Positions 1 to 64,000 of a stretch of 64,000 nucleotides of DNA are shown piece by piece. The notes beneath the pieces were generated by a model. The model was given only the letters and a program-made list of their open reading frames with translations, made no database searches and was not told where the DNA came from. A program made the position numbers and the translations under genes. How positions within the stretch are numbered: the stretch's first letter is position 1; each line of letters starts with the position of its first letter. This stretch comes from a virus: IMG/VR virus record IMGVR_UViG_3300044712_000833, positions 1 to 64,000 of that record, one strand, 5' to 3'.

Positions 1-40
1 GGGTTATACTATAATTATTCTAGTTAATAAGGAGTCTAAA

Positions 41-262
41 ATGTTGAATATGGTTATAAAAATTCAAGGTAATAAAGTTGTAGCATGGAACACTCAGAAT
101 TTTGACTCTGACATGGTTAAGAGTCACATGTCGGCAGTGGCTTATAATAACGGTTTTAGAACGGTTTCAGGATCAGACACTTGGCACGATTCATCTGTGT
201 GGACAAAGTTAGACCCTTATTTTTACTCTGAAATGTGTATTATGGATATTATAAAAAGATAA
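41..262 (+). CDS. hypothetical protein (monocistronic early gene)
   Basis: SD AAGGAG; TATAAT upstream; terminator follows. Confidence 0.7.
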   Translation: MLNMVIKIQGNKVVAWNTQNFDSDMVKSHMSAVAYNNGFRTVSGSDTWHDSSVWTKLDPYFYSEMCIMDIIKR

Positions 263-278
263 TATCTATCCAGTTTAT

Positions 279-311
279 AATAACTCCCTGTAATAAGGGA
301 GTTATTTTTTT
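279..311 (+). terminator. intrinsic terminator
   Basis: ATAACTCCCT/AGGGAGTTAT stem plus T run. Confidence 0.8.
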
Positions 312-345
312 AATCTTTTTCTAATCTGATTCTAATGTAAATTGC

Positions 346-373
346 TTGACTTATGGTAAGGAATGATTATAAT
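346..373 (+). promoter_or_regulatory. sigma70/sigmaA-type promoter
   Basis: TTGACT-N16-TATAAT. Confidence 0.6.
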
Positions 374-400
374 GTGACTATATCAAATAAGGAGACAATA

Positions 401-820
401 ATGTTATCTTTTGATGAATTCCAAAAAATAAAACTAACCCGTGACTTATTTCCCCAAGAGTCATGTTCTCGCTGTGGTGGATCAGGTAAATTTAGCTATT
501 GCGAAAAATGGGGCGACATGTGTTTTAAATGTGAAGGAAAAGGAATAGCATTAACTCAATTAGGACTAAAACAGTATAATTATTTTAGAGAATGCTTAAG
601 CATTCCTGTTAATCAAGTAAAGATAGGTATGAAGTATCACGATGATATATATAACAAATGGCGCACTGTTATCGATATAAAAATTATTGGGACTGACAGA
701 ATCGAATTAATCCACAAATTTGGATCATATGGTTTATTTATAACAGATAAATTACGGGTAGGATTTAGCATGGAGGAAAGATACCAGATATACAAAAAAA
801 CTTTAGAGACAATTAAATAA
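401..820 (+). CDS. DnaJ-type CxxCxGxG zinc-finger protein
   Basis: CSRCGGSG and CFKCEGKG; start moved to ATG 401 after SD AAGGAG. Confidence 0.7.
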   Translation: MLSFDEFQKIKLTRDLFPQESCSRCGGSGKFSYCEKWGDMCFKCEGKGIALTQLGLKQYNYFRECLSIPVNQVKIGMKYHDDIYNKWRTVIDIKIIGTDRIELIHKFGSYGLFITDKLRVGFSMEERYQIYKKTLETIK

Positions 821-832
821 TCTGTGACTTAT

Positions 833-863
833 AAAAAGTACTTCAGGAATGGAGTACTTTTTA
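833..863 (+). terminator. intrinsic terminator
   Basis: AAAAAGTACTTC/GGAGTACTTTTT. Confidence 0.75.
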
Positions 864-1025
864 TATTTAACCTTGCAATGGATCAGCCCGAATTATAGAA
901 CAAAATCAGAACAAATTGTAATGATTCTGCAATGTTTAAACCTTGCTTTTACTCTTGTTTTAAAGTAAAATTTGTTTTAACAAAACAAATTTTAGCCCAA
1001 ACAGGCAAAGAAAAGAGATAAAAAA

Positions 1026-1283
1026 ATGTCAAAGAAAATCAAGTTAACAGATATTATTTTAGACAAAGATAATGACTTAGTAAACGTTGAAGCGTTAGTT
1101 ATTTATATATCTAAGGTTGTAACAGGATCATACAATTATCAAGGCATCAGATCATGTTTGGAAGTAAAGGGACTTAGTAAACTTGTAAACAAATATCTTA
1201 AATCAATAAATAAAAACATTAGAGTTGTTGAAATAGATGACAATAACCCTAATTTATCAGAATATAAACCAGTAATAAAATAA
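1026..1283 (+). CDS. hypothetical protein
   Basis: ORF between TTGCTT-N17-TAAAAT promoter (943-971) and terminator. Confidence 0.65.
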   Translation: MSKKIKLTDIILDKDNDLVNVEALVIYISKVVTGSYNYQGIRSCLEVKGLSKLVNKYLKSINKNIRVVEIDDNNPNLSEYKPVIK

Positions 1284-1290
1284 TAAAACG

Positions 1291-1320
1291 AAAGACTCCA
1301 GAGATGGAGTCTTTTTTATT
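1291..1320 (+). terminator. intrinsic terminator
   Basis: AAAGACTCCA/TGGAGTCTTT plus T run. Confidence 0.8.
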
Positions 1321-2044
1321 TAAGTATATACTGGCTGAGGATAGATATATACTTAGTGTATATAATACAATAAGTATATATAATTTATTAATAGTGTACA
1401 TTATTTATTATATATTGTAGTATATACTTGTGTATAGTATATTATACATAATGTAAGAAATATATTACATGTGATAATCAAAAGGTTATAACTTATTTTA
1501 TTTATAAATCAAAGATAATCAAGTGATATTATCAATAATTTTTATTCTTATACTGGCTTACGTGGTGGATCAACTCAAGTAAGTTATTTACGATAATAGT
1601 ACATTATCAATAATAAATGACATTTTACAGATAACTGGGGGTATTTTACAAGTAAGGCAGAGAGACCAGCGCAAAATCCCATCTAGCACATTAGTTCACA
1701 CACTCACAAGGAAAACAAAAAGAAAGAATAATCTAAGACAGGGTTTGCCTTGCAACTTTTTACGGTTAATAAAAGTGTTTTCCTAATCTAAGATAGGTTT
1801 TTGTTGAGATATGATTTTCCGACCTAATAAACAAAGTAGCATTTCAATTGCTGTTTCTGAAATATACCCCTAAATGACCACAGGAAGCCCTACAACAAAA
1901 GTAGGGTAGCGTTCCTCGACTCTTTAGTTTACGTTGAAATTTGAGGTTATTTTTTTTGAAATAGGGCATGGTCTGTCATATGTTGTGATACAATATTGTG
2001 ATCCGAAAATTTTAGAGATGGATTACCTGTGGACATAAAGGGGT

Positions 2045-2179
2045 GGTAAAAAGTAAAACCACTCAGGGTAAAAAAGAAAGAGTATATATTTATATACTTT
2101 TAATTAATATTAAGTACTTAATATATTAAATTAATTAAAAGATACTCTTTACTTTTTACCTTAAGGCATTTTACTTTTT
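2045..2179. repeat. ~135 bp imperfect inverted repeat, candidate origin or operator
   Basis: arms 2048-2058/2169-2179 and 2067-2085/2142-2160; central perfect palindrome ATATTAAGTACTTAATAT 2107-2124. Confidence 0.8.
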
Positions 2180-2187
2180 GGTAGCCC

Positions 2188-2216
2188 TTGACAGAATAAT
2201 GAATGTGTGGTAGAAT
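2188..2216 (+). promoter_or_regulatory. sigma70/sigmaA-type promoter, extended -10
   Basis: TTGACA-N17-TAGAAT with TG. Confidence 0.85.
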
Positions 2217-2235
2217 TAAGAAAAAAGGAGGCTTA

Positions 2236-2610
2236 ATGGAAGTTGAGGTAACATTATCAAAAGAATTTATGAACTCATATTGGGAATTGGGTGGTACTGC
2301 TGTAAAATTATATCTGGCTTTAAAAGGTGCTGAAGAGTTAACGAAACCAGATGATGGATGGATAAGTTTTGGCTATGAAACTTTTTCTGGACAAGCAGGA
2401 ATCAAATCTACAAAATCAGTAAGATCGGCTCAATTAGAGTTGGCAAGTAAGGGATGGATTTTAGACTATAAACGAGGGGGATATTTTGTAGAAAAAGACC
2501 ATCGAAAAAACTTCCCCAATAGGTATAAAGTATCTAACGAAAAGGTTTCTGAAGAAATAATACTAAATGTTTTGAAGAAAATGAAAAGAGAAAAGTTGGT
2601 GGAAGAATGA
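2236..2610 (+). CDS. winged-helix DNA-binding protein (replication-initiator-like HTH)
   Basis: KLYLAL...YETFSGQAGIKSTKSVRSAQLELASKGWI...NRY pattern; SD AAGGAGG. Confidence 0.6.
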   Translation: MEVEVTLSKEFMNSYWELGGTAVKLYLALKGAEELTKPDDGWISFGYETFSGQAGIKSTKSVRSAQLELASKGWILDYKRGGYFVEKDHRKNFPNRYKVSNEKVSEEIILNVLKKMKREKLVEE

Positions 2611-3158
2611 TTATAACAACCCCGTTCTCATACTTATATTTTTTAGGGGAAAAGATAGAGAAAGACTGTCCTGAAAACTGTTTCTATGTGGTTAGAAATG
2701 AAACTGAAATATTATACATAGGTATCAGTAAAATCGGCGTTTACAATAGGTGGTTTGGAGGACAAAATCCCCATATCAAATTTAGATTTGAAGAAATATA
2801 CGGAACAAGTACAATTGGTAAATATATAATTGATAATTTTCCAGATTCTAAAAAATGGCTGATTGACCAATTCTCTGAAATAGAATGTCTAGACTATCTA
2901 TGTAAACCTTATATTTTAGATGAAAATAACCGAATAACAATAAATGATTTTTATACAGGAAATTCTAGATTTATTGATATGAGATATTTAGAAGAAATAC
3001 TAATTGGAAAATTTAACCCTAAATTTAACACCATGAAGCGAACCAATAAAACAAGAGAAAAATCAGATTTTTTGGAATATATTGAATACATGAATGAAAA
3101 ATCAATTCTGAAAGGAGAATTAGATTATGAAAATCTACAAAATGCGAAAACGGATTAA
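2607..3158 (+). CDS. GIY-YIG-like nuclease
   Basis: CFY...LYIGIS...R...H...EEILI...NPKFN. Confidence 0.6.
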   Translation: MIITTPFSYLYFLGEKIEKDCPENCFYVVRNETEILYIGISKIGVYNRWFGGQNPHIKFRFEEIYGTSTIGKYIIDNFPDSKKWLIDQFSEIECLDYLCKPYILDENNRITINDFYTGNSRFIDMRYLEEILIGKFNPKFNTMKRTNKTREKSDFLEYIEYMNEKSILKGELDYENLQNAKTD

Positions 3159-3543
3159 TAACTCTACTCTGTCAAAAAACGCAGTTAACTGGAAATACCC
3201 ATTATTTTTTGAAGCGACAGTAAACGGAACCCCGTTGGTTTCAAGAATGGTTAATCCTGAAAGAGACACAAAACAGTTAGGACATGCGTTTGGATGGGGT
3301 TATCACGGAGTATTCCCCGCAAACCTAGCGGTGTCCATACTCTGTGACTTTTTTGAAATAGACGATTACGCTCAACTTTTTTCTGAAAGCGGATATGGTC
3401 AAGCAACAAATAAATTCTACGATGAATTTATTCGAGAGAACACCATGATATCTTGGGAAATTACCGACGAACAATTGTGGGGGTATATGTCAAATTTAGT
3501 AGAAGATTTGGAGAAAGAAGGACTTATCCATGAAGAAGCATAA
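3127..3543 (+). CDS. DUF6166-like hypothetical protein
   Basis: FGWGYHGVFPANLAVSIL resembles the recalled FxWGYxGxGPxxLAxxIL motif. Confidence 0.5.
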   Translation: MKIYKMRKRINNSTLSKNAVNWKYPLFFEATVNGTPLVSRMVNPERDTKQLGHAFGWGYHGVFPANLAVSILCDFFEIDDYAQLFSESGYGQATNKFYDEFIRENTMISWEITDEQLWGYMSNLVEDLEKEGLIHEEA

Positions 3544-3632
3544 CATTATTCTAATGTCCGTTTTGCTGTTTTTATCTCCTGTTCTTTATCGAATCCTATT
3601 TGATGAGGGGCAAAAGTGGGAGATGAATACCC

Positions 3633-3661
3633 TTGACAAAAATAAGAAATTGTGGTAGAAT
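3633..3661 (+). promoter_or_regulatory. sigma70/sigmaA-type promoter, extended -10
   Basis: TTGACA-N17-TAGAAT with TG. Confidence 0.85.
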
Positions 3662-3685
3662 TTAATCAGGAGAAAATAAAAACAA

Positions 3686-4144
3686 ATGAATGATATTTAT
3701 GTTTTTGAAGCTGACGTTATTCGATTTGGAGGCGGAGAAAAAATTGATACGATACATTGTATGGCTTATAGTTTATTTCAAGCCACCCATGAGTTGATTG
3801 AATATATCAATGATAAAAAATCTGGATATTCTGGAATTGTGGAGTTAGGGGCGGTTAGAAAATTGACTGATATTAGAAAGCTAATTAATCCGTACTTCGC
3901 AGTAGAAATGGACAACCTATCAGATGATGAAGATGATTATGATCCAGAATTTCCTTATGAAATAGTTAAAAACATTCCCGATACAGATCAAAGAGTTATG
4001 AAATTTAATTGTTCTTGTAAAGAAGAAATTAGAGTTTATCGCGGGGATTGGGAGTACATTGTTTGCAAGAATTGTGAAAATAAAATTTTCCGTTCTGAAG
4101 TTGAAGAATATGGTGGAAAATTTGTTTATGTGAAGAAAACTTAA
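3686..4144 (+). CDS. hypothetical protein with C-terminal zinc ribbon
   Basis: CSC...CKNC; SD AGGAG. Confidence 0.7.
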   Translation: MNDIYVFEADVIRFGGGEKIDTIHCMAYSLFQATHELIEYINDKKSGYSGIVELGAVRKLTDIRKLINPYFAVEMDNLSDDEDDYDPEFPYEIVKNIPDTDQRVMKFNCSCKEEIRVYRGDWEYIVCKNCENKIFRSEVEEYGGKFVYVKKT

Positions 4145-4219
4145 CGGATAAAACATATACAAAATTCCGTGAGAGTCTGTCTGATAAGATGGACTCTTTT
4201 GTGTTATAAAGGAGAAAAT

Positions 4220-5419
4220 ATGCCTTCTGGTTACATAAGAACAAGAGAAGAAATTAAGCAAATAATTGAAGAAATAGGTTATATTTTTTTAGATGAGTAT
4301 TCTAAAAAAACAAAGAGAGTTATTGTACAAACAAAAGAAGGATATAAATGGGATGGATGTCTGTCTGATTTAATGAATAAAAAGGGAGAAAATGGCATTT
4401 TTTCTTTTAAAAATAAATATTCGTTATATAATATAAAAATGTGGATGAAAAAAAATAAACCAGAGTTTACATTATTAGAAGATAACGAATACAGAGGAAA
4501 TAATAAGAAACTAATTATTTTACACAACGATGCTAAATGTCAAGAGCAATTTAAAATGACTTGGATAGATATTCGTCAAGGAAGAGGGTGTCCTGTTTGC
4601 GGTGGTAGACAAATTGGTGAGCGAAATACTGTCTTTTATTTAAGACCAGATTTGGCGAAAGAATGGCACTCAGATAATGAAATAAAGCCAACTGAAATAA
4701 CTCTTGGCTCTCATAAGAAAATTTTCTGGATTTGTGGTGTTTGTGAATACGGAAAAAATAAAGAGTGGTTTAAATCATGTAACGATAGGATTTATTATGG
4801 ATGTCCCGCTTGTTCTGGAAGAGTGGTTACTGAAAAAAATATGCTTTCTAATAATTTCCCAGAATTAATTTCTGAATGGGATTCCAATAGAAATAAAAAT
4901 TTATCCCCTTTTGATGTCAGTTATGGTAGCAATAAAAAAGTTTGGTGGGTTTGCAAAAAGGGTCATAAGTGGAACGCATCTATAAAAAGTAGAACTAAAG
5001 GTAATGGTTGTAAAAAATGTTCAGATGAACAAAAAGAATCAAAAATAGCTAGTGAACTAAAACAGTATATTCTAAATAAATATCAGGCAAAAGAAGAATA
5101 TTCTATTTTAAAAAATCCTGAAACAAATCGCCCTCTCCCGTTTGATATTTATATTTTTGGAGGACAAAATCCAGAATTAAACGGTGTTTATATAGAAGTT
5201 CATTGGTTGCAACACTATAAAATAACTTGGTGGCACAAGAAAATGGCTGACAAAAAGGGGATAACACCCGAACAAGAGTTTGAATACAGAAAAAAACTAG
5301 ATGATATAAAAAAGAAGTTTGCCAAGAAAAATGGAGTTTATATAGAAGTAAACCTAAAGAAAATAAAAAATATTTTTGAAGCAATCGAATATGTAGAAAA
5401 TAAAATTAGAGATAAATAA
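4220..5419 (+). CDS. free-standing homing-endonuclease-like protein (treble-clef Zn-finger repeats plus Vsr/DUF559-like nuclease)
   Basis: GxGCPxC...LxxEW...WWxC repeats; C-terminal ESK...FDIY...IEVH.QHY; SD AAGGAG. Confidence 0.75.
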   Translation: MPSGYIRTREEIKQIIEEIGYIFLDEYSKKTKRVIVQTKEGYKWDGCLSDLMNKKGENGIFSFKNKYSLYNIKMWMKKNKPEFTLLEDNEYRGNNKKLIILHNDAKCQEQFKMTWIDIRQGRGCPVCGGRQIGERNTVFYLRPDLAKEWHSDNEIKPTEITLGSHKKIFWICGVCEYGKNKEWFKSCNDRIYYGCPACSGRVVTEKNMLSNNFPELISEWDSNRNKNLSPFDVSYGSNKKVWWVCKKGHKWNASIKSRTKGNGCKKCSDEQKESKIASELKQYILNKYQAKEEYSILKNPETNRPLPFDIYIFGGQNPELNGVYIEVHWLQHYKITWWHKKMADKKGITPEQEFEYRKKLDDIKKKFAKKNGVYIEVNLKKIKNIFEAIEYVENKIRDK

Positions 5420-5421
5420 TA

Positions 5422-8130
5422 ATGAAAAAAAATCAACAATTCAGTGTACTCAAAATATCGAGCGACAGGATTAGAGAAAACAATTATGAATTAGACATAT
5501 CTTACAATCAAGCGGTTATCAATCAGGAAATGGTTCATTTATCGGACAGTCAATTAATCCGTACATTGAATAAAATTAGAGAGTCAAAATATTCTCAAAG
5601 TTACCTTCAAAACCTTTTGTCAAAAAGAAAACAATTGTCTTCAAAAAAGAACTCGAAAGAAAATAGAAAATTAATATCTTCTTTGGATTTAGAAATACAA
5701 AATGTATTATACATTCCAGAAATTGTTAGCGTTTATTTCTCAAACAAAAAACACGCAGATAAAATTGTAAGAAATGGGTTCACCTTAAACGGAAAGTTTT
5801 ATCTTGCTTTTATGGCTAGTTCGGGAATGATAAGAAGAAATACGATGTTGTTTATTGAAGAAAAATATTATTCCAAAATTGAAAACATATTTGACAATGG
5901 AAGAAACAAAGATAAAGAAATGGTTGAGGTTAAGTTTGGTGTATATTACTCCTTATATTCTTCCTCCTCTCTGGAAGTTACCTTTCCAAGAATGGCAGTT
6001 GTTCCAGACAGAATTACAAAAGAAATTAGAAATGTTGATTTTGGGGAAATCTTTGGTGATAATAAGCTAGGAATTGATCCTGAAATATCCCCTAAAGATG
6101 TGTTCATTGAACTTAATTCTTTTGACGGACAGGGGCTCGTCTCACCAAAAACTGCTAAAACTTGGTCGTCTGATTTAGAGTTAGACTATGTTCCTTCAGC
6201 ATTTATTATCCGAGCAAGTTTTCTAAAAGGTCTCTGTGTTACATTTGATTTTCACAAGTTCGCAAAGGAAAATGGAATTTTTGAAATCACAGATATATAC
6301 GGGGATAAAATAAAAATAAAGGATGTTGATGTTGTTATATCTGAGTCTCAATTCAAATTATGGTCTAGTTATTCTTCAACAAGTGATTATTTGAATAATT
6401 CCGAAAAGAATGATTTGGGATGGGGTATAACTAGGGTTTCTCCAAAGGAAGATAAAACACACGCCTTTTCGTCTTATCAATTCATACAATCCTTGAAAGT
6501 TGAAAACGAAGAGGATATTTGTAAGCCGACTGTTGACTGGTTATCTTCTTTGGGTAAAAACAAAAATAGTATCCTTACTTATCTGCTAGGGGATATAGAT
6601 TTTTCAGATGGATGGTTCAATAGACTTGATTGGTCAATACAGGGAATTCTGCTAGAAGACTCTCTTTTGGAAGATTCTCATTTTCTAAAACAAATTGATA
6701 AATCTATTTCAAAGAAAAAAAGAGATAGTTGTATGGGAAGGCTGGTCTTTGAAGGTAATTATCAGTTTATGATAGGCGATCCATACGCCCAATGTTGTCA
6801 TATTTTTGGAATTGAATTCGAACCTTTATTGAAAGAGGGTGAGTGTTATAGTCAATTTTGGAATGAAAGAAATTCTGAAGAAATAGCCTTAGTTCGTTCT
6901 CCTAATGTTCACTCAAGCGAAATAAATAAACTTAAATTAAATAAAACAAAAGATGTAAAAGATTGGTATAAATATATATATTCTGGTATTGTGTTCCCTC
7001 CATATGGTGTCTCTTTGGATATGGCTATTCTTGGAGGAAGCGATCTTGATGGAGACATTGTTTTTAGTACTTCATATAAACCTTTCGTAAAAGGAAAACA
7101 AGAAGGGAGTCCTATTTTTTATGAATTACAAACTCCTTCTAAAAAACAAATAGATGATAAAAATTCTGTTTTAAATAAGCAGTCTTTAGGTATGGGGTCA
7201 AAGGTTGGTTTCTTAACAAATTACGGAAGCACACTAGTTACAATGCTTTCAGATTATCCTGAAGACAGTGAAGAATATAAAATTTTAAACAATCGCTATA
7301 AATACATTAGAGTCGCTCAAGGTCTTGAACTGGATAAACAAAAGGGGCTAATAATACCTGAGTTTCCTTCATGGTGGACAAAAATTGAAAAGTCAATGTC
7401 TCAGTTTGAAAAATCAATAACAGTCACAAAAAGACCATACTTCTTCAGATACTTATATGATTATATGAACAAACGATATAACGAAGAATTTTTAGCATTT
7501 GATAACATTTCCAGAACCATTTATGATATTGGAATAAAAGAATTAATGCTATTAGAACGTCCAACAAAAGATCAAAAAGATTTAATTGAAACGTATAAGA
7601 AGAAGTCTTTCTTTATAGATAATAATTCTATTATGAACAGGGTGTCTCATTACATGGAAGATAAAATAAAAGAGATGTCAAAAGAAAGAAGAGAGATTTC
7701 TAAAAACTTTGATTATAAAAAGATATTATCAAGATTAGACTATAAACCAAACAAAAACGATTTGGAAAAAATGACCTTATTATTTAAAGAATATAAGTCT
7801 TTAAAACGAGCATTAAGAGAAAATCTATTGGATTATGGAGAAGAAAATTATTCCAATCTGGATCAAATAAAAAGTCATATAAATAAAAGGGCTTATTCTA
7901 CAATAAGTTCCAATTCAGAGGAACTTGGGAATTTAGCAATCTGGTTATGTTATAAAGTCCTTGGAGAAACATCTCGTAAGTTTGCTTGGGATTGTTTTGG
8001 GGAAGAAATCGTTGGAAATATAAAAAACAGAAAAAAGGAAAAATCAGTAAGAGTCCCTATAAAAAATAAAAATGGATCATTTGACTATTTGTTTTCAAAA
8101 TACGGGATATATCTTATGAGCATAGAATAA
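5422..8130 (+). CDS. YonO-like single-subunit DNA-dependent RNA polymerase
   Basis: GGSDLDGD (DxDGD), FDGQG, IRASFLKG, RSP motifs; position upstream of HU and virion genes as in SPbeta. Confidence 0.85.
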   Translation: MKKNQQFSVLKISSDRIRENNYELDISYNQAVINQEMVHLSDSQLIRTLNKIRESKYSQSYLQNLLSKRKQLSSKKNSKENRKLISSLDLEIQNVLYIPEIVSVYFSNKKHADKIVRNGFTLNGKFYLAFMASSGMIRRNTMLFIEEKYYSKIENIFDNGRNKDKEMVEVKFGVYYSLYSSSSLEVTFPRMAVVPDRITKEIRNVDFGEIFGDNKLGIDPEISPKDVFIELNSFDGQGLVSPKTAKTWSSDLELDYVPSAFIIRASFLKGLCVTFDFHKFAKENGIFEITDIYGDKIKIKDVDVVISESQFKLWSSYSSTSDYLNNSEKNDLGWGITRVSPKEDKTHAFSSYQFIQSLKVENEEDICKPTVDWLSSLGKNKNSILTYLLGDIDFSDGWFNRLDWSIQGILLEDSLLEDSHFLKQIDKSISKKKRDSCMGRLVFEGNYQFMIGDPYAQCCHIFGIEFEPLLKEGECYSQFWNERNSEEIALVRSPNVHSSEINKLKLNKTKDVKDWYKYIYSGIVFPPYGVSLDMAILGGSDLDGDIVFSTSYKPFVKGKQEGSPIFYELQTPSKKQIDDKNSVLNKQSLGMGSKVGFLTNYGSTLVTMLSDYPEDSEEYKILNNRYKYIRVAQGLELDKQKGLIIPEFPSWWTKIEKSMSQFEKSITVTKRPYFFRYLYDYMNKRYNEEFLAFDNISRTIYDIGIKELMLLERPTKDQKDLIETYKKKSFFIDNNSIMNRVSHYMEDKIKEMSKERREISKNFDYKKILSRLDYKPNKNDLEKMTLLFKEYKSLKRALRENLLDYGEENYSNLDQIKSHINKRAYSTISSNSEELGNLAIWLCYKVLGETSRKFAWDCFGEEIVGNIKNRKKEKSVRVPIKNKNGSFDYLFSKYGIYLMSIE

Positions 8131-8867
8131 TGAAAAGTTTTCTATATGATGAAAAAGTTTTAGCGATTAATATTTACAACAACGGATTTACAAACGGATA
8201 TGATAGAAAAGAGGCTCTTTTACTTGCAAAATACTTTAGGCATGTTTTGGGATATGGAGACACAAAGATAAAAAATAAAATAATTGAAGCCTGTTCTAAA
8301 GACCCTTATTTCAATGCAGTATCAGAGTCCTCTTCTATAAAATCCTTTGTTAAAAATAGCAAAAAAGACTTCTTTGCAAAAACCAATATTTTTATAACAA
8401 AAGAAGAAATAGAGAAATCAAAAACAATAAAAAACTTTGATGCTCAAAAAGTTTATTTGACATTGTTGTTATTAGCAAGAAGAAGCGGATACAACAATGT
8501 TCCTTTACTTTTTACAGAGATAAAAAAGATAGCAAATATTAATACAACCAACAATGAATTATTTCATCTTTTTCATCTGATTTATAAATCAGGTTTAATA
8601 TACCCGATTGAAACCGACAATCACGATAAAACAATTGGGTATCAAAAGATATTAAACATGTATCTTGAAGGATTGACAGCGATAGAAATAAAAAACGATA
8701 GGGAATTATATGAATTCGGGAAAACATACGAAAAATACTGTGGTGGATATTTAGTATATTGTGAAGTTTGTCAAAAAGAAGAAATTAGAAAATCACCTGC
8801 TCATAAATTATGTGAGGAACATGCTTCAGAAAAAGAAAAATTCAGAAAAAGAAATGCGCGAATTTGA
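8130..8867 (+). CDS. hypothetical protein coupled to RNAP, C-terminal Zn finger
   Basis: TAATG overlap; CEVC...CEEH. Confidence 0.7.
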   Translation: MKSFLYDEKVLAINIYNNGFTNGYDRKEALLLAKYFRHVLGYGDTKIKNKIIEACSKDPYFNAVSESSSIKSFVKNSKKDFFAKTNIFITKEEIEKSKTIKNFDAQKVYLTLLLLARRSGYNNVPLLFTEIKKIANINTTNNELFHLFHLIYKSGLIYPIETDNHDKTIGYQKILNMYLEGLTAIEIKNDRELYEFGKTYEKYCGGYLVYCEVCQKEEIRKSPAHKLCEEHASEKEKFRKRNARI

Positions 8868-8906
8868 ACCCGATTCTAATATATAGTATATATACGAAAG
8901 AATTTT

Positions 8907-9272
8907 ATGAAAAAAACAAATGATTTAATTGAATACTTAGCAAATGGTAGGAAAGTAAAATTTGCGAAAATGGACGTAAAAGAAATTCTTGATGGAATTG
9001 TAGAATTCTTCGAAGAATGCGCCGAAAACCAAGAATCGTTAAAAGTACGCGGATTCGGCTTTCTCTCGTATATCCCAATTTCCGCCAGAGACATTTCTGG
9101 ATACACCGATAAGCAAGGTGTATATCACGAACCCAAAAAACTTCCTCCTGCTATAAAGGTCAACTTTCGATTAGCTGAAAATATTAGAAGATACGGGTCA
9201 ATTAACTCAAGAAAAAACATTCAATTAGAAGAAGATTTTGGTGATGATGAAACCCTTGACGAAATTGAATAA
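8907..9272 (+). CDS. HU/IHF-family DNA-binding protein
   Basis: LKVRGFGF...AR...KVNFR. Confidence 0.75.
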   Translation: MKKTNDLIEYLANGRKVKFAKMDVKEILDGIVEFFEECAENQESLKVRGFGFLSYIPISARDISGYTDKQGVYHEPKKLPPAIKVNFRLAENIRRYGSINSRKNIQLEEDFGDDETLDEIE

Positions 9273-9284
9273 ATATGATATAAT
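9256..9284 (+). promoter_or_regulatory. sigma70/sigmaA-type promoter
   Basis: TTGACG-N17-TATAAT with TG. Confidence 0.75.
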
Positions 9285-9289
9285 TTTTG

Positions 9290-9381
9290 AAGATTAAGGA
9301 ACGGGTAGCCTCGTTTCACATACGAGTCGGAAAGCCCCCCTAACGGATGCGAAAGGATGTAATTGCCGACTCGTTTATCTT
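9290..9381 (+). ncRNA. structured GC-rich leader or ncRNA upstream of tRNA-Asn
   Basis: ACGAGTCGG/CCGACTCGT 9-bp stem plus AACGGG/CTCGTT hairpin at the predicted TSS. Confidence 0.45.
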
Positions 9382-9383
9382 AT

Positions 9384-9456
9384 TGTCACCTAGCTCAATT
9401 GGCGGAGCGTTTCCCTGTTAAGGAATTGGTTCTGAGTTCAAGTCTCAGGGTGACAG
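9384..9456 (+). tRNA. tRNA-Asn(GTT)
   Basis: TGTCACC/GGTGACA acceptor, anticodon loop CTGTTAA, TTCAAGT T-loop; CCA not encoded. Confidence 0.9.
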
Positions 9457-9508
9457 CTAGTAATATTTTTGGCGTTTCGTATAACGGCAGCTAAATTTTA
9501 GGAGACAA

Positions 9509-10486
9509 ATGACGGATTACAAGAATGAAAAAGGATTTCAGGAAATGTTGTCAATGTGGCAATCCAGCAATGGAAATAGTACTACTCCTTATTGGCAAAA
9601 TCTTTCTGAAAAATATGGAGATTCTGTAGAAGCTATTAAATCATGGTTCAAGCGTGAAAGGAATAAAAGAGGATTGAGTAAATCAAACGGACGTACAATG
9701 CAACAAAAACCTGTTATTGGTATTTTCGATATTGAAACTTTACCTTTGAAAATTGAAGGTCATTTATGGGCTATTCACGATCAGTATATTCCTCATACAA
9801 TGATTAAAGACTCTTGGAGAATGCTTGGTTGGGCAGGAAAAATTTTTGGAGACAGTAAAGTTTATTCTGATGTCATGACTTCAAAAGAAGCCATTGATAG
9901 AAGTTCTTTTCGAGTGGTAGAAAGCGCAAGAACCTTTCTTGATAAATTAGATATTCTAATCGCCCATAACGGAGATGAGTTCGATGTTAAAATTATGAAC
10001 TCTGAATTAGCTTTCCACAAAATGAGTCCTCTCCATTTTAGAACGATTGATACTCTAAAACTAATCCGATCAACTTTTAAACTGCCTTCTTATAAACTTG
10101 ATTATATCAATGACTATTTTGGCATTTCTCGAAAGATTCATAATGATGGTCAAGTATTGTGGGATAAATGCTTGAAGGGCGATAAGAAAAGTCTTAAAGA
10201 AATGGAGATTTATAATCAAGGTGATATTGTTGCTACAGATGATTTGTTTTGGACAATACAACCTTATGTTAAGGGACTTCCGAATTTCTCAACATATAAA
10301 AACGAACTTAATTCCAAAGAATGTAATTGTGGCGGAAAGTTTGTAAGTGATAAAAGTCATCCTTATTGGTACACAAATTTAGCAAAATACGAACGATATG
10401 TATGTTCAAATTGTGGTGCTGTAACAAGAGGAAGAAAAACTCTTTTAGATAAAAAGTTTTCTTCGAATTTATTAACTGGTTATTAG
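9509..10486 (+). CDS. RNase H-fold DEDD 3'-5' exonuclease with C-terminal Zn ribbon
   Basis: FDIET, HNGDEFD, IDTL, YNQGD; CNC..CSNC. Confidence 0.8.
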   Translation: MTDYKNEKGFQEMLSMWQSSNGNSTTPYWQNLSEKYGDSVEAIKSWFKRERNKRGLSKSNGRTMQQKPVIGIFDIETLPLKIEGHLWAIHDQYIPHTMIKDSWRMLGWAGKIFGDSKVYSDVMTSKEAIDRSSFRVVESARTFLDKLDILIAHNGDEFDVKIMNSELAFHKMSPLHFRTIDTLKLIRSTFKLPSYKLDYINDYFGISRKIHNDGQVLWDKCLKGDKKSLKEMEIYNQGDIVATDDLFWTIQPYVKGLPNFSTYKNELNSKECNCGGKFVSDKSHPYWYTNLAKYERYVCSNCGAVTRGRKTLLDKKFSSNLLTGY

Positions 10487-10580
10487 TATTAAATTTTATT
10501 TAGCGGGGAAATACTAACCGCTATTGTTTATGGGGTCAAAAAACAATAACTCTCATTTTATCCTTGAGGGGGAAATTTTT

Positions 10581-10613
10581 AACACGTTTGGCGTTTGCTA
10601 GGCGTGTTTTTTG
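10581..10613 (+). terminator. intrinsic terminator
   Basis: AACACGTTTGGC/GCTAGGCGTGTT plus T run. Confidence 0.65.
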
Positions 10614-10634
10614 TTTAGTAAGACAGGAGGAAAC

Positions 10635-12233
10635 TTGAAAACAAACATACTACTGGGAATTTTATTAATTATAAATTCTTTATTAAGTCCAATAGAATAT
10701 CAGGCAGAAAAAATAGTTTTTGTTTCTTCTTTTGGTAATGATACAAATTCATGCTCAATAGATTTTCCATGTAAAACAATATCTAAAGCAATGTCTCTTT
10801 CTCCTGATAAAATTTATTTACGACAAGGGACATACCTTCCCTTTACATTTTCAGGAAGCAATTATGAAGTATCTTCTTACAACGGAGAACAAGTAAATTT
10901 TGTTGGTTTAAATAAAGCCGGAGAAATTGTTTTAAATATAACAGGATCAGGAATTAAAATAAGTAATATCAGTGTGTCGAATAGCGGCTGGGCTGGTGTT
11001 TCTGTTTCTGGAGATTATTCTGGTGTTTATAATATAAAAGTGTATGAAACTGTTTCTCACGGAGTTATCTTGAAGGGAAAAGGTAATTTTATAGAAAATA
11101 GTTATGTAACAGATGTTGTTACTGAAAACAGACCTATATCAAATGTTCAATGGGGCAGTTGTATAAAGGGAGAAAAAGGTGCAACTGACGTAAGAATAAT
11201 TGGAAATAAAATTGAAAATTGTTATGGCGAAGGTATCGCTGTAACAATGACCAAGGGCGCAACTATTCAAAAAAACTATGTTGATACAGCTTACGCTGTT
11301 GGGATATATGTAGATAATAGTGATAACATTAAAGTAGATAAAAATTTTATTTATTGTGTTGATCCTGCTTTTATGCGAAATGGGACTTATTCGGCATCCA
11401 TAGCTATGTCAAATGAGGATTATTCTTATTTAGGGTGGTCTGGTGGAATACTTGGTAACATTTACATAACCAACAATTTGATATATCAATGTTCTGGAAT
11501 ATCATATTGGAAAGATTTAAATTATGGAATAAAAAATTTATATATTTCTCATAATAGTTTTTGGAACACTTCTGGAAACGCCGCAATTGGTGTTGAATAC
11601 GCTTCAGGTCAAACAAATATTAATATTACAAACAATATTTTAAAAGGTTCTGTATGGGTAGAAAATACTTCTGGTGGAGTAATTAATTCAAATAATCAAC
11701 AAGCATCTTTGAATATATATAAACAAACTCCAGATTTATACCCTGAAAATTGGTCTCTGCTAAAAGAAATATCTGTTCCTTATGTTAATGTCGATGATGA
11801 TTTTTTGGGAAATTCTAGATATAGCGTTTACTCTATAGGGGCTATTCAATATTTAAATTCTATTACCCCCACATATCAAATACCAACTAACACATTTACA
11901 TCAACTCCTGTTATAACATATACAAACACAAAAACCGTAACCCCAACAAAAGCAAACACTCCTTCTTTTACACCAACTATATCTTCAACCCCTTTTCAAA
12001 GCGTTATTGCTGAAATATCATATAGAGGAAAAGGAAAAAATTTAAACATTAGAGATATTGCCAGTATATACGGAAATACGGTTGGAGTTTTTTATCCTTA
12101 CTCTCAAGTAGAAATTCTCAATATTATAAAAGGTGATTCTTTAAGTCCTAATAATGTTTGGGGAAAAATAGGTTATAAAATGTATATTCCTTTATATTAT
12201 AATGGGGTTTACTATACTAATTGGAGGGAATAA
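10635..12233 (+). CDS. exported right-handed beta-helix (pectin-lyase-like) protein with Thr/Pro linker and SH3-like C-terminus
   Basis: signal-like N-terminus, GNDTNSCS..PCKTI, N/I/G beta-helix repeats, TPT linker, LNIR...WGKI; TTG start after AGGAGG. Confidence 0.7.
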   Translation: MKTNILLGILLIINSLLSPIEYQAEKIVFVSSFGNDTNSCSIDFPCKTISKAMSLSPDKIYLRQGTYLPFTFSGSNYEVSSYNGEQVNFVGLNKAGEIVLNITGSGIKISNISVSNSGWAGVSVSGDYSGVYNIKVYETVSHGVILKGKGNFIENSYVTDVVTENRPISNVQWGSCIKGEKGATDVRIIGNKIENCYGEGIAVTMTKGATIQKNYVDTAYAVGIYVDNSDNIKVDKNFIYCVDPAFMRNGTYSASIAMSNEDYSYLGWSGGILGNIYITNNLIYQCSGISYWKDLNYGIKNLYISHNSFWNTSGNAAIGVEYASGQTNINITNNILKGSVWVENTSGGVINSNNQQASLNIYKQTPDLYPENWSLLKEISVPYVNVDDDFLGNSRYSVYSIGAIQYLNSITPTYQIPTNTFTSTPVITYTNTKTVTPTKANTPSFTPTISSTPFQSVIAEISYRGKGKNLNIRDIASIYGNTVGVFYPYSQVEILNIIKGDSLSPNNVWGKIGYKMYIPLYYNGVYYTNWRE

Positions 12234-13012
12234 TGATATTTGATAATCAAGGAATTAAGATTTATGATGTTAGTAAATATCAAACTGTCATGTCTGAAAA
12301 CGGGAAACCATTGCCTCCAGAAAAGCAAAAGCATATTGATTTTAATGTAATGAAAACAAAAGCCTCTGCTGTAATAATTAAGTGTGGTCAGTGGAATTAT
12401 AAAGACCCTGCTTTTGAAATAAGTTGGAGAAACGCAAAATTAGCAGGAATTCCAAGAGGATCATACTGGTTTTGTGATAGATGGGATACAGGCAGAAATC
12501 AAGCAAGACTGTATTGGTCTTATATAAAGAACGATGTCGGAGAAGGTATTTTATCTGCTGATTTTGAAAGTGGATCATGGAATGACTTGAATCAATTATA
12601 TAATTTTATATATGAGTTACAACAATTGTCAAGTCTTCCAAATGAAAAAATTGTATTGTATACAAATTATTATTATTTCATGGAAGCAATACAAAATGCA
12701 AAAAGAGAATGGTTTGCTCAATATCCTTTGTGGATAGCTTCTTATTCTCTAACTCCTAGTTCTGTAAAAATACCCCCTGTTTGGGAAAAGACTTTTTTAT
12801 GGCAGTACGGTACTCCGGTAGAGGGTAAAGAAGCAGGTGTTCAATCTTTAGAAATAGACGGGAATTATTTGAACGGAGGTTATGATGAATTCAAAAAATA
12901 TTTTGGAGAATCTCAAAACATTCCTGAACCTGAAGAACCAAAAGTTCAATTAATTAATAAACATCTTATTTTTGATTATAAAAATAAAAAAATAAAATAT
13001 AGTTGGTTATAA
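12233..13012 (+). CDS. GH25 muramidase (endolysin)
   Basis: DVSKYQ, GSYWF, ADFE, LYT, LWIASY, WQY, IDGN. Confidence 0.85.
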   Translation: MIFDNQGIKIYDVSKYQTVMSENGKPLPPEKQKHIDFNVMKTKASAVIIKCGQWNYKDPAFEISWRNAKLAGIPRGSYWFCDRWDTGRNQARLYWSYIKNDVGEGILSADFESGSWNDLNQLYNFIYELQQLSSLPNEKIVLYTNYYYFMEAIQNAKREWFAQYPLWIASYSLTPSSVKIPPVWEKTFLWQYGTPVEGKEAGVQSLEIDGNYLNGGYDEFKKYFGESQNIPEPEEPKVQLINKHLIFDYKNKKIKYSWL

Positions 13013-13173
13013 TGAAAATAGAATCTATTTCAGAAGAATACTCTTTTTTATGTGAATTGTATTTGATAATTGAGAGCATTTATAAAAATAAACCAAACGA
13101 ATTATCTAAGAGAACTCTTTTTCTTGTTAGAAATAGAATTCTTGACTTAGATAAATTCTTACAAACTCAATAG
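13012..13173 (+). CDS. small hypothetical protein (53 aa, not in ORF track)
   Basis: TAATG-coupled ORF MKIESISEE...QTQ filling the gap. Confidence 0.5.
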   Translation: MKIESISEEYSFLCELYLIIESIYKNKPNELSKRTLFLVRNRILDLDKFLQTQ

Positions 13174-13182
13174 GAGAAATTT

Positions 13183-13542
13183 ATGATTAAAGGTAATGTA
13201 ACAGGAAATGTCAACATTAGATCAACACCAGATGCTTCTGGAACAGGAAATATAGTAGGGGTTATATTTGCAAATCAATCTTTTACAGGAAGCGAATATG
13301 TAAAAGACACTCTTGGGAAAAATTGGATAAAACTTTTAACAGTTAACGGAATTCAAACTTCTGGATATATTGCCGGTTATATTACGACTGTTGTTATAGA
13401 CGAAGTAATTACTGACCCATTGCCCGAAGTGGATTTAGGGATTCCTGAAAAAGTAACAACTATAGAAGAATTTAAATTACAAGATGGGACTATAAAGAAA
13501 AGAATTATTGAGTGGACTAATCCTACCGTATTAGAGGGATAG
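13183..13542 (+). CDS. SH3b-domain protein
   Basis: VNIRSTP...W.K....GYI. Confidence 0.65.
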   Translation: MIKGNVTGNVNIRSTPDASGTGNIVGVIFANQSFTGSEYVKDTLGKNWIKLLTVNGIQTSGYIAGYITTVVIDEVITDPLPEVDLGIPEKVTTIEEFKLQDGTIKKRIIEWTNPTVLEG

Positions 13543-13545
13543 TTC

Positions 13546-14418
13546 ATGAATCAATTAATTTTAAATTATAATTCTAAAAATGTAAAGTTTGAGAAATCGT
13601 CAGGTAGACCCGCTGGAATATACGGGGTTGTCAATCCAGACTATGAACAAGTTTGGAATATTCCCGACTATCAAGGGAAAATGATGACTTTAAAAAAATT
13701 AGACAGAAATTCCAGAAATGAAATTCTTATGGGTAAAAAGCAAGGTTCTGGATATAATGCTCCCTCAGGACAGTCTGTTCCCGCTACTGCCAGATTTCTT
13801 GATGATACATTTGTTGAATTTACCAAAGATTTGCAAGAGTGGTTTCATTATGTCTTGAATGGCGGAAAAACTAATGAAGTTCAAGCAAAAAAAGATTTTG
13901 CAAATTGCTTTAGAGATAACGCATGGATGACAAATTTTGCTGGTTCTTGGAGTCGGGCTGATTATATAAATAATAATGATAAGCCACCTTACATTCAATT
14001 ACAACCTATGGTTATGGGTGGGAGTTTGGTCAAAATTGTTGAAGAGATGATATATAAAAGACAACCTGCGTTGCTTATAGAAGCCATAAACCCAAAATAT
14101 CAATATTCAATTTATTCTCCAAAAAACCAAAGATGGTTATTTTTTAGACCTACGAATTCAGCGAGAATTAAAGTTGTGGACTCTAAGGGGTATACTATCG
14201 GTTATAAAACTTGGTACGAAGAACCTTCTAATTCTTGGTATGGTGAAAAAATGGAAATGGGTATATGGGGTTTTGTAGAAAATAAAAAAAGCTCTACTGG
14301 TTGGTGTAATATTATAGAAAAATCCAGAGTTAGATTTTTACAATCTGGAGAAAAGGTTCCTAATCCTTATATTATGAGAGACGGAAGAATTATGGAAAAC
14401 CCATATGATTCCTTCTAA
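13546..14418 (+). CDS. hypothetical protein
   Basis: 290 aa ORF with SD. Confidence 0.7.
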   Translation: MNQLILNYNSKNVKFEKSSGRPAGIYGVVNPDYEQVWNIPDYQGKMMTLKKLDRNSRNEILMGKKQGSGYNAPSGQSVPATARFLDDTFVEFTKDLQEWFHYVLNGGKTNEVQAKKDFANCFRDNAWMTNFAGSWSRADYINNNDKPPYIQLQPMVMGGSLVKIVEEMIYKRQPALLIEAINPKYQYSIYSPKNQRWLFFRPTNSARIKVVDSKGYTIGYKTWYEEPSNSWYGEKMEMGIWGFVENKKSSTGWCNIIEKSRVRFLQSGEKVPNPYIMRDGRIMENPYDSF

Positions 14419-14477
14419 ATAAAATGGGACTTTTATTAATACATTAAAACTGCCTGATACAATGTGTCAGGCATCTA

Positions 14478-14550
14478 GCCGTTGTAGCTCAATTGGCAGA
14501 GCAACTGTTTTGTAAACAGTAGGTCTCGAGTTCAAGTCTCGATGGCGGCT
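14478..14550 (+). tRNA. tRNA-Thr(TGT)
   Basis: ACTGT-TTTGTAA-ACAGT anticodon arm, TTCAAGT T-loop; acceptor has 3 G-U pairs; no CCA. Confidence 0.85.
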
Positions 14551-14552
14551 CT

Positions 14553-14647
14553 AGAAAAAAGATAGATTAGGATCGCAACCTGATTGAAAGCGGTGTCTCC
14601 CCGTTTCTTTTTTCTTATTTTTATGGAGAACAATAGGAGAGGAGAAA
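14553..14647 (+). ncRNA. three-helix leader RNA, copy A (before putative small terminase)
   Basis: P1 AGAAAAAAGA/TCTTTTTTCT, GATAG, P2 ATTAGG/CCTGAT, TGAAAG, loop TGTCTCC vs downstream GGAGA x3. Confidence 0.6.
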
Positions 14648-15667
14648 ATGGTAAAAACAAGAAGACTTGCCCCCGAAATTACAGTGGAATCAGGGTTGCC
14701 TCAAAATTTTGGGTTATGTAGAAAATGTCAAAAAATAAAAAAACTTCAGGACTTTTATAAAGCAACGGATTTATTTTTAGATTCTAATGGTCATATGTCC
14801 GTATGTAAAGACTGTATAAACACAATGTACGTTTCTATATTAGACTCCGAACACGGTTCTATATCTAAGACGATTCTTAGAATGTGCAGAATGTTGAATG
14901 TAAAGTATGATGAGAGTGCTATCTCATCTGCGTTGGAACATACTAAAATAAGAGAAGCAGATGAAACAAAACTTTTTGGTTTTTATAGACTAAAACTTTT
15001 GACTAATAATAGAACAGACGTTAGTGATACTTCCGTTGATCTAACTTATAAAGACAGCCCTGTTATTAATATGGGGTTTGATAAACCAATGGAATACGAA
15101 GTTTCTCAGGATGTAATTGACTTTTGGGGTGAAGGATTTGAAACCTCGGAATATGAATGGCTTGAAAAGACTCTTGATGGCTGGAAGAAAACTCACAAAT
15201 GCGACACTAAAGCCGAAGAAGTTTTGTTTAGAGAAATAGTGTTTAAGCAATTTGAAATTGAAAAGGCAAGAAAAGAAAATTCTTCTACTAGCAGTCTCAT
15301 TAAAGAACTTCAAGATATTATGAAAACCGCTTCGGTTGATCCTGCAAAGGCTAATGTTGCTGGTGCTGGAAAAAGTCAAGATACGTTTTCTGCATTTATA
15401 AAAATGATTGAAGAAAACGAACCTGCTGAAGTATTTGGAGATGAGAGAGAAGCCTTTAAAGATTTTCAAGGTATAGAGAAATATTTTTACAAATATGTAG
15501 TTCGATCCATAAAGAATTTTATTACTGGCAGTAGGGATTTTAATCTTGATGCTGAGGAAGATGAGATAGAAGGGGAAATAGAAGAATACGAACCTTTAAA
15601 TTATAATCCTGAAGAAAGCGAACAATCTTCTGACGATAATTCAGAGGAGGCAGAGAATGTCGTATAA
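14648..15667 (+). CDS. putative terminase small subunit (Zn finger)
   Basis: CRKC...CKDC; overlaps TerL start; SPbeta-like synteny. Confidence 0.55.
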   Translation: MVKTRRLAPEITVESGLPQNFGLCRKCQKIKKLQDFYKATDLFLDSNGHMSVCKDCINTMYVSILDSEHGSISKTILRMCRMLNVKYDESAISSALEHTKIREADETKLFGFYRLKLLTNNRTDVSDTSVDLTYKDSPVINMGFDKPMEYEVSQDVIDFWGEGFETSEYEWLEKTLDGWKKTHKCDTKAEEVLFREIVFKQFEIEKARKENSSTSSLIKELQDIMKTASVDPAKANVAGAGKSQDTFSAFIKMIEENEPAEVFGDEREAFKDFQGIEKYFYKYVVRSIKNFITGSRDFNLDAEEDEIEGEIEEYEPLNYNPEESEQSSDDNSEEAENVV

Positions 15668-16912
15668 AAACTACGAAGATGAATTTAGAAAAGACTCTTC
15701 TACTCAAGATGTTTTTAGACAAAGAAAAGATATGGTTAATAGAGATGTCTTTTCGAAAGAAAGAAAAGAAAGATATAAAAGATATATAACTCTATTTAGA
15801 GAAAACCCCGCTATTTTTATTAAACATTACTTTGGTATACATCTTCACCCTTATCAAGTTCTAATGATATGGATGTTACAAAGAAGTACTTTGGCTTACA
15901 TTGTTGCGTCTCGCGCTGTTGGTAAGACTTGGATTATTGCGGTTTGGGGATTGACTCTTGCTGTTTTATATCCGGGGATTAAAGTGATTGTTTGTGCTAA
16001 AACCATTAAACAAGGAGCGATTATTCTTAGCGAAAAATTAACTTCTTTAAGAGACACGTATCCTAATGTTGCAAGAGAAATTGTAAACATTACTACCAAC
16101 GCGAACGTTAATGAGGCTATCTTTAGAAACGGCAGTACTATAAAAGTTGTACCAAGTTCCGAAAACTCAAGAGGGAACCGCGCTAACTATATTATTGTAG
16201 AAGAAAGTCGACTGGTTCCAAAAGAAATTCTTGAAGCTGTAATTAAACCGTTTTTGTTTTCAAGGACTCCCCCATATAGACTGAAACCCGAATATGCTAA
16301 TGATGATAGATTGAAAGAAGAAGGTATTATCTCATATATTACTTCTGCTTGGTATAAAAGTGAATATTGGTATACCTACGTTAAATCAACTATCAAACGT
16401 ATGTTGAACGGCGATAAAACGGCTAATTTCTTAGCGTTAGATTATTTGATAAGTTTAAAACACAATATCAAAACAGAAACAATGTTAAAAAACGAAATGG
16501 ATGATGCTGATCCAATCACCGTCCAAATGGAATACGAGAACATTCCCTCTGGTCAATCGGGCAAAAGTTATTTTTCAATGTCTATGTTTAAGAGAAATAT
16601 GAAGAGAGCGTTTTATCCTCAAAGACAAGATGTTTATAACGAAAAGAAAAACCCATTTGAAATCAAGAAGGTTGAAGGGGAAATTCGTATCATATCTGTT
16701 GACGTTGCGACTCGTGCAAACAAAGTAAATGACCAAACAATTATATCTTGCGCTAGGCTTATACCAAATATAGGTAAGGGTTATGCGAGACAACTTGTTT
16801 ATATGGAATCCCACAAAGGAAAAAACACAGTTATTCAAGCAAAAAGAATAAAAGAAATATTTCATGACTTTGAAGCAGATTGGGTAGTGCTGGATTTACA
16901 AAATGCAGGGAT
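15657..16912 (+). CDS. terL: terminase large subunit, exon 1
   Basis: ASRAVGKT Walker A, RGNRANYIIVEE Walker B, ISVDVA nuclease motif. Confidence 0.9.
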
Positions 16913-17996
16913 AAATTTAATTGTCCTCTATTCAAGTGATTGAATAGTAATAAATTGGGGTATTAAGCGAGAAAGCTGAAATGCCAACTCGATCCGAAGG
17001 CTAATATTTATTATTAGTCAGGTGCAGAGCATAGAGATTGAAATAATATCTCCAAGAGACCCCGATATCTTTTTAGGAGGACAAATGTTAGTTGATGAAA
17101 AAGTTATTACAAAATGGAATTCTAGAACAAAACATTATTATGAAAACTTAGGATATGTATATACAGGAATGGGAACAGAACTTAAAGTTTATATAGAGCA
17201 CCTTCCTCAATCAAGTGAAGCAATGATTAAAATAATATGCGATTATTGCGGAAAAATATTTGAGAGAAGATGGAATTATTATATAAAAACTCATTCTGTT
17301 ATAGATAAAGATTCTTGTTATGATTGTTGTCAAAATAAGAGAGAAGACACAAACACCGTTAAATATGGAAAAAAGAATCCTATGGAAATTGATGACTTTA
17401 AAGAAAATCAAAAGAAATCCTTAATTGAAAAATACGGTGTTGACAACGTTTTCAAATTAGAATCAGTTAAAGAAATAATAAGAAATGTTAATTTAGAAAA
17501 ATATGGCGAGACAAGTTTTACAAAGACTGAAGAATATAGAGAAAAAACAAGAAATACTTGTGTTTCCAAGTATGGTGAAACCAGCCATATGAAAACTGAA
17601 AAATATAAAGAAATGTTTTCTGGAGAAAATAGCCCTGTTTGGAAAGGCGGAGTCCACGATGAAAGATGGGATAGACTTCAACCTAAGTACAAATCGTGGA
17701 GATTTCGAGTTTTTGAAAGAGATAATTTTATTTGCCAAAAGTGCCTAGTTCACCCTCAATATTTAGAGGCTCACCATATATTAAATTGGAAAGACAATAT
17801 AGATTTAAGATATGAAGTAGATAATGGAATAAGTTTTTGTCAAGATTGCCACATTGAATTTCATCGAATTTATGGAAAAATAAATAATAACTTTGAACAA
17901 CTAACGGAATTTCTAGAAAGATAAAGAAGTATGCCGAACTAGCAAGAATAAAATTGCTAGATTATATGAATAAAAAGTCATATAGATAACAAAATG
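16913..17996 (+). mobile_element. group I intron
   Basis: P1 GGGAT/GTCCT with U-G at 5' splice site; P3 GGGGT/ACCCC; P7 GAGCATA/TATGCC; omega G 17996; splicing restores LDLQNAGISIFDSMTQ. Confidence 0.9.
17085..17924 (+). CDS. intron-encoded HNH homing endonuclease
   Basis: RDNFICQKC...LEAHHI...NGISFCQDCHIEFH; KYG repeats; SD AGGAGG. Confidence 0.85.
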   Translation: MLVDEKVITKWNSRTKHYYENLGYVYTGMGTELKVYIEHLPQSSEAMIKIICDYCGKIFERRWNYYIKTHSVIDKDSCYDCCQNKREDTNTVKYGKKNPMEIDDFKENQKKSLIEKYGVDNVFKLESVKEIIRNVNLEKYGETSFTKTEEYREKTRNTCVSKYGETSHMKTEKYKEMFSGENSPVWKGGVHDERWDRLQPKYKSWRFRVFERDNFICQKCLVHPQYLEAHHILNWKDNIDLRYEVDNGISFCQDCHIEFHRIYGKINNNFEQLTEFLER

Positions 17997-18555
17997 AAGC
18001 ATTTTTGATTCCATGACCCAAGTAACACAATCAGAAGAAAGAGGAATTGATTATCCTCCGATGACTGTTGCGGATCATGAATTTATAGACGAGAAACTTA
18101 GATTAGAACTTTTAGAAAGAACCTTGGGAGTAGACGCTAAACCAGTGATATTTCCTATTCTCGCTACAAGTACTCTGAACTCTCAAATCGCTGTTTCTTT
18201 TAGAAACGCTCTTCAAAAGAAACTATGGTCGTTTTTAGTATCAGACAACGACATTGAGGATTTTCTTATTAAGTCATACAAAGATTTTATGACAAACGAC
18301 AATGAATCTTATAGAGCCTTTTACTTGAATCCATATCTTCAAACAACTTTGTTTATTGGGGAATGTGTGAATTTAGATATGATGCTTGTAAATGGAAACA
18401 TTAAACTTGTTGAAAAAGATGGAAATTATAAAGATAGATATACATCTGTTTCTTATCTTAATTTTATAGCATCTTTATTTGATAAAGACTTACTTAAAGA
18501 AACAGATGATACGAGCGATTGGGATGCTCTGCTTGGTGTGAGTTATATAGGATAG
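17997..18555 (+). CDS. terL: terminase large subunit, exon 2
   Basis: in frame with exon 1 after splicing (604 aa total); KDRYTS nuclease motif. Confidence 0.85.
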
Positions 18556-18567
18556 GAGAAAAAATAA

Positions 18568-18903
18568 ATGAATATATTAAATGCGGTAAATGCAACAGCG
18601 ACAAGTACAAATACTAGCACCTTGGTTTCGGGGTCTATTTTAAATGCTACAAACGGTATGAGTGTATCTTTTACAGTAAAAAACACAGGATTGACAAACA
18701 GTGTTGACTATTTAATTATAGCAGGAAACGCATCTGACTTAAGTGATGGTGTAACTGTTCAGAACTCAGCTACTTTGGCGGCTGGTGCTGTCGGATCATA
18801 TTCAATTCAGATAGCCCCTTTTTGTTATTACGGTGTGAAAATCGCTTCGACCTCTGCTGGTAATCATACTACAGTTGAAGCCAAAGGTAGAGTTAGAGGT
18901 TAA
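18568..18903 (+). CDS. small beta-rich protein, possibly virion-associated
   Basis: A/T/S/G-rich; in head module. Confidence 0.6.
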   Translation: MNILNAVNATATSTNTSTLVSGSILNATNGMSVSFTVKNTGLTNSVDYLIIAGNASDLSDGVTVQNSATLAAGAVGSYSIQIAPFCYYGVKIASTSAGNHTTVEAKGRVRG

Positions 18904-18904
18904 T

Positions 18905-19111
18905 GTGAATGAAGAACTAAAAAAGAGATTTGAATATCATGAACTAGATGAAAATCAGATGGAGCTAATCGAGGAACTGAGAACAAGATTTATTGAACTC
19001 GCTCAATTCATTGATGCAAACTGTCCCGTTTCCAGAGAAAAGGCGTTAGCAATGACACACTTGGAGATGAGCAGTTTCTATACCAATGCTTCTGTTAGCA
19101 GATATTCCTAA
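18905..19111 (+). CDS. Acb2/Tad1-hairpin-like protein (candidate immune-signal sponge)
   Basis: FEYH...Q...LR...LA..I...CP.SREKALAMTHLE; GTG start after GAGGT. Confidence 0.6.
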   Translation: MNEELKKRFEYHELDENQMELIEELRTRFIELAQFIDANCPVSREKALAMTHLEMSSFYTNASVSRYS

Positions 19112-19131
19112 CATATAAGAAAGGAGGAGAC

Positions 19132-20739
19132 TTGGCGACAAAAAGAAAAAACACAAAGAAGGAAACTGAAACTCCTTCAGAAGAAAAAATATTAATTTCT
19201 GAAAAAGAAGTATGGGATGTTCTCCAATTTGCAAACAACATCTATTCGGGAGTTTACCCTTCTATATGGACACCTGACCTAACAAATTCCAGATTTAAAG
19301 ACGTTACCCTTCAGCCAGTAGCCGCTACACTAGATAAAATAAATACAGCATTAGCTGACCCAAAACAAAACGAAGAAGTTTTAACTTCTTATTCTCAATG
19401 GTTGGAACTAAACTCTATAATGTATCGTAGAGTATTGCTTTACTATTCAGGACTTCTTTCCTTTGATTGGAATTACGTTTGTACGAATATAAAAGACGAA
19501 AAAGAATATAGGTCTAAAAAATATAAAGCTGACTTGGAAATTGTAAAAGATTTTTTTGATAAATTTAATGTCAAAGATTCTTTTTCTACGGCATTAAAAG
19601 AAATGTTAAGGAATGAAACGTTTTTTGGAGTTTTACGAGATGAAGGGGAAAAGTATGTTATTCAAGAGCTTCAAAGAACTTATTGTAAGTTAACAGGACG
19701 TTTTGATTATGGGTTACTTTATTCATTTAACATGAATGTTTTTCTTCAAGGCGGTATGAATATAGATATGTTTCCAAAAGTATTTAAAAGATTTTATAGA
19801 GATGCTTTTGTAAAAGGTAATCCTATAACATATAATCCATCTCTTCCTGTTGGATCAAGGGACTCTTCTTATGTGTATTGGGTGGACACAGACCCAAAAG
19901 ACGGATTCGTGGCTTTGAAGTTATTTCCAGAAATAGGAACTAACATAAGTTTTCTAGCGGCATTTATGCCCGATGCCGTGATTCAATCTTTCGTGAGATC
20001 GCTCCAACTAGATGTTAATATAGCAAAAGCCTCGAAAATCTTGGCAGGCGAAGTTCCTTTTTTGGATGCAAAGGCAAAAGTAAAAGATGCAATTGCCATT
20101 AGCCCCGATCTTCTCGGAAAATTCATGGCTTTGATTAAATCTTCTTTACCGTCTATGATAAAGGTAGCTTCTGCGCCACTTCAAAATCTTTCAGCGGTTG
20201 AATTTAATGGGGATAGTAATATGTATGATTCATACTTAATGAGTTCGTCAGCCGCGAGTGGTATTAACAGCAGACTTATTTACGCTAAAGATCGTCAAAA
20301 CATCCTTGAAACAAAATTAAGTATGGATATTGACCAAAACATCTTACGTCCAGTTTATCAACAGTTTGCAAATATTCTTGAATATTGGGTAAATCAAAGA
20401 ACAAAGCAATATAAATTTAAATTTATCTTTGAAGGCTTTAATACCGCAATAGATAGAGAAGAACGCTTAAATACAGTATTCAAATACGCTGACACAGGAA
20501 TTATTTTAGAACAAAAGTTTGCCTCTGCTATTGGGCTTAGTCCTTTTGATTTTAGAAGAATGATGGAAGAGTCAAAATCAAATGACTTTGTAAATAAGCT
20601 AACTCCTATTCTTAAAGCAAATCAAATGTCATCTAAAGACGCTGGTGCAGGTCGTCCTGCTAAATCGGATAAAGATTTAACTGAGGGTGGGTCTGAGGCT
20701 AGAGAATCTGGAAGCAACGACGAAAAAGGGGAAGAATAA
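19132..20739 (+). CDS. portal protein
   Basis: 535 aa after TerL; C-terminal AGRP; TTG start with AGGAGG. Confidence 0.75.
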   Translation: MATKRKNTKKETETPSEEKILISEKEVWDVLQFANNIYSGVYPSIWTPDLTNSRFKDVTLQPVAATLDKINTALADPKQNEEVLTSYSQWLELNSIMYRRVLLYYSGLLSFDWNYVCTNIKDEKEYRSKKYKADLEIVKDFFDKFNVKDSFSTALKEMLRNETFFGVLRDEGEKYVIQELQRTYCKLTGRFDYGLLYSFNMNVFLQGGMNIDMFPKVFKRFYRDAFVKGNPITYNPSLPVGSRDSSYVYWVDTDPKDGFVALKLFPEIGTNISFLAAFMPDAVIQSFVRSLQLDVNIAKASKILAGEVPFLDAKAKVKDAIAISPDLLGKFMALIKSSLPSMIKVASAPLQNLSAVEFNGDSNMYDSYLMSSSAASGINSRLIYAKDRQNILETKLSMDIDQNILRPVYQQFANILEYWVNQRTKQYKFKFIFEGFNTAIDREERLNTVFKYADTGIILEQKFASAIGLSPFDFRRMMEESKSNDFVNKLTPILKANQMSSKDAGAGRPAKSDKDLTEGGSEARESGSNDEKGEE

Positions 20740-20794
20740 TAAAATTACCAGTTTAAAAAATATATATCTGTAACTGGCAGATAAAAGGAGAGAA

Positions 20795-21559
20795 ATGTTT
20801 CGTAATAATATGATTGTATCAATCAAAAGTGATTCAAAGTTTTTTAGAGAAGAAAAAGATGTAGTTAAAATTTCATTTGGAACAGAATATAGTATTTACA
20901 TGAAGAACCAAAATGAGACAGACGCTTTAGTTTCAATTTTAATAGATGGAGAAGATGTTCTTTCTGGAAACAAAATTATTCTTAGGTCTAAATCTATTTT
21001 AGATTTAGAAGGATTCCTTGATGGAAGTCAAGTTAAAAATAAATTTAAGTTTATAGAAAGAATTTCAGAAATTGAAAGTCATAGAGGAATAAAACCCGAT
21101 GATGGAATAATTTCTATTTCTTTTACATATGAAAAAGAAAAACCAAAATATCAACCTTATGTTGTTTATTATCCTAAGTATGAATGGAAATATGTTCCAT
21201 ATACAATAACTTATACCGACTCAAATTCATTAATGGAAAAAAGTGTTTTGGGATCAGCAGGAGTATCTAATGATGTTTCTTGGACTTCCACCTACGCAAA
21301 TTATTCTAATTATATGACTAATTCGATGAATGAAAATGGAATAACCGTAAAAGGAAGTAATATTTCTCAAAACTTTGGATATGGTTGGTTAGGTGAAATG
21401 GAAGATGTTTCTACTACAATGTCTCTAAGATTGATTGGATTCAAGGACGAAACAAAAAACGTATTTACTTCAGATTTGACAGAATGTAAAATCTGTGGAT
21501 ATAAATCAAAAAAGAATTATAATTTTTGTCCTAAATGCGGGACAATAATAATAAAATAA
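20795..21559 (+). CDS. hypothetical protein with C-terminal zinc ribbon
   Basis: CKICG...FCPKCG. Confidence 0.7.
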   Translation: MFRNNMIVSIKSDSKFFREEKDVVKISFGTEYSIYMKNQNETDALVSILIDGEDVLSGNKIILRSKSILDLEGFLDGSQVKNKFKFIERISEIESHRGIKPDDGIISISFTYEKEKPKYQPYVVYYPKYEWKYVPYTITYTDSNSLMEKSVLGSAGVSNDVSWTSTYANYSNYMTNSMNENGITVKGSNISQNFGYGWLGEMEDVSTTMSLRLIGFKDETKNVFTSDLTECKICGYKSKKNYNFCPKCGTIIIK

Positions 21560-21670
21560 TAATTTTATCAATGATTTGAATATTGTCCTGACCAGACAGT
21601 ATTATTTCTTTATCTCATAGATAAATTCTTAATATCTATGTAAAATTAAGGTCATATAAGGAGAAACAAA

Positions 21671-22324
21671 ATGTCAGAACCAAGATTAACAGCACTACAA
21701 ATTAAGCAACTAAATAACATGAACGCCGCCGCTCAAAGAGCGGATTTGGGAACAAGACTAGATGAAATTCAATACGATGGTGTACCAGATGTTTCTGCTG
21801 GAACAGTTTTAGGAATGAATGTTATTTCATATTCTATAACTCCTGCTTTAGCCTCTACAACTGGTGTCCATGCGGCAATTACTCTTCCCACTAGCGGAAC
21901 AACTGTGGTAACTACTTCAATTACAAACCCTGACTTTCCTCGTCAAATTACAATCACAGGTAATGCCGCTGGAATTACAGGTAATGTCGTTATTGTTGGC
22001 ACAGATATTGCAGATGCGGCTCTCACTGAAACTCTCGTTGCTGTAGATAATACTACTGTAACATCAACTAAAGCGTTTAAAACTGTTACATCAATTACTG
22101 TCCCCACTCGAACAACCGCTGGTGATACAATATCTGTTGGAACTGGCGCAAAAGTTGGTTTCCCTGTCGCTATCCCTCAAACAACTCGCGTGTTAGCTAA
22201 GAATTTCAATGGATCAACTGACGCTGGAACTGTTACTGCGGGAGCAACTGCCCCATTGTCCGTATATGCCGCCGCTGGATCATTTGATGGTGCAAAAGTA
22301 CTTGAGCTAATTTTCATTGCTTAG
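21671..22324 (+). CDS. putative virion (head-associated) beta protein
   Basis: T/A/G-rich; in head module. Confidence 0.55.
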   Translation: MSEPRLTALQIKQLNNMNAAAQRADLGTRLDEIQYDGVPDVSAGTVLGMNVISYSITPALASTTGVHAAITLPTSGTTVVTTSITNPDFPRQITITGNAAGITGNVVIVGTDIADAALTETLVAVDNTTVTSTKAFKTVTSITVPTRTTAGDTISVGTGAKVGFPVAIPQTTRVLAKNFNGSTDAGTVTAGATAPLSVYAAAGSFDGAKVLELIFIA

Positions 22325-22341
22325 TGTGAAAGGTGGTAAAA

Positions 22342-22833
22342 ATGATACCACTTATTAGTGATTCATTAAAGGATTCTTTGGTACAACAAATCGCCGAAGA
22401 GAAGAAAAACGCTAATATCTATTTGTCTATAGCCTCTTACTTAAATGGTAAGGGGCTTTCTAATTTAGCAAAAAAATTCGAAGAACAGCATTCTGAAGAA
22501 ACAGAACATTCTTTAATTTTATATAAGTTGTTATCTGACTTATCTATTGTCTTTAACGTTCCTGCAATTGAATTATATGACATTTCTTCAATTGATAATA
22601 TTGTTTCTCTTGCTGAATTGTATCTTGACAGAGAGTATCAAACAACAGAATCTCTTGGGGAAATAAAGAAACAGTCGATGGATGAAGACAATTATGTTGT
22701 TGAAGAGCGAATTAGAGAAATGATAAAACTTCAACAAACAGAATATGCTGAAGCTACAGAGTTTTTGGATAGATCAAATCTTCTTAGAGAATGGTGGCAA
22801 GTGGCTTTATGGGATTCTTCACTGGGAGGTTAA
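22342..22833 (+). CDS. ferritin (non-heme, FtnA-like)
   Basis: QIAEE...Y.SIASYL...F..Q..EE.EH...E...T...Q..E ferroxidase pattern. Confidence 0.8.
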   Translation: MIPLISDSLKDSLVQQIAEEKKNANIYLSIASYLNGKGLSNLAKKFEEQHSEETEHSLILYKLLSDLSIVFNVPAIELYDISSIDNIVSLAELYLDREYQTTESLGEIKKQSMDEDNYVVEERIREMIKLQQTEYAEATEFLDRSNLLREWWQVALWDSSLGG

Positions 22834-22834
22834 T

Positions 22835-23008
22835 ATGGCTATTTATTCTGCTATACAACCGATTGCGGATTATCTTATAGGAAAAGACTTTGTTCCCGAT
22901 TCTTATGATTACAGATATTTTTATTTTACAGTTACCGAACAACTAACGGACGCATTAAGTAGTATGCCTTATTGGTATAGAAACTTATTTGCCCCACCTT
23001 GGGGGTAA
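22835..23008 (+). CDS. small protein, paralog of next gene
   Basis: IADYLI...YF..TEQL..AL..MPYWY; SD GGAGG. Confidence 0.6.
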   Translation: MAIYSAIQPIADYLIGKDFVPDSYDYRYFYFTVTEQLTDALSSMPYWYRNLFAPPWG

Positions 23009-23009
23009 T

Positions 23010-23219
23010 ATGTATGTAACAAATCCTCAAAAAATAGATAAATCAAAACTTTATGTTTGCAATGGAATAATTGCAAATTATTTGATATATGAAAAGCATT
23101 TACCATTATTCTCTCACGATAGGTCAGATGGAAAATGGTATTTTGCAAAAACAGAACAATTAGAAAAGGCAATTGAGGAATTACCCTTTTATTATAACGT
23201 GATTAAATTTATATGGTAA
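23010..23219 (+). CDS. small protein (DUF5659-like by position and motif)
   Basis: IANYLI...YFAKTEQLEKAI..LPFYY. Confidence 0.6.
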   Translation: MYVTNPQKIDKSKLYVCNGIIANYLIYEKHLPLFSHDRSDGKWYFAKTEQLEKAIEELPFYYNVIKFIW

Positions 23220-23225
23220 TTAGTA

Positions 23226-23254
23226 TTGACAGAAAATCTATTCTGTGATACAAT
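23226..23254 (+). promoter_or_regulatory. promoter of nuclease cassette
   Basis: TTGACA-N17-TACAAT with TG. Confidence 0.8.
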
Positions 23255-23259
23255 TATAC

Positions 23260-23353
23260 TAGATGGATAGGGTCGCTCCCGAAAAGCAGTAACTCTCAAC
23301 TGTTCTCCATCTATTTTATATTTAGTTGAGAAATTATTTGGAGAGAAGTAAAA
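23260..23353 (+). ncRNA. three-helix leader RNA, copy B
   Basis: P1 TAGATGGA/TCCATCTA, P2 GGG/CCC, GAAAAG, P3 CAGT/ACTG, loop CTCTCA vs GTTGAGA and GAGAG (SD). Confidence 0.75.
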
Positions 23354-24337
23354 ATGAGAAAAAGAACTGAAAAAGAAATAAAACAAGTTGTTGAAAATTT
23401 AGAGTATAGTTACATTAAAAGTTATCTGGGAAATAAGAATATTGTAAGGGTGATTATTCAAGATAAAAGAGGATACAAATATGATGTTGTGATTTATAGT
23501 ATTTTGCGTGGTCAAGGTATTAATTTTGTAGATAAAAGTAATCCTTTTTCCTTAGAAAATATTTCCCTATGGTTAAAGCTTAACAATAGTCAATTTGAAT
23601 TAGTTAAAGATAATGAATATATAAATGCCTTTTCAAAATTGAATTTGTATTGTAATGTATGTAAAGATTATCCAAAAATGAGTTGGAATAACGTTTTGGC
23701 AGGAATAGCCTGTGGTGTTTGTAAGGGATTTCAGGTGGGAAAACGTCACAATCTAGCTGCTCAAAGACCTGATATAGCAAAAGAATGGCATCCAGCAAAA
23801 AACGGAAGTTTGACCCCGCAAGATGTTACTCACGCATCCCATGAGAAAGCATGGTGGTTATGTCCAGACGGACACGAATATTTTTCAAGAATAAATTCTA
23901 GGACGAATTTGGGAAATGGGTGTAAAGTTTGTTCAGATGAGAGACAGGAATCTAAAATAGCCAATAGGTTAAAGTTCTATATTCTTAGCAAATATCATGC
24001 CAAAGAAGAATATAGAATATACAAAAATCCTGAAACAAATAGATGGCTTCCATATGATATTTATATTCCGTATGGTAGCAATCCTGAATTGAATGGATTT
24101 TATATAGAAATTCACGGCGAACAACACTATAAGATTTGTACTTGGCACAAATTAGTAGCCAATAGAAATAAAATAAGTCCAGAAGAAGAATTTAAATACC
24201 AGAAACGAAAAGATAGATTAAAAAAGAATTTTGCAAAGAAAAACGGAACCTACATAGAAATTGATCTTCGCAAGATAAAAATTGAACAAGATGCAATTGA
24301 ATATATAGAAAAAATTTTAGAGCAAACTCTCCTTTAA
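23354..24337 (+). CDS. free-standing Zn-finger plus Vsr-like endonuclease
   Basis: treble-clef repeat, ESK...YDIY...IEIHGEQHY. Confidence 0.8.
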   Translation: MRKRTEKEIKQVVENLEYSYIKSYLGNKNIVRVIIQDKRGYKYDVVIYSILRGQGINFVDKSNPFSLENISLWLKLNNSQFELVKDNEYINAFSKLNLYCNVCKDYPKMSWNNVLAGIACGVCKGFQVGKRHNLAAQRPDIAKEWHPAKNGSLTPQDVTHASHEKAWWLCPDGHEYFSRINSRTNLGNGCKVCSDERQESKIANRLKFYILSKYHAKEEYRIYKNPETNRWLPYDIYIPYGSNPELNGFYIEIHGEQHYKICTWHKLVANRNKISPEEEFKYQKRKDRLKKNFAKKNGTYIEIDLRKIKIEQDAIEYIEKILEQTLL

Positions 24338-24352
24338 TCAAGGAGAGTTTTT
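24324..24352 (+). terminator. terminator overlapping nuclease 3' end
   Basis: AAACTCTCCTT/AAGGAGAGTTT plus T. Confidence 0.65.
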
Positions 24353-24370
24353 GTTTGGAAGGGAGGTAAT

Positions 24371-26380
24371 TTGACTAAAAAATTAAACTTTGAAATTGAA
24401 AGTGCGGAAATAATTTCCGAAGAACCATCCTCTGAATTTGCAACAGCTAGAATCACAGCTTTTAGTGACGGGGTGAGTAGACATAACACTATTTGCGACG
24501 TAGAAGCACTTAAAAGAACAGCTCCAACAATATATGAAACCCCTCTTGTTTATGAATATGACAGTAGGTTTTCGGATTTCGGAACACACTCTGAAAAACC
24601 AGTAATTGCTGGATTTGTTGTTCCTAACTCTGCGGAGTTTTACGAGAGAAATGATGGAACAGGAAGAACGAGTTTAAGTGTGTTAACGAAGGTGTGGAAA
24701 CGTTATGCTCCTCAATTCATTAACATTTTTAAAAGAGATGGTACAAAAAAAAGATCGGTTTCAGTTGAGATGGAAGTTAGAGACTCTGAAGAAGAGGGAG
24801 AGTACTTGCGTCTTAAGGATTGGGTATATACTGCGATATGCGTATTAGGCGAAATGGTTACTCCCGCCTCCCCCGATGCTGAGTTAGAAATGCTTTCTTT
24901 TGCAGAGAAAAATAATCAAGAATACAAAGAAGCTTACGAGTTAGAGTTTGGTGGTCGTTACGATGATTTAAATTTTAAGATACCTTCTTCCGTTAAAAAC
25001 AATGCAAAACAAGGTCTTGAATTAAGAGAAAAATTTGGTAGAGGTGGGACATCTGTTGGACTTGCTTCAGCAAGATATTTAGTGAGAAATGATGTTGCAA
25101 CTCCTGAAAAAGTTAGGCATATTGCAAAATACTTTCCGCGCCATGCCGGGGACAATCTTGACGATAAAGAATCTAATGGTTGGATAGCGTGGTTACTCTG
25201 GGGTGGAGATGCTGGCAGAAAATGGTCTACTTCTCTTGTTAAACGAATGGATGAGTTAGACGAAAAGAAAATGTCCTATTTCGCAGAGGAGGAAGAAATG
25301 CCATATAAAAGCATAAAAGATGTTAATCCTGCTATAAAAGGTATTAGTCCAGAGCCTACTTTGTCACAAGCGAATCAGATAGCAAAAGAGGCTGATGCAA
25401 TTGGTTCTGATGAAGATAAAAATGGATGGGCGATTGCAATTGCAAACTTTAAAAAGACTCACGTTGTAAAAGACGGAAAGTGGATTAAAAAAGAAAAAGA
25501 GGAATTTGCAGAAGATAATTATCTTGGAATTGAAAACTTTTCATATAATTCTTCTCAAATCCTAGAAATTATTAATTCTTCACTTGGAGAACATAAGTGG
25601 GGAGACGGATTTAGAAAATATTGGGTAGAGTCATTTGATGAATCCTACGCATATATTCACGACAACGAAGATGATAAATATTATAGAGTACCATATCAAT
25701 TAGACGGGGGCGTTTGTTCCTGTGATTTGGAAAATAAAGAAAATGTTATAAGAGGAGGTTTTGAATTAGTTATGGCTAACCCTAACGAAGAAGACAAAAA
25801 ATTCAATTACGCCGAAGTTTTTGCAGATGAAAAATTCGCAGAAATGTTTGCCGAAGTTGAAGAAGATCAAGAAGAGGAAGAGAGAGAAGAGGGAGAAAAA
25901 GAATCATACGCCAAAGCCAAGGAAGAGTTTGGGATGGGTATGAATCCTTCTACTGTCATGTCTGCTATGTATTCGGCAATGAAGCGAATGGGTAAGAGAT
26001 TTGCTTCAATGAAAGAAAAAATGTCAGCTATGGAAAGAGACAAAGAAGTATATCTTGCTGAAAATGCCGATATGAAACAGCGTTTTGCAGATCAAGAAGC
26101 ACAGCAAAAGGAAATGGCTGTTGATGCTTTCATGAAAGAAATGGCTGAAAAGGTCGAAATGGCTGAAGAACAGGTTTCTGAAATGAAGGAAAAATCAAAA
26201 GAATATTCTTTTGAAAAAATTGAAGATTGGAAAAATCATGTAAAGGCTTTTTGCTTTGATTTTAAACCAAAGAAAAATCAAGAAGAAAATGAAGATAAAA
26301 CATTTAAATTCGGTCTTGGTTTTGAAGATATAAAAATCCCACAAACAGGTAATGTTTGGGATAAACTTGATACTAAATAA
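24371..26380 (+). CDS. prohead protease/scaffold polyprotein with inserted domains
   Basis: HNT...P.V...H...SVSVEM...ICVLG...PA; acidic coiled-coil C-terminus; ChaB-like segment. Confidence 0.75.
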   Translation: MTKKLNFEIESAEIISEEPSSEFATARITAFSDGVSRHNTICDVEALKRTAPTIYETPLVYEYDSRFSDFGTHSEKPVIAGFVVPNSAEFYERNDGTGRTSLSVLTKVWKRYAPQFINIFKRDGTKKRSVSVEMEVRDSEEEGEYLRLKDWVYTAICVLGEMVTPASPDAELEMLSFAEKNNQEYKEAYELEFGGRYDDLNFKIPSSVKNNAKQGLELREKFGRGGTSVGLASARYLVRNDVATPEKVRHIAKYFPRHAGDNLDDKESNGWIAWLLWGGDAGRKWSTSLVKRMDELDEKKMSYFAEEEEMPYKSIKDVNPAIKGISPEPTLSQANQIAKEADAIGSDEDKNGWAIAIANFKKTHVVKDGKWIKKEKEEFAEDNYLGIENFSYNSSQILEIINSSLGEHKWGDGFRKYWVESFDESYAYIHDNEDDKYYRVPYQLDGGVCSCDLENKENVIRGGFELVMANPNEEDKKFNYAEVFADEKFAEMFAEVEEDQEEEEREEGEKESYAKAKEEFGMGMNPSTVMSAMYSAMKRMGKRFASMKEKMSAMERDKEVYLAENADMKQRFADQEAQQKEMAVDAFMKEMAEKVEMAEEQVSEMKEKSKEYSFEKIEDWKNHVKAFCFDFKPKKNQEENEDKTFKFGLGFEDIKIPQTGNVWDKLDTK

Positions 26381-26402
26381 TTTATAGGAGGAATTTTTAA
26401 TT

Positions 26403-26942
26403 ATGGCACAAAATATTTTAATCCCCAACGCAATTGCCGCGCAAAACGTGGATGCTTGGAATCGTTCTGCCGTTGCCGCTACTAATGTAGATAACGGTAA
26501 CATTGTAATTTTGTCGGCTCTCTCTTCAACTGCTGGTGAAGGTGAAGTTTGGACAGCACTTACTCCTTCAACCTCAAATGGTTTGACTGGGGTATGGATG
26601 GTTTATCAGCCCGAACTTGTGGAAACCGCTGAGAAGTATCGTGGTCTTGATCCTGATCCTCGTAACTTCTACGTTCCTGACGGTAAGGTGTTTAGTTGCT
26701 TTAAACCTCAACTGGGCGATATTGTGACTATGACCGACGATGGTATTGCTGGAACAAAATCAACAAATACTTTTGCTAACGCTACCGATTCAACAGGCGG
26801 CTTAAAACCGGTTTGGGGTGCTTCACAAACCTCAAGCGTTTTCTCAATGAAACTCATTGAAACTACTTACATCTCTATTGGTTCGGGTGCTATTGACTCT
26901 CAACGTGTCACAGCCTATAAGTTCCAAGTTGTAGGTCTTTAA
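26403..26942 (+). CDS. head decoration/cement protein
   Basis: position between scaffold and capsid; VDNG motif. Confidence 0.6.
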   Translation: MAQNILIPNAIAAQNVDAWNRSAVAATNVDNGNIVILSALSSTAGEGEVWTALTPSTSNGLTGVWMVYQPELVETAEKYRGLDPDPRNFYVPDGKVFSCFKPQLGDIVTMTDDGIAGTKSTNTFANATDSTGGLKPVWGASQTSSVFSMKLIETTYISIGSGAIDSQRVTAYKFQVVGL

Positions 26943-26973
26943 TTTTAAGATTTAGGAGGATATAAAAATAATT

Positions 26974-28116
26974 ATGGCTATTACTCATAAAGCACCTAGT
27001 AATGTTATTGCTTTCGCGGGTGGCGAAGCGAATCTTGGCGTGTACGAAGCCTTTGCTGATTACTGGAATCAGTATCAATCAGAAATGCTAAACAAGAAAG
27101 GTCTTTTCTATCATCAGACTCGTAATGTTGATGGTAAGGTTGTGCCTTTCTCTTTGGCTGAAAAAGAACAAGTTATTAATCAAGCTTTAAAGAAAGAAAT
27201 TCTTCGTAAGGCTGGTATTTCTAATATCAATGACTTCCCTCTTGAAACTTGGGCTGGTCATCCCGTTCTTAATTGGGCGGCTTTCGCGGTTGTGACGAGC
27301 ATGATTGATATGATCCTGCCTCAAACCCTTATTGAAACAATCGGTCTTTACACTGAAGTCAAAACAATCGGTTGGGGCGACTCCGCCGCTTTCGATGTGA
27401 AACCAAGAGACCTTTTCGCTGTTTCTAAGGTTGGTCGTGGTAAGAGACAAACTGAACTTAAGAAACAATATAACGGTCAGGTGGTTCTTAATCCTGAACC
27501 TCGTCAGCTTGCTGTTTCTGTAAGCCTCTATCGTGTTTTGGCTGGTCAAGAGTCTCTTGCTGATTTCACAATGAAGGCTGTTCGTTCAATTGAAACTCAG
27601 ATGACATATGATGCGTATGACGCATTTGCCAGTGCAATGAATGCAATTGATAATACTGCATCAACTGGCTTGAGAGTTAGTGGTTATAGTCAGGCTGATT
27701 TTGTTAGACTTTCACAGACTGTAAGTGCATGGAACGGAGGAGCCAAACCCATTGCAATAGGTACTATGGCGGCTCTTTCCAATGTATTGCCTTCAGACGC
27801 AAATTATCGTTATACTTTGGAAGACGACTATGTGAAGCTTGGTTACATTCGTAATTTCCAAAATACAGACGTTATGGTTCTTCCTCAATTGGCGGACTAC
27901 ACTACTCCTTTTGGTTTGAAACTTGCTGATAATCGTATTTGGATCATCACTCCCTCAACCAATAAAATTGTTAAGGCTGTTCTCGAAGGCTCTACTCTCG
28001 CTTATACTGATGGTGTTTATCAGAACGCAAACCTGATGCAAAACGCCAATATCCAGAAGTCATGGGCGGTTGGAATCGCCACAAATTCGGTGGGAGCCAC
28101 GATAGAACTTTCGTAG
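26974..28116 (+). CDS. major capsid protein
   Basis: 380 aa, strong SD, position in head module. Confidence 0.8.
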   Translation: MAITHKAPSNVIAFAGGEANLGVYEAFADYWNQYQSEMLNKKGLFYHQTRNVDGKVVPFSLAEKEQVINQALKKEILRKAGISNINDFPLETWAGHPVLNWAAFAVVTSMIDMILPQTLIETIGLYTEVKTIGWGDSAAFDVKPRDLFAVSKVGRGKRQTELKKQYNGQVVLNPEPRQLAVSVSLYRVLAGQESLADFTMKAVRSIETQMTYDAYDAFASAMNAIDNTASTGLRVSGYSQADFVRLSQTVSAWNGGAKPIAIGTMAALSNVLPSDANYRYTLEDDYVKLGYIRNFQNTDVMVLPQLADYTTPFGLKLADNRIWIITPSTNKIVKAVLEGSTLAYTDGVYQNANLMQNANIQKSWAVGIATNSVGATIELS

Positions 28117-28124
28117 TTTTACCC

Positions 28125-28153
28125 TTGACAAAATTCTAGTTTTGTGGTAAAAT
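28125..28153 (+). promoter_or_regulatory. promoter of nuclease cassette
   Basis: TTGACA-N17-TAAAAT with TG. Confidence 0.8.
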
Positions 28154-28158
28154 AAAAT

Positions 28159-28249
28159 ATTGAACGGATAGGTTATCGAGACTGAAAAGCGTAATCCCTA
28201 ACGCCTGCCGTTCAATTATTTATTTAGGGAATTATTATAAGGGAAAATA
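28159..28249 (+). ncRNA. three-helix leader RNA, copy C
   Basis: P1 ATTGAACGG/CCGTTCAAT, GATAG, TGAAAAG, loop AATCCCTA vs TAGGGA and AAGGGA (SD). Confidence 0.75.
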
Positions 28250-29230
28250 ATGTCAAAAAAATTGGATTTAAAAGATAAGGTTTTCGGAAGACTAAGGGTA
28301 ATTACTGAGGGTGAAAATTATGTTTCTCCAGATGGGGTTTCTTGTAGTACTTGGATTTGCTTATGTGAATGTGGAAACACTGTTGTTGCAAGAACCTCTA
28401 ATCTTAGAAACGGAAGGTCTCTTTCCTGTGGTTGTTTGAAAATAGAAAAAATAAGACAGTTAAAAATAATAGATTTGTCTGGTAAAATTTTCGGAAAACT
28501 TAAAGTTGATAATTTGTATGAAAACAGAGACGGAAAGATTTATTGGTCTTGTTTTTGTGAGTGTGGGGAAAAAACAGTCGTTCTTGGTAGTAATTTAACT
28601 TCTGGAAAAACTAAATCTTGTGGATGTGGGGAATTAGAACATAAAATGTCTTTTGGAAGAATAAATTTTGAAGACCTTTCTGGTCGTGTTTTTGGAAAAC
28701 TACATGTTGAAAAAATATATAGAAGTTTTAATGAAGAGATTGAGTGGGAGTGCGTTTGTGAATGTGGAAACACTACATATGTAACAACAAATAGGTTGAA
28801 GTCGGGAGCAACTAAATCTTGTGGGTGTTTGAGAGAATCTTTCATAGCATCGGAATTAAAAAAATACTTTTTTGAAAACTATAATGCTGAAAAAGAAAAG
28901 AAATTATTCAAAAATCCAGATACAAATCAATGGTTCAAGTGCGATGTTTATATTCCCTATGGAGAGAATCCTGATGTAAATGGGTTTTACATAGAAATCA
29001 ATGGTGAACAGCATTATCAAATATCTGGATGGACTAAGAAAAAATCCTACAACAAAAACACAACTCCCGAAGAAGAATTTGAATATCAGAAGTACAAAGA
29101 TAAAATTAAGAAAAAATATTGCAATAAAAATGGTTATTACGTCGAAGTAAATCTACTAAAAATAAAAACGGTAGATGAGGCTATCAACTATGTTGAAAAA
29201 CAAATAGAAAAAATAATAGGAGAAAAGTAA
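28250..29230 (+). CDS. free-standing endonuclease (3x WxCxCxCG..SCGC repeats plus Vsr-like domain)
   Basis: three FGxLxV...WxCxCECG...SCGC repeats; C-terminus similar to 23354 ORF. Confidence 0.8.
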   Translation: MSKKLDLKDKVFGRLRVITEGENYVSPDGVSCSTWICLCECGNTVVARTSNLRNGRSLSCGCLKIEKIRQLKIIDLSGKIFGKLKVDNLYENRDGKIYWSCFCECGEKTVVLGSNLTSGKTKSCGCGELEHKMSFGRINFEDLSGRVFGKLHVEKIYRSFNEEIEWECVCECGNTTYVTTNRLKSGATKSCGCLRESFIASELKKYFFENYNAEKEKKLFKNPDTNQWFKCDVYIPYGENPDVNGFYIEINGEQHYQISGWTKKKSYNKNTTPEEEFEYQKYKDKIKKKYCNKNGYYVEVNLLKIKTVDEAINYVEKQIEKIIGEK

Positions 29231-29232
29231 AA

Positions 29233-29799
29233 GTGCCAAGAAAGTCACAAACGAGGGCAACTGTTGTTATGGAAGCCCCAATCGAAGAAGATTTTGTTAA
29301 CAATAAAATTTCACTCGATGAATTGATAAAGGTTGTATCCTTGATTGATTATCCACTAAACCTGCTACCGCAAGGTCAAAATGCTGGAGGCAGAGCCAAA
29401 TACCGTTTTGAGAAATTTGGTGAAGCCAAACAAGTCATCTATCAAGATATTCTTCAAATCATTGAACAATATCGTTCCTTTATGGAAACGGGTAAATTCA
29501 TGATTTTAGACCCAAGAGTAATTGCTAGACACGGTTTACATGAAATTCAATCAAAAGTTCTACCGAAAGAAGCCCTTGAAAAAATTCTAGATGGTTCAAA
29601 AGAAGCCGTAGAAATTTTCAAATCTTCAGGTGAGGAACAACAAAAAACAATTATTGGTATGCTTACACGGAGACTGGCGGCTGATCCAAAATCAGTAGAC
29701 TTGAATGTTGTGGATGAAATCTCACGATACGCAAAGGTAAACATTCAGCAAAACGCTGAAGAATCAAGAGAATTATTTACCAAAAAAGAGACGGAATAA
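29233..29799 (+). CDS. conserved post-capsid hypothetical protein
   Basis: SPbeta-like synteny. Confidence 0.65.
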   Translation: MPRKSQTRATVVMEAPIEEDFVNNKISLDELIKVVSLIDYPLNLLPQGQNAGGRAKYRFEKFGEAKQVIYQDILQIIEQYRSFMETGKFMILDPRVIARHGLHEIQSKVLPKEALEKILDGSKEAVEIFKSSGEEQQKTIIGMLTRRLAADPKSVDLNVVDEISRYAKVNIQQNAEESRELFTKKETE

Positions 29800-29812
29800 C
29801 CGTCTCTTTTTG
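29782..29812 (+). terminator. intrinsic terminator
   Basis: AAAAAGAGACGG/CCGTCTCTTTTT. Confidence 0.8.
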
Positions 29813-29837
29813 TTTAAGAAAGGAGGGATAATAAGCA

Positions 29838-30290
29838 TTGACAACTCCATTCTCTACAATTTACGATCAATTCATGATGTTTGTTACAGATTATAGACTA
29901 AATGAATTATACAATACAAGTGTTCCGGATTTTGAAACTTATTTGTCTGGATTTTTAATTCCTGCAATAACAGATTTCAAAGGTTGTAATCAATCTCTAG
30001 TTTATAGTACCTCGACATTTTCAGAAACATTAACAGAAGAAAATATAAAAATTTTAGCTATGTTAATGAAAAAATATTGGTTAACTAAAGAAATTGATGA
30101 TATAACCCAAATGAATCTTCATGTTACAGATAGAGATTTTAGAGTTTACTCTGAAAGTCAAAACATGAGAGAGAAGCAGAATAGGTTAACGTTAGAGCTA
30201 GAACAATTATCCCAACTTCTAGTTGATTATGGACTTGACAATACCGATTGGTCTGCTTGGTTAAACGGTAATTTTTATGTTCCATCATAA
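29838..30290 (+). CDS. putative head-tail adaptor
   Basis: TPFSTIY..F...VTD N-terminus; position. Confidence 0.55.
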   Translation: MTTPFSTIYDQFMMFVTDYRLNELYNTSVPDFETYLSGFLIPAITDFKGCNQSLVYSTSTFSETLTEENIKILAMLMKKYWLTKEIDDITQMNLHVTDRDFRVYSESQNMREKQNRLTLELEQLSQLLVDYGLDNTDWSAWLNGNFYVPS

Positions 30291-30301
30291 GGGAGGTAAA
30301 A

Positions 30302-31588
30302 ATGTCATATCCCTTTATGGCGGCAGGTAGTGTTTTAAATAATCAAAACCCAAAAGAAACTTATACAAAACTTTTACAACAAACATTAAATAAAGAATTT
30401 TACAACTCAACAGATTGGTATACTGTTGAAGAAGAAACCGTTCTTAGATCAGAAACTTATCAAAATGTAGATGTAAGAATAAATAATGTAGTAGCACCAA
30501 CAACAGGCGATAATGTAGAAGATGACTATAAAAAAATTTTATTTAAAGAATTAAATCACTCTGTTGATTTAGGACGGCTGTATAGATTCGATAGTAATTT
30601 TTGGTTAACAATAAATGTTGACAAAATAAAAACGTTATTTCAAACAGTCGTTGTAAAAAGATGTAACAATGTTCTTAGATGGTTAGACGAAGAAACAGGG
30701 GCTTTATATGAAGTGCCTTGTTCGATTGGTTATTTGATTAAAGAAAACAGAGACTACGCTACAGCAGGTTCAGCAGTTGTTGTACCTTCAGGTATGGTGG
30801 ACTGCTATTTTCAAATAAACTCTAAAACAAATAAAATAAAACCTAATCAAAGATTTTTGTTCGGTAATCCTTCAAATTGGACTGCTTATAGAGTTGAGGG
30901 TGGTGGTATTAATAACTTTAATAATCAAGAAACATTTGATAATAATAGCGCGGCTCTTGGTCGATTCAGTCTTGCGGTTGACTTTGTAAATAAACAAACT
31001 GACGATTTAGTTAATGGAATAGCAAATGCTTATGATAACCAATACGTTGTTACATTAGATCAATCTTCAATATCTGGAAATGCTACTCAAACAATTCAGT
31101 TGAGAGCTAGTGTTACCTTGAATGGAGAAAGTGTAGTTAGAACACTAATTTGGAGTTCAAATAATACATCCATTGCAACAGTAAATTCTTCTGGTTTAGT
31201 GACGCTTGTTTCTGCTGGAAGTTGTATAATCACATGCTCTTTATCTAACAACTCTTCTGTCTATGATACCACATCTGTAACAGTAGGAGTGTCTCCTGTC
31301 GATAATTATCAGGTAGTTGTATCTCCAGATAAAAATTATATTCTTGAGGGACAGGAACAAACATGGCTTATTTATTTATATAAAAATAATGTACAACAAG
31401 CAGATACATTCAGTTTTTCTCTTGACTCAAATACCGTTCCATCTTCTAATTATATTTATACAGTTTTAGGAGACAATTCTTTTAAAATAAAAAATATAAA
31501 GATGTTCCTAACTGATAATTTAGAAATAACAGCTACTTCAGGACTATATTCAAAAACAATAATAGTTTCATTGAATGGCGCATGGTAG
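30302..31588 (+). CDS. putative head closure protein with Ig-like (BIG2) domain
   Basis: WSSNNTSIATVNSSGLVT. Confidence 0.65.
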   Translation: MSYPFMAAGSVLNNQNPKETYTKLLQQTLNKEFYNSTDWYTVEEETVLRSETYQNVDVRINNVVAPTTGDNVEDDYKKILFKELNHSVDLGRLYRFDSNFWLTINVDKIKTLFQTVVVKRCNNVLRWLDEETGALYEVPCSIGYLIKENRDYATAGSAVVVPSGMVDCYFQINSKTNKIKPNQRFLFGNPSNWTAYRVEGGGINNFNNQETFDNNSAALGRFSLAVDFVNKQTDDLVNGIANAYDNQYVVTLDQSSISGNATQTIQLRASVTLNGESVVRTLIWSSNNTSIATVNSSGLVTLVSAGSCIITCSLSNNSSVYDTTSVTVGVSPVDNYQVVVSPDKNYILEGQEQTWLIYLYKNNVQQADTFSFSLDSNTVPSSNYIYTVLGDNSFKIKNIKMFLTDNLEITATSGLYSKTIIVSLNGAW

Positions 31589-31595
31589 GAGGGAT

Positions 31596-32174
31596 ATGGG
31601 TAGTGAAAATATAAATAGTGGCTCATATGCTCAATATGATGATTATGATATTTTACCATACACGCTTGTAAAATATTTAATGAATAATAATGAAATGATA
31701 TGGAAGCTTTTAAAATATAATGGAAATGATGCTTGGAAACAACCGAATTTGACACTTACTGAAAAAGGCTTGTTGGTTTATAATGGAACATCCGATAACA
31801 CAGTTGATTACCGTGTCTTTCTTGATCGTGGTCAGCCTGATGTTCAAACATTCGAAACTTGTCAGATAAGAATAGCTAATTATTCTGTGTTTCCAGATAA
31901 CAGAACTGTTGGTACTGTTTCTATGATATTTGAAGTGTATACTCATTATAAATCAAATCATCTTAGTAATTATAGAACAAGAAACGATATGATAATGAAA
32001 CATCTTCGTCAAACATTTAATGGAAAAATTATTCCTAGAGAAACTGATGGGGGAAGTGGAACTATTGGGAAGTTATTCTTTGATAGGTTGGCAAGCGAGT
32101 CGAACAGACAAGAGTTGGGCGGACAACTTCCTTTCTTGGGGTCATGGATGATTATGTCGTTTAAATCTAACTAA
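31596..32174 (+). CDS. putative tail terminator/completion protein
   Basis: position; SD AGGAGG. Confidence 0.5.
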   Translation: MGSENINSGSYAQYDDYDILPYTLVKYLMNNNEMIWKLLKYNGNDAWKQPNLTLTEKGLLVYNGTSDNTVDYRVFLDRGQPDVQTFETCQIRIANYSVFPDNRTVGTVSMIFEVYTHYKSNHLSNYRTRNDMIMKHLRQTFNGKIIPRETDGGSGTIGKLFFDRLASESNRQELGGQLPFLGSWMIMSFKSN

Positions 32175-32184
32175 AGGAGATAAG

Positions 32185-32967
32185 ATGTCATCCTTTAGAG
32201 AAATTTATTATACATTCGATCAGCCTGTTCCTTATAAATCTTTATTAATATATCCTATAAAAATACAGGATTACTATGAGTTCTTGTTTTTTATTCCTTG
32301 TTTAATGCTTGAAAAAAACAGTATCAAAGACCCCAATCTTGCAATCAAAGCCATTTCAATGAGCTATCTTGCTTATATGTATGAAATTTCAACTAAAGAA
32401 AATAATTACACTCAATTATTTGACGGCTTATTGCGATTGGTATTAAAAACAAAAGATAAAGAAAAAAATATAAAGTATGGCTACGAAAAAGATAACATTC
32501 CATATTTTATGATAGATAATAAAAAATATTATTCCGAAGATTTTGATGAAATAAGAAAAATAATCTCTGAACAAAATCTTATAGACCTTCCTGACGAAAA
32601 AATACAAAAAAATGTTCGTGATGCTTTGGAAGAAGCTAGAAGGTTCAAACAAAAATTAAATAATAATAAAATGGCTTCTTTCGAAGAGCAAATGATGGCG
32701 TTGGCAACCTACACTGGTTGGAGTCTTGAAGAAATATACAACATGACTTACAGAAAATTTATTCTTGCAATTAGACGAGCTAACCAAATAATTATGTCCA
32801 ATATTTATTTGACAGCTAGTATGTCTGGATTTGTTTCATTTAAAGACAAGAGCATTTTAAAATCTTGGATTTCAGATGTAAACGAAGATGACAAATACGC
32901 TGATGTAAAAATGAGTCCTGAACAACTGCAATCAAAAGCAAATTTTGAAGAAGCTAAAACAAAATAA
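32185..32967 (+). CDS. putative tail assembly chaperone
   Basis: EEIYNMTYRKF motif; position. Confidence 0.5.
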   Translation: MSSFREIYYTFDQPVPYKSLLIYPIKIQDYYEFLFFIPCLMLEKNSIKDPNLAIKAISMSYLAYMYEISTKENNYTQLFDGLLRLVLKTKDKEKNIKYGYEKDNIPYFMIDNKKYYSEDFDEIRKIISEQNLIDLPDEKIQKNVRDALEEARRFKQKLNNNKMASFEEQMMALATYTGWSLEEIYNMTYRKFILAIRRANQIIMSNIYLTASMSGFVSFKDKSILKSWISDVNEDDKYADVKMSPEQLQSKANFEEAKTK

Positions 32968-32987
32968 TTTAGGAGGAAAGATTAAAT

Positions 32988-34040
32988 ATGGCAACTAAAA
33001 AGTTTTTGACTTCGGTCGCCGATGTGTATGGATATGATGACAATAATCAACTTATCTTTACAGGCAAAACTCTGTTAGATTCTTCAATCGAAGTGACATT
33101 AGGAAACACAGAAGTTCGCGGAGGAAGAGGGTCACAACTCCAATATATTTACTATCATAGCAATGCTATGAATATAACCCTTAATGATTGTCAGTGGAAC
33201 CTAGCTATGTTGGCGGCTACTACTGGTCAATCCATTGCAGTTGGTTCTGATGTTTATACCGAAGAAACAATTACGCTTGGAGCAAGTGGTTCTGGAACAG
33301 TTACGGGAACTCCCTTGGCGGTTACAGGAACTACTATTTATGGATGGGTTACTCAATTGAGTGGATTAACTGAAAGAGTTACTTTCTCTGGATCAACCTT
33401 TGCTTCTTCTTCCGGTGCTTCTGGAGATGTTGTTTGTGTTCGTTATTATGCCGCTGATGCTAACGCTAGAAGCATTACAATTCCAGCCAATGTAATTCCA
33501 AAAGTTGTTCGGTTGGTTATGGAGGCTCAATTAAATTCAAGCGATGTTTCCAGCAACCAAATTGGTAAAGTTCAATTTATTGTTTATAAGGCAACTTTGA
33601 GTGGTAGCTTTACCATATCAATGACAAGCGATGGGGTAGCACAGACTCCTCTTACCGCTATGGCTCTTGCCTATCAAGATACCGAAACAGCCGCCTGTAC
33701 GAATGCGCCTGTATATGCAAAGATAATTGAAATTATAGACAATATTAATTGGTATGATGATTTGATTGCCGTTGCTGTTGAAGGTGGCAACTTTTCTTTA
33801 GCTACAACTTTAGGAACAAAAACTCTTGTTGTCTATGGTATTACTTCAAATCCGTCAGAGGCTCCATTTATTATTGATAATGCGGATTTGTCGTTTACTT
33901 CGGGTACTACTGGAGTCGCAACTGCGGGCTTGCACACGGGACTCATCACGGGTGTCAGCGCAGGAACATCTCTTATTACAGTTGTTGTTGATGATAAGAA
34001 TACAATCGAAGCGCAAGTAACCGTTACGGTTCCTAGTTAG
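32988..34040 (+). CDS. major tail tube protein with C-terminal Ig-like domain
   Basis: EVRGGRG motif; Ig-like FTSG...ATA...GLITGVSAG. Confidence 0.75.
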   Translation: MATKKFLTSVADVYGYDDNNQLIFTGKTLLDSSIEVTLGNTEVRGGRGSQLQYIYYHSNAMNITLNDCQWNLAMLAATTGQSIAVGSDVYTEETITLGASGSGTVTGTPLAVTGTTIYGWVTQLSGLTERVTFSGSTFASSSGASGDVVCVRYYAADANARSITIPANVIPKVVRLVMEAQLNSSDVSSNQIGKVQFIVYKATLSGSFTISMTSDGVAQTPLTAMALAYQDTETAACTNAPVYAKIIEIIDNINWYDDLIAVAVEGGNFSLATTLGTKTLVVYGITSNPSEAPFIIDNADLSFTSGTTGVATAGLHTGLITGVSAGTSLITVVVDDKNTIEAQVTVTVPS

Positions 34041-34047
34041 TTATGTG

Positions 34048-34076
34048 TTGACAAATTACTAAAACTGTGATATAAT
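34048..34076 (+). promoter_or_regulatory. promoter of nuclease cassette
   Basis: TTGACA-N17-TATAAT with TG (perfect consensus). Confidence 0.9.
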
Positions 34077-34095
34077 AAATAACCAATTTATTTGG

Positions 34096-34186
34096 TATAT
34101 GCGGGATAGAATAATGTCATGAACTATTTGATAAGTGAGACTCTACACTTCCCGCATATAAAAAATTTTAGAGTTCTAGAGGAAGA
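34096..34186 (+). ncRNA. three-helix leader RNA, copy D
   Basis: P1 TATATGCGGGA/TCCCGCATATA, TGATAAG, loop GACTCTA vs TAGAGT and TAGAGG (SD). Confidence 0.75.
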
Positions 34187-35098
34187 ATGTTAGAAAAAAT
34201 AAAAGAGTTTGGTTTTAATTTCTTAATGGTTGACCAAGAAAATTCTTCACAGATTCATATAGAAAACAAGGAAGGCTATAGAACAAGAACCACGATAGGT
34301 AAAATATTATCTGGTAAAAATCAATTTAAATCAATAGCTCATCCAAGCAACCCATATAGTTTATATAACATAAATCTTTTTATAAAGAAAAATAAAATGA
34401 ATTTTTATCTTTTAGAGAATAATACATATACTTCAGCAACAGATAAGAATTTAAAATGTTATTGTTATGAATGTCAAGATATATTTCTAGCAAGATGGCA
34501 AAGTATAAGTACATTTCATGGATGTGGTCTATGTAATGGAAAACAAGTGGGAGTTAAAAACTTAAAAACCCAAAGACCAGATTTAATAAAAGAATGGTCA
34601 AACAACAATGCAAATCTCCCCGAATCATACTCCGAATTTTCTCACTCCGAAGTCTTATGGAGGTGTTCAGTTTGTGGAAATGAGTGGGCTGATAAAATAT
34701 CCAATAGAACAAATTTAGATAGAGGGTGTAAAAAGTGTTCTATGAGCAAGGGAGAAAAAAGAATATTTCAATTCATTAAGTCTTTTAATTTAAAATTTTC
34801 AAGCGAATATTCTGAAATTCCTTCTGTTAAAAACGGAAAGTTAAGATTTGACTTTTATTTATCGGATTATAATCTTTTCATAGAATATCATGGTATTCAA
34901 CATTACGAACCTATAGATTTTGCTGGAAAAGGTAAAGAGTGGGCTAAAAATCAATTTAAAGAAAACCAAAGAAGAGATAAAATTAAAGAAAAATATTGTT
35001 ATCACAATGATATAAATTTGTTAATAATTCCTTATTGGGATTACGATAACATTGAAAAAATATTAGAGGAAACTCTTCAAGAATTAGAAAGGAGTTAA
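34187..35098 (+). CDS. free-standing Zn-finger plus DUF559/Vsr-like endonuclease
   Basis: SKGE...LRFDFY...IEYHGIQHY...RD..K..YC....LLIIPYW. Confidence 0.8.
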   Translation: MLEKIKEFGFNFLMVDQENSSQIHIENKEGYRTRTTIGKILSGKNQFKSIAHPSNPYSLYNINLFIKKNKMNFYLLENNTYTSATDKNLKCYCYECQDIFLARWQSISTFHGCGLCNGKQVGVKNLKTQRPDLIKEWSNNNANLPESYSEFSHSEVLWRCSVCGNEWADKISNRTNLDRGCKKCSMSKGEKRIFQFIKSFNLKFSSEYSEIPSVKNGKLRFDFYLSDYNLFIEYHGIQHYEPIDFAGKGKEWAKNQFKENQRRDKIKEKYCYHNDINLLIIPYWDYDNIEKILEETLQELERS

Positions 35099-35099
35099 A

Positions 35100-35324
35100 A
35101 TGGGACTCTTTGGTGATATGGGGAAACCTGAAGAAAAATCAGAACTCCCCAAAGAAGAAAAAAAGCAAAAATTTGAACAGCATAAAAAACAAACAAAAGG
35201 TAAGGTTGCGTCTATTATAAAGGGGAAAAGGGTTATTGTAGATGTTGACGGAAATGGTGTGGACGTAAAATATAACGAAAGGGATCATGGTCATTTGAAA
35301 GTTGGTGATCCAATCGTTTTCTAG
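35100..35324 (+). CDS. hypothetical protein
   Basis: SD AAGGAG. Confidence 0.65.
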   Translation: MGLFGDMGKPEEKSELPKEEKKQKFEQHKKQTKGKVASIIKGKRVIVDVDGNGVDVKYNERDHGHLKVGDPIVF

Positions 35325-35339
35325 AGAGGGAAAAAGTAT

Positions 35340-35630
35340 ATGGGAGATGAATTTATAACCTACTCTCCCTTTCTATTTGTGTTTATGAGCGCATATATTT
35401 TATTAGAATTGCGGAGAATTAATAGATTTTTAAATAAGTGGGAAATAAGTAGTTTATCGGTAATACCGCTTCTATTCATGATATTATATCTTTGGATAGG
35501 AATTTTTAATCCTGAAATATCTTTATCTAGATATTGGCTACGTTGTACAATTGCCACATCTCTTGGAATTGGTTGTTATCTTTCGTATTCATATAGTAAA
35601 CTATTACGAAGAGGGGGTAAACGTGTCTAA
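35340..35630 (+). CDS. small membrane protein (3 TM)
   Basis: three hydrophobic stretches. Confidence 0.6.
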   Translation: MGDEFITYSPFLFVFMSAYILLELRRINRFLNKWEISSLSVIPLLFMILYLWIGIFNPEISLSRYWLRCTIATSLGIGCYLSYSYSKLLRRGGKRV

Positions 35631-36118
35631 TGGCTTGGTATACTCCTATTATAGATAATTTTAAAGAAATCCCAGACGATGTAAAAAAGACACTAACAGG
35701 ATTATTATATGGGTTCATTGGATTTTTATCATCTTTTGCTATTGAATGGTATAAAAAAAGAAGAAATCCCAAAGAAGTTGACACAGAGATTTCTACTAAA
35801 CTAGTTATCTCTGCTAAAGATAACGTTGAAATAGCTCAAAATGTAATTGATCTTTTAGAGGAACGATTAAAATCAGAAAGAGAATATTATGACTCTAAAA
35901 TAAATCAATCTAAAACGGATTGTGAAGAGCAAATCATGAGATTGAAAAACAACTATGATAAAGCCCTTTATGAAGTTCAAAAAAAGAACGAAGATGAGAA
36001 AAAAGAACTTTCTGACAAAATAGATCAACTTCAATTAGATAAGCAAAACTTACAAAAAGAAGTAGCTGAATTGAGAGAAAGACTTAAACAGTACGAAAAC
36101 GATGTAAAACGTGAATAA
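35630..36118 (+). CDS. TM plus coiled-coil protein (possible lysis accessory)
   Basis: N-terminal TM, heptad-rich C-terminus. Confidence 0.6.
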   Translation: MAWYTPIIDNFKEIPDDVKKTLTGLLYGFIGFLSSFAIEWYKKRRNPKEVDTEISTKLVISAKDNVEIAQNVIDLLEERLKSEREYYDSKINQSKTDCEEQIMRLKNNYDKALYEVQKKNEDEKKELSDKIDQLQLDKQNLQKEVAELRERLKQYENDVKRE

Positions 36119-36173
36119 AATCAACATTTTATCTGCGTTTTTTTTGAAAAATATAACTGGAGGAATACATAAA

Positions 36174-36698
36174 ATGCTTGAAAATAAACAAGAAATTGCA
36201 TTTAAAGAACCTGAAATACAAGAAGTTGTTTTTGGAAATATAAAGATTAAGGTAAAACCATATCTTTCTTTGACAGACCAAATGACACTTTTATCGATAT
36301 ATTTAGAAGAATATTTTGGTAAAGAACAAACTAGAATTTTAGAATCTGAATACAAATTAGTTTTTGGAATTCTTGATTTATGCACAAATATAGATGTTGA
36401 AAAGATTTCATTAAATTCACTTCTTGCCAATTACAAGTTTTGGGAAGACATTAAAGCAAAAATCAAAAATTACGGTGAATTCAGAGCTTTACTTGCTAGA
36501 ACAATTGAAGAGGTAAAAGAAAATAAAAGAATTGAAAAATCTTTAGGTAACGTTATTGAGGGTCTTGTTGATAAAATTTCCAATCTTTTGAATACAGATA
36601 TTTCTCCAGAATCAATTGAAAAAGTACAACAACTATTGAAAGACGTTGAAGAGTCTAAAATATTTAGTAAGGCAACTGAAATCTACAAGGATAAATAA
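36174..36698 (+). CDS. hypothetical tail-region protein
   Basis: start moved to ATG after GGAGG. Confidence 0.65.
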   Translation: MLENKQEIAFKEPEIQEVVFGNIKIKVKPYLSLTDQMTLLSIYLEEYFGKEQTRILESEYKLVFGILDLCTNIDVEKISLNSLLANYKFWEDIKAKIKNYGEFRALLARTIEEVKENKRIEKSLGNVIEGLVDKISNLLNTDISPESIEKVQQLLKDVEESKIFSKATEIYKDK

Positions 36699-36707
36699 TA
36701 AAACAAC

Positions 36708-36941
36708 ATGTCTGAATTACATCTAGGTAAGTTAATAAAAACATTGGGGAAAAAGTGTCCTGAATGTATGGACTCCGCTCTTCAAGTTAGACTTAGAAGT
36801 TTTGAAAATAAAGAACAAGAGTACGAATATTGCCCGAATTGCTTTTGGGAACGTAGAATTGGTTACAAAGAAAAGGGTAGAAAGCATGGAGATAAAAAAC
36901 GAGCAAGACCTGAAAAAGATGATGGAAAATCTGGCTGGTGA
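36708..36941 (+). CDS. small Zn-ribbon protein
   Basis: CPEC...CPNC. Confidence 0.6.
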   Translation: MSELHLGKLIKTLGKKCPECMDSALQVRLRSFENKEQEYEYCPNCFWERRIGYKEKGRKHGDKKRARPEKDDGKSGW

Positions 36942-37380
36942 GGCTATAAAAAAAGCTACCATTAGAATTCTTCAAAAATTAAAAGAACAAATTCAAAAAG
37001 ATGTTTATACAGAAAAAAACTCTTGGTACGAAAGAACAGGGGATTTTGAACGTGCTTGGCTTTGGTCTGATGTTGAAAAAAAAGTAAATGCTCTTGTTAC
37101 TGAATTGAGTTATGACCCTAGAAATATGAGGTATATCCCTGAAGATTGGGTTCATGGTAATCCAAGGAGGTCTGCTGTTGATAATTTAGCAGACATACTT
37201 AACTTAGCCTTTAATAATTATAAAGACGGATATACATCTAACTTGATGTTTGGAAAAAAATATTTTTCTCACTTTAGAAGACCCTACTGGGAGAATTTTA
37301 TTAAAAGTATGTTTTCAAATGGAGAATTAGAAAAAATATTATCAGAAGAATTTTCCAAAGTTGGATTTTATAAGATTTAG
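36886..37380 (+). CDS. putative tail completion protein (HK97 gp10-like)
   Basis: VY...YERTG...RPYW. Confidence 0.5.
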   Translation: MEIKNEQDLKKMMENLAGEAIKKATIRILQKLKEQIQKDVYTEKNSWYERTGDFERAWLWSDVEKKVNALVTELSYDPRNMRYIPEDWVHGNPRRSAVDNLADILNLAFNNYKDGYTSNLMFGKKYFSHFRRPYWENFIKSMFSNGELEKILSEEFSKVGFYKI

Positions 37381-37384
37381 CTAT

Positions 37385-37574
37385 ATGAATAAACTATTTA
37401 TAATAAACGTTTGGTATAAGCACTCTCAAGATTCTTTTTTAGCGGATGGAGATAATGTAGAAGAGAGTGTTTTGAAAGTAAAAAATGATAGACCCATATA
37501 GGGATTATATTATTGACGTTATTGAAATCAAGTTTGAAAATGGTATTTATGAGTTACCAAGTTTTGAATTTTAA
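37385..37574 (+). pseudogene. small gene broken by one extra A in an A6 run
   Basis: removing one A at 37480-37485 gives a continuous 62-aa ORF. Confidence 0.4.
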
Positions 37575-37584
37575 GGAGGAATAA

Positions 37585-37890
37585 ATGGATATTACATTAC
37601 AAGGATTTTTGCTTTGGTTGGGTACAGTTGGTGGTAGTGGTACTGTTGTAAGTTTTATTTTAGAACAGATTGATTGGTTTCAATCTCTTTCTGAAAAAGG
37701 TCGAAAATGGGTTTCTTTTGCGGGAATGGCTGTCTTAGGAGTTTTGTCTCATTTGGTTTTAACATATGTTCCACAGGATATACTTTTCGCAATCGCTCCT
37801 TACTTTGTTGTAATTGCGTCAGCTTTTGTTTCGGTATTTAGTGGCGAAATTTTACATAAAATGTTAAAAAAAGAATCTAAGCAAGAATAA
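37585..37890 (+). CDS. holin-like membrane protein
   Basis: 3 hydrophobic segments, charged C-terminus, strong SD. Confidence 0.6.
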   Translation: MDITLQGFLLWLGTVGGSGTVVSFILEQIDWFQSLSEKGRKWVSFAGMAVLGVLSHLVLTYVPQDILFAIAPYFVVIASAFVSVFSGEILHKMLKKESKQE

Positions 37891-37900
37891 AAATTATTTA

Positions 37901-37931
37901 AAGAGAGCCCAATTTCGGGTTCTCTTTTTTT
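37901..37931 (+). terminator. intrinsic terminator
   Basis: AGAGAGCCC/GGGTTCTCT plus T run. Confidence 0.75.
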
Positions 37932-37946
37932 ATTGGAAAGGTTGTT

Positions 37947-38417
37947 ATGAGTGTAATAAGCTTTGATTTATCAATGAGCAACGTTGGGTATTCGATATTT
38001 AGCGATGACGGTCTGTTTTTTATGACAGGCAGTATAGAAACGAATGGAAAAGATAGTACTCCCAAGAGACTAAAACATATCGCTAAAGAGATGAATAAAT
38101 TAAAAAAAGAAAATCCCAAAACAATAGTAATCGAAAGAGGTTTTTATAGATTTGCAGGATCAACGCAACAAATTTTTCGTGTTCACGGAATAACGAATCT
38201 TATTTTTGCAGATATTGAACAAGTTGAAATACACGCCACATCGGTTAGAAAAACCGTTTTCGGACACGGAAACATGAAAAAAGAACAGGTCGAAGAGTAT
38301 GTTAAACAAAATTATCCTGATTTTAAATATAACAATCTTGACGAAATGGATAGTTTTGTTTTAGGTCTCGCGTATTTCAAACAGAAGGGAATAATCAATG
38401 GCGCGGAAAACTTTTAG
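37947..38417 (+). CDS. ruvC: RuvC-like Holliday junction resolvase
   Basis: FDLS..NVG, VIE, RK..FGHGN.KK, DE.D. Confidence 0.8.
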   Translation: MSVISFDLSMSNVGYSIFSDDGLFFMTGSIETNGKDSTPKRLKHIAKEMNKLKKENPKTIVIERGFYRFAGSTQQIFRVHGITNLIFADIEQVEIHATSVRKTVFGHGNMKKEQVEEYVKQNYPDFKYNNLDEMDSFVLGLAYFKQKGIINGAENF

Positions 38418-39393
38418 AAAAGTGATTGTCACAGAAGAATTATTGCAACAAATAAATCCAGAAAATAAGAAACTGGTTTCAAGGTTTATTAAAGAAAAAT
38501 CAACAAGGTCTAGCGAAGTTACAATAAAAAATTATCAGTCGGATGCTGATATATTCTTTGTTTATAATCTTTTGCATAATGATAATAAACATTTTACAGA
38601 ATTGAAGAAATTAGAAATAATTGATTTTTTTAGTTACGCGATTGAAGAATTGAAGTGGGGTTCTGCTAGGTGTAACAGGATGAGAAGTTTTTTAAGTTCT
38701 TTATCTCAGTATATTGAACGAGTTTTGGATGATGAATTTCCAAATTTTCGAAATATAATATTGAAAGCTGTTCAATCTATCCCTAAAGAAATTAGAAGAG
38801 AAAAAACAATTCTAACAGACGAACAAGTTCAAGATTTGTTAAACCACTTATCTGAAAAAGACTCTCAACAAGCATTTTGGTTAGCTTTAGCTGTTTATTC
38901 TGGAAGTAGATTTTCTGAAATTCTTAGATTTACAACGGACTTAATTGACCCGAATAATTCTGTTTTTGAGGGACTATTTTTAGAGACCGTAAAAGAAATA
39001 AAAACAAAAGGAAGAGGACGAGGTGGAAAAATGCTTCATAAATACATCCTCAAAGAAAAATTTCTTCCTTATTACTACAAATGGCTTGAAGATAGAAAAA
39101 CAATATTGGAAAAAAATAATCTTGACCATAATTATTTATTCATTAAAAACGACGGGTCTCCCGCAACAGATGGTACAGTTAGGTCTTGGATAGCGTCTAT
39201 GGATAGATATTTAGGTTCACCTTTTTACGCCCATGCCTGTAGGCATTTTTTATGTACGGAATTAACTAGAAAAAAAATACCTCAAGCGTTTATTCAATTT
39301 TTGTTCGGTTGGTCAAGTGCCGAAATGTATTCTATTTACAACGATCTGACGGCTAAAGATATGGAATGGTCAGGTCTTGAAAACTTAAAATAA
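38398..39393 (+). CDS. tyrosine recombinase (YomM-like position)
   Basis: SGSRFSE, KTKG, HACRH, FGW, SIY catalytic set. Confidence 0.85.
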   Translation: MARKTFRKVIVTEELLQQINPENKKLVSRFIKEKSTRSSEVTIKNYQSDADIFFVYNLLHNDNKHFTELKKLEIIDFFSYAIEELKWGSARCNRMRSFLSSLSQYIERVLDDEFPNFRNIILKAVQSIPKEIRREKTILTDEQVQDLLNHLSEKDSQQAFWLALAVYSGSRFSEILRFTTDLIDPNNSVFEGLFLETVKEIKTKGRGRGGKMLHKYILKEKFLPYYYKWLEDRKTILEKNNLDHNYLFIKNDGSPATDGTVRSWIASMDRYLGSPFYAHACRHFLCTELTRKKIPQAFIQFLFGWSSAEMYSIYNDLTAKDMEWSGLENLK

Positions 39394-39437
39394 AACAATC
39401 CTCCAATCAGGGAGGTTTCTTTTTGAAAGGAGGATAA

Positions 39438-42400
39438 ATGGCTGGAAATAATTATAAACTTTTACTTGAGGCTCAGTTAGACCCTCAAAAAATTCAAGCA
39501 CAAATTAACGCATTAAGTAATAAAAGTGTTATGAATATAAAAATGGATTTTGCCCAAGGAGATATGGCAAAATTCGAAGCCGAATTAGAAAAAATTAAAA
39601 CAAAGGCTTCCTCTATTGGAAAAGTAACATTATTTGGTAGTGAAAAAGATGGCGTAACAGGAATAAATAGGGCAGTCGTAGAGTATAAAGATGCTTTAGG
39701 AAATGTTGTTCAAGAGTATCTTCAAATAAATAGTGAAGTGGCAATTACTCAAAAATATACTGAAAATATTGCTAAAGATAAAAAAGAAATACTTGCGCTA
39801 GAAACAAAATCTCTTGCTCTTGAAAAAAAACAAGCAGATGAAATGGAACGCGCAGGAAAAGAAGCTGATTTATTTTTAGCAAAATCTAAAAATTTAGCAT
39901 CTACTCCATCTGTTCAAGCGGCAATAGGGAAAGCAACTGATTTAAAAAATGCTGTTTCAGAAGGCGATATTGCTAAAGTAAGAAAGTTTAAAGACGAACT
40001 TGATTTAGCAAAAGCGGCTCTACAAACTGGAAGAACAGGATTGGACTCTTGGTCTGAAGGTATGCGAAACGCCATAAAACAAACCATAGAATATGCTACG
40101 TCCGTTGGATTAGTTTATGGGGCATTGAGTCAATTACGAGAGGGTATTCAATATTTAACAGATTTGGATAAACAAATGACTGCCATTCAAGTTGTTACAG
40201 GATACACCGATGAGCAAATAGGGAAATTATCCTTGCAATTTAATGGATTAGCAAAAGATTTAGGGGCGACGACTTTAGAAGTAGCTAAAGGATCGACAGA
40301 ATGGTTTAGACAAGGTAAAACAATAGAAGAAACAAGTCAATTAATGGAATCTTCTATGATGATGTCTAAATTAGCAAATATGGATTCTGCTCAATCTACT
40401 GAGTATTTAACAAGTATTATAAACGGCTTTAAATTAGAAGCACAAGATACTCAGGACGTTATTAGTAAACTGGTTTCTTTAGATAATGAGTTTGCAACAT
40501 CAACTTCAGAAATTGCTTCGGCAATGCAGAGATCAAGCGTTTCTGCTCAACAAGCAGGGGTTAGCATGGAAGAATTAGCTTCTATGATTACTGTTGTTTC
40601 CGATGTCAGTAGACGCGCACCAGAGAGTATTGGTGAAAGCTTTAAGACAATGTTTGCTAGGTATCAAGATATTCTTTCGGGACAAGTTGATGAAGAAGGA
40701 ATGGGCATTAATAATGTAGGAAAAGCTCTTGAGAGAGTTGGCGTTAGTATTAGAGATGTTGATGGGGGTTTTAGAGATTTCGGAGATGTTTTAGATGACC
40801 TTTATCCAAAATGGCATTCTCTTAATGAAGTAGAGCAAGCAAACATATTAAAGGCTTTGGCTGGAACAAGACAACGCGAATCTCTTTTGGTTTTACTTGA
40901 AAACGAAACTAAATACAGAAAAGCACTAACAGTTCAAATGGAATCAGAAGGACTTGCTGCTGAAAGATATGCTACATATTTGGATAGTGTTGAAGCGGCT
41001 CAAAACAGAGCAAAAAGTTCAATAGAAAAGTTGTGGATGACAACAACTAATTCTGATGTAATTAAAAATTTTTATAACATAACTGCCGCCATATTAGAGT
41101 CTGTAGATGCAATGGGAGGTCTCGTTCCCCTGCTAACTACAGTAGGAGCGGCTTATTTAGCTTTTAGTGGAAAAATAACATCTGCAAGTTTGGCTATGGC
41201 TATGTCAAAAATATCTATTGATGGAATTATTTTATCAATATATGATTTGGGTGTGGCTATTGACACATTGCTAATTAGTAATCCTGTAGGATGGGCTATT
41301 CTTCTTGTTGGTGGTATAGTTATGATAGCAAACGCTATTCCGACAACTATTGAAAGATTAGATACTTTAAATGAAAAATTTAAAACAATTCAGAATGAAA
41401 TAAAAAAAGTTTCTCAAGAAAGCAATAAAATATCCGAGTTAGCCAATAAGTTTGAAGAGTTGTCTAAGATAAAAAATAAAGATGCTCAACAAACTCAAGA
41501 TTGGATAGATGTTCAAAATCAATTAAAGGAAATGATGCCTTCTTTAATTGGTCATTATGATGAGTATGGAAACTTCATAATTCAAGATACGGACGCAATA
41601 GCCGGTTTAATTGACCAAACAGAACGACTTATTGAAGTTCAAAAAAGACTAGATGAACTTAAATCTGAAGCCGAAGAAACTTCCTCTAAAAGAGCAGGAT
41701 TATTAGAAAAACTTTATAATGAATCTCAAACAGAATTCTTAAGAGGAACTGGTGCAGTAAAATCACAAGAACAAATTAAAGAATCTGTAGAGTTGTATAA
41801 AGAAGCCTTGGAAAAAGAAAAAGGCACTTTTCAATTAATGGGGTATCAGTCTCAATTAGCGTACATAGAGGGGCTTAAAAATCCTGATTTAAAACAATTA
41901 TTTATAGATTATCAAAATGATCTTTATCAAAGTTATGCTAATCAGGCTTCTTCAGGAAGGCTAACTGGTCTTGCGGCTATGTATGGAGAATATCCAACTC
42001 CTCCTTTAGAAGAGTACGCAGGATTTTCTGAAACTATATCTAAGCTAAATTCTCAATTTTCTGATTTAAATTCTTTAATTGAGAAATCGTCTAGTAGTCA
42101 ATTAGAATTTTCAGATATTCAAAAAATACCTGAAGAATATTTAGATGCTTTGTCTGTTGAAAACGGACAACTTAGATTGAATGTCGATTTAATAAAAGAA
42201 AAGCAAGTTGCAGAAGCAGAAGCCGCTTATAAATCCGCTGTTGCGGCTGGAGAAAGCGAAAAATATACAGAAGTTCTTCGTCTTTATTACGAGCAATTAA
42301 AAGAAAGTCAAAATATAATGTTGAATGGAGTCGAAGTTACGGCTGGTGCATTCAATCAGTTGGCTTGGTCAATCGCTCAAAATGCTGCAATGTCTGGAAA

Positions 42401-43640
42401 TTCATTTGTTGACATGCAAGGAAAAGCGTTGAATAGCACAGAGGCTATATATAAGTACTTAACCTCTGGAGATGCGGCATTTAATGATTTTGTCCGTCAA
42501 GCAGCTAATATCACTGGAATGAGTGTTCAACAAATAATGCAACAAATAAATATGATGTTGCTTAAGACACAGCAAAACGCATATGCTGTTGAAAATAGTC
42601 TTAGAGGAATGTCAGGAGTTGCTTATGGTGGTGGTGGTAATTATGACCCTCTTAGATATGCTATTCCAACACAACAATCAACCATAGATACCGACCTTGG
42701 GATATTTACTCCAGCCCCTTCTGGTTATCAATATCCGGGTGGACTTTCTGATTATTCTGGTGGTGGAGGAGGGACATCATCTCAAAACGCAGAATTAGAA
42801 CAACAAAGAGACTTAGAAAAGCAAATTCAAGAAATAGAAAAGCAAATTGAAGATGCCCGTAAAAACGCAGTTGATGATTTAAAAGATCAATTGGATGTAT
42901 ATAAAGATATAATTGATGCAAGAAAAGAAATCATAGATACTTTAGCAGATGAAAGAGCCTATCAACAAGACGTTGAAAATAAAAACAAAGAAATACTCAG
43001 GGTTCAAAATGAATTAGCGACTCTTCAATTTGATACGTCGGAAGAAGCTAACGCTAGAAGACTTGAACTTCAAGATGAGTTATCTAATCTCAATCAAGAT
43101 TTAGAAAATATTCAATACGATCAATCTGTTGAGGTTCAGAAAAAAGCTTTAGACGATGAATACAGTTCTTTTGAAAGTAAAATAAACTCTATGATTAAGC
43201 AAATAGAAGGTATTCAGGCAACTAGCGTTTCAGATTTCGCAAATCAATTGTCTTCTATAATGGCATCTCTTTCAACTCCACCTAAAGGTTCTTCCTTTGA
43301 TCACAATACAACTCCTACTTTTCATGAAGGAGGTGTAGTCGGAAAAGGGATGTCTTTGAAGAGTAATGAAATGTTTGCAAAGCTTTTGAAGGGTGAAGTT
43401 GTTTCTACTCCTAACCAAATAGACACATTTATGAACAAAACTCTTCCTCAAATGATAGATGGAACATCTAATTTTGCTGGAGGAAACATTGAGTTAAACA
43501 TGCCAGTGAACATAAACGGAAATGCAGGAGACTCAATAATTCCAGATTTAGATAAGTTTGCAGAAAAACTTTTGACTAGACTTCAACAAATGATGAATCA
43601 ACGTGGTTGGAATAGACGCGGAGATTTATTCCAAATGTAA
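39438..43640 (+). CDS. tail tape measure protein (TP901-type core)
   Basis: 1400 aa helical; IGESFKTMFAR, NPVGW, FHEGG. Confidence 0.9.
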   Translation: MAGNNYKLLLEAQLDPQKIQAQINALSNKSVMNIKMDFAQGDMAKFEAELEKIKTKASSIGKVTLFGSEKDGVTGINRAVVEYKDALGNVVQEYLQINSEVAITQKYTENIAKDKKEILALETKSLALEKKQADEMERAGKEADLFLAKSKNLASTPSVQAAIGKATDLKNAVSEGDIAKVRKFKDELDLAKAALQTGRTGLDSWSEGMRNAIKQTIEYATSVGLVYGALSQLREGIQYLTDLDKQMTAIQVVTGYTDEQIGKLSLQFNGLAKDLGATTLEVAKGSTEWFRQGKTIEETSQLMESSMMMSKLANMDSAQSTEYLTSIINGFKLEAQDTQDVISKLVSLDNEFATSTSEIASAMQRSSVSAQQAGVSMEELASMITVVSDVSRRAPESIGESFKTMFARYQDILSGQVDEEGMGINNVGKALERVGVSIRDVDGGFRDFGDVLDDLYPKWHSLNEVEQANILKALAGTRQRESLLVLLENETKYRKALTVQMESEGLAAERYATYLDSVEAAQNRAKSSIEKLWMTTTNSDVIKNFYNITAAILESVDAMGGLVPLLTTVGAAYLAFSGKITSASLAMAMSKISIDGIILSIYDLGVAIDTLLISNPVGWAILLVGGIVMIANAIPTTIERLDTLNEKFKTIQNEIKKVSQESNKISELANKFEELSKIKNKDAQQTQDWIDVQNQLKEMMPSLIGHYDEYGNFIIQDTDAIAGLIDQTERLIEVQKRLDELKSEAEETSSKRAGLLEKLYNESQTEFLRGTGAVKSQEQIKESVELYKEALEKEKGTFQLMGYQSQLAYIEGLKNPDLKQLFIDYQNDLYQSYANQASSGRLTGLAAMYGEYPTPPLEEYAGFSETISKLNSQFSDLNSLIEKSSSSQLEFSDIQKIPEEYLDALSVENGQLRLNVDLIKEKQVAEAEAAYKSAVAAGESEKYTEVLRLYYEQLKESQNIMLNGVEVTAGAFNQLAWSIAQNAAMSGNSFVDMQGKALNSTEAIYKYLTSGDAAFNDFVRQAANITGMSVQQIMQQINMMLLKTQQNAYAVENSLRGMSGVAYGGGGNYDPLRYAIPTQQSTIDTDLGIFTPAPSGYQYPGGLSDYSGGGGGTSSQNAELEQQRDLEKQIQEIEKQIEDARKNAVDDLKDQLDVYKDIIDARKEIIDTLADERAYQQDVENKNKEILRVQNELATLQFDTSEEANARRLELQDELSNLNQDLENIQYDQSVEVQKKALDDEYSSFESKINSMIKQIEGIQATSVSDFANQLSSIMASLSTPPKGSSFDHNTTPTFHEGGVVGKGMSLKSNEMFAKLLKGEVVSTPNQIDTFMNKTLPQMIDGTSNFAGGNIELNMPVNINGNAGDSIIPDLDKFAEKLLTRLQQMMNQRGWNRRGDLFQM

Positions 43641-43647
43641 TACACCT

Positions 43648-43685
43648 AATAAAAGAAGAGATATAAAAATCTCTTCTTTTATTTT
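43648..43685 (+). terminator. terminator-like hairpin
   Basis: AATAAAAGAAGAGAT/ATCTCTTCTTTTATT. Confidence 0.7.
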
Positions 43686-43700
43686 AGAAAGGAGAAATAA

Positions 43701-44504
43701 ATGAGCTTTTACGGAAAGTCTTTCCTGTATGATTCAACTCCAAGTGAGTTATATGGGTTGTACATTGCTAACATTGACGCAAATGCTGTGAATGCTTCTA
43801 TGGGTTCTTCGTCTATGGATATTTATGAGAAGAAAATATTTAGAAAAGCTACACCATATTTTTATGGAAGCACGCCCTCTCCGAAGCTTGAATTCGAATT
43901 TTCAGCGTTTGCAGAGCAAGAGCTAGATGCTACCCAGTTTGAGTTAATTCAGAAGTGGTTATTTTCTTCTCGAACATATAAGAGATTTGCAATCGATCAA
44001 CCTGATATTCAAAATATATATTTTAATGCAATTTTAAATGATCCTAAAATACAGCGTGTAGGAAATTTCATTCAAGGATTTAGTTGTACAGTAACTTGCG
44101 ATAGTCCTTTTGCATATCGCTATCCTCAAACAACGACATATACATATACTTCATCTGTTGTGGATTCAACAGAGGTTTATTATAACATGTCTGATGATAC
44201 TGGTGATTATTTATATCCCACTCAGTTAATTATTACTATGAACAATACTGATGGAGAAGTTAGTATTACAAACTTAGATGATAATAATCGAATTATGAGT
44301 TTTACTGGTGTTCAACCGAATGAAATATTAACTGTTAGTCCGTTATATCAAACTATTGAATCCTCAACAGGACTCAAACGAATGGGAAATTTTAATAAAA
44401 AGTTTCTACGATTAGTTCCCAATAAAAATAGACTTAGAATTCAAGGAAATGTTGAATCAATAGTAATGATAAATCAATGGGTAGCGAAAAAAATTTCCGG
44501 GTAG
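43701..44504 (+). CDS. distal tail protein (Dit)
   Basis: position after TMP; CDSPFAY, FLRLVPNKN. Confidence 0.75.
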   Translation: MSFYGKSFLYDSTPSELYGLYIANIDANAVNASMGSSSMDIYEKKIFRKATPYFYGSTPSPKLEFEFSAFAEQELDATQFELIQKWLFSSRTYKRFAIDQPDIQNIYFNAILNDPKIQRVGNFIQGFSCTVTCDSPFAYRYPQTTTYTYTSSVVDSTEVYYNMSDDTGDYLYPTQLIITMNNTDGEVSITNLDDNNRIMSFTGVQPNEILTVSPLYQTIESSTGLKRMGNFNKKFLRLVPNKNRLRIQGNVESIVMINQWVAKKISG

Positions 44505-44512
44505 GAGGTTAA

Positions 44513-47230
44513 ATGGAACAACAATTTGATAAATTTGGCGTACCAGAAACTCCTTATATAATTTTATGTAATCCAGATAAAAGCGAACTTTACTCGCTTG
44601 GTCTTGCATATGACACGAAAATAACAAAAAGATTTAATGCAATTAGTGAATTTACATTTACATTTCCTAAAAGTATTGATGGTGGTCAAACAAATCTAAC
44701 AGCGTATGACTATATTCAAAGCAAAAGATTAATTTTGATTGAGAATTATGGGTATTTTCAAATCATTGATCCAGACGAAGACCTCGATGGCGCAACCCCA
44801 TTAAAAAAAGCAAAATGTCAATCTTTAGAAATAGAATTAGTTTCAAAAAGAGTGACGGCATATGGCGGAACAAAACCGTTATGGAATCCATTAGACTCTA
44901 CGGATACAGTTTTGGGTGACATGATAGAACTTGCCCCGAATTGGAGCATCGGTCATGTCGATAGTGGTTTTATAGGTGTTTATAGAACATTCAATGTTTC
45001 AGACACCAATGTTTACAATTTCTTGACAAACGATGTTTCTAAGGCATTCGAAGCTGTTTTTATATTTGATACTTTCACCAGAACAATTAATGTTTACGAA
45101 TTATCTAACGCAACAACTCAAACTGATATATTTTTAAGTTTTGATAATGTAATATCCTCTGCTGAATTCAATGAAAAATCAGACGAAGTAACAACCGTTC
45201 TTAGTGTATATGGTGGTGGTGTTCTAAATATCAGAAACGTAAATCCATTAGGTACAGATAAGATTTATAACTTTTCTTATTATCAAAATACAAGTTGGAT
45301 GTCTCAAGGGCTTGTTGACGCTTTAGAATCTTGGGATATAGTTGTTGATACCCAACAACCTTTATACGCTGATGGGCTTACTCTTCTTCAAACATATAAC
45401 GCTGAATTATTAGTTTTACAGGCGGACTTGGCAGATTTAGAATCTGAATATCTTGCTCTTGAAGGTGTAAAAGCAGTTAGAATTCAAGCGAACGAAGATT
45501 TATCTTCCATAAATTCTCAACTTGCCGCAAAACAATTAGAAATAGATAATCAAAACACGCTTATATCGAATAAAGAAAATCAGATAGCAGACGTTACATC
45601 CGATCTTCAATCTATTACAAATCTAGTTTCGTTTGAGACTAATTTCACCCCAGAACAATTACTTGAACTAAATAATTTTATGTTTGAAAATACATATAAA
45701 AACGAAAACATTATTCAAACAGATTCCATGAATCCAGTTGAAATTCAAACTCAAGCCCAATCCTTATATAATCAAGCGCAAAACGTTTTAAGTAGAATTT
45801 CTCAATCTAGATATGAGTTTTCTCTTGATGCCATAAATTATATAGACCTTCAAGAGTTTTCTGTTTTTACAAGTCAAACTGAAATGGGATCAGAAATAAC
45901 TGTTGAGTTGGAAAATGATATTTATATTACGGCAGTTTTATTGGAGTTAGAAGTTCAATTGGATAATCCCGAAAATTTCTCAATGACCTTTAGTAACAGA
46001 CTAAGACTTGATAACGGTTCATTTATGTATTCTGATTTAATGGGTCAAGTTGTAAAAACTGGGTCTGCCGTTTCTTTTGATTCTTTAAAATGGAGTAATT
46101 GGGAAAACGATTATAAAGACGAAGTTACTACTTTCATAACATCTTCTTTAAATGCGGCTGTAAATAATTTAGTTAGTAGTGATAACCAAGACATTCTAAT
46201 AAATCAAAATGGATTGAGAGCAAGACAATGGAATGAATCCACATCTTCTTATGATGATAAGCAAATGTGGATGGTTAACAACATGCTTGCTTTTTCCGAT
46301 GATGGATTTCAAACAGCAAAACTAGCTCTTGGGGAAATAACTCTTCAGGGTGGAGGTAGTGCTTTTGGTCTCGTTGGGGAAGTCGTTGTTGGAAAACTGC
46401 TTGCTGGTAATACATTAACGATAGCAAATGGGGCTAATAATTTTGTTCTTGACGAAACAGGAGCTACATTAAATAACGCTAAATTTAGTATCCAGACCAT
46501 CAATACAAAAATAAATATTGACCCAACTGCAACCAATGTTTTTTCAATTCAGAAAAATGAAGGTGGAACATTCAATAACAAGTTTTGGGTGGATAACAGT
46601 GGTAATGTGAATTTTTCAGGAACATTGAGTGGTGCTAACGGAAGTTTTTCTGGAACATTAACCGCGACAGCAGGTTCTATTGGTGGATTAACTATTAACT
46701 CTCAGGGGATACAGAAAGATAATAATAATTACATTAGAAGTAACGGAGATTTAAAGTGGGGTAGTTTGAGTATTACAGGATCAACGGCAACGTTCTCTGG
46801 GGATATATTTGCTAATAAATTAGTTGGAACTGTTGATTGGTCTCAAATTGTAAACGCTCCTCTCCCAACTGACAGGTTTAACACAGGAAGCGGGTATTCC
46901 GCTAGTGGAATTACAACTAATTCGATGTCTGGAAGTAGAGTTTTTGGCGGAACTATAGCCGGATCAGGTATGACTATTTCTTTGACTGGAACCGGAGTCC
47001 CTACAATTCAAGCTAATAACGGTATAACGTTAGGTGTTGCAGGAGCTTATTCTATTAATGTTGGCAACCCAATTGTTCAAACTTCAACTTTTATTGGAGG
47101 AAATTTACAAGTAACAGATAATATCTACGTTAGTGGTGGGACTGGACTAACGACAAGCAGAAGCGTTAGTACCCCCATAGGAACAAGAGTTATGACATTT
47201 TCACACGGAGTACTGGTTGGTTTTAGTTAA
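44513..47230 (+). CDS. tail hub/Tal-like central tail protein
   Basis: position; IRNVNPLG motif, coiled coil, beta-rich C-terminus. Confidence 0.75.
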   Translation: MEQQFDKFGVPETPYIILCNPDKSELYSLGLAYDTKITKRFNAISEFTFTFPKSIDGGQTNLTAYDYIQSKRLILIENYGYFQIIDPDEDLDGATPLKKAKCQSLEIELVSKRVTAYGGTKPLWNPLDSTDTVLGDMIELAPNWSIGHVDSGFIGVYRTFNVSDTNVYNFLTNDVSKAFEAVFIFDTFTRTINVYELSNATTQTDIFLSFDNVISSAEFNEKSDEVTTVLSVYGGGVLNIRNVNPLGTDKIYNFSYYQNTSWMSQGLVDALESWDIVVDTQQPLYADGLTLLQTYNAELLVLQADLADLESEYLALEGVKAVRIQANEDLSSINSQLAAKQLEIDNQNTLISNKENQIADVTSDLQSITNLVSFETNFTPEQLLELNNFMFENTYKNENIIQTDSMNPVEIQTQAQSLYNQAQNVLSRISQSRYEFSLDAINYIDLQEFSVFTSQTEMGSEITVELENDIYITAVLLELEVQLDNPENFSMTFSNRLRLDNGSFMYSDLMGQVVKTGSAVSFDSLKWSNWENDYKDEVTTFITSSLNAAVNNLVSSDNQDILINQNGLRARQWNESTSSYDDKQMWMVNNMLAFSDDGFQTAKLALGEITLQGGGSAFGLVGEVVVGKLLAGNTLTIANGANNFVLDETGATLNNAKFSIQTINTKINIDPTATNVFSIQKNEGGTFNNKFWVDNSGNVNFSGTLSGANGSFSGTLTATAGSIGGLTINSQGIQKDNNNYIRSNGDLKWGSLSITGSTATFSGDIFANKLVGTVDWSQIVNAPLPTDRFNTGSGYSASGITTNSMSGSRVFGGTIAGSGMTISLTGTGVPTIQANNGITLGVAGAYSINVGNPIVQTSTFIGGNLQVTDNIYVSGGTGLTTSRSVSTPIGTRVMTFSHGVLVGFS

Positions 47231-47241
47231 AGGAGAAATAA

Positions 47242-47463
47242 ATGATATATTTAGTTAATAAAATAAAAAAAAGAAATATTTCAGATGAAGGAATTGAATA
47301 TTTTCCTGTAGTTTTATTTGCAGAAGCAGATAATCTTTTAGAAGCTAGTGAAAAAATAATAGATTTTTTAAAGAACTGCAATAATTCATACAGAATGGAT
47401 GATGGCGGATTTTTTATAGCTTTATATCAAATGGCAGAGGAAGTTGAAGTACTAATAAAATGA
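47242..47463 (+). CDS. hypothetical protein
   Basis: SD AAGGAG. Confidence 0.55.
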   Translation: MIYLVNKIKKRNISDEGIEYFPVVLFAEADNLLEASEKIIDFLKNCNNSYRMDDGGFFIALYQMAEEVEVLIK

Positions 47464-47771
47464 AAAATAAAACTTTGTTTTTTATTTTCAGTTTTTTGTT
47501 TATTTTAAGTCTTTTTGGATTTATAAAGAACAGATTTGAAAATAATTTTATCTATTTGTATGGAGAAAAACAAAAAGTAGAAGACGTTGCTTATATGTAT
47601 TGGTATCCAGAAGATAGTTTAGAGAATGTATCTTATTATAAATTTAAAAAAGAAACTATTCTTTATTGTAAACAAGAAATTGGAAACTATATGCTTTGCG
47701 CTTGGAAATTTTCTTTATTTCAAGAGCCTTTATTTGGATGGATAAAAATGGAGAAATTGAAGAATGAGTAG
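47460..47771 (+). CDS. membrane-anchored small protein
   Basis: N-terminal TM. Confidence 0.55.
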   Translation: MKNKTLFFIFSFLFILSLFGFIKNRFENNFIYLYGEKQKVEDVAYMYWYPEDSLENVSYYKFKKETILYCKQEIGNYMLCAWKFSLFQEPLFGWIKMEKLKNE

Positions 47772-47961
47772 ATATATAAAAATAGATAAGGGTTTTCAAG
47801 AAATACTTGATAAGATAAATTTTAATTTATCTTTAATTGAGGTAAAGGGAGAATCTGTAATGTACTTATTTAATGGCAGAATGCTCCTTCAACAACTTCT
47901 AGAGAAACCAATAGATGAAGAAGAAATTATAAAAGAAAAAGAATTCAAAAAGGAGGAATAA
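47764..47961 (+). CDS. hypothetical protein
   Basis: translationally coupled ORF. Confidence 0.55.
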   Translation: MSRYIKIDKGFQEILDKINFNLSLIEVKGESVMYLFNGRMLLQQLLEKPIDEEEIIKEKEFKKEE

Positions 47962-48320
47962 TGGTTCAAACTTACACAATATATGCCCAAATAAACTCAT
48001 TAGAAGAATTTGGTTTTATTGCTGGAACCTCATTTACATTAAATTACAATGTATACGAACAAGACGGCGTTACTCCTTTAGATATGGGCGGTGCAACTTT
48101 TAAATGGGTTTTGAGTCCATATGGTCAAAATTATAGTGTTCTTGAAAAAACGGGGGTAATTACAGGAGTGGGAACGGCAGAAGTTCAATTAGATACTATA
48201 GATACATTGACTCTTTCGGGAAAATATATTCAACAGCCAGTGGTTGTTTCTTTTAGTGGTGAAGAGTATCGTCCCGGTCAAGGTGTTATACTTTTTGTAC
48301 CTCAGACTCCGTTGGCTTAA
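47961..48320 (+). CDS. baseplate upper (BppU-N-like) protein
   Basis: PLDM.G...V.L...DT..LSGKY. Confidence 0.55.
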   Translation: MVQTYTIYAQINSLEEFGFIAGTSFTLNYNVYEQDGVTPLDMGGATFKWVLSPYGQNYSVLEKTGVITGVGTAEVQLDTIDTLTLSGKYIQQPVVVSFSGEEYRPGQGVILFVPQTPLA

Positions 48321-48324
48321 CTCC

Positions 48325-48353
48325 TTGACAAAATAATGCTTTTATGGTAGAAT
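48325..48353 (+). promoter_or_regulatory. promoter of relic cassette
   Basis: TTGACA-N17-TAGAAT with TG. Confidence 0.8.
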
Positions 48354-48357
48354 ATTT

Positions 48358-48415
48358 TTGGTAGATAGGGAATCTAGACCTGATAAGAACGTAATCCCAA
48401 ACGTTCTTCTACCAA
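48358..48415 (+). ncRNA. three-helix leader RNA, copy E (orphan)
   Basis: P1 TTGGTAGA/TCTACCAA, GATAG, TGATAAG, P3 AAGAACGT/ACGTTCTT, loop AATCCCAA. Confidence 0.7.
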
Positions 48416-48426
48416 TTTTATTTTCT

Positions 48427-48477
48427 TTTGATAATATAGAAAACATTTTAGAGAAAATACTATCTGAGTTGAGATAG
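48427..48477 (+). pseudogene. C-terminal remnant of deleted endonuclease gene
   Basis: translates FDNIENILEKILSELR*, cf. YDNIEKILEETLQELERS* of the 34187 ORF. Confidence 0.65.
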
Positions 48478-48507
48478 TGTTTTTTATTTTAAGGAGGATT
48501 TTAAATA

Positions 48508-48915
48508 ATGGCTATTACATATTACAGCGCAAATAGAATTTTAGATTATAACTTCGGAGGAACCTCGTACTCTGTTCCAAGTTCCTTTTACTTTTGTTTA
48601 TCTACAACTACCATCAATATTGATGGATCGGGGGCAACTGAACCTTCGGGTGGAGCTTATGCTAGAGTTGCTTTGACTAATAACAAGACCAACTGGGGCA
48701 ACGCTTCAAACGCCGTACTAACAAATTCAACAGCGGTTCAGTTTGCCGAGTCCACCTCTTCATGGGGTACGATAACTTATGTTTTCTTAAGCGATGCCTC
48801 TTCAGCAGGAAATGTCTGGTATTATGATGCTTTATCACCGGCACGAACAGTCGCCTCGGCAACTACGGTTTTATTCGCTATTGGCGCAATAACCGTTCAA
48901 ATGACAAACAGCTAG
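48508..48915 (+). CDS. tail fibre/baseplate-associated protein
   Basis: EPSGGAYARV...N...VQF...WGTITY. Confidence 0.7.
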   Translation: MAITYYSANRILDYNFGGTSYSVPSSFYFCLSTTTINIDGSGATEPSGGAYARVALTNNKTNWGNASNAVLTNSTAVQFAESTSSWGTITYVFLSDASSAGNVWYYDALSPARTVASATTVLFAIGAITVQMTNS

Positions 48916-48924
48916 GAGTCTAAA

Positions 48925-49413
48925 ATGACTCCTCCTGTCAATCAAAAAACATTCAATTTAGTAAATCGAATTTCCAAATCTTTTGATTTAATAATAGATA
49001 ATTTTGCTTATGCGGCAACATTGTTATTTAGAATAGCTTTTAAGATAACACTTACTTTTTCTCCTAAGTTTTTAATTGGATTTGTATCAATCATCAACTT
49101 AAGAAGAATTAAATTAATTATATCTCAAATGAAACTTCGGGTATCTATAACACAAACGATTAATGCTAGAAGAGTTAGAATTCTATACATAATGAAAGAA
49201 AGAGCTAGTTTATCATTAATCAATTATATTAGATTAAGAATTACAGCGACTACTAAAGCTATTCAAAAAGCAATAACAAATATAATTATTAAAAAGGTTA
49301 CAATTACAGCCGTTCCTATTTTAGCGCAGTTCTTTACTTTGGGTTATTATGATCCCCAAACATTAGGGACGTTAGATGTACTAACTTTAGGTCAAATGGA
49401 TTATACTACTTAG
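48925..49413 (+). CDS. basic Ile-rich tail-module protein
   Basis: C-terminal TLGxxD repeats. Confidence 0.55.
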   Translation: MTPPVNQKTFNLVNRISKSFDLIIDNFAYAATLLFRIAFKITLTFSPKFLIGFVSIINLRRIKLIISQMKLRVSITQTINARRVRILYIMKERASLSLINYIRLRITATTKAIQKAITNIIIKKVTITAVPILAQFFTLGYYDPQTLGTLDVLTLGQMDYTT

Positions 49414-49425
49414 AAAGGAAAATAA

Positions 49426-51207
49426 ATGTCAACAACTACACCTAATTTAACTTTAACTCTGTACGACTCAACGACAGATCAGGTAGTAACCTTTGCGACT
49501 TTTAGAGCGGTATGGGGCGGAACTGCTACAACATCAAATTTTTATAGAATAGATACTTGGGCTGGAACAGTCAATAGCTCAATATCAACTCTTCAAAACC
49601 AAAGGGGAGCAATCACAGTTTCCGCAGCATATATATCAGCGAACTATTATGAAGCAACTGTCTCATCGATTTCTGCATATACTACTAATATGAATATTTT
49701 GTTGAAGTTAGACACAGATTCCAATGGAACAGTTACATTAAACATAAACTCGTTAGGGACAAAATCTGTAACAAAAGTAAATAGTTCTGGTACTATAGTG
49801 AATATTACTGGAGCAGAACTTCAATCGGGAAGATATTATCTTTTTACATATGATGGTACACAGTGGGTTTGGGTAAATGCTACTTCGGCAGATCAAATAT
49901 ATCACGGTGGAACTTCTGGAAATGTTGTTTTGGTGGCTTCTGATGGTGCTATATCAGATTCTTCCACTCCAGCTACAGTCGTTGGAGGAGCTATTTATAA
50001 CGCAACTGCGAAAACAACCCTTGCTGATGCTGATACAGTTGGTATAACAGACAGCGCGGCTTCCAATGTACTAAAGAAAATTACATGGGCTAATTTCAAG
50101 ACAGCTATCGGAACAGCTTTAGGTGCTATAATAAACGCTCTTACTGCAAAAACCACTCCTGTTGGTGCTGATACGATTGTAATTGGAGATAGCGCAAGCA
50201 CATACGCAAGTAAACAGGTTCTTCTTAGTAATTTATACAAGGCTCTTGGTACAGGAACTCCTTCTGCTTCTACTGCCCTTTTAGGGGATGGATCATGGGG
50301 GAATGTATCTGGGAGCAATTATTACAGCCTTTTATCTAACGGAAAGTTTGTTGTTACTGTTTCATCAAATAATCTTACAGTTGCAATAAAGACATTATCT
50401 GGATCAGACCCTAGTTCTGGCAGTCCAGTTGGAGTGATTATTGGAGGAAATAATGTTAGCATCACTTCTGCTTTGTCTGTTACAGCTAATGCCGCAACAA
50501 ATTGGGCTGGAAGAGGGGGAAGCAAGTTTGCTACCATTGAACAAGATTGGTATGTGTATTTAGGATATAACGCCACCGATGGGGTTACAGTAGGATTTTC
50601 CCCAATTCCTTATGCTACACTGTATTCAGATTTTTCAACTACAAGTACTGCTGAAACTTATTGTAAAATATCAACAATCACAAATGCAACAAGTAGTGAT
50701 CCTTATGTAAACATTGGAAAATTTGGAGCTACTTTATCTGCTGGTGCAGGTTACACATGGACAGTTCCTACTTTTACAAATTCAAATATAACTTATTTTC
50801 CGACTCCGTACTCAAGAGTTTTAACTTATGTTCCTACATTAACAAATGTTACAGCTGGTAACGGAACGCTAACTGGAAGATACTATAGAACTGGTCGAAG
50901 AGTTGATTATGATATAACATTTGTTTTAGGTTCTACTTCTTCTGTTAGTGGTCCTGTTACTATGGATTTACCTACAACTCCAGCAAGTCATGGATCAACA
51001 TATCTCACTAGTGGTACTGCTATAATTAGAGATACCGGAACGGCTCTTTTTAATGGCATTACTCCATTAACTAGTGGGTCTAGTGTGGTTTTGTATGTAT
51101 TTAATGCTTCTGGAACATATGGAGTTCAAACAGCAACTTCTTCAACAGTTCCGATGACATGGACAAATACAGATGAGTTTTCTGTTAGTGGCTTTTATAT
51201 AGAGTAA
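49426..51207 (+). CDS. tail fibre / receptor-binding protein
   Basis: T/S/G-rich; repeated AKTT...AD motif; LLGDGSW. Confidence 0.75.
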   Translation: MSTTTPNLTLTLYDSTTDQVVTFATFRAVWGGTATTSNFYRIDTWAGTVNSSISTLQNQRGAITVSAAYISANYYEATVSSISAYTTNMNILLKLDTDSNGTVTLNINSLGTKSVTKVNSSGTIVNITGAELQSGRYYLFTYDGTQWVWVNATSADQIYHGGTSGNVVLVASDGAISDSSTPATVVGGAIYNATAKTTLADADTVGITDSAASNVLKKITWANFKTAIGTALGAIINALTAKTTPVGADTIVIGDSASTYASKQVLLSNLYKALGTGTPSASTALLGDGSWGNVSGSNYYSLLSNGKFVVTVSSNNLTVAIKTLSGSDPSSGSPVGVIIGGNNVSITSALSVTANAATNWAGRGGSKFATIEQDWYVYLGYNATDGVTVGFSPIPYATLYSDFSTTSTAETYCKISTITNATSSDPYVNIGKFGATLSAGAGYTWTVPTFTNSNITYFPTPYSRVLTYVPTLTNVTAGNGTLTGRYYRTGRRVDYDITFVLGSTSSVSGPVTMDLPTTPASHGSTYLTSGTAIIRDTGTALFNGITPLTSGSSVVLYVFNASGTYGVQTATSSTVPMTWTNTDEFSVSGFYIE

Positions 51208-51218
51208 ACAGGAGAAAA

Positions 51219-52811
51219 ATGAATAAAAATTTAATAGTAGAACAAGAAGGAGTATCTGCCTCAAGATTTTTTGAGGCAGATACTTTAGTTTTAAATGGGA
51301 AAAAAGTTTTAGTGGTAAACCCATATACAAATAAAAACAATGTGTTTAAAGGTCAATTACATTGTCACACAAGCAATAGTCCAGATGCAGTTGATACACC
51401 AATAAGTCTTTTACAAGCGTATAAGAATGCTGGATATGCTTTTGTTGTAACAACAGATCATGATTTTATGACATCACAACAAAGTGTTCAAGGAATATTA
51501 CATATAAAAGGTTCAGAAGAAGGTACGGCTGATGGTCATATAATAGCTGTAGGAAATGTGAATACAAAAGAAACAAATGTCTCTCAAGATGTTATAAATT
51601 TAATAAATGATGATAGAGCTTTTTCTGTTATGGCACATCCAGATTGGGTTGCGTTGCCTTTTAGCAATGAAAAACTTTTGGAAATATCTGGATATTATGG
51701 TATAGAAGTTTTCAATTCTTTAGCGAACACATCAAGCGAAGATAGTCAGGAAAAAGTTGATTATGTATTAAGAAATAATATCTGCACTTACCTGATTGCT
51801 TCTGATGATTGTCATAATATTTCAGGTGCTAATTTCAACAAGGGTTGGATATATGTTTATGCAAACGAATTAACTCAGGAAAGTATAATGGAGTCTTTAA
51901 AAAGAGGAAATTTTTATTCTTCAAATGGTGCTAATCTAACTGTAACTATGGACAAAGACACTGTATATGTTGAAACTCCAGATTATTCAAATATAGAATT
52001 TGTTACTCAATATGGAAAATCGAAAATTGAATTGAATGTGAAATCATCTTCGTATAAAATTTACGGAGACGAAAAATATGTTAGAGTAAATGTTATCAGA
52101 ATTTCTGATAATAAAAAAGCATGGTCTAACCCTATACAGGTGTTTTTACAGGGTCATGGGGGAGGAATTGTTTACCAAACAACTCAGGGGGAAGGAAGTA
52201 ATAGTAATTCTTCCACTATAAATTTTGCGACAAATAGTTCAGATATTTTTAGATGTAATAATACATCAAGTAGTGGTTGGGTTGGCACAATTAGTTCAAT
52301 AAATGGAAACGTTATTACCTTCACAACAATCTCTGGAAACGCAAATTCAATATTTCCTGCTTCTCAATTCAACTTAGGAAAATTAAGATTATACAATTCT
52401 TCAAAATCTAATGATTATGTGTTGATAACAAACGGTTCGGGAAATTCTTTGACTTTAGACAGGTCTGTATCTTCAAACTGGTCTGTTGGTCAAACTATAA
52501 CTGCAAATTCTCCATATGTAACAAGTGGAATCCACTATGACATTGAAATAGTTCTCGGTAATCTTTATGGAAAAAGTGGCGGTCTTGTCGAAGCTTATAT
52601 TATAGACTCTCTTGGGGCAAACGCAACATTATATATACATCCATTTGAATCTTTTGCTAACAGCAAGCAGACTCAAAGATTCACTCAATCCTCTGTTTGG
52701 TTTTCTTCTTTAGTAGCTTGTAAAATAAATCAAAATGTTATTTCATTAGCTTGGAAATCAAATGGGTCTGGTACTATGAGCGTTATACTTAGAGAAAGTA
52801 TGTATCTATAA
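51219..52811 (+). CDS. PHP-family (CehA/McbA-like) metallohydrolase fused to beta-rich C-terminus
   Basis: GQLHCHT, TTDHD, GH, AHP, EVFN, SDDCH. Confidence 0.75.
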   Translation: MNKNLIVEQEGVSASRFFEADTLVLNGKKVLVVNPYTNKNNVFKGQLHCHTSNSPDAVDTPISLLQAYKNAGYAFVVTTDHDFMTSQQSVQGILHIKGSEEGTADGHIIAVGNVNTKETNVSQDVINLINDDRAFSVMAHPDWVALPFSNEKLLEISGYYGIEVFNSLANTSSEDSQEKVDYVLRNNICTYLIASDDCHNISGANFNKGWIYVYANELTQESIMESLKRGNFYSSNGANLTVTMDKDTVYVETPDYSNIEFVTQYGKSKIELNVKSSSYKIYGDEKYVRVNVIRISDNKKAWSNPIQVFLQGHGGGIVYQTTQGEGSNSNSSTINFATNSSDIFRCNNTSSSGWVGTISSINGNVITFTTISGNANSIFPASQFNLGKLRLYNSSKSNDYVLITNGSGNSLTLDRSVSSNWSVGQTITANSPYVTSGIHYDIEIVLGNLYGKSGGLVEAYIIDSLGANATLYIHPFESFANSKQTQRFTQSSVWFSSLVACKINQNVISLAWKSNGSGTMSVILRESMYL

Positions 52812-52846
52812 AAAATAGCCTTGCGTAAATGCAAGGCTATTTTTTT
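52810..52846. terminator. bidirectional terminator at strand convergence
   Basis: AAAAAATAGCCTTGC/GCAAGGCTATTTTTT. Confidence 0.85.
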
Positions 52847-52872
52847 ACTATTTTATTTATAAAAGATGTATT

Positions 52873-53298
52873 TTATGTATGTCCTGTTGATCCGAATCCG
52901 CCTCTATTTTGTTCGTTAAGAAAATCTACTTCTTCAAATGTTAATTTTGGTTGTTTTTGGATTATTCTAAATTGAAGGATTCTGTCATTGAAATTTATTA
53001 CAGTATCCCTTGTGGCATAAAAATTAACTCTCCAAACATCATTATTTCCTTTGTAAGATTCATCGATGACACCTATAGAATTGGTAAGTAAAACACCCCA
53101 TTTTGAAAACGTAGATGATCTTGGAGCAATATGGGCTTCATATCCTTCTGGTAATTCCATTGATACCCCTAAAGAAAAAATTTTACTTTCAAACTTTTTT
53201 ATCTCTACTGTTTCTGCGGCTCTTAAATCACACCAATCCCCCTTCTCAATCATAGATAGTTTTTCAATTGGCGCATGATATTTAATTTTAATATTCAA
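52873..53298 (-). CDS. dut: trimeric dUTPase
   Basis: DL, PRSS, GVIDESYKG, RILQ, RGGFGSTG. Confidence 0.95.
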   Translation of the reverse strand: MNIKIKYHAPIEKLSMIEKGDWCDLRAAETVEIKKFESKIFSLGVSMELPEGYEAHIAPRSSTFSKWGVLLTNSIGVIDESYKGNNDVWRVNFYATRDTVINFNDRILQFRIIQKQPKLTFEEVDFLNEQNRGGFGSTGHT

Positions 53299-53674
53299 TT
53301 CTTGTCTCCTTAATTCTCATTATTTCAAAATACGGGTATTCTTCAATTGTATAAAAAACCCATCTAATCCCAAATTTTCGTAATTCCTTCATACAATCTT
53401 TACAAGGCTTTGACAATCCCAAAGAACCATCTTTCTTTTCTCGATATACAAATATTGTTGATCCTTTTATAGATTCTTTTCCGCTATTCTTTAATGCCTG
53501 TATTTCTGCATGAAGACCAGTATATCTTGCTTCAGGATGAGTTTTATACTGATTATGACCTACAGAAACAGGCTTTCCCTTTACTACCAAAACAGCACCT
53601 AATTTATGCCTTGGATGCTGTGATAGTTTAGATATATTTTTTGCTAAACGAAAAAGACTTGGAAAATCATTCAT
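53288..53674 (-). CDS. cytidine/dCMP deaminase-family protein
   Basis: HAE...PCKDC zinc motif; LGAV. Confidence 0.85.
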   Translation of the reverse strand: MNDFPSLFRLAKNISKLSQHPRHKLGAVLVVKGKPVSVGHNQYKTHPEARYTGLHAEIQALKNSGKESIKGSTIFVYREKKDGSLGLSKPCKDCMKELRKFGIRWVFYTIEEYPYFEIMRIKETRIEY

Positions 53675-53680
53675 GTATTT

Positions 53681-53709
53681 AGTATATCATGATTTTATTA
53701 TTTTGTCAA
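53681..53709 (-). promoter_or_regulatory. promoter giving a probably leaderless deaminase mRNA
   Basis: TTGACA-N17-TATACT with TG; ATG 7 nt downstream. Confidence 0.75.
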
Positions 53710-53712
53710 GTT

Positions 53713-55338
53713 TTATAAACCACAAATTCCGTCAGCACATTCTTCGTTTCCTTCGAATACAACATTTTTCTTTGATATTGCAAAATCAAAATCAACAGGA
53801 GTTAATGGTTGTCCTCCTCTACTACCGTCAGCATAACATGTTATTCCTCTTAGTTTTGGAAGATATTTATATAATACCATGCCAAATTTATTATAGTCGT
53901 TATTCCCAAGACTTCCATATGAAGGTAAATTTACAGTAGATGAAATGGCGTTATCAACATATTCCTGTACAAACGCTTGAAAAGCAATCCTTTTTTCAGA
54001 CTTCAAGCTTAAAGAGTGAGCATCTTCAACATTTGATAAATCATATCCTTCTTCGTGAAGTTTCTCTGCCACAAAGTCAACAACATATTGCTTTTTCCAT
54101 CCTTCGGGAGTCAAATATCTTCTCTGATATGCTAATGAAAATATTGGCTCAATTCCAGAAGTGGTTTGTCCTCCAGCAATGCTAATGGTTCCATTTGGGG
54201 CAATTGCTCTTTTCTTAATTGGTTCTTTTACTCCCATTATTTTTGACCATTTTTTAGCAGATTTATCTGATGAATTTTTCCATTCATTTAACCAATTGGC
54301 AAGTTCATCATTCGGTTCGTATTTATATCCTCTGCGAATCAACCATTCATGAAAACCCATTATCCCAAGTCCTGTTCTCATGTTTTTATTCTTAATTTCT
54401 TTTACTTTTGGATGAGGAACATCTGAATAAATTACCCCTAAAATAAGAAATAATTGAGCAAGTTCTGTTACTTCTTTTAATTCCTCTAGAGAATTTATTT
54501 TTGAAAAGTTGACCGATCCTAAACAACAAACATCCGAATCATCTTCTGAAACAATTTCACAGCAAGCATTTCTTAGAGATTCGTTTTTATTTTCATAGTC
54601 GACACTGAATCCGGGTTCTGAATATTTAACCATATTTTCTACCGTCTTCCAGTATACATTATGTGCTAATTTATGATTTGGATTTTCTTTATTATCAAAA
54701 GCATCAAAAAAATCTTTATCTAATATAACTGATATATTAGTCATATCCATTGGAGCAGGGAAATCAAAATCTTTTTCTTTTAATTTTCTAATTTCTTGTG
54801 ACCAATTTTTAATATCAATAAATTCTAAAATATCTCCGTGATTCCATCTCAAACCCGCCCATATAGCCGATCTCCGCTTTCCTCCAGCCATGACTCCTCT
54901 TCCGATTTCATTTATCATTTTCATAAGAGGAATAGCCCCTGAAGAAACTCCCCCGCTTCTCTTCAAAGGAGTGTTTTTAGGTCTTAGATTTGAATAATCA
55001 ATCCCTAAACCCCCACCAGACATTAACATGACAGTTGCTTTCTGTGCAACATCAGCCCATCCTTCGCGGGTATCATCGACTCTTAAAAGAAAACAATTGT
55101 TTGTTTGGTGATAATCTCTTCCTGATTGAGCTAAGAATCTTCCACCCGGAATAAATTTTCTTTCCGAAATCATTTTCTCTATTTTTTCTTTTATTTCTGA
55201 GAAATCATAATTTATATTTTTTGTAACAGAAAAAACGTTTTTAACAACTCTGCTAGATATTTCTTCCCAAGTCTCTTTTGACCCATCTTCTTTATCCCAA
55301 GAATACCTTAACTTCATAATATCGTCTGAAAAACTCAT
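53713..55338 (-). CDS. nrdJ: ribonucleotide reductase, probably class II (B12-dependent)
   Basis: PGGR, NNC, RRSA, NACCE, APNGT, C-terminal CADGIC; no beta subunit in window. Confidence 0.75.
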   Translation of the reverse strand: MSFSDDIMKLRYSWDKEDGSKETWEEISSRVVKNVFSVTKNINYDFSEIKEKIEKMISERKFIPGGRFLAQSGRDYHQTNNCFLLRVDDTREGWADVAQKATVMLMSGGGLGIDYSNLRPKNTPLKRSGGVSSGAIPLMKMINEIGRGVMAGGKRRSAIWAGLRWNHGDILEFIDIKNWSQEIRKLKEKDFDFPAPMDMTNISVILDKDFFDAFDNKENPNHKLAHNVYWKTVENMVKYSEPGFSVDYENKNESLRNACCEIVSEDDSDVCCLGSVNFSKINSLEELKEVTELAQLFLILGVIYSDVPHPKVKEIKNKNMRTGLGIMGFHEWLIRRGYKYEPNDELANWLNEWKNSSDKSAKKWSKIMGVKEPIKKRAIAPNGTISIAGGQTTSGIEPIFSLAYQRRYLTPEGWKKQYVVDFVAEKLHEEGYDLSNVEDAHSLSLKSEKRIAFQAFVQEYVDNAISSTVNLPSYGSLGNNDYNKFGMVLYKYLPKLRGITCYADGSRGGQPLTPVDFDFAISKKNVVFEGNEECADGICGL

Positions 55339-55352
55339 AAAAAACAAACCTC

Positions 55353-56039
55353 CTAAAAATTATATTTTTCTTGCATTAAATCGTTCCATGTTTGATATGT
55401 AAAAGGAACAATTTCTTTAATAATATCTTCAATTGCTTTTGCGTATAATTGAATTTCATGTTGTGCATGTGGATGTCTACGCAACTCTAAAAAATGAAAC
55501 AAATTATGTAAATCAACTGTGGCATAGAAATTTGTGTATAAGAACTGTGGCAGTACCCCTCTTGCTATTTCTCTCGCAACACCAGATTCTATCATGCTTT
55601 CGTATATTTGAACAGCGTCTTCACAAAACATTTTAATAACATCGGAATATTCATCGGAAGATTCGCTGTTCAACAATTCTCCAGTTGACATTTGTTTGTT
55701 ATCAGAAGATTGAATTCTGAATTCCTTTGGTATATAAAACTCTAAATTGTCGCTAGTATATCTTCTTGAAATTTCATTGTAAGACCAAGTTCGATGTCTC
55801 ATCCATTGTCTAGCAATAAAAAGAGGACATTTAATATTGAATGTAAAATTGACAGACTCTAAAGGACTTGTGTGTTTATTCTTCAATAAGTATTCAATTA
55901 GTTTTTTATCCCTGTCAGTTAATGTTTTTGAATAATCATTTCCATATGAGACTCTTGCGTTTCTAACAATGCTTGTATCATCTCCCATACTGTCAATGTA
56001 GTAAACAAAACCTATATTATCTCCTAAAACGTTTTCCAT
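55353..56039 (-). CDS. thyX: FAD-dependent thymidylate synthase
   Basis: RHRTWSYNEISRRY; HAQHEI. Confidence 0.95.
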   Translation of the reverse strand: MENVLGDNIGFVYYIDSMGDDTSIVRNARVSYGNDYSKTLTDRDKKLIEYLLKNKHTSPLESVNFTFNIKCPLFIARQWMRHRTWSYNEISRRYTSDNLEFYIPKEFRIQSSDNKQMSTGELLNSESSDEYSDVIKMFCEDAVQIYESMIESGVAREIARGVLPQFLYTNFYATVDLHNLFHFLELRRHPHAQHEIQLYAKAIEDIIKEIVPFTYQTWNDLMQEKYNF

Positions 56040-56109
56040 AATCCTCCTGAAAATTAAGATATAAATAGGGCGGCTCTCTAAAAGAAAGTCACCCTATTAT
56101 TTTTACTTT

Positions 56110-56295
56110 TTATTCGTCTGGATCAACTTTTTTTGTAAATCCTTCTCCGCGATAAATTATAGACGATGGGAGAATGATTTTTCTTACTTTTGAGCTTCTG
56201 CATTCTGGACATTTTGGTTTTTTATCATCAGAATAAGAAGATTCGTGTTCGAATTGCTTACCGCATTTTTCACATCTAAAATCGTACTTAACCAT
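56110..56295 (-). CDS. FmdB-family zinc ribbon protein
   Basis: YDFRCEKCG..FE...CPEC...GEGF. Confidence 0.8.
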   Translation of the reverse strand: MVKYDFRCEKCGKQFEHESSYSDDKKPKCPECRSSKVRKIILPSSIIYRGEGFTKKVDPDE

Positions 56296-56840
56296 TATTT
56301 CCTCAATTCGTATTTATTTAGCTGATAATAGAAAACGCTTAAGGTATTTTCATGAAATACTTTTCTGTTTGTTGGATCAGTTTGACCCTTTTTCCATAAT
56401 TTTGCTCTGTTCATAAAATCTGATTTATCAATATAACCACAAATCCAAACCTTAGAAAAATCATCTTTTGTAGACATAAAAACATATCTATCAACATTTT
56501 CTAGAGACCTTCGCATTTGATACTCAAAAAACGAAGCTTCAAAATCATCTTTTGGGTCAACTTTTCTATATTTACACTTTACATCCACTTTCATTCCGTC
56601 ATGATGGAAATCAAAAGGAATATCTCTATCTGGAGTTTTTTTGGCAATTGGAAACAGTGATTGATATACTATTTCCCCAACAATCCCCGCCAATCTGCTT
56701 TCCATTCTATCATAAACCGTTCTTGAATTTAAAGAAAGCGAAGAAGAAAATCTTTTTGCAAAAATATCTTTTGCGTAAAAAATTTCATCTTTAGTTGTTC
56801 GATAAAGAAGAAACCCATATTTATCTACTGAAATATTCAT
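56295..56840 (-). CDS. PD-(D/E)xK-like nuclease
   Basis: GE...FDF...VDVK. Confidence 0.5.
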   Translation of the reverse strand: MNISVDKYGFLLYRTTKDEIFYAKDIFAKRFSSSLSLNSRTVYDRMESRLAGIVGEIVYQSLFPIAKKTPDRDIPFDFHHDGMKVDVKCKYRKVDPKDDFEASFFEYQMRRSLENVDRYVFMSTKDDFSKVWICGYIDKSDFMNRAKLWKKGQTDPTNRKVFHENTLSVFYYQLNKYELRK

Positions 56841-56865
56841 TTGACCTCTTTATAAAATTTGTATT

Positions 56866-57018
56866 TTATTTATTAATTCGACGATATTCAGCAAATACGG
56901 CTGATAGCCATCCCCAAGTGCTACCAATCCATCCGTCCTGACCAGTGTGTAGAACCATTACTAAGGATAGAATACAGAAAATAGCGAAAATGTAAATATA
57001 AAAAATTTTAAAATTCAT
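56866..57018 (-). CDS. small membrane protein (50 aa, not in ORF track)
   Basis: MNFKIFYIY...RRINK, bounded by two ATAAAA-N6-TTTTAT sites. Confidence 0.55.
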   Translation of the reverse strand: MNFKIFYIYIFAIFCILSLVMVLHTGQDGWIGSTWGWLSAVFAEYRRINK

Positions 57019-57043
57019 AATAAAATTGACCTTTTATTCATCT

Positions 57044-57340
57044 TTACAAATCGGAATATGACTTAATGGCTTCGAACACCAACCTTATAGTATCATATTC
57101 TTCATCATTTATCATAGATGTTTTTTCTACTCTAAATCCACCACTTGAAATAAATGTTACTCTCTCATCCTTAAGAAAATCATCAACTAATCCAGAAACA
57201 AACTCTCTCAACTCTTCTGTAGATGGAACGTGATAGCCAGTGGGAAGTACAAGTTTCCAATCTAAAATCTCCATTATTTCTTTGGCTTTTTCGAATTTAA
57301 AACCGTCTAATAAATCTTTTTTAATTTTTTCTTTATCCAT
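57044..57340 (-). CDS. hypothetical protein
   Basis: ORF; SSGGF motif. Confidence 0.65.
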   Translation of the reverse strand: MDKEKIKKDLLDGFKFEKAKEIMEILDWKLVLPTGYHVPSTEELREFVSGLVDDFLKDERVTFISSGGFRVEKTSMINDEEYDTIRLVFEAIKSYSDL

Positions 57341-57355
57341 AAAACCTCTATTTTA

Positions 57356-57709
57356 TCAAAACCCAATTAAAGAAAACGCAGAAATCGGAAAGTTACATCC
57401 TTTTATATAGTGATATAACTGAATACTTACTTTTTTGCATTCTCCACAACGCCCTACACCATGAGCCAAACCCCATTCAAAACTACCAAATAAACCATCT
57501 AATTCTGATCCACATTTTGGGCATTTGTTGTCAATTATCCAAACTGCCTTATAATTTGAGAAATCTTCTATTGTAAGATTGCATTTATGTTCTTCATTGA
57601 ATAATTTAAGATTTTCTTCTGAAATCAAAATTCCATTAATTGAAAAATGTTCTTTTCCAAATTCATTACAAGCGACTTCATAAAAAGATTCTAACGTGTG
57701 TTCTGTCAC
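57356..57709 (-). CDS. Zn-finger hypothetical protein
   Basis: CPKC...FEWGLAHG...CGEC. Confidence 0.65.
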   Translation of the reverse strand: MTEHTLESFYEVACNEFGKEHFSINGILISEENLKLFNEEHKCNLTIEDFSNYKAVWIIDNKCPKCGSELDGLFGSFEWGLAHGVGRCGECKKVSIQLYHYIKGCNFPISAFSLIGF

Positions 57710-57903
57710 TGAATTTTCTCCACTTCTCCTGTATATGGGTCTAGTTTTAGATTTCCTTTTACTCTAAAATTATCTGACTTAGATACTTTTTCCCACCAAA
57801 AAGCATCGTCGTATCCCTGCCAAGTAACTACTTTACCAATTCCGTCTATATCAAAAAAGTTCCAAAATAAATCATTACCAATTTGATTGAGTTTAGCTTT
57901 CAT
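57706..57903 (-). CDS. hypothetical protein
   Basis: coupled ORF. Confidence 0.55.
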   Translation of the reverse strand: MKAKLNQIGNDLFWNFFDIDGIGKVVTWQGYDDAFWWEKVSKSDNFRVKGNLKLDPYTGEVEKIQ

Positions 57904-57917
57904 AAAAAATAACCCTT

Positions 57918-58802
57918 TTATTGGATTGTTAGAACTTTTTTAAACATGGTATCAATGTTGTCAGCGATAGGGTATCTCTCCATACAAGTTGAACTTTTTG
58001 AAAATTCTCTGGTGACTAAATCGACGTACATTGTGTATTTACCATCATCACCCATGTAAAACTCTTCCCAATATTGATTAGGTAATTTAGATTTCATGTT
58101 TAATTGATTCAAAGCCAAGTTATCAAAACTAATAATAGGAAAGCCCTTTGATAGAATCATTATGTTTTCAGATAACTCGCTCATGTTTTTCTCTACGGAA
58201 GGAGAGTAAAATTTTAGCCCTCTTCTAAGATGTTTATATCCCAAAACTAAAATCTTAATTCCTTTATTTGATAATTTTTTGTAATGATCCAAACTGGTGA
58301 CTCCGTTTATTGTATGAATAATGGCGTTTTCATATTTATCAATAAGTGAAATAAAGTTATCGCTTGGTTTTATCATGGAAACACCTATTCCATGAGCTAA
58401 CCCTTTTGAGACAATATCTTTAATTAGAAGCTGTTTTCTTTCAAAATGAATTTGGTTTATTGTTAAATTAGCAATGATATTTCGTTCTTTTAGTTTATAG
58501 AGGAACGGTATTAGAAATGGGTGATCTAACGGATTACCTCCGCCAATTGCTAATTCGGTAAACGGACTCAGTGTATTAATAAAATCTACATTTAAGTCCC
58601 CATGTAATCCTAACTTGATTGAGTCCTCATGACAATACAAACATCCAGCATCACAATAATTTGTTATTTTTAAATCAATGTTTTCTGGAAAAGATGGCGT
58701 TAAATTATCAAGATCATTTTCTCTAATCTTTGTTCCATCTGAATAAAGTGAAACAGTATAGTTACCGTTTTTATAAGACCCAAGCAAGTTAGTTTTTTTC
58801 AT
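57918..58802 (-). CDS. radical SAM enzyme
   Basis: CDAGCLYC (CxxxCxxC), GGGNP, TIN. Confidence 0.9.
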   Translation of the reverse strand: MKKTNLLGSYKNGNYTVSLYSDGTKIRENDLDNLTPSFPENIDLKITNYCDAGCLYCHEDSIKLGLHGDLNVDFINTLSPFTELAIGGGNPLDHPFLIPFLYKLKERNIIANLTINQIHFERKQLLIKDIVSKGLAHGIGVSMIKPSDNFISLIDKYENAIIHTINGVTSLDHYKKLSNKGIKILVLGYKHLRRGLKFYSPSVEKNMSELSENIMILSKGFPIISFDNLALNQLNMKSKLPNQYWEEFYMGDDGKYTMYVDLVTREFSKSSTCMERYPIADNIDTMFKKVLTIQ

Positions 58803-58808
58803 TATTTA

Positions 58809-59135
58809 TTATCCATCGTATCCATAATAACCGAATGCTACAATTTCGTCTCCAGAAGGAGTTTTGTGAACCTGTTCAAAAGTTTCCATGTCTCTATCAA
58901 AAAAATCACTATAGGTCATTCTTTCTTCCGAAATAAGTTCCTCAATATCTCCATCATGCCATTTTTTGATTGATTCTGAGTGGTCTTTTTCTACTTGTTC
59001 TTTTGTTTTTAGTTTCTCGTCATCAAGTAGAAGTTCTCCGCTTTTCCACTTTTCAAATTCTTTTTTAGACACAATTACAAGAGTGTGAGTACTTGAAGAG
59101 TTTGTTTCAAAAGTCCCAATTCTAATCTGCTTCAT
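58809..59135 (-). CDS. FETNSSSTH-motif protein 1
   Basis: MKQIRIGTFETNSSSTHTL. Confidence 0.75.
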   Translation of the reverse strand: MKQIRIGTFETNSSSTHTLVIVSKKEFEKWKSGELLLDDEKLKTKEQVEKDHSESIKKWHDGDIEELISEERMTYSDFFDRDMETFEQVHKTPSGDEIVAFGYYGYDG

Positions 59136-59147
59136 TTAATTCTCCTT

Positions 59148-59690
59148 TTAATGATTATCGTTATCTACAGCAATAAAATACTTTTCTGTAAATATTAGTT
59201 CTTTTATAAATTCTTTAAACGACTTTTCATTCATTGAAAAAATATCATTTCCAGATTTATAAAAAATATTTGGCTCTAATGATTGATGGTCGATATACCC
59301 AAAATCATAATATCCGACATTCTTTTCTAATTCAATCTTCTTTCCAGAAATATTGAGTACAACATCGTCTATCCAAATGAAGTATTTAGAATTTAAAATC
59401 GCTTTAAGTTTTGCATCTGAATATTCTTTTTCCAATTCTTCTCTTTTTGGATCATCCCATGCAGGAATACGAATCGCCTTTACTCCATCGTCTTCATATT
59501 GAATTAGGGTAATTAAATATGAGATTTTATCTTCGGGGGACTTTAGTTCTTCATATCCCCAACCATATTCTCCAAAACCAATATTTTCAAAAACAATATT
59601 TCTTTTAATGTTCAATAGCGAATTCGTCAAAACCAAGCTATGTGTGCTGGACGAATTGGTTTCAAAAGTTCCGTGTCTTATTTGTTTCAT
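59148..59690 (-). CDS. FETNSSSTH-motif protein 2
   Basis: MKQIRHGTFETNSSSTHSL; GYIDHQS. Confidence 0.75.
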   Translation of the reverse strand: MKQIRHGTFETNSSSTHSLVLTNSLLNIKRNIVFENIGFGEYGWGYEELKSPEDKISYLITLIQYEDDGVKAIRIPAWDDPKREELEKEYSDAKLKAILNSKYFIWIDDVVLNISGKKIELEKNVGYYDFGYIDHQSLEPNIFYKSGNDIFSMNEKSFKEFIKELIFTEKYFIAVDNDNH

Positions 59691-59725
59691 TTTTTTTATT
59701 TTCCTTTATAAAATGCGCCTTTTAT

Positions 59726-60439
59726 TTATATTCCATATTCTTCAAATAAATCCCTTTGAGGGGCAAAGTCAATTCCGAATATCTGCTTTTCAAGTGAAAG
59801 TCTTTCAATTACGGCTTCTCTGAATTCTTTATGCCTTTTCCCGGAATTTTTCCCTTGAATAGAGACTCTCCATGTATTGTTTTCAGACCTATGAACGCCA
59901 ATAATTCCTGTTTTATTGTTTTTTGATATACTTACGTTTCTGGCATTTTCTTCTCTTGTAACGAGTCTGAGATTTTCTTTTCTGTTATCTAACCTATTTC
60001 TATTTATATGATCTACTATTTCTCCCTCCTTTGCTCCGATTATAATCCTATGAAGTCTTACTTTTTTAAAATTATTTTCCGTGTCATGAGAAACAGCATA
60101 ACCATCGTCAAGCGTCCATTTATATCGTTTTATTTTTTCATAATCGGAAGAATCTATCAAAAACCCATCGGTTTCAGATAAAATTCCTAGCGTAGTTTCT
60201 TCATCTATCATGATGTATTCGTTGTATTTTTTACTTAACTTTGATGTGGTTTCTGGAATTAAATGACCGCAAGACTTAGTATGACCTCTGACTAGAGAAT
60301 TTGATTTTACAAAACAAGTTTTTCCACAAGAACATAAGCATTCCCATTCAATGTGTTTTCCGCTTTCACCTCTCTTTGATATTCTGACTACTTTCAATTC
60401 TCCGAATATTTTATTTGACAAATCATTGTATTTTTTCAT
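59726..60439 (-). CDS. HNH homing endonuclease with Zn repeat and AP2-like C-terminus
   Basis: LHR...VDHINRNRLDNRKENLR...N; WECLCSCG..SCG. Confidence 0.85.
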   Translation of the reverse strand: MKKYNDLSNKIFGELKVVRISKRGESGKHIEWECLCSCGKTCFVKSNSLVRGHTKSCGHLIPETTSKLSKKYNEYIMIDEETTLGILSETDGFLIDSSDYEKIKRYKWTLDDGYAVSHDTENNFKKVRLHRIIIGAKEGEIVDHINRNRLDNRKENLRLVTREENARNVSISKNNKTGIIGVHRSENNTWRVSIQGKNSGKRHKEFREAVIERLSLEKQIFGIDFAPQRDLFEEYGI

Positions 60440-60446
60440 AATTGTT

Positions 60447-60475
60447 ATGATACCACAAAACCCTTGATTTGTCAA
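60447..60475 (-). promoter_or_regulatory. promoter giving a probably leaderless HNH mRNA
   Basis: TTGACA-N17-TATCAT with TG; ATG 8 nt downstream. Confidence 0.7.
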
Positions 60476-60478
60476 GGG

Positions 60479-60943
60479 TTAAGTATAAGTCAATATTCTT
60501 TTGAACCGAAATGTTCCTCTACCATATTCTTTGGCTGTTTTATTTACCACATATCTAATGTAATATTTTTTCCAAAACCACATTTTAGAAACGTCGAGAG
60601 CAAACCTCAATTCAGGAGTCGTTCTAAACTCCACTATGGTTTTGTCTTCTTCGGTCTTCCCTTTTTGATAATCTACCAAATAATCGCCCTCATTATCGCT
60701 AAACAGATATTCGGGGTAAGGGACTCCGAATAATAAATAAAATGCTTCTTTTATAAATATTGAAACTTTATTGTTTACTAAAAAGTTTTCAATTTTATTC
60801 CAAAAGTTCACGAAAGAAATTATTTTCTTTTCTGTAACCTTCAATTCTTCTTCAGATTTGAATTTGAATCCCTTTAGTTTTTTATCTTCATTTACTGCTT
60901 TTATAATCCCCATTACGATTTGAACATGATTGTTACTTAGCAT
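60479..60943 (-). CDS. hypothetical protein
   Basis: ORF in operon. Confidence 0.6.
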   Translation of the reverse strand: MLSNNHVQIVMGIIKAVNEDKKLKGFKFKSEEELKVTEKKIISFVNFWNKIENFLVNNKVSIFIKEAFYLLFGVPYPEYLFSDNEGDYLVDYQKGKTEEDKTIVEFRTTPELRFALDVSKMWFWKKYYIRYVVNKTAKEYGRGTFRFKRILTYT

Positions 60944-61355
60944 ACTTCTCCCTGCTTATTTCAGTGAGTACGTCACTGTAAGAATAATTTATTTCTTCTA
61001 AAATATCGACTCGATTTTTCAAGTCGGCATTGTTTAATACAAACATCTTTTCAGAACTAAGCTCGTCCCTAGCTTTTTTCAAAACCTGTTCCCAAGTCTT
61101 TTTCACTTCTAAAGGAACAATGCCATATTCTACATAACCTGCTTTATCAAACAACTTAGTAGCAAAGTCTAGAGCGTCCAATTTGCTTTCAAATTTCTTA
61201 GATTTGTTAAAATATTCAAAAACTCTGGCAGAAACCATTTCTCCAGAGTGATTAGTATCCAAATAAGACCAAAATAAATTATCAATCGCAAACGCTTCAG
61301 TTACTCTAAATTGATCTTTCAATTCTAAAATTAATATAGCATTATCCGCTGACAT
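60933..61355 (-). CDS. hypothetical protein
   Basis: MSADNAI...EYGI. Confidence 0.6.
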   Translation of the reverse strand: MSADNAILILELKDQFRVTEAFAIDNLFWSYLDTNHSGEMVSARVFEYFNKSKKFESKLDALDFATKLFDKAGYVEYGIVPLEVKKTWEQVLKKARDELSSEKMFVLNNADLKNRVDILEEINYSYSDVLTEISREKYAK

Positions 61356-61623
61356 CGTTTTCCTTTGGTTCCTTTGCAAATTTTGTTTGAGTTTCTTTCC
61401 ACTTTATAGATATTCCATTGCTGAAAATCAAATCGTCAAATTCTTTCTTTGTTCCTCTATTTGCAGAATCATAAATTGTGTCACTTAATTTTTCTAGAAC
61501 AGTCTTGTCTTCCAATTTGGATTTCAATAATTTTTCATATCTTCTAACTTCTTCTTGTGCTTGAGAAGCAACCATATAATAGGACAATATTAGATAATAT
61601 TCATCTGGCTCCAATAATTGCAT
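61342..61623 (-). CDS. hypothetical protein
   Basis: SD GGAGG. Confidence 0.6.
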   Translation of the reverse strand: MQLLEPDEYYLILSYYMVASQAQEEVRRYEKLLKSKLEDKTVLEKLSDTIYDSANRGTKKEFDDLIFSNGISIKWKETQTKFAKEPKENDVSG

Positions 61624-61820
61624 TAATTAAATCCTCCTTCTGCATAGTATAGATTATTGTAATATTGTGTCAAAACACCTTTTTTATAATTTCCATCCTC
61701 ATAGCATAAATAAATTCTATAAGAAAGTTGAATTTCCCACTCTCTTTTTATTCCCATTGCTAAACAAAGAGTTCTATACTCCATGTAAGAAAACGGCTCT
61801 TTAAAATTTCCAGTATTCAT
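61623..61820 (-). CDS. hypothetical protein
   Basis: coupled ORF. Confidence 0.55.
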   Translation of the reverse strand: MNTGNFKEPFSYMEYRTLCLAMGIKREWEIQLSYRIYLCYEDGNYKKGVLTQYYNNLYYAEGGFN

Positions 61821-62803
61821 TTATTTTTCCTCAAAATGCTTTCTACATATTTAATCGCTTGTTCTGTAGTTTTTATTTCTCTTAAATCTACTTCAATGTA
61901 AATTCCATGTTTACGAGCAAATCTGCGCTTGAGTCTATCTTTGTGTTTTTGGTATTCAAACTCTTCTTCGGGAAATGTTTTATTTTTCTTGGATTGTCTC
62001 TTGTGCCAGTCATGAATCTTGTAATGATGTTCTCCGTGAATCTCTATATAAACTCCATTTAAGTTTAAATTCTTTCCTCCAAAAACATAAATATCAAAGG
62101 GCAAAGGGAAATTAGTTTCAGGATTTATAAATATTGGATATTCTTTTTCTCCATGATATTTACTAAGAATATAATTTTTTAATTCGGTGGCTACCTTTGA
62201 TTCGCGTTGTTTCATGGAACAAATTCCACATCCTTTTCCACTTGTTCTGTGATTTATTGAAGAAAGATATTCGTGTCCGAATTGACACAACCACCAAACT
62301 TTTATTCCTTCTCCATAAGTGACATCTCTTGGAGTTAAATTTCCGTTTTTAGTTGAATGCCACTCTTTCGCTATGTCTGGTCTTTGAGAGGCGAGATTGT
62401 GATATACCCCAACTTGTTTTCCATCGCAAATTCCACAACCAATTTTGTGAAATATATTATTCCAACTCATGTTTGGATAATCTTTGCATTTATTACAATA
62501 TAAATTTAATTTTGAAAAACTCCCTTTATATTCATTGTCTTTTGATAATTTAAATTGGCTATTATTTAGATTTAACCATAAGGATATATTCTCTAAAGAA
62601 AAAGGATTTGATTTATCCACAAAATAAGGAGAATGACCTCTAATTAAGTTATGTAAATAAACATCATACTTATATCCTATTTTATCTTTAAAAACAACTT
62701 TTATTCTATTTTTATTTTCAATATAATTATCAATATAAATATATCCACAACTTTCTACCTCCATTTTTATCTTATCTTTTGTTTTTACAACCTCATTTTT
62801 CAT
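61817..62803 (-). CDS. free-standing Zn-finger plus Vsr-like endonuclease, close paralog of 23354..24337
   Basis: shared FVDKSNPFSLENISLWL, HNLA.QRPDIAKEWH, IEIHGE.HY. Confidence 0.8.
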   Translation of the reverse strand: MKNEVVKTKDKIKMEVESCGYIYIDNYIENKNRIKVVFKDKIGYKYDVYLHNLIRGHSPYFVDKSNPFSLENISLWLNLNNSQFKLSKDNEYKGSFSKLNLYCNKCKDYPNMSWNNIFHKIGCGICDGKQVGVYHNLASQRPDIAKEWHSTKNGNLTPRDVTYGEGIKVWWLCQFGHEYLSSINHRTSGKGCGICSMKQRESKVATELKNYILSKYHGEKEYPIFINPETNFPLPFDIYVFGGKNLNLNGVYIEIHGEHHYKIHDWHKRQSKKNKTFPEEEFEYQKHKDRLKRRFARKHGIYIEVDLREIKTTEQAIKYVESILRKNK

Positions 62804-62853
62804 TTTATTTTTCCTGATAAAAGTAATATTTTATTAATAAAGCAATGATTTTA

Positions 62854-63081
62854 TTATTCTTTTTCCCAATCATCACAGGTAAATTCTGCCATTAGGATAC
62901 CCTCGTCTTTATGAGCAATTGGAAAATCGTGTTTTTTACAAATATACCCTTTCAAATCATAAATAGAATGTTGACAAAAAAGACATATTTTAGCGTCCTC
63001 TACCCTCTTAAAAGACGGAACTTTCTTTCCTAATTCCATTGTCTGAAAAGGTCGAATTGGATAAGCATCTTTTATTTCCAT
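62854..63081 (-). CDS. small Cys-rich protein
   Basis: CLFC..C..H...CD.W. Confidence 0.55.
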   Translation of the reverse strand: MEIKDAYPIRPFQTMELGKKVPSFKRVEDAKICLFCQHSIYDLKGYICKKHDFPIAHKDEGILMAEFTCDDWEKE

Positions 63082-63085
63082 GTTA

Positions 63086-63289
63086 TTATCCTTTCGGTAA
63101 CATTTCCCATATGAATTTTGTGAAATCCATATCAACGATTGAAATTCCTTCTTGAATATCCCATAAGGAAACTGGAGAATTTAAATCTAATTTTCCTTCT
63201 ATAACAATAGTTCTTCCATATTCAGGGCTTTCATAAATAATTCCTAAAGCCACATCTCCGTTTACTATAACGTATTTTACTTTATTCAT
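63086..63289 (-). CDS. hypothetical protein
   Basis: ORF in array. Confidence 0.55.
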   Translation of the reverse strand: MNKVKYVIVNGDVALGIIYESPEYGRTIVIEGKLDLNSPVSLWDIQEGISIVDMDFTKFIWEMLPKG

Positions 63290-63317
63290 ATTATCCGTTA
63301 TAAAATCGGAATTTTAT

Positions 63318-63500
63318 TTATATAAATTTGTGGTATTTGCACTTGGGACAGTAATTATAATAAGATGTTACTTTTATATAATTGCCATTCCAATCAATGA
63401 GATTCAATCCCATAAGTTTTCCGAGAACCATGTTTTTGCTTTCACATATGGGACATAATTCATTATCTAATAATATAATATATTCCACGTTTTGATTCAT
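63318..63500 (-). CDS. small Zn-ribbon protein
   Basis: CPIC...CPKC. Confidence 0.55.
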   Translation of the reverse strand: MNQNVEYIILLDNELCPICESKNMVLGKLMGLNLIDWNGNYIKVTSYYNYCPKCKYHKFI

Positions 63501-63502
63501 GT

Positions 63503-63868
63503 TTATTCAATTATCTCAACAAGACTGTCATCGTCAATTAACTTTCTCATAGCAATCCATGTAAACTGAGGATATTCCATTTCCACAGGATATTGATACA
63601 TAACAACAACACAATTATTACAATCAATCTCTCCCCAATTATTTTCCACATCTTGTCGTCCAACCACTATTCCACTAAAAATATCTTTCTTGTGGTCTTT
63701 TATTTCTTCTCCTTCATCTTTAAAGAACTTTAAGTCTTCTTCAAAATACCAATATACTCTTTTTCCAGAAGTTAAAGAACAGTGTATTTTATCATAATTG
63801 TTTAAATTTCTAGGAATATTTTCATTGTCTAAATCTAATTGAAGATGATATAAATATGTTTTCCTCAT
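63503..63868 (-). CDS. hypothetical protein
   Basis: SD GAGGAG. Confidence 0.6.
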   Translation of the reverse strand: MRKTYLYHLQLDLDNENIPRNLNNYDKIHCSLTSGKRVYWYFEEDLKFFKDEGEEIKDHKKDIFSGIVVGRQDVENNWGEIDCNNCVVVMYQYPVEMEYPQFTWIAMRKLIDDDSLVEIIE

Positions 63869-64000
63869 TATAAATTAAAACTCCTCTGGAAAAATTTTCT
63901 TATAATATTCTTGAAGAAGATATTCCTCTGTTAAATAGTGAGTTCCACAAATTGAACATTCCATGCAACCGCATTCGTCACAGATATATAATTTATTATT

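Follow-up and report, generated by a model that had tools for sequence, protein, structure and literature searches.

The window analysed here (64,000 nucleotides, positions 1 to 64,000 of the IMG/VR viral record IMGVR_UViG_3300044712_000833) is part of an SPbeta-like phage genome of 129,715 bases and contains five copies, A to E, of a structured RNA. Copies B, C and D each lie between a promoter and a nuclease gene, copy E belongs to a relic of such a cassette, and copy A leads a YonG-like gene. The features of the type copy, B, and of the four other loci are as follows:

23226-23254, + strand: sigma-A-type promoter of cassette B (TTGACA, a 17-base spacer with an extended -10 TG, and TACAAT; 11/12 hexamer matches)
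23260-23313, + strand: copy B RNA, an int-alpA-type three-way junction (from Rfam RF02996, covariation and the minimum-free-energy fold)
23260-23267 with 23306-23313, + strand: stem P1 of copy B, with the junction bases UA next
23270-23280, + strand: hairpin P2 of copy B
23281-23285, + strand: middle junction of copy B, GAAAA
23286-23303, + strand: hairpin P3 of copy B, with loop L3 (AACUCUCA) at 23291-23298
23326-23331, + strand: site 1 of copy B (putative decoy), UUGAGA, complementary to L3; predicted pseudoknot
23334-23351, + strand: hairpin P4 of copy B, with arms UUAUUU / AAGUAA
23340-23345, + strand: site 2 of copy B, the Shine-Dalgarno sequence GGAGAG in the P4 loop, complementary to L3; start codon at 23354
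23354-24337, + strand: nuclease gene B, 327 aa, classed as a free-standing homing endonuclease
24324 to about 24350/24356, + strand: predicted intrinsic terminator of cassette B (11-pair stem plus T run), which overlaps the nuclease stop codon
14553-14615 (14553-14647 with its tail), + strand: copy A RNA, leading the YonG-like gene
28125-29230, + strand: cassette C, with promoter 28125-28153, RNA 28159-28216 (Rfam RF02996 match placed at 28161) and nuclease gene 28250-29230
28225-28230 and 28240-28244, + strand: sites 1 and 2 of cassette C, the latter within a hairpin with arms UAUUAU/AUAAUG
34048-35098, + strand: cassette D, with promoter 34048-34076, RNA 34096-34160 and nuclease gene 34187-35098
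34169-34175 and 34177-34181, + strand: sites 1 and 2 of cassette D
48325-48493, + strand: relic cassette E, with promoter 48325-48353 and intact junction 48358-48415, lacking site 1
48418-48477, + strand: nuclease C-terminus remnant of relic E, with a terminator hairpin from 48459

As the earlier note on this DNA had proposed, copies B, C, D and E follow a consensus promoter, and the corresponding motif (TTGACA-N14-TGNTANAAT) occurs six times in the window against 0.02 occurrences expected, the remaining two being at 2188 and 3633. The distance from the -10 box to P1 is 6 bases in both B and C, 5 in E and 20 in D, where about 13 unpaired bases stand ahead of P1. The terminator that had been suspected to overlap the end of nuclease gene B was predicted at that place, the end of the cassette, by the terminator scan. 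The related phage fragments L003 and L005 have 11 core genes in the same order but none of cassettes B, C and D at these places; the promoter, the RNA and the nuclease gene do behave as the insertable unit that had been suggested. A DNA search found no close relative among GenBank phages. Copy A has no promoter and begins 2 bases after a tRNA-Thr gene (14478-14551). The gene behind it (14648-15667) is not a nuclease gene but a YonG-like core packaging gene that overlaps the large terminase gene at the start of the latter; its product matched nothing in the PDB or Pfam. The relic copy E, a decayed cassette, keeps the promoter and the junction without the gene or the decoy, an arrangement that would also fit an RNA working alone.

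The nuclease encoded by cassette B combines, as anticipated, a zinc finger with a Vsr-like domain. A DUF4379 treble-clef zinc finger spans residues 141-195 (E 3.4e-19), and the C-terminus (about residues 181-327) forms a Vsr / I-Bth0305I-like domain, the predicted structure of which (pLDDT 83.9) matched I-Bth0305I (3r3p_B) with Z 9.6 and an rmsd of 2.4 Å over 96/98 residues, and Vsr (1cw0_A) with Z 8.6. Sequence identity between the domain and 3r3p is 12%; Foldseek alone returned only weak PD-(D/E)xK rows, and a sequence search of the PDB with the domain gave only spurious 14-3-3 rows. Nucleases B, C and D have E, D, E, Q and H at the same positions of their sequence alignment. The catalytic domain of nuclease B has the same predicted fold as I-Bth0305I (EDxHD / Vsr-like, PDB 3r3p), whereas the genes in the window are free-standing rather than intron-borne and carry the DUF4379 zinc finger N-terminally. 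Homologues in GenBank bear the annotation 'group I intron-associated VSR homing endonuclease'. A group I intron setting was rejected here, since no intron family matched in the window and the nuclease genes lie between ORFs, not inside them. We class the cassette nucleases as free-standing homing endonucleases, with a presence/absence polymorphism between relatives.

All five RNA loci were found where they had been reported, each with the P1 arms quoted for it, and the shared three-way junction with compensatory P1 changes was borne out as well. In the five-copy alignment, which like the others used for pair counts was fitted to the covariance model, 96.3% of the cells are paired and 12 of the 17 pairs change on both sides across the copies; neither value was equalled in any of 500 shuffles, and slid controls were 32-49% paired. 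MAFFT alignments of the copies (A1-A4) were discarded as not structural. When a covariance model was built from copy C alone (R1), the other four copies were its four best matches in the window (E 6.6e-5 to 0.01, including 2.6e-4 for A, 0.01 for D and 0.0023 for E), the next match having an E-value of 0.039. No sixth copy was detected with the five-copy model (R2) over the whole 129,715-base genome, where the next match scored 19 bits (E 0.1). A loose descriptor, unspecific by itself, gave 14 matches against 5-12 in shuffles; among the 14, only the five copies have a P1 of at least 8 pairs plus both hairpins. Single-sequence folding of the copies supports the fold weakly (z -0.3 to -3.1), so that the evidence for the fold is the covariation; the minimum-energy structure reproduces the junction in copy B, and not in copies A and C. 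The junction bases are fixed as UA, then GAAAA or GAUAA, then one or two pyrimidines, the middle junction being GAUAA in D and E and GAAA in A.

The earlier note had not recognised this RNA as a named family, and had specified in advance that a match to a characterised Rfam family would remove its novelty. Copies B and C match the int-alpA family (RF02996) with 37.8 and 47.7 bits, above the gathering score of 35.8, and a new RNA family was therefore rejected. The Rfam model returned no row for A, D and E even at E-values up to 10 and missed all five of the other phage-type loci, so that two of ten phage copies were found. A, D and E are tied to B and C by R1, and the five-copy model reaches bacterial members: R2, built from the phage copies, matches L087, L037 and L013 at E<0.01. 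All 15 bacterial loci tested against RF02996 matched it, with 49-72 bits. By these matches the five copies are divergent, low-G+C members of int-alpA. They have in common with the Rfam family the junction UA / GAAAA / CU, a pyrimidine-rich L3, a linker after P1, a purine tail pairing with L3 (in the Rfam consensus, loop CCuU matches tail AgGG) and a mobile-element setting, and differ from it in their low G+C content, in the GAUAA or GAAA middle junction of some copies, and in having their own consensus promoter and standing ahead of homing-endonuclease genes, not behind integrase or antitoxin genes. A hammerhead, another ribozyme or a riboswitch was rejected, the junction bases being unlike the known consensus sequences and no Rfam row supporting any of them; in particular, no riboswitch family of Rfam was above threshold in the window.

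The int-alpA motif goes back to a 2017 survey by Weinberg et al. (PMC5737381), the main text of which does not mention it; Rfam types it as a small RNA, and it has since stood as an orphan family. One other study listed the family in two of five E. coli strains and then dropped it from the assays. A literature search by accession returned no paper on RF02996, another use of 'int-alpA' referring to gene order only, and a search on leader pseudoknots of homing endonucleases returned nothing relevant among the papers listed.

The int-alpA family is confined to phages, satellites and islands. In related phages the RNA precedes GIY-YIG/NUMOD3 and HNH-type nuclease genes, and it also heads a 72-aa ORF; in other viral contigs it stands ahead of nuclease genes at L160 and at L138, of which L149 is a duplicate. 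The bacterial set was collected using a pattern with fixed P3, and 80 loci (L010-L089) of the 120 stretches so found were examined; 47 of the 80 failed the descriptor and were dropped, and L012, which ends 8 bases after P1, was left out of the site counts. Bacterial RNAs lie behind integrase or antitoxin genes. In 18 of the 27 cases with an upstream ORF of at least 80 codons the RNA begins 6-13 bases past the stop of a co-directional gene, which places it inside an operon. An ORF of at least 90 codons lies downstream in 27/33 bacterial members, and none of 10 downstream proteins has a Pfam family above the cut-off. Over 10 whole GenBank phage records, R2 found one convincing copy, in MT835469.1 (L178), and nothing convincing in SPBc2, Lactococcus 949, AM1, Thomasclavelia TR-TP1, Staphylococcus SapYZU04, Enterocloster CB457P1, Alicyclobacillus KKP_3916 or Lysinibacillus LC76P1. 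A 24-bit match in phiCD211 was rejected, as it lies inside a regulator CDS and is without the motif, and weak matches in L144-L146 (20.5 bits) were not counted, as they are without the junction bases.

A further feature named in the earlier note, a pseudoknot, can be drawn between the loop of P3 and the tail in four copies and is absent from the fifth. That is, A, B, C and D have a site complementary to L3 (5-7 base pairs, 9-14 bases past P1), and E has none. Among 41 members (32 bacterial and 9 phage-type), at least one L3-complementary site of at least 5 base pairs within 62 bases after P1 is present in 39, and at least two are present in 31, compared with a mean of 22.2 (maximum 30) and 6.6 (maximum 13), respectively, in 200 sets of shuffled tails. 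Loop and site covary, and some pairs are unlike a Shine-Dalgarno sequence: UCCAACA occurs with UGUUGGA, present twice, in L160 and L138, AGUCCA with UGGACU in L014, and UUACUCUC with GAGAGUAA in L178. Site 2 is placed 17-28 bases after P1 in the two-site members and is flanked by P4 arms of at least 4 base pairs in 26 of these 31, with 22 distinct arm pairs (shuffled flanks, n=500: mean 7.8, maximum 15); of the 7 phage-type two-site copies, 4 have a weak P4 or none. Part of the likeness between the two sites might come from a resemblance of each to the Shine-Dalgarno sequence.

This arrangement suggests, with somewhat better than even confidence on our part, that the five copies are int-alpA cis-acting 5′ leaders in which the choice of L3 between the decoy and the Shine-Dalgarno sequence sets or switches translation initiation of the downstream gene. 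The leader is made up of the P1-P2-P3 junction, the anti-Shine-Dalgarno-like L3, the decoy site 6-14 bases after P1, and a Shine-Dalgarno sequence in P4, a hairpin that ends at the start codon and displays this second copy of the site in its loop. With L3 on the decoy, forming the pseudoknot, the ribosome-binding site would be free; with L3 on the ribosome-binding site, the latter would be blocked. In this way the leader would set the rate of translation initiation, or switch it. Family membership, the fold, the two complementary sites, P4 and the presence or absence of the cassettes were observed directly; from these we infer both the control by pairing and its direction, as well as any trigger. 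Since site 1 (6-8 base pairs) is usually longer than site 2 (4-6 base pairs), the pairing of L3 with the Shine-Dalgarno sequence may never form. In the SPbeta-like phage, leader, strong promoter and free-standing homing-endonuclease gene travel as one insertable cassette (B, C and D), and the cassette leader probably limits the output of a DNA-cutting enzyme transcribed from a consensus promoter.

Several other explanations were weighed against translational control in cis. The leader could be a structural 5′ cap or insulator, the junction shielding the cassette mRNA from 5′-end-dependent decay and isolating the ribosome-binding site without any switching. The short distance between the -10 box and P1 (5-6 bases) in B, C and E would suit such a role, as would the position of copy A, whose 5′ end would be generated by 3′ processing of the tRNA, and the movement of the leader with cassettes into unrelated contexts. 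However, in bacteria the RNA lies within transcripts, downstream of integrase or antitoxin genes, copy D has its unpaired bases before P1, and invariant junction bases together with two covarying L3 partners exceed what a protective stem needs; we consider this explanation unlikely, if the least so of the rivals. Ranked after it, and doubtful, is a sensor (a riboswitch or a protein-binding switch), in which a small molecule, or a protein of the phage or host, would bind the conserved junction and so direct L3 to the decoy or to the ribosome-binding site, restricting expression of the cassette genes to a particular state of the cell. An invariant junction with a pseudoknot competing for the Shine-Dalgarno sequence is the usual layout of translational riboswitches, and the restriction of the family to mobile elements would agree with this; yet no ligand suggests itself, the genes that follow the RNA have no function in common, and no conserved partner gene was seen.

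Relic E, with promoter, junction and terminator but no gene, points towards a trans-acting sRNA, that is, a short junction transcript ending at the U stretch after P1 or at the terminator, with L3 repressing other mRNAs. The Rfam type of RF02996 ('Gene; sRNA') and the U-rich tract after P1 in the Rfam consensus are in line with this. But the covarying L3 partners lie in cis just downstream, in the member counts given above, most members have an ORF directly downstream, and the bacterial RNA lies within an operon; moreover, P1 plus the U tract was not called by the terminator scan and was rejected as an intrinsic terminator. This makes a trans-acting sRNA improbable, and it follows the sensor in our ranking. 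Finally, the earlier note had offered the RNA as a cofactor of the nuclease, or as an operator bound by its cognate nuclease, and a guide for the adjacent endonuclease would be a related role. Three intact copies and the relic in this window, as well as L160 and L138, indeed precede nuclease genes. The nucleases concerned nevertheless fall into three or more catalytic families that are unrelated to one another (Vsr-like, GIY-YIG and HNH-type), and in copy A, L178 and the bacterial members the RNA leads non-nuclease genes; it heads in all Vsr-like, GIY-YIG, HNH and YonG-like genes, the 72-aa ORF and genes for Pfam-less proteins. Of 41 loci with a gene for a homologue of nuclease D, only 3 have the RNA. 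Since other nuclease types and bacterial non-nuclease settings share it, the RNA is neither a nuclease cofactor nor nuclease-specific, and a partnership with the adjacent enzyme is very improbable.

In phage T4, translation of homing endonucleases such as I-TevI is controlled by hairpins that occlude the ribosome-binding site; the T4 element is a simple hairpin, present only in read-through transcripts, and an internal late promoter relieves the block. The comparison with I-TevI drawn in the earlier note stands for the proposed outcome, control at the Shine-Dalgarno site of a selfish nuclease gene whose ribosome-binding site may be masked by leader pairing, and not for the structure: here a conserved three-way junction and a decoy/Shine-Dalgarno pair lie wholly downstream of the promoter, and are found on non-nuclease genes too. 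The preQ1-II and SAM-II riboswitches likewise hide a Shine-Dalgarno sequence in a pseudoknot. The present leaders resemble them in the predicted loop-to-tail pseudoknot of Shine-Dalgarno-like bases beside the start codon, whereas the putative decoy occupies the pseudoknot position, the true site is in a separate hairpin loop, and there was no Rfam match to either.

In this locus and its relatives, large phages of the Firmicutes type, int-alpA is seen as a portable 5′ leader that moves together with cassettes for homing endonucleases. The two-site design (a decoy plus a Shine-Dalgarno sequence in a hairpin loop) offers a specific hypothesis, open to mutational testing, which, if true, would explain how selfish genes under strong promoters are kept at tolerable levels. 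A wider reading is that int-alpA leaders are a widespread translational switch specific to mobile elements, in which the junction would sense the state of the cell or infection (by way of the ribosome, a protein or a ligand) and shift L3 between the decoy and the ribosome-binding site, while the P2 loops would pair identical leaders tip to tip. We regard it as speculative and rather unlikely; if it were true, selfish genes, namely phage homing endonucleases and the satellite cargo behind integrases, would be expressed only at the proper time and in the proper amount. As for the P2 loops, a palindrome test on the whole P2 segment was not significant (a tract of at least 4 bases in 33 copies against 29, and of at least 6 bases in 8 against 9.9); the loops themselves are self-complementary and copy-specific, and the test restricted to the loop was significant.

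All five leader RNAs claimed in the earlier note (copies A to E, at 14553-14615, 23260-23313, 28159-28216, 34096-34160 and 48358-48415) were found at the start positions it gave, and the arms of stem P1 that it quoted are directly visible in the sequence. With a covariance model of copy C alone, the other four copies were the top matches in the window (E-values of 6.6e-5 to 0.01), noise beginning at E 0.039. In an alignment of the five copies, which was fitted to a covariance model and is thus biased towards the structure, 96.3% of cells were paired and both sides had changed in 12 of 17 pairs; none of 500 shuffles equalled this pairing and covariation, and slid registers paired at 32-49%. Single-sequence folding was weakly better than for shuffles (z -0.3 to -3.1) and recovered the junction for copies B and E only. 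The observation of the earlier note was confirmed. A search of the whole genome with the five-copy model returned no sixth copy.

The window forms the first 64 kb of a viral record of 129,715 bases (33% G+C) and carries SPbeta-like core genes (YonG-like, large terminase and YonD-like). Cassette B is laid out as follows.

Features of cassette B
23226-24356, +, whole unit: promoter, RNA, tail, gene and terminator, in that order
from 23226, +, promoter: consensus with extended -10 box
23260-23313, +, copy B RNA: three-way junction, 54 bases
between RNA and gene, +, tail: 40 bases
23326-23331, +, site 1 (decoy complementary to L3, the P3 loop): UUGAGA
in the tail, +, hairpin of site 2 (Shine-Dalgarno): UUAUUU-GGAGAG-AAGUAA, then AUG at 23354
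23354-24337, +, nuclease B gene: 327 codons
ending at 24356, +, terminator: overlaps the stop codon of the nuclease B gene

The promoter pattern occurs six times, against 0.02 expected. Two further exact copies of the consensus, at 2188-2216 and 3633-3661, have no RNA behind them, and the genes that follow are small and of no known family. The gene 3′ of cassette B (24371-26380) is YonD-like, with a Glu/Lys-rich C-terminal half, and resembles Mu-like prohead proteases more weakly (atlas scores of 0.95 and 0.93, respectively, a lead only); the label 'prohead protease' that it had received is plausible.

The earlier note did not recognise the RNA as a named family. Rfam release 15, however, assigns copies C (47.7 bits) and B (37.8 bits) to int-alpA (RF02996; gathering score 35.8), and in reverse the five-copy model matched three bacterial loci (L087, L037 and L013) at E<0.01, so that the RNA is a member of this catalogued family. 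Relaxing the RF02996 search to E-values up to 10 still brought up none of the other three copies (A, D and E). A pattern derived from the Rfam consensus gave 120 genomic stretches, of which 80 were examined; 33 of these had a P1 of at least 7 pairs plus the UA junction, and all 15 tested among these 33 bacterial loci matched RF02996 at 49-72 bits, whereas none of five further phage-type loci reached its threshold. The phage-type copies form a low-G+C, divergent branch of int-alpA, most of which escapes the public model. The five copies add new members to a family that is known though unstudied in function; what is new is their context. The source of the family is a 2017 survey (PMC5737381), the motif going unmentioned in passages of its main text; beyond it, a literature search for 'int-alpA' gave one gene-order usage and one listing of the Rfam family in some E. 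coli strains, and 'RF02996' did not occur in the literature searched.

The gene products of cassettes B, C and D are related and all match PHROG homing endonucleases, those of B and D having a DUF4379 zinc finger. A structure model of their common C-terminal domain (pLDDT 83.9) best matched the catalytic domain of I-Bth0305I (Z 9.6, rmsd 2.4 Å, 96 of 98 residues), with Z 8.6 against Vsr; Foldseek gave only weak restriction-endonuclease-like matches. The modelled fold places the nuclease in the Vsr-like homing-endonuclease lineage. Related phage fragments (capsid protein 53% identical) keep 11 core genes in conserved order without B, C and D there, which means that promoter, RNA and nuclease form one indel unit, as had been proposed. 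The relatives have their own copies of the RNA at other places (33.9 and 27.3 bits). One heads a GIY-YIG/NUMOD3 gene; the other (L008, 464-1577) has an HNH-type nuclease gene behind it, so called from a motif read in the sequence (Pfam gave no name), and a tyrosine-integrase gene 9 bases ahead. This order of integrase then RNA is that of bacterial islands, the phage relative being SPbeta-like and lytic-looking. Upstream of nuclease D homologues the RNA was present at 3 of 41 viral loci, two of them distinct. In the relic copy E, translation of the frame that starts at 48418 gives a peptide with a nuclease D-like C-terminal end, and a terminator follows.

Copy A heads the YonG-like gene, which overlaps the terminase gene, and begins 2 bases past a CCA-less tRNA-Thr(UGU) (tRNA and RNA together spanning 14478-14615); at this distance, tRNA 3′ processing would make the 5′ end of the leader. 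In a related Alicyclobacillus phage the same tRNA lies 36 bases ahead of the yonG homologue, leaving no space for the RNA.

Among the bacterial members, 27 have an ORF of at least 80 codons upstream; in 18 of them that gene runs in the same direction and the RNA starts 6-13 bases past its stop codon. Ten upstream proteins tested comprised three P4-type integrases, six XRE/HigA-like or antidote proteins and one without assignment; ten downstream proteins reached no family in Pfam, NCBIfam or PADLOC. The E. coli locus is a satellite-like island, ordered integrase, RNA, DUF6387 or hypothetical protein, HTH regulator, antirepressor and, further on, primase. In two E. coli chromosomes (L171, 7008-7098; L172, 7008-7099) the RNA takes up the 90 bases that separate the integrase gene from the DUF6387 or hypothetical gene; as the latter precedes the small HTH regulator, the gene under the leader is the variable one between integrase and regulator. 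The RNA is most likely a cis leader of the gene behind it. Because unrelated proteins follow it, a dedicated nuclease partner, one of the roles suggested earlier, is ruled out. The earlier interpretation is thus partly supported: the mobile cassette stands, the nuclease cofactor and the absence of a named family do not.

Bacterial tails follow a fixed plan, in which a pyrimidine-rich linker leads to an L3-complementary site, a short hairpin and the start codon, and the hairpin loop bears a second L3-complementary site that is the Shine-Dalgarno sequence. Among 41 members, 39 had at least one such site (at least 5 pairs, at most 62 bases past P1) and 31 at least two, against 22.2 (max 30) and 6.6 (max 13) with shuffled tails and 22 and 7 with reversed L3. 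Covariation of L3 with its sites extends over many sequence classes (CCUUCA/UGAAGG, CCCUA/UAGGG, CCCUG/CAGGG, CUCCUC/GAGGAG, AGUCCA/UGGACU, UCCAACA/UGUUGGA, UUACUCUC/GAGAGUAA and CUCCGAA/UUCGGAG). The three-way junction, both sites and their covariation are established. Two viral contigs (L160 and L138) retain the unusual UGUUGG in site 2, which speaks for selection on its complementarity to L3 and not just for Shine-Dalgarno likeness. Site 2 lies in a hairpin with arms of at least 4 pairs in 26 of the 31 two-site members (22 distinct arm pairs; shuffled flanks 7.8, max 15). The tails of copies C and D are built like that of copy B; copy A has both sites and no hairpin, and copy E neither site. 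In the minimum-energy fold of copy A (14606-14647), the 3′ strand of P1 (UCUUUUUUCU) pairs with the purine-rich Shine-Dalgarno region and not with the P1 5′ strand, possibly a second route to mask the ribosome-binding site.

The most natural interpretation of the leader design is that it controls translation initiation through competition for L3: L3 is anti-Shine-Dalgarno-like and has a decoy adjoining it, while the true site sits at the start codon in the loop of a hairpin (P4), and decoy and true site would compete. Site 1 as a rule offers L3 the longer match, so the default state is probably that in which L3 holds the decoy and the loop of P4 leaves the ribosome site free; a change to repression, if any, would need a trigger. 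We infer that L3 pairing alters translation and that something may shift it. Rival explanations, each less likely, are a ligand or protein sensor; a free small RNA, the type under which Rfam files int-alpA, against which stands the position of the RNA just ahead of a gene; and a 5′ protective or insulating fold, against which stand the covarying sites in the tail. Competition for L3 remains the preferred reading.

The tip of the P2 hairpin is often self-complementary and differs among copies (UCGA in C, 28175-28179; UCAUGA in D, 34113-34118; UCUAGA in E, 48373-48378); the tips of A and B are not self-complementary. The observation also covers L006, L008, L160, L138, L178 (MT835469.1) and bacterial members. 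A cruder test of whole P2 segments was not significant; among the P2 loops, 27 of them distinct, 19 contained a self-complementary tract of at least 4 bases, and 2000 shuffles of the loops gave 9.0 (max 16). Two leaders with such tips might pair tip to tip in a copy-specific manner.

Follow-up and report, generated by a model that had tools for sequence, protein, structure and literature searches.

In the viral genome studied here, homing-endonuclease-like genes are preceded by RNA leaders that belong to a known Rfam family of structured RNAs, int-alpA (RF02996), an identity that an earlier sequence-only reading of this DNA had missed. By sequence comparison, three parts of this element covary in phages and in many bacterial phyla: the loop of its third stem (P3), a first complementary site in the downstream tail (site 1) and a second site that overlaps the Shine-Dalgarno sequence (SD; site 2). 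We consider that these int-alpA elements are probably cis-acting leaders for translational control, in which the P3 loop would act as an anti-SD that is either held by site 1, a decoy, or placed on site 2, where it would mask the SD.

Five copies of the element (A to E, Table 1) were found in the window, by which we mean the whole stretch of DNA analysed; it is the initial 64 kb of a viral record of 129.7 kb. The Rfam scores of copies C and B lie above the int-alpA gathering score of 35.8 bits, and copies A, D and E had no Rfam match, even at E values up to 10. All copies are also described here by R2, a covariance model of the family that was built in this analysis; as copy A scores weakly with the models, its membership rests on architecture. 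A further R2 match at 56058-56114 turned out to be a terminator-like hairpin between two minus-strand genes and was not taken as a copy. The characteristic junction letters, UA in J1/2 and GAAAA in J2/3, are present, the latter as GAUAA in copies D and E and as UGAAA in copy A. The int-alpA threshold of Rfam was also passed by 9 of 15 sampled viral relatives. When 88 members were aligned, 94.7% of the cells in the junction helices were paired and both sides changed in 13 of 16 pairs, with a helix covariation score of 0.673, whereas shuffles reached 0.146 and slid controls 0.04-0.075. In the Rfam model, the P3 loop (consensus aaCCuUua) has its complement in the 3' end, AgGG, which corresponds to site 1 here; the model stops at this point, with site 2 and a further hairpin around it (P4) outside.

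Phages and bacteria from over 10 phylum-level groups share the same 20-letter junction core, and a search of E. coli K-12 for int-alpA examples gave no match. In some members (L083, L093 and L099), the P3 loop is almost missing and the sites are absent, so the junction may serve another role too. The motif is said to originate from Weinberg et al. 2017. In one other paper, "int-alpA" denotes the gene order int-alpA-pri. The main text of Weinberg et al. 2017 (PMC5737381; main text only) does not name the motif.

The region singled out by the sequence-only reading, 28125-28252, extends from the -35 hexamer of the copy C promoter through the start codon. This reading had placed copy C 9 nt after the stop codon of the major capsid gene, and the capsid ORF indeed ends at 28116, with the promoter starting 9 nt later. 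The capsid protein of the window has 39% identity to the capsid of Enterocloster phages. In three relatives (L007, L008 and L009), the capsid gene is directly followed by a homolog of the gene found at 29233 in the window; as the copy C cassette is missing there, the unit of promoter, leader and gene represents an insertion. Within 14400-34300, the three highest-ranking promoter matches are found directly upstream of copies D, B and C. Copy A is without a promoter of its own and directly adjoins an upstream tRNA. Downstream of the window copies are homing-endonuclease-like genes and, in one case, an unknown gene. A C-terminal nuclease-like domain is common to the genes after B, C and D, and the products of the B and D genes additionally carry a DUF4379 treble-clef finger; the product of the copy C gene had no Pfam match.

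Table 1. Positions of int-alpA copies and their parts in the window. Sites are given as complements of the P3 loop; R2 is the covariance model built in this analysis.
Feature	Position	Strand	Remarks
Copy C promoter, TTGACA-17-TAAAAT, TG before -10	28125..28153	+	11/12 sigma-70-type matches
Copy C three-way junction	28161..28214	+	Rfam RF02996 47.7 bits; R2 model 44.4 bits
Copy C P1	28161-28168 with 28207-28214	+	
Copy C P2	28171-28174 with 28180-28183	+	
Copy C J2/3, GAAAA	28184-28188	+	
Copy C P3	28189-28192 with 28201-28204	+	
Copy C P3 loop, AAUCCCUA	28193-28200	+	
Copy C site 1 (putative decoy), UUAGGGA	28224..28230	+	7 nt complementary to P3 loop plus 3' closing A
Copy C P4, weak, A-U only	arms 28233-28238 and 28247-28252	+	-0.1 kcal/mol
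Copy C site 2, AGGGA inside SD AAGGGA	28240..28244	+	5 nt complementary; duplex -7.8 kcal/mol
Copy C gene, homing-endonuclease-like	28250..29230	+	326 aa
Copy B, whole	23226..23356	+	Rfam 37.8 bits; R2 model 62.4 bits
Copy B promoter	23226-23254	+	
Copy B junction, loop AACUCUCA	23260-23313, loop 23291-23298	+	Rfam match spans 23260-23327
Copy B site 1, GUUGAGA	23325-23331	+	7 nt complementary, two of them invading the P3 stem
Copy B site 2, GAGAG	23341-23345	+	5 nt, inside SD GGAGAG; ATG at 23354
Copy B P4, UUAUUU/AAGUAA		+	-1.5 kcal/mol
Copy D, whole	34048..34189	+	R2 model 18.1 bits, E 0.033; architecture
Copy D promoter	34048-34076	+	12/12 matches
Copy D junction, loop AGACUCUA	about 34097-34159, loop 34138-34145	+	
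Copy D site 1, UAGAGU	34169-34174	+	6 nt complementary
Copy D site 2, UAGAG	34177-34181	+	5 nt, overlaps SD; ATG at 34187
Copy A, whole	14553..14650	+	R2 model 13.2 bits, E 0.56; architecture
Copy A junction, loop UGUCUCC	14553-14615, loop 14594-14600	+	
Copy A sites, GGAGA three times	14625, 14636, 14641	+	ATG at 14648
Copy E, solo, fifth copy	48325..48492	+	R2 model 38.3 bits, E 3e-7
Copy E promoter, TTGACA-17-TAGAAT	48325-48353	+	
Copy E junction, loop AAUCCCAA	48358-48415	+	
Copy E terminator-like hairpin and U run	about 48462-48492	+	

The four loop/target matches that had been claimed for copies A to D were all found in place on direct check. The claim was confined to copies with an intact downstream gene, and this fits copy E, which has neither an intact downstream gene nor a site pair ahead of its terminator. 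In copy C, the duplex of the loop with site 1 amounts to -9.2 kcal/mol, and it is at this site that the 3' end of the Rfam model aligns. In copy C, the P4 loop (28239-28246) displays site 2 together with the SD, the AUG falls into the 3' arm of P4, and 5 nt separate the end of site 2 from the ATG at 28250. The last target had been equated with the SD in each copy. In copies B, C and D, that target does overlap the SD, 5-8 nt before the ATG, but copy A differs, as its middle GGAGA has the 5-8 nt spacing and its last GGAGA is only 2 nt away from the ATG.

Taken alone, the signal within the window is only moderately beyond chance. When one site of at least 5 nt and another of at least 4 nt were required, the shuffled loops passed in 371 (A), 356 (B), 181 (C) and 88 (D) of 2000 trials each, or 4-19%. 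Because the loops of A, B and D are CU-rich and the tails GA-rich, these three loops are also partly complementary to one another's tails. The proposal that loop and targets change together is borne out beyond chance in homologs (see below). P4 is marginal or absent in the AU-rich window copies (B, -1.5 kcal/mol; C, -0.1 kcal/mol; D and A, 0), which counts against the mechanism favoured below. Minimum-free-energy folds of single leaders, a method that is blind to pseudoknots, gave weak z-scores.

Homologs were collected with a pattern that consisted of P2 and the J2/3 core and left the P3 loop and the tail unconstrained. This core pattern matched at least 118 stretches in viral contigs and 86 in bacterial genomes, the genome set including Desulfobacterota, Nitrospirota, Planctomycetota, Acidobacteriota, Proteobacteria, Firmicutes, Bacteroidota and others. 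The covariance model recovered 88 viral elements among the matches listed and 85 genomic ones. The viral set, again among the matches listed, was reduced from 88 to 81 unique and 80 usable elements (L069 is tailless) with 68 distinct loops. The genome set was reduced from 85 to 83 unique and 74 usable elements (loop of 5-12 nt, stem of at least 3 bp, tail of at least 70 nt) with 65 distinct loops. Both sets represent one subfamily, defined by a single fixed P2/J2-3 pattern, and their sequences share descent, a kinship problem that loop deduplication and cross-pair controls reduce but do not remove. All tests matched k-mers free of register and were controlled by cross-pairs, shuffles and permutations. 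Other routes to homologs yielded less: an initial pattern scan produced 23 loci, about 9 of them by chance; a megablast search of the capsid-HEG region against phage records gave no match; and searches for loci with single proteins, those of copies C and B, found 2 for each, none of them int-alpA-positive by Rfam.

The complementarity in these homologs far exceeded chance. Two sites were scored where the first 70 nt of the tail contained two or more perfect complements that did not overlap and were each at least 5 nt long. In the viral set, this was the case for 49 of 68 own loops among the matches listed, as opposed to 270 of 4556 cross-pairs (5.9%) and 4.8% of shuffled loops, and 2000 permutations of this set reached a mean of 3.9 and a maximum of 11. 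The independent genome set gave a similar picture, with two sites for 34 of 65 own loops versus 191 of 4160 cross-pairs (4.6%) and a permutation maximum of 9. Site 1 by itself, at 5 nt or more, was found in 61 of 68 viral (among the matches listed) and 52 of 65 genome homologs. With start codons called blind to the sites, a complement of at least 5 nt fell into the SD window (-22 to -3) in 75 of 121 elements, versus 10.4% of cross-pairs. The sequence-only reading had named loss of complementarity in homologs as the observation that would speak against it; in the pooled 124 homologs with distinct loops, the loop and both sites instead covary. The counts of geometry, energy and P4 given below use 86 of these, as the other 38 have no second site of at least 4 nt or no start codon within 22 nt.

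Individual homologs illustrate how the three parts change in concert. The loop and sites of copy C (AAUCCCUA / UAGGGA / AAGGGA) correspond to AAUUCCUA / UAGGAA / AAGGAA in its close relative L029. Likewise, CCGUAAU / AUUACGG / UACGGAGG in L013 can be set against CCUUGAU / AUCAAGG / CAAGGAGG in L018. Some loops are unlike an anti-SD and are nevertheless matched at both sites, such as UCGUC in L103, matched by GACGA and GACGAGG, and UUCCACGU in L075, matched by ACGUGGA twice. The letters 5' of the SD core that do not themselves resemble an SD track the loop (GACGA-GG, ACGUGGA-GG, GCUAAG-GAG, UUACGG-AGG). As it is the same loop nucleotides that would pair with both sites, the two pairings should be mutually exclusive. 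Two exclusive pairings are well supported by these compensatory changes, and both appear to be under selection.

The spacing of the parts is regular. In the 86 elements, the linker from P1 to site 1, the gap from site 1 to site 2 and the distance from the end of site 2 to the start codon each have a median of 8 nt. The true SD is site 2: its duplex with the anti-SD averages -7.75 kcal/mol versus -4.35 kcal/mol for site 1, it is the better of the two in 75 of 86 elements, and it overlaps the 5' part of the SD. For the P3 loop, the duplex energies, which leave out tertiary and loop-closure terms, are -7.9 kcal/mol with site 1 and -7.1 kcal/mol with site 2, the site 1 duplex being stronger in 53, equal in 7 and weaker in 26 of the 86. 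The match is longer at site 1 in 57 elements, equal in 24 and shorter in 5. As the match at site 1 is mostly longer and site 1 is transcribed first, the site 2 state may be rare unless it is promoted.

Site 2 lies unpaired inside the P4 hairpin in 69 of the 86 homologs. The 5' arm of P4 begins directly after site 1, its 3' arm is the spacer between SD and AUG, and the two arms covary, with a stem of at least 5 bp in 57 of 86 own versus 20% of cross cases. A hairpin in this position should damp translation even alone. Since site 2 is normally found in the P4 loop, the second state would be a loop-loop kiss between P3 and P4. Of the pseudoknot with two alternative partners that the sequence-only reading had proposed, the exclusive pairings thus find support, but the second state would not be a plain pseudoknot.

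What is translated downstream varies widely. The phage cassettes combine the leader with unrelated families of homing endonucleases (HNH, GIY-YIG, PD-(D/E)XK-like). Pfam domains in the 81 viral downstream proteins, among the matches listed, were HNH_3 (15), NUMOD4 (7), HNH, AP2, NUMOD3 and DUF4379 (5 each), and GIY-YIG and DUF559 (3 each); tail tube proteins, a methylase and SieB are also found among the viral downstream proteins. Phage_integrase was identified in only 1 of the 81 viral (among the matches listed) and 1 of the 72 genomic downstream proteins, the majority of the latter being unannotated. With such a variety of unrelated protein families, it is unlikely that the gene product regulates its own synthesis.

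In the translational control that we favour, the leader would form the 5' end of a self-contained cassette of promoter, leader and homing-endonuclease-like gene. The three-way junction would be the scaffold that presents the P3 loop as a custom anti-SD, aimed at the tail. Site 1, about 8 nt past P1, is a poor SD and would be single-stranded, acting as an anti-anti-SD decoy, and site 2, about 8 nt beyond it, comprises the 5' part of the SD and a few upstream letters. With the loop on site 1, in a long-range pseudoknot, the SD would be open to 16S rRNA, with P4 as the sole damper and basal brake. With the loop on site 2, in the P3-P4 kiss, the 5' half of the SD would be masked and the leader repressed. 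As the two duplex energies are nearly equal, the RNA should partition between both states, and because of this partitioning the downstream gene would be translated only weakly or transiently. Interconversion of the states, the assignment of OFF to pairing at site 2, and any trigger that may act on them, are points that we infer.

A more far-reaching version, which we put forward tentatively and regard as somewhat unlikely, is that int-alpA is a widespread bistable sensor, orphan riboswitch-like or ribosome-responsive, in which a signal would swing the anti-SD loop between decoy and SD. The conserved junction might then read a metabolite, Mg2+, temperature, a ribosomal factor or the age of the transcript, and the specificity of loop and sites would be kept distinct in each copy of a genome, avoiding cross-talk. 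If true, such an element would be a portable, host-independent expression gate for mobile genes, and the gated genes would include homing endonucleases, integrases, and phage replication and accessory genes.

The roles of the two sites could also be reversed, with pairing at site 2 aiding translation, for instance by changing the fold of P4 or the placement of the SD, and site 1 acting as an inhibitory competitor, so that ON and OFF are exchanged; we think this unlikely. In most homologs, the 3' part of the SD is enclosed by P4 together with the spacer, and P4 would be intact, perhaps stacked, with the loop on site 1, which means that the site 1 state is not obviously open. However, a loop-loop kiss normally leaves both stems closed, so that pairing at site 2 would not open P4 either. 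The complementarity at site 2 consists mostly of the 5' flank and includes only 2-3 letters of the SD core, as the reversed roles would suggest, but the loop mostly extends over GG or GGA of the SD, which should put it in competition with 16S rRNA. Activator pseudoknots that adjoin the SD occur in the rep genes of IncI-alpha/IncB plasmids, and this precedent counts in favour of the exchange.

Less probable still, and in our view quite doubtful, is that the junction acts in trans as a separate short transcript whose loop targets sites 1 and 2 of other messages, the arrangement in cis being incidental or just part of the story. Rfam types int-alpA as "Gene; sRNA", and copy E, with a promoter and a siteless junction followed by a terminator, has the layout of such a transcript, but no convincing target of its loop was found in the 129.7 kb genome, where 6-mers are too frequent to discriminate, and the tails after P1 in high-GC members are not terminators. 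The loops do differ among copies of one genome, as would be expected if cross-talk matters; the best partners of each loop are nevertheless found in its own tail, at fixed distances (medians of 8, 8 and 8 nt). It is highly improbable that the loop pairs with site 1 only, in a static pseudoknot with a structural role such as stabilising the 5' end, and that the likeness to the SD reflects SD composition or chance. Three points would fit such a fold, namely the end of the Rfam model at site 1, the complementarity of the commonest loops (CCUU type) with any SD of the AAGG type, and the cross-matching of copies A, B and D within the window. The cross-pair controls argue strongly against it, with two sites in 52-72% of own loops versus 4.6-5.9% of cross-paired loops of equal composition bias, and so does the tracking of the loop by letters 5' of the SD core that are not SD-like.

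Translational control in cis would give int-alpA, an orphan structured RNA, a concrete and testable mechanism, supplied by the triple covariation of loop and sites, which would place the family in cis, ahead of translation start sites. If true, the leader would be a general way in which selfish, potentially toxic endonuclease genes stay low outside the T4 group. Rival partners that are close to iso-energetic, combined with a loop specificity that appears freely re-programmable, may also be of interest to RNA engineers.

Several components of this leader are already known, namely the int-alpA family (to which copies B and C at least belong), masking of the ribosome binding site (RBS) and the balance between pseudoknot and hairpin. 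The SD-overlapping partner, the P4 hairpin that displays it and the link to free-standing endonuclease cassettes appear undescribed, and literature searches that covered the main text of the motif paper did not find the two-partner design described. The elements studied here share with the int-alpA RNA of Rfam (RF02996) the three-way junction, the UA and GAAAA letters and the complementarity between loop and 3' end. They differ in that the genes after the window copies are homing-endonuclease-like phage genes rather than integrase or alpA, and in that the SD-overlapping site 2 and P4 extend beyond the Rfam model. Anti-SD/anti-anti-SD platforms occur in translational riboswitches of the thiM TPP type, and SD-masking pseudoknots in the preQ1-II and SAM-II riboswitches. 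The leaders here have the same three-element logic of an SD, its masker and a masker of the masker, and the same loop letters match both the SD (site 2) and site 1. Unlike these riboswitches, they have no known ligand, the masking element is a hairpin loop presented by a junction, and the decoy is located outside the folded domain, between this domain and the SD.

Homing endonuclease genes of the T4 type, such as I-TevI, mobE and segB, have RBS-sequestering hairpins, according to the accessible part of PMC3014915. As proposed here, RNA structure over the SD and/or AUG curbs the translation of the endonuclease, and that part of the account extends the curb to intron-encoded as well as free-standing genes (PMC3014915). 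Its T4-type structures are simple local hairpins that are relieved by late promoters starting inside the hairpin (PMC3014915), whereas here a distant junction loop would pair with the SD in competition with a decoy, and the element is conserved across phyla and gene families. The P4 hairpin around the SD is found in 69 of 86 homologs but reaches only -1.5 to 0 kcal/mol in the window, and no promoter inside it was seen among the promoter matches listed. Another parallel is the E. coli rpsO (S15) operator, where an equilibrium between a pseudoknot and a double hairpin sets the level of translation, as described in the accessible part of PMC3985624. There too, the leader splits between two folds, one of which is a pseudoknot of a hairpin loop with sequence close to the start site (PMC3985624). 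In rpsO, as far as this source extends, the product S15 selects the pseudoknot, whereas the leaders described here precede unrelated downstream families, and their two states would differ in the partner of one single loop.

The int-alpA-type leaders appear, from their sequences, to be swapped between genes as modules. This reading rests on L029, a viral contig of 16.8 kb that carries three leaders with loops that all differ, each located before a different gene. The leader of its GIY-YIG gene is nearly identical to copy C, the leader that precedes a homing-endonuclease-like gene in the window, even though these two genes are unrelated.

Location and composition of leaders and neighbouring features
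Feature	Sequence	Position	Strand	Composition or context
Three leaders	L029	3821-3879, 8945-8998, 10854-10910	minus	
Copy A and preceding tRNA gene	window	14478-14650		tRNA gene at 14478-14550
Copy E solo unit	window	48325-48492		strong promoter and intact junction, then terminator-like hairpin
Hairpin	window	56058-56114		U runs on either side; the two neighbouring genes, converging or tandem, are on the minus strand

The P3 loop of copy E (AAUCCCAA) is one letter off that of copy C, and the unit contains no sites complementary to it. Copy E is either what remains of an endonuclease cassette that was lost or a small RNA that stands alone. Copy A lacks its own promoter and begins 3 nt past the end of the tRNA gene. 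In its minimum-free-energy fold, the 3' strand of P1 and the U-rich linker are predicted to pair alternatively with the purine-rich Shine-Dalgarno region.

The hairpin at 56058-56114 was rejected as a further family member. It is terminator-like, and probably a terminator, and its match to R2, our covariance model of the family, is weak and false. The Rfam model Parabacteroides-1 also matched it weakly and falsely. Just 5' of copy B, the phage carries a gene whose product has a ferritin-like/rubrerythrin domain (window 22333-22833; Pfam Ferritin, E 7e-13). L039, another viral contig with an int-alpA-type leader, contains a group I intron (6516-6763; Rfam, 91.9 bits).

In three relatives (L083, L093 and L099), P3 has shrunk to a few letters without a loop, no downstream sites are found, and the leader is followed by a primase-like gene. 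The junction may also act in some way that does not depend on the loop.

What the first reader, a model, noticed from the sequence alone, without database searches (positions are those of the whole stretch)
56852..63317. ATAAAA-N6-TTTTAT palindromes punctuate gene boundaries like cassette sites
Seen: exact 18-bp sites with variable 6-bp spacers at 14419, 21551, 36115, 52859, 56852, 57020, 57339, 59708, 62817 and 63300, and 1-mismatch sites at 57904 and 62837. Almost all overlap or abut a stop codon; at 57339 the spacer supplies the SD and the arm overlaps the ATG. Single small genes are bracketed (56866-57018, 57044-57340). Known: tyrosine recombinase sites are inverted arms around 6-8 bp spacers. 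Inference: recombination sites for integron-like gain and loss of accessory genes, or else protein-binding or RNA-processing sites. AT richness makes a few chance hits possible but does not explain the position bias.
Basis: partly seen in the sequence, partly recalled or inferred. Interest (0 to 1): 0.7.

Follow-up and report, generated by a model that had tools for sequence, protein, structure and literature searches.

The report
Addressed palindromes marking swappable phage genes
An 18-base palindrome with a fixed 6-base gap sits between the early genes of this phage and of the model phage SPbeta, and related phages keep the same sites in the same order while the genes beside them differ, so the sites look like fixed docking points for exchanging accessory genes.

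Summary
ATAAAA-N6-TTTTAT occurs 11 times in the window (0.16 expected) and 56 times in the 129.7-kb phage genome, only with a 6-base gap. 53 of the 56 lie among the minus-strand early genes. They follow a stop codon, often the TAA inside the arm, and precede the ribosome-binding site or overlap the ATG.

The core TAAAA-N6-TTTTA is enriched in distant relatives, including a 49.5% GC phage and Bacillus phage SPbeta and its genus. It is not enriched in three related phages that lack a YomM-like tyrosine recombinase.

Each site has its own spacer. Related genomes keep the same spacers in the same order while flanking genes are unrelated. In six Spbetavirus genomes, 246 of 376 same-spacer pairs lose homology on one or both sides, against 103 of 892 control intergenic 16-mers.

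I read the sites as address-tagged junctions for exchanging gene cassettes. The enzyme is not shown. A YomM-like recombinase is the best candidate, and short-homology recombination at a regulatory palindrome is the main rival.

Other first-stage notes of this scan flagged the same motif in this genome. My literature searches found no description of it.

The parts
56852..56869 (.). Exact site, spacer TACAAA on the sense (minus) strand. The TAA in the arm is the stop of 56866-57018, and an SD and ATG of 56295-56840 follow.
   Evidence: The same 18-mer lies before the homologous 181-aa gene in L050, L051 and L049, with four unrelated upstream genes.
57020..57037 (.). Exact site, sense spacer GGTCAA.
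   Evidence: The same 18-mer occurs in G001, L050 and L049, with four different upstream and four different downstream genes. In G001 it is joined directly to the 181-aa gene, and the 50-aa gene and the 56852 site are absent.
57339..57356 (.). Exact site, sense spacer TAGAGG. The SD lies in the spacer and the ATG of 57044-57340 overlaps the arm.
   Evidence: The same 18-mer occurs in L051 with unrelated genes on both sides.
57904..57921 (.). One-mismatch site, sense spacer GGGTTA.
   Evidence: The exact version with the same spacer stands at the same place in L050.
59708..59725 (.). Exact site, sense spacer GGCGCA. A stop codon abuts it.
   Evidence: The same 18-mer occurs in L050 with unrelated genes on both sides.
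60737..60754 (.). It lies inside the 154-aa ORF 60479-60943.
   Evidence: It is conserved with that ORF in G001 and L050.
62817..62834 (.). Exact site, sense spacer TATTAC.
   Evidence: The same 18-mer occurs in G001 and L050, and all flanking genes differ among the three genomes.
62837..62854 (.). One-mismatch site, 2 nt from the 62817 site.
63300..63317 (.). Exact site, sense spacer TTCCGA. A stop codon abuts it.
   Evidence: The same 18-mer occurs in G001 and L050, and only the upstream gene of G0 and L050 is shared.
52859..52876 (.). Exact site at the end of the minus-strand early region. The stop codon lies in the arm.
   Evidence: It is conserved in G001 and L050.
14419..14436 (.). Exact site in the plus-strand late region, abutting the stop of 13546-14418.
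   Evidence: The same 18-mer occurs in G004.
21551..21568 (.). Exact site. The stop of 20795-21559 lies in the spacer.
   Evidence: The same 18-mer occurs in G003, G004 and G005.
36115..36132 (.). Exact site. The TAA of the arm is the stop of 35630-36118.
   Evidence: The same 18-mer occurs in G002.
38398..39393 (+). YomM-like tyrosine recombinase gene just upstream of the tape-measure gene. It is the candidate (not shown) protein for the sites.
   Evidence: PF00589 match. R, HxxR, W and Y are kept. It is homologous to SPbeta yomM (27% identity, E 2e-18). For the phyletic pattern.
56866..57018 (-). 50-aa gene bracketed by two sites. It is a cassette that is absent or replaced in relatives.
57044..57340 (-). 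98-aa gene bracketed by two sites. No homolog was found at that place in G001, L050, L051 or L049.

Best explanation
The 18-bp sites are address-tagged junctions at which related phages of the SPbeta type exchange accessory genes. Each site has two fixed inverted arms ((A/T)TAAAA and TTTTA(T/A)) and a 6-bp spacer of its own. The arms are the same at every site and in very distant relatives, which points to one conserved, probably dimeric, phage protein that recognises them. The spacers differ between sites but are kept at the same position in related genomes. Exchange between two genomes therefore joins only matching positions and keeps gene order. The site also works as a ready-made gene border: a TAA in either orientation closes the upstream frame, and the spacer or the bases just after it carry the ribosome-binding site. 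Shown here: the enrichment, the placement, the conservation across relatives, and the coincidence of homology ends with the sites. Inferred: that recombination happens in the site, and that the enzyme is the conserved YomM-like tyrosine recombinase, with the spacer acting as the overlap region. My odds: about 0.8 that the sites are preferred exchange points, and about 0.35 that a tyrosine recombinase does it.
For: Enrichment and geometry:
- 56 exact copies against 0.26 expected, with the gap strictly 6.
- In a 49.5% GC relative, 28 core sites against 0.11 expected.
- SPbeta has 34 core sites (reversed-pattern control 2), again only with gap 6.
- Five more Spbetavirus genomes have 30-36 core sites each.

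Placement, for the 53 minus-region sites:
- The upstream stop is the TAA in the arm at 25 sites and abuts or overlaps the arm at 8.
- The ATG overlaps the arm at 9 sites and lies 10-20 nt downstream at 29.

The window's own clade (G0, G001, L050, L051, L049):
- The same spacers occur in the same order.
- Of 23 same-spacer pairs with both neighbouring genes scored, none had both neighbours homologous, 9 had one, and 14 had none. The sequences are shown.
- G001 lacks the 50-aa gene, and there one site is joined directly to the next gene.

Six Spbetavirus genomes:
- Of 376 same-spacer pairs, both flanks were homologous in 130, one flank in 134, and neither in 112.
- Controls: shared 16-mers anywhere gave 885, 12 and 2 of 899. 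Shared intergenic 16-mers gave 789, 80 and 23 of 892.
- Of 44 addresses, 32 have more than one flank type on at least one side and 17 on both. Identity stops within 0-1 nt of the 18-mer in 234 of 348 non-homologous sides.
- Where a touching flank is shared and both genomes have a site, the spacer is identical in 238 cases, differs by 1-2 nt in 15, and is a different address in 2.

Candidate enzyme:
- A tyrosine recombinase gene sits in the tail module of G0, G001, G002, G006, G007, SPbeta, phi3T, SPR and Goe12.
- R, HxxR, H/W and Y are kept in the G0-type proteins.
- It was not found in three related YonO-encoding phages, which also lack the motif: core counts 0, 2 and 4 against reversed-pattern controls 6, 8 and 5.
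- A 6-bp spacer between inverted arms is the Xer-type geometry (established knowledge, recalled).
Against: - In the window's clade, homology breakpoints were not significantly more frequent at motif junctions: 7 of 11 against 13 of 32 motif-less junctions (Fisher p = 0.29). Of 44 breakpoints, 20 lay at motif-less junctions and 14 lay elsewhere.
- The laboratory hybrids Hyb2 and Hyb3 of phi3Ts and SPbeta crossed over inside stretches of 1.4 and 4.8 kb shared by both parents, not at a site. Their authors report 15 of 16 recombination sites in homologous regions (passages).
- SPbeta and Goe12 YomM have Lys in place of the second catalytic Arg.
- MT835481 has a YomM homolog but only 4 core sites against 0.87 expected.
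- G008 has 34 core sites but no detected YomM homolog. That record is 47% complete and has two other PF00589 proteins.
- The arms of 5-6 bp are shorter than the 11-13 bp arms of well-studied recombinase sites (recalled).
- The tight fit to stop codons and ribosome-binding sites would also suit a role in expression.
- Pairs among six related genomes are not independent events.
- Identical 18-mers could serve short-homology recombination without any site-specific enzyme.
Confidence: 0.55

Rival explanations
1. The palindrome is primarily a regulatory operator for a dimeric DNA-binding protein. One example would be a late-made protein that blocks early transcription gene by gene, in the manner of mycobacteriophage stoperators or of the recombinase-fold repressor MrpR/SroF. 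Gene exchange at the sites would then be a by-product of short-homology recombination by phage annealing proteins, as proposed for PeSLs of T4-type phages.
For: - The arms are strictly conserved and the sites are concentrated in the early region: 53 of 56 in G0 and 26 of 34 in SPbeta beyond 69 kb.
- This phage family is known to use a recombinase-fold protein as a repressor that binds a repeated element (PMC10516654 and bioRxiv 10.1101/2025.11.27.690993, passages).
- SPbeta YomM lacks one catalytic Arg.
- SPbeta encodes a Sak4-like annealing protein and a Holliday junction resolvase (annotation).
- The laboratory hybrids arose by homologous recombination.
- PeSLs set a precedent for conserved intergenic motifs as exchange points (PMC2839356 section 13; PMC4122927 abstract).
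Against: - A regulator does not need site-specific spacers. Yet the spacers persist through replacement of both neighbours.
- 16-18 bp is very short for homologous recombination (recalled).
- Other shared intergenic 16-mers sit at homology ends far less often: 103 of 892 against 246 of 376.
- No promoter is associated with the sites. Sigma-A type promoters lie at other, longer junctions.
Confidence: 0.25
2. The motif acts in the mRNA. A weak A-U hairpin between cistrons would be bound or cut by a phage or host factor, to process the polycistronic early transcripts or to couple termination of one gene to initiation of the next.
For: - The site sits between the stop codon and the SD, or carries the SD in its loop with the ATG at the foot of the stem.
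- In G008 and G0 the SD starts 1-4 nt after the arm.
- Sense-strand position 7 is almost never A (1 of 53), and position 12 is A in 37 of 53.
Against: - Six A-U pairs make a very weak stem, and the arms stay A/T-only even in a 49.5% GC genome. This argues for sequence recognition rather than structure.
- There is no covariation. In G008 the outermost position varies independently in the two arms: 9 exact, 17 one-arm and 6 both-arm copies.
- Among one-mismatch sites in G0, I count 8 wobble-compatible and 6 incompatible transitions by eye.
- In SPbeta the distance to the next SD is variable.
- An RNA role does not explain conserved spacers beside unrelated genes.
Confidence: 0.08
3. The sites are cut by a phage endonuclease inside the variable spacer, leaving site-specific overhangs. 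Fragments from co-infecting genomes would then be re-joined only at matching addresses, a natural counterpart of ordered assembly with interrupted-palindrome restriction enzymes.
For: - The interrupted-palindrome geometry fits, and exchange respects the address.
- The genomes carry many HNH endonuclease and DNA methyltransferase cassettes.
- SPbeta encodes a ligase-like protein (annotation).
Against: - The only HNH protein shared by G0, SPbeta, G006 and G008 (G0 75228-75839, the yoqL type) matched only 22 phage records. SPR was not among them, and some genomes hold copies at variable places. It behaves as a mobile cassette, not a core factor.
- No conserved endonuclease candidate remains.
- Cutting its own genome at 30-60 places would be costly.
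Confidence: 0.05
4. The motif is a promoter or a terminator, or a chance product of A/T richness together with stop and start signals.
For: - The genome is A/T rich.
- TAA, A-rich leaders and TTTTATG starts are common here.
- One SPbeta site is annotated as a stem-loop in the record.
Against: - Shuffles give 0.16 copies against 11 observed.
- Only gap 6 is enriched.
- There are 16 exact copies in a 49.5% GC genome against 0.01 expected.
- No -35 or -10 element lies at a fixed distance, and in 9 cases the ATG overlaps the arm.
- There is no G+C stem or T run.
Confidence: 0.02

Closest known systems
PeSLs (promoter-early stem-loops) of T4-type phages (Arbiol et al. 2010, PMC2839356; Comeau et al. 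2014, PMC4122927)
   Same: Both are short conserved motifs between small accessory genes. Both start at the upstream stop codon and end at the SD and start codon of the next gene. Both are concentrated in the plastic early regions, and both serve as points of exchange between otherwise unrelated sequences.
   Different: PeSLs are composite sigma-70 promoters plus stable G+C stem-loops that terminate transcription, and exchange is ascribed to homologous recombination between any PeSLs. The sites here are 18 bp and have no promoter or stable stem. They have strictly fixed 5-6 bp arms and a position-specific 6-bp spacer, and exchange keeps to matching spacers (238 identical against 2 different addresses).
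Tyrosine-recombinase core sites with a 6-8 bp overlap region (Xer/dif, Cre/lox, Flp/FRT), and cassette exchange between heterospecific sites as used in genetic engineering (recalled)
   Same: Inverted arms surround a 6-bp spacer. Spacer identity decides which sites can pair. Conserved tyrosine recombinase genes are present.
   Different: The arms are only 5-6 bp. There are tens of sites per genome, each with another spacer. No binding or cleavage has been shown. SPbeta YomM lacks one catalytic Arg.
Integron attC sites and IntI
   Same: Both systems have promoterless accessory genes, each followed directly by a recombination-type palindrome at its 3' end, and both link cassette turnover to a tyrosine recombinase.
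   Different: There is no attI or common promoter at one end. attC sites are 55-140 bp imperfect palindromes that travel with their cassette. Here the site stays in place while the genes on either side change (L-only 66 and R-only 68 of 376 pairs).
Stoperators of cluster A mycobacteriophages such as L5 (recalled), and the SPBRE/MrpR(SroF) system of SPbeta (PMC10516654; bioRxiv 10.1101/2025.11.27.690993)
   Same: Many copies of one short site are spread over a phage genome, often in tiny intergenic gaps that touch stop and start codons. In SPbeta a recombinase-fold protein binds a repeated element.
   Different: Stoperators are asymmetric 13-bp sites oriented with transcription. SPBRE is a 15-bp motif (24-26 bp operator) in about ten promoter regions, bound by a monomer that lacks the catalytic Tyr. 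The sites here are palindromic, lie at stop/start junctions, and number 30-60.

Membership tests
Tyrosine-recombinase core site | Two inverted binding arms around a 6-8 bp central region | tested here: met
   The arms ATAAAA and TTTTAT occur with the gap strictly 6. The arms are short: 5 bp are conserved in distant phages.
Tyrosine-recombinase core site | A cognate recombinase with the catalytic residues R..K..HxxR..H/W..Y | tested here: inconclusive
   G0 38398-39393 and its homologs in G001, G002, G006, G007 and MT835481 keep R, HxxR, H/W and Y. SPbeta and Goe12 YomM have HxxK. The Xer-like protein at G0 85742-86602 also keeps them. Which protein is cognate, if any, is unknown.
Tyrosine-recombinase core site | Binding, cleavage at the spacer edges, and strand exchange that needs spacer identity | not testable with these tools
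   There is only the indirect pattern that exchange joins sites of identical spacer.
Integron | attC: a 55-140 bp imperfect palindrome carried by each cassette | tested here: not met
   The sites are 18 bp with perfect arms, and they stay in place while either neighbour changes.
Integron | An intI gene with an adjacent attI and a common promoter at the head of the array | tested here: not met
   The recombinase genes lie in the tail module (38398) and inside the early region behind their own promoter (85742-86602). Sigma-A type promoters are scattered along the array.
PeSL | A sigma-70 type promoter inside the motif | tested here: not met
   No -35 or -10 element lies at a fixed distance in the position matrix of 53 sites. 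Promoters lie at other junctions.
PeSL | A stable stem-loop that terminates transcription | tested here: not met
   The stem would be six A-T pairs with no T run. No fold energy was computed.
PeSL | Serves as the point of exchange between unrelated genes in plastic regions | tested here: met
Stoperator (L5-type) | An asymmetric site in one orientation relative to transcription, bound by the immunity repressor | tested here: not met
   The site is palindromic. The only asymmetry lies in the flanks and in spacer positions 7 and 12. Binding was not tested.
SPBRE / MrpR operator | A 15-bp motif in about ten promoter regions of SPbeta | tested here: not met
   SPbeta has 34 core sites placed after stop codons of early genes, not in the listed promoter regions. 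The SPBRE sequence itself was not seen, because figures are not held.

The most novel reading that the evidence does not exclude
SPbeta-type phages carry a natural, genome-wide cassette-exchange system. Thirty to sixty heterospecific recombination sites share arms read by the conserved, so far functionless, YomM tyrosine recombinase. Each site has a private 6-bp overlap sequence. Co-infecting or resident relatives can therefore swap counter-defence and other accessory genes position by position without losing gene order or expression signals.
Probability: 0.3. Interest if true: 0.9.

Novelty: new variant of a known kind. Interest (0 to 1): 0.78.

Why it matters
Phage genomes are mosaics, and it has long been argued whether the joints arise at special linker sequences or at random followed by selection. 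Here a defined 18-bp element with a position-specific spacer sits at the joints. It does so in a metagenomic phage, in distant relatives of very different base composition, and in SPbeta, a genetically tractable model phage of Bacillus subtilis. That makes the question directly testable by crosses, site mutations and gene knockouts.

The exchanged genes include several DNA methyltransferases and nucleases. The sites may therefore be how these phages renew their anti-defence repertoire. If a dedicated recombinase reads the sites, it would also give a function to the conserved orphan gene yomM. It could also provide a ready set of orthogonal recombination sites for engineering.

Tried and rejected
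- Host-type promoter: rejected. Clear TTGACA-N17-TATAAT promoters lie at other, longer junctions, and the motif has no boxes at a fixed distance.
- Covariation as a sign of an RNA stem: the five ACAAAA-N6-TTTTGT copies in G001 turned out to be the spacer of a sigma-A type promoter on repeated nuclease cassettes. Position 1 in G008 varies independently in the two arms.
- YoqL-type HNH endonuclease as the site-reading factor: it looked promising, being present in G0, SPbeta, G006 and G008 and absent from four motif-poor relatives. I rejected it because only 22 phage records hold it, SPR is not among them, and copies sit at variable places.
- YonO-like RNA polymerase: present in motif-less relatives too.
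- Second recombinase (G0 85742-86602): no relative was found in viral contigs.
- SPBRE/MrpR: a different element.
- Laboratory hybrids: the crossovers lie in long shared stretches, not at sites. The one non-homologous joint reported 'following yosA' could not be placed, because supplements are closed and the extrachromosomal DNAs are not in the collection.
- Sequencing runs: two DNA holders were listed and no RNA holder. Laying their contigs on 52000-64000 gave fragmentary cover and no joint at a site. One contig departs 4 nt after the 60737 site. I draw nothing from this.
- The megablast of 52000-64000 against phage records found nothing.
- Scans with two site 18-mers mostly gave chance hits. 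They did lead to G006 and G008.
- The seed-anchored test of spacer conservation was uninformative.
- Literature: no paper in the library holds the motif string. Searches for SPBRE, PeSL, SroF, SPbeta plus palindromic/intergenic, SPbeta-like plus recombination, and yomM found no description of this palindrome, and neither did term searches inside three SPbeta papers. Lazarevic et al. 1999, the SPbeta genome paper, is not held and may describe it. Supplements of all papers were closed.

Full report
**1. The observation**

The pattern ATAAAA-N6-TTTTAT occurs 11 times in the window, where dinucleotide shuffles give 0.16. The motif is therefore kept almost letter-perfect.

The window is the first 64 kb of a single 129,715-bp virus record (CheckV 91% complete). 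The whole record has 56 exact copies. Every other gap length from 0 to 13 gives 0-2 copies, and the arms in the opposite order give 0-4. A blind scan of all 6-base palindromic arm pairs with gaps of 0-12 puts this motif first by a wide margin: 56 observed against 0.26 expected.

**2. Placement**

Genes run on the plus strand up to about 52.8 kb. This part holds the portal, a tape measure and other late genes. From there to the end, genes run on the minus strand: ribonucleotide reductase, ThyX, DNA polymerase, helicase, many small genes, and RNA ligase and kinase. 53 of the 56 sites lie in the minus-strand part.

Read on the sense strand, the layout is: stop codon, ATAAAA, six variable bases, TTTTAT, then the ribosome-binding site and ATG. 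With my own simple gene calls, the 53 sites break down as follows:
- The upstream stop is the TAA inside the first arm at 25 sites.
- The stop overlaps or abuts the arm at 8 sites.
- The stop lies 4-9 nt before the arm at 11 sites.
- The ATG is formed by the last two bases of the second arm plus G at 9 sites. There the spacer carries the GG of the ribosome-binding site.
- The ATG lies 10-20 nt downstream at 29 sites.

Junctions without the motif are of three kinds: overlapping stop/start pairs, bare ribosome-binding sites, or longer gaps with clear TTGACA-N17-TATAAT promoters. The motif is therefore not the host-type promoter. The position matrix shows no boxes at a fixed distance.

**3. Relatives of the window's phage**

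Protein-guided searches found these relatives:
- G001, a 43.6-kb virus contig (DNA polymerase 96% identical) with 13 exact sites.
- G002, a more distant contig (47% identical) with 3 exact and 9 core sites.
- From metagenome contigs, L050 (20.5 kb of a 128-kb contig, 10 sites), L051 (3 sites) and L049 (3 sites).

Put in the same orientation, these genomes carry the same spacers in the same order: CGCTTA, TTCCGA, TATTAC, GAAGCA, GGCGCA, GGGTTA, TAGAGG, GGTCAA, TACAAA, TACATC. The genes between them differ.

- The site with spacer GGTCAA (window 57020) occurs in four genomes. It has four unrelated upstream genes and four unrelated downstream genes.
- The site TATTAC (62817) occurs in three genomes with all neighbours unrelated.
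- The site TACAAA (56852) always precedes the same 181-aa gene but follows four unrelated genes.
- Of 23 same-spacer pairs in which both neighbouring genes could be scored, none had both neighbours homologous, 9 had one, and 14 had none. Smith-Waterman scores were at most 41 for the unrelated genes and at least 224 for the related ones.
- G001 lacks the bracketed 50-aa gene. The GGTCAA site there is joined directly to the 181-aa gene.
- The one-mismatch site at 57904 is an exact site with the same spacer in L050.
- The exchanged genes include DNA methyltransferases of one family at different places in different genomes, an HNH nuclease, and a DUF4379 protein.

**4. A result against the reading**

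I counted blastn homology ends between G0 and G001, L050 and L051. 7 of 11 motif junctions carried an end, against 13 of 32 motif-less junctions (Fisher p = 0.29). Of 44 ends, 20 lay at motif-less junctions and 14 lay elsewhere. Gene borders in general are breakpoints in this clade, and the sample is too small to set the motif apart by this measure.

**5. Wider distribution**

Two site 18-mers used as search words mostly hit by chance. They also led to two unrelated-looking records:
- G006: 108 kb, 49.5% GC, 16 exact and 28 core sites against 0.11 expected.
- G008: 70 kb, 29% GC, 9 exact and 34 core sites.

In both, the sites again lie between a stop codon and a ribosome-binding site. The outermost arm base is free there, so the conserved core is TAAAA-N6-TTTTA.

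Following that lead, I found that Bacillus phage SPbeta itself has 34 core sites (reversed-pattern control 2), only with gap 6. 26 of them lie in its early region beyond 69 kb. With the record's annotation, the TAA of the arm is the stop codon of yoqG, yoqS, yoqY, yorT, mtbP, yorZ, yosC, yosF and yosR. The methyltransferase gene mtbP has a site on each side.

phi3T, SPR, Goe11, Goe12 and Goe13 have 12-18 exact sites and 30-36 core sites each.

G0 shares 9 genes with SPbeta by tblastn, among them a YonO-like RNA polymerase and YomM. Three other YonO-encoding phages show no enrichment. Enterocloster phages PMBT24 and CB457P2 and Thomasclavelia phage TR-TP1 have 0, 2 and 4 core sites, against 6, 8 and 5 for the reversed control.

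**6. The test on six isolated Spbetavirus genomes**

I took every pair of core sites with the same spacer in two genomes and asked whether the 150 nt on each side are homologous. Homology meant a local score of at least 35. Random flanks had a median of 11 and a 95th percentile of 16.

| Set compared | n | Both flanks homologous | One flank | Neither |
|---|---|---|---|---|
| Same-spacer core-site pairs | 376 | 130 | 134 (66 left, 68 right) | 112 |
| Shared unique 16-mers anywhere | 899 | 885 | 12 | 2 |
| Shared 16-mers in intergenic DNA away from the motif | 892 | 789 | 80 | 23 |

Chance identity of spacers can account for only a few pairs: about 0.3-0.6 per genome pair by my arithmetic from about 34 sites and 4,096 possible spacers.

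Counted by address instead of by pair, 44 spacers occur in at least two genomes. 32 of them have more than one flank type on at least one side, and 17 on both. One address has four left types and five right types in six genomes. On the non-homologous side, identity ends within 0-1 nt of the 18-mer in 234 of 348 cases.

Where the 40 nt touching a site are shared and both genomes have a site, the spacer is identical in 238 cases, differs by 1-2 bases in 15, and is a different address in 2.

The order of addresses is collinear between SPbeta and Goe12 for the 19 shared early-region addresses that I read off. Between the addresses GATCAA and TTTGTC lie 1,380 bp (mtbP) in SPbeta and phi3T, and 442 bp in Goe11, Goe12 and Goe13 (positions).

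The pairs are not independent events, and six genomes are few. The contrast with the controls is large all the same.

**7. What reads the sites**

The arms are identical at all sites and across hosts of very different base composition. That points to a phage protein, probably a dimer.

- **YomM-like tyrosine recombinase (best candidate).** The gene lies in the tail module, just upstream of the tape-measure gene in G0 (38398-39393) and nearby in SPbeta (yomM) and Goe12 (annotated xerC_2). Homologs occur in G001, G002, G006, G007, SPbeta, phi3T, SPR, Goe12 and MT835481. The G0-type proteins keep R, HxxR, H/W and Y, but SPbeta and Goe12 have HxxK. No homolog was found in the three motif-less phages. 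MT835481 has the protein but only 4 core sites against 0.87 expected. G008 has the motif but no detected homolog in a half-complete record. This is a correlation on about a dozen records, not a demonstration. No paper among the ten that my two-term search listed mentions yomM.
- **Second recombinase.** G0 also has a Xer-like recombinase with intact residues at 85742-86602.
- **YoqL-type HNH nuclease.** It behaves as a mobile cassette and was rejected.
- **YonO.** It is shared with motif-less phages.

**8. Mechanism**

The facts that need explaining are these:
- The arms are the same everywhere.
- The gap is exactly 6.
- Each position has a private spacer.
- Either neighbour, or both, can be replaced with the joint at the edge of the site.
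- Exchange is almost always between equal spacers.

A tyrosine-recombinase site explains all five, because such enzymes bind inverted arms and need identical overlap sequences in the two partners (established knowledge, recalled). The main rival is that the palindrome is an operator or another expression signal, and that phage annealing proteins use the identical 18 bases as minimal homology, as proposed for PeSLs. Several points favour the rival:
- The laboratory hybrids of phi3Ts and SPbeta recombined in long homologous stretches.
- SPbeta YomM lacks one catalytic Arg.
- The family already uses a recombinase-fold protein as a repressor.

The two readings are not exclusive. An RNA role, a cut-and-rejoin endonuclease, and a promoter or terminator are less likely, for the reasons given under the rivals.

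**9. Comparison with known systems, and novelty**

The element works like a PeSL (an exchange point at gene borders) and is built like a recombinase core site. It is not an integron, a stoperator or SPBRE by their defining features (see the membership table).

I found no description of it. The motif strings are absent from the library, and term searches in three SPbeta papers found nothing. The SPbeta record annotates one of the sites only as a stem-loop. The 1999 genome paper could not be read, so prior description cannot be excluded. Other first-stage readers of this scan flagged the same motif in overlapping windows of this genome.

**10. Verdict**

The sites are very probably the preferred joints of gene exchange. 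The enzymology is open.

Noticed in passing
G000 119,000-128,300 (loci L007, L008), beyond the window: A second repeated element sits in at least eight longer junctions. It has one or two copies of a TTTGCAATG-like word and a GGGCGAAAAT-like word just upstream of TATAAT-type -10 boxes. It may be an operator set for early promoters, perhaps the counterpart of SPBRE.
   Followed up: no
window 28128-28145; G001 9414, 23186, 28454, 32306, 38808: ACAAAA-N6-TTTTGT forms the spacer of TTGACA...TATACT-type promoters on repeated nuclease cassettes. It is similar in shape to the motif but is a separate, promoter-borne palindrome.
   Followed up: partly
window 5422-8130 (+): The 902-aa protein is homologous to SPbeta YonO, the single-chain RNA polymerase, by tblastn to SPbeta 61911-63491. 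Homologs occur in Enterocloster and Thomasclavelia phages and in G006. This defines a wide group of YonO-encoding siphoviruses.
   Followed up: partly
window 53713-55347 (-) versus G001: In G001 the ribonucleotide reductase gene is split around an extra 240-aa ORF that G0 lacks. In L050 it is 660 aa, against 541 aa in G0. An intein or a homing-endonuclease insertion is likely.
   Followed up: no
window 60737-60754: This site lies inside the 154-aa ORF 60479-60943 and is conserved with it in G001 and L050. The L051 homolog is 121 aa and lacks the site. In run X1 one contig leaves the sequence 4 nt after the site, and another has an extra base in the spacer.
   Followed up: partly
G000 66399-67100 and 102177-102875; G001, L050: Several paralogous N6/N4 DNA methyltransferase genes sit at different addresses in different genomes: five in the compared 22-kb part of G001 and two in L050. 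They look like exchangeable anti-restriction cassettes.
   Followed up: partly
G000 106,218-109,520 and 86,669-87,586 (loci L007, L006): The genome holds an RNA repair set: an Rnl-type RNA ligase, a polynucleotide kinase-like ATPase and a nucleotidyltransferase.
   Followed up: no
SPbeta NC_001884.1 113,664-115,059 and the same addresses in phi3T, Goe11, Goe12, Goe13: The methyltransferase gene mtbP lies exactly between two sites. The same two addresses enclose 442 bp instead of 1,380 bp in the three Goe phages.
   Followed up: partly
window 9384-9457 and 14478-14551: tRNA-Asn(GTT) and tRNA-Thr(TGT) genes lie in the late region. The second lies 42 nt after the site at 14419.
   Followed up: no
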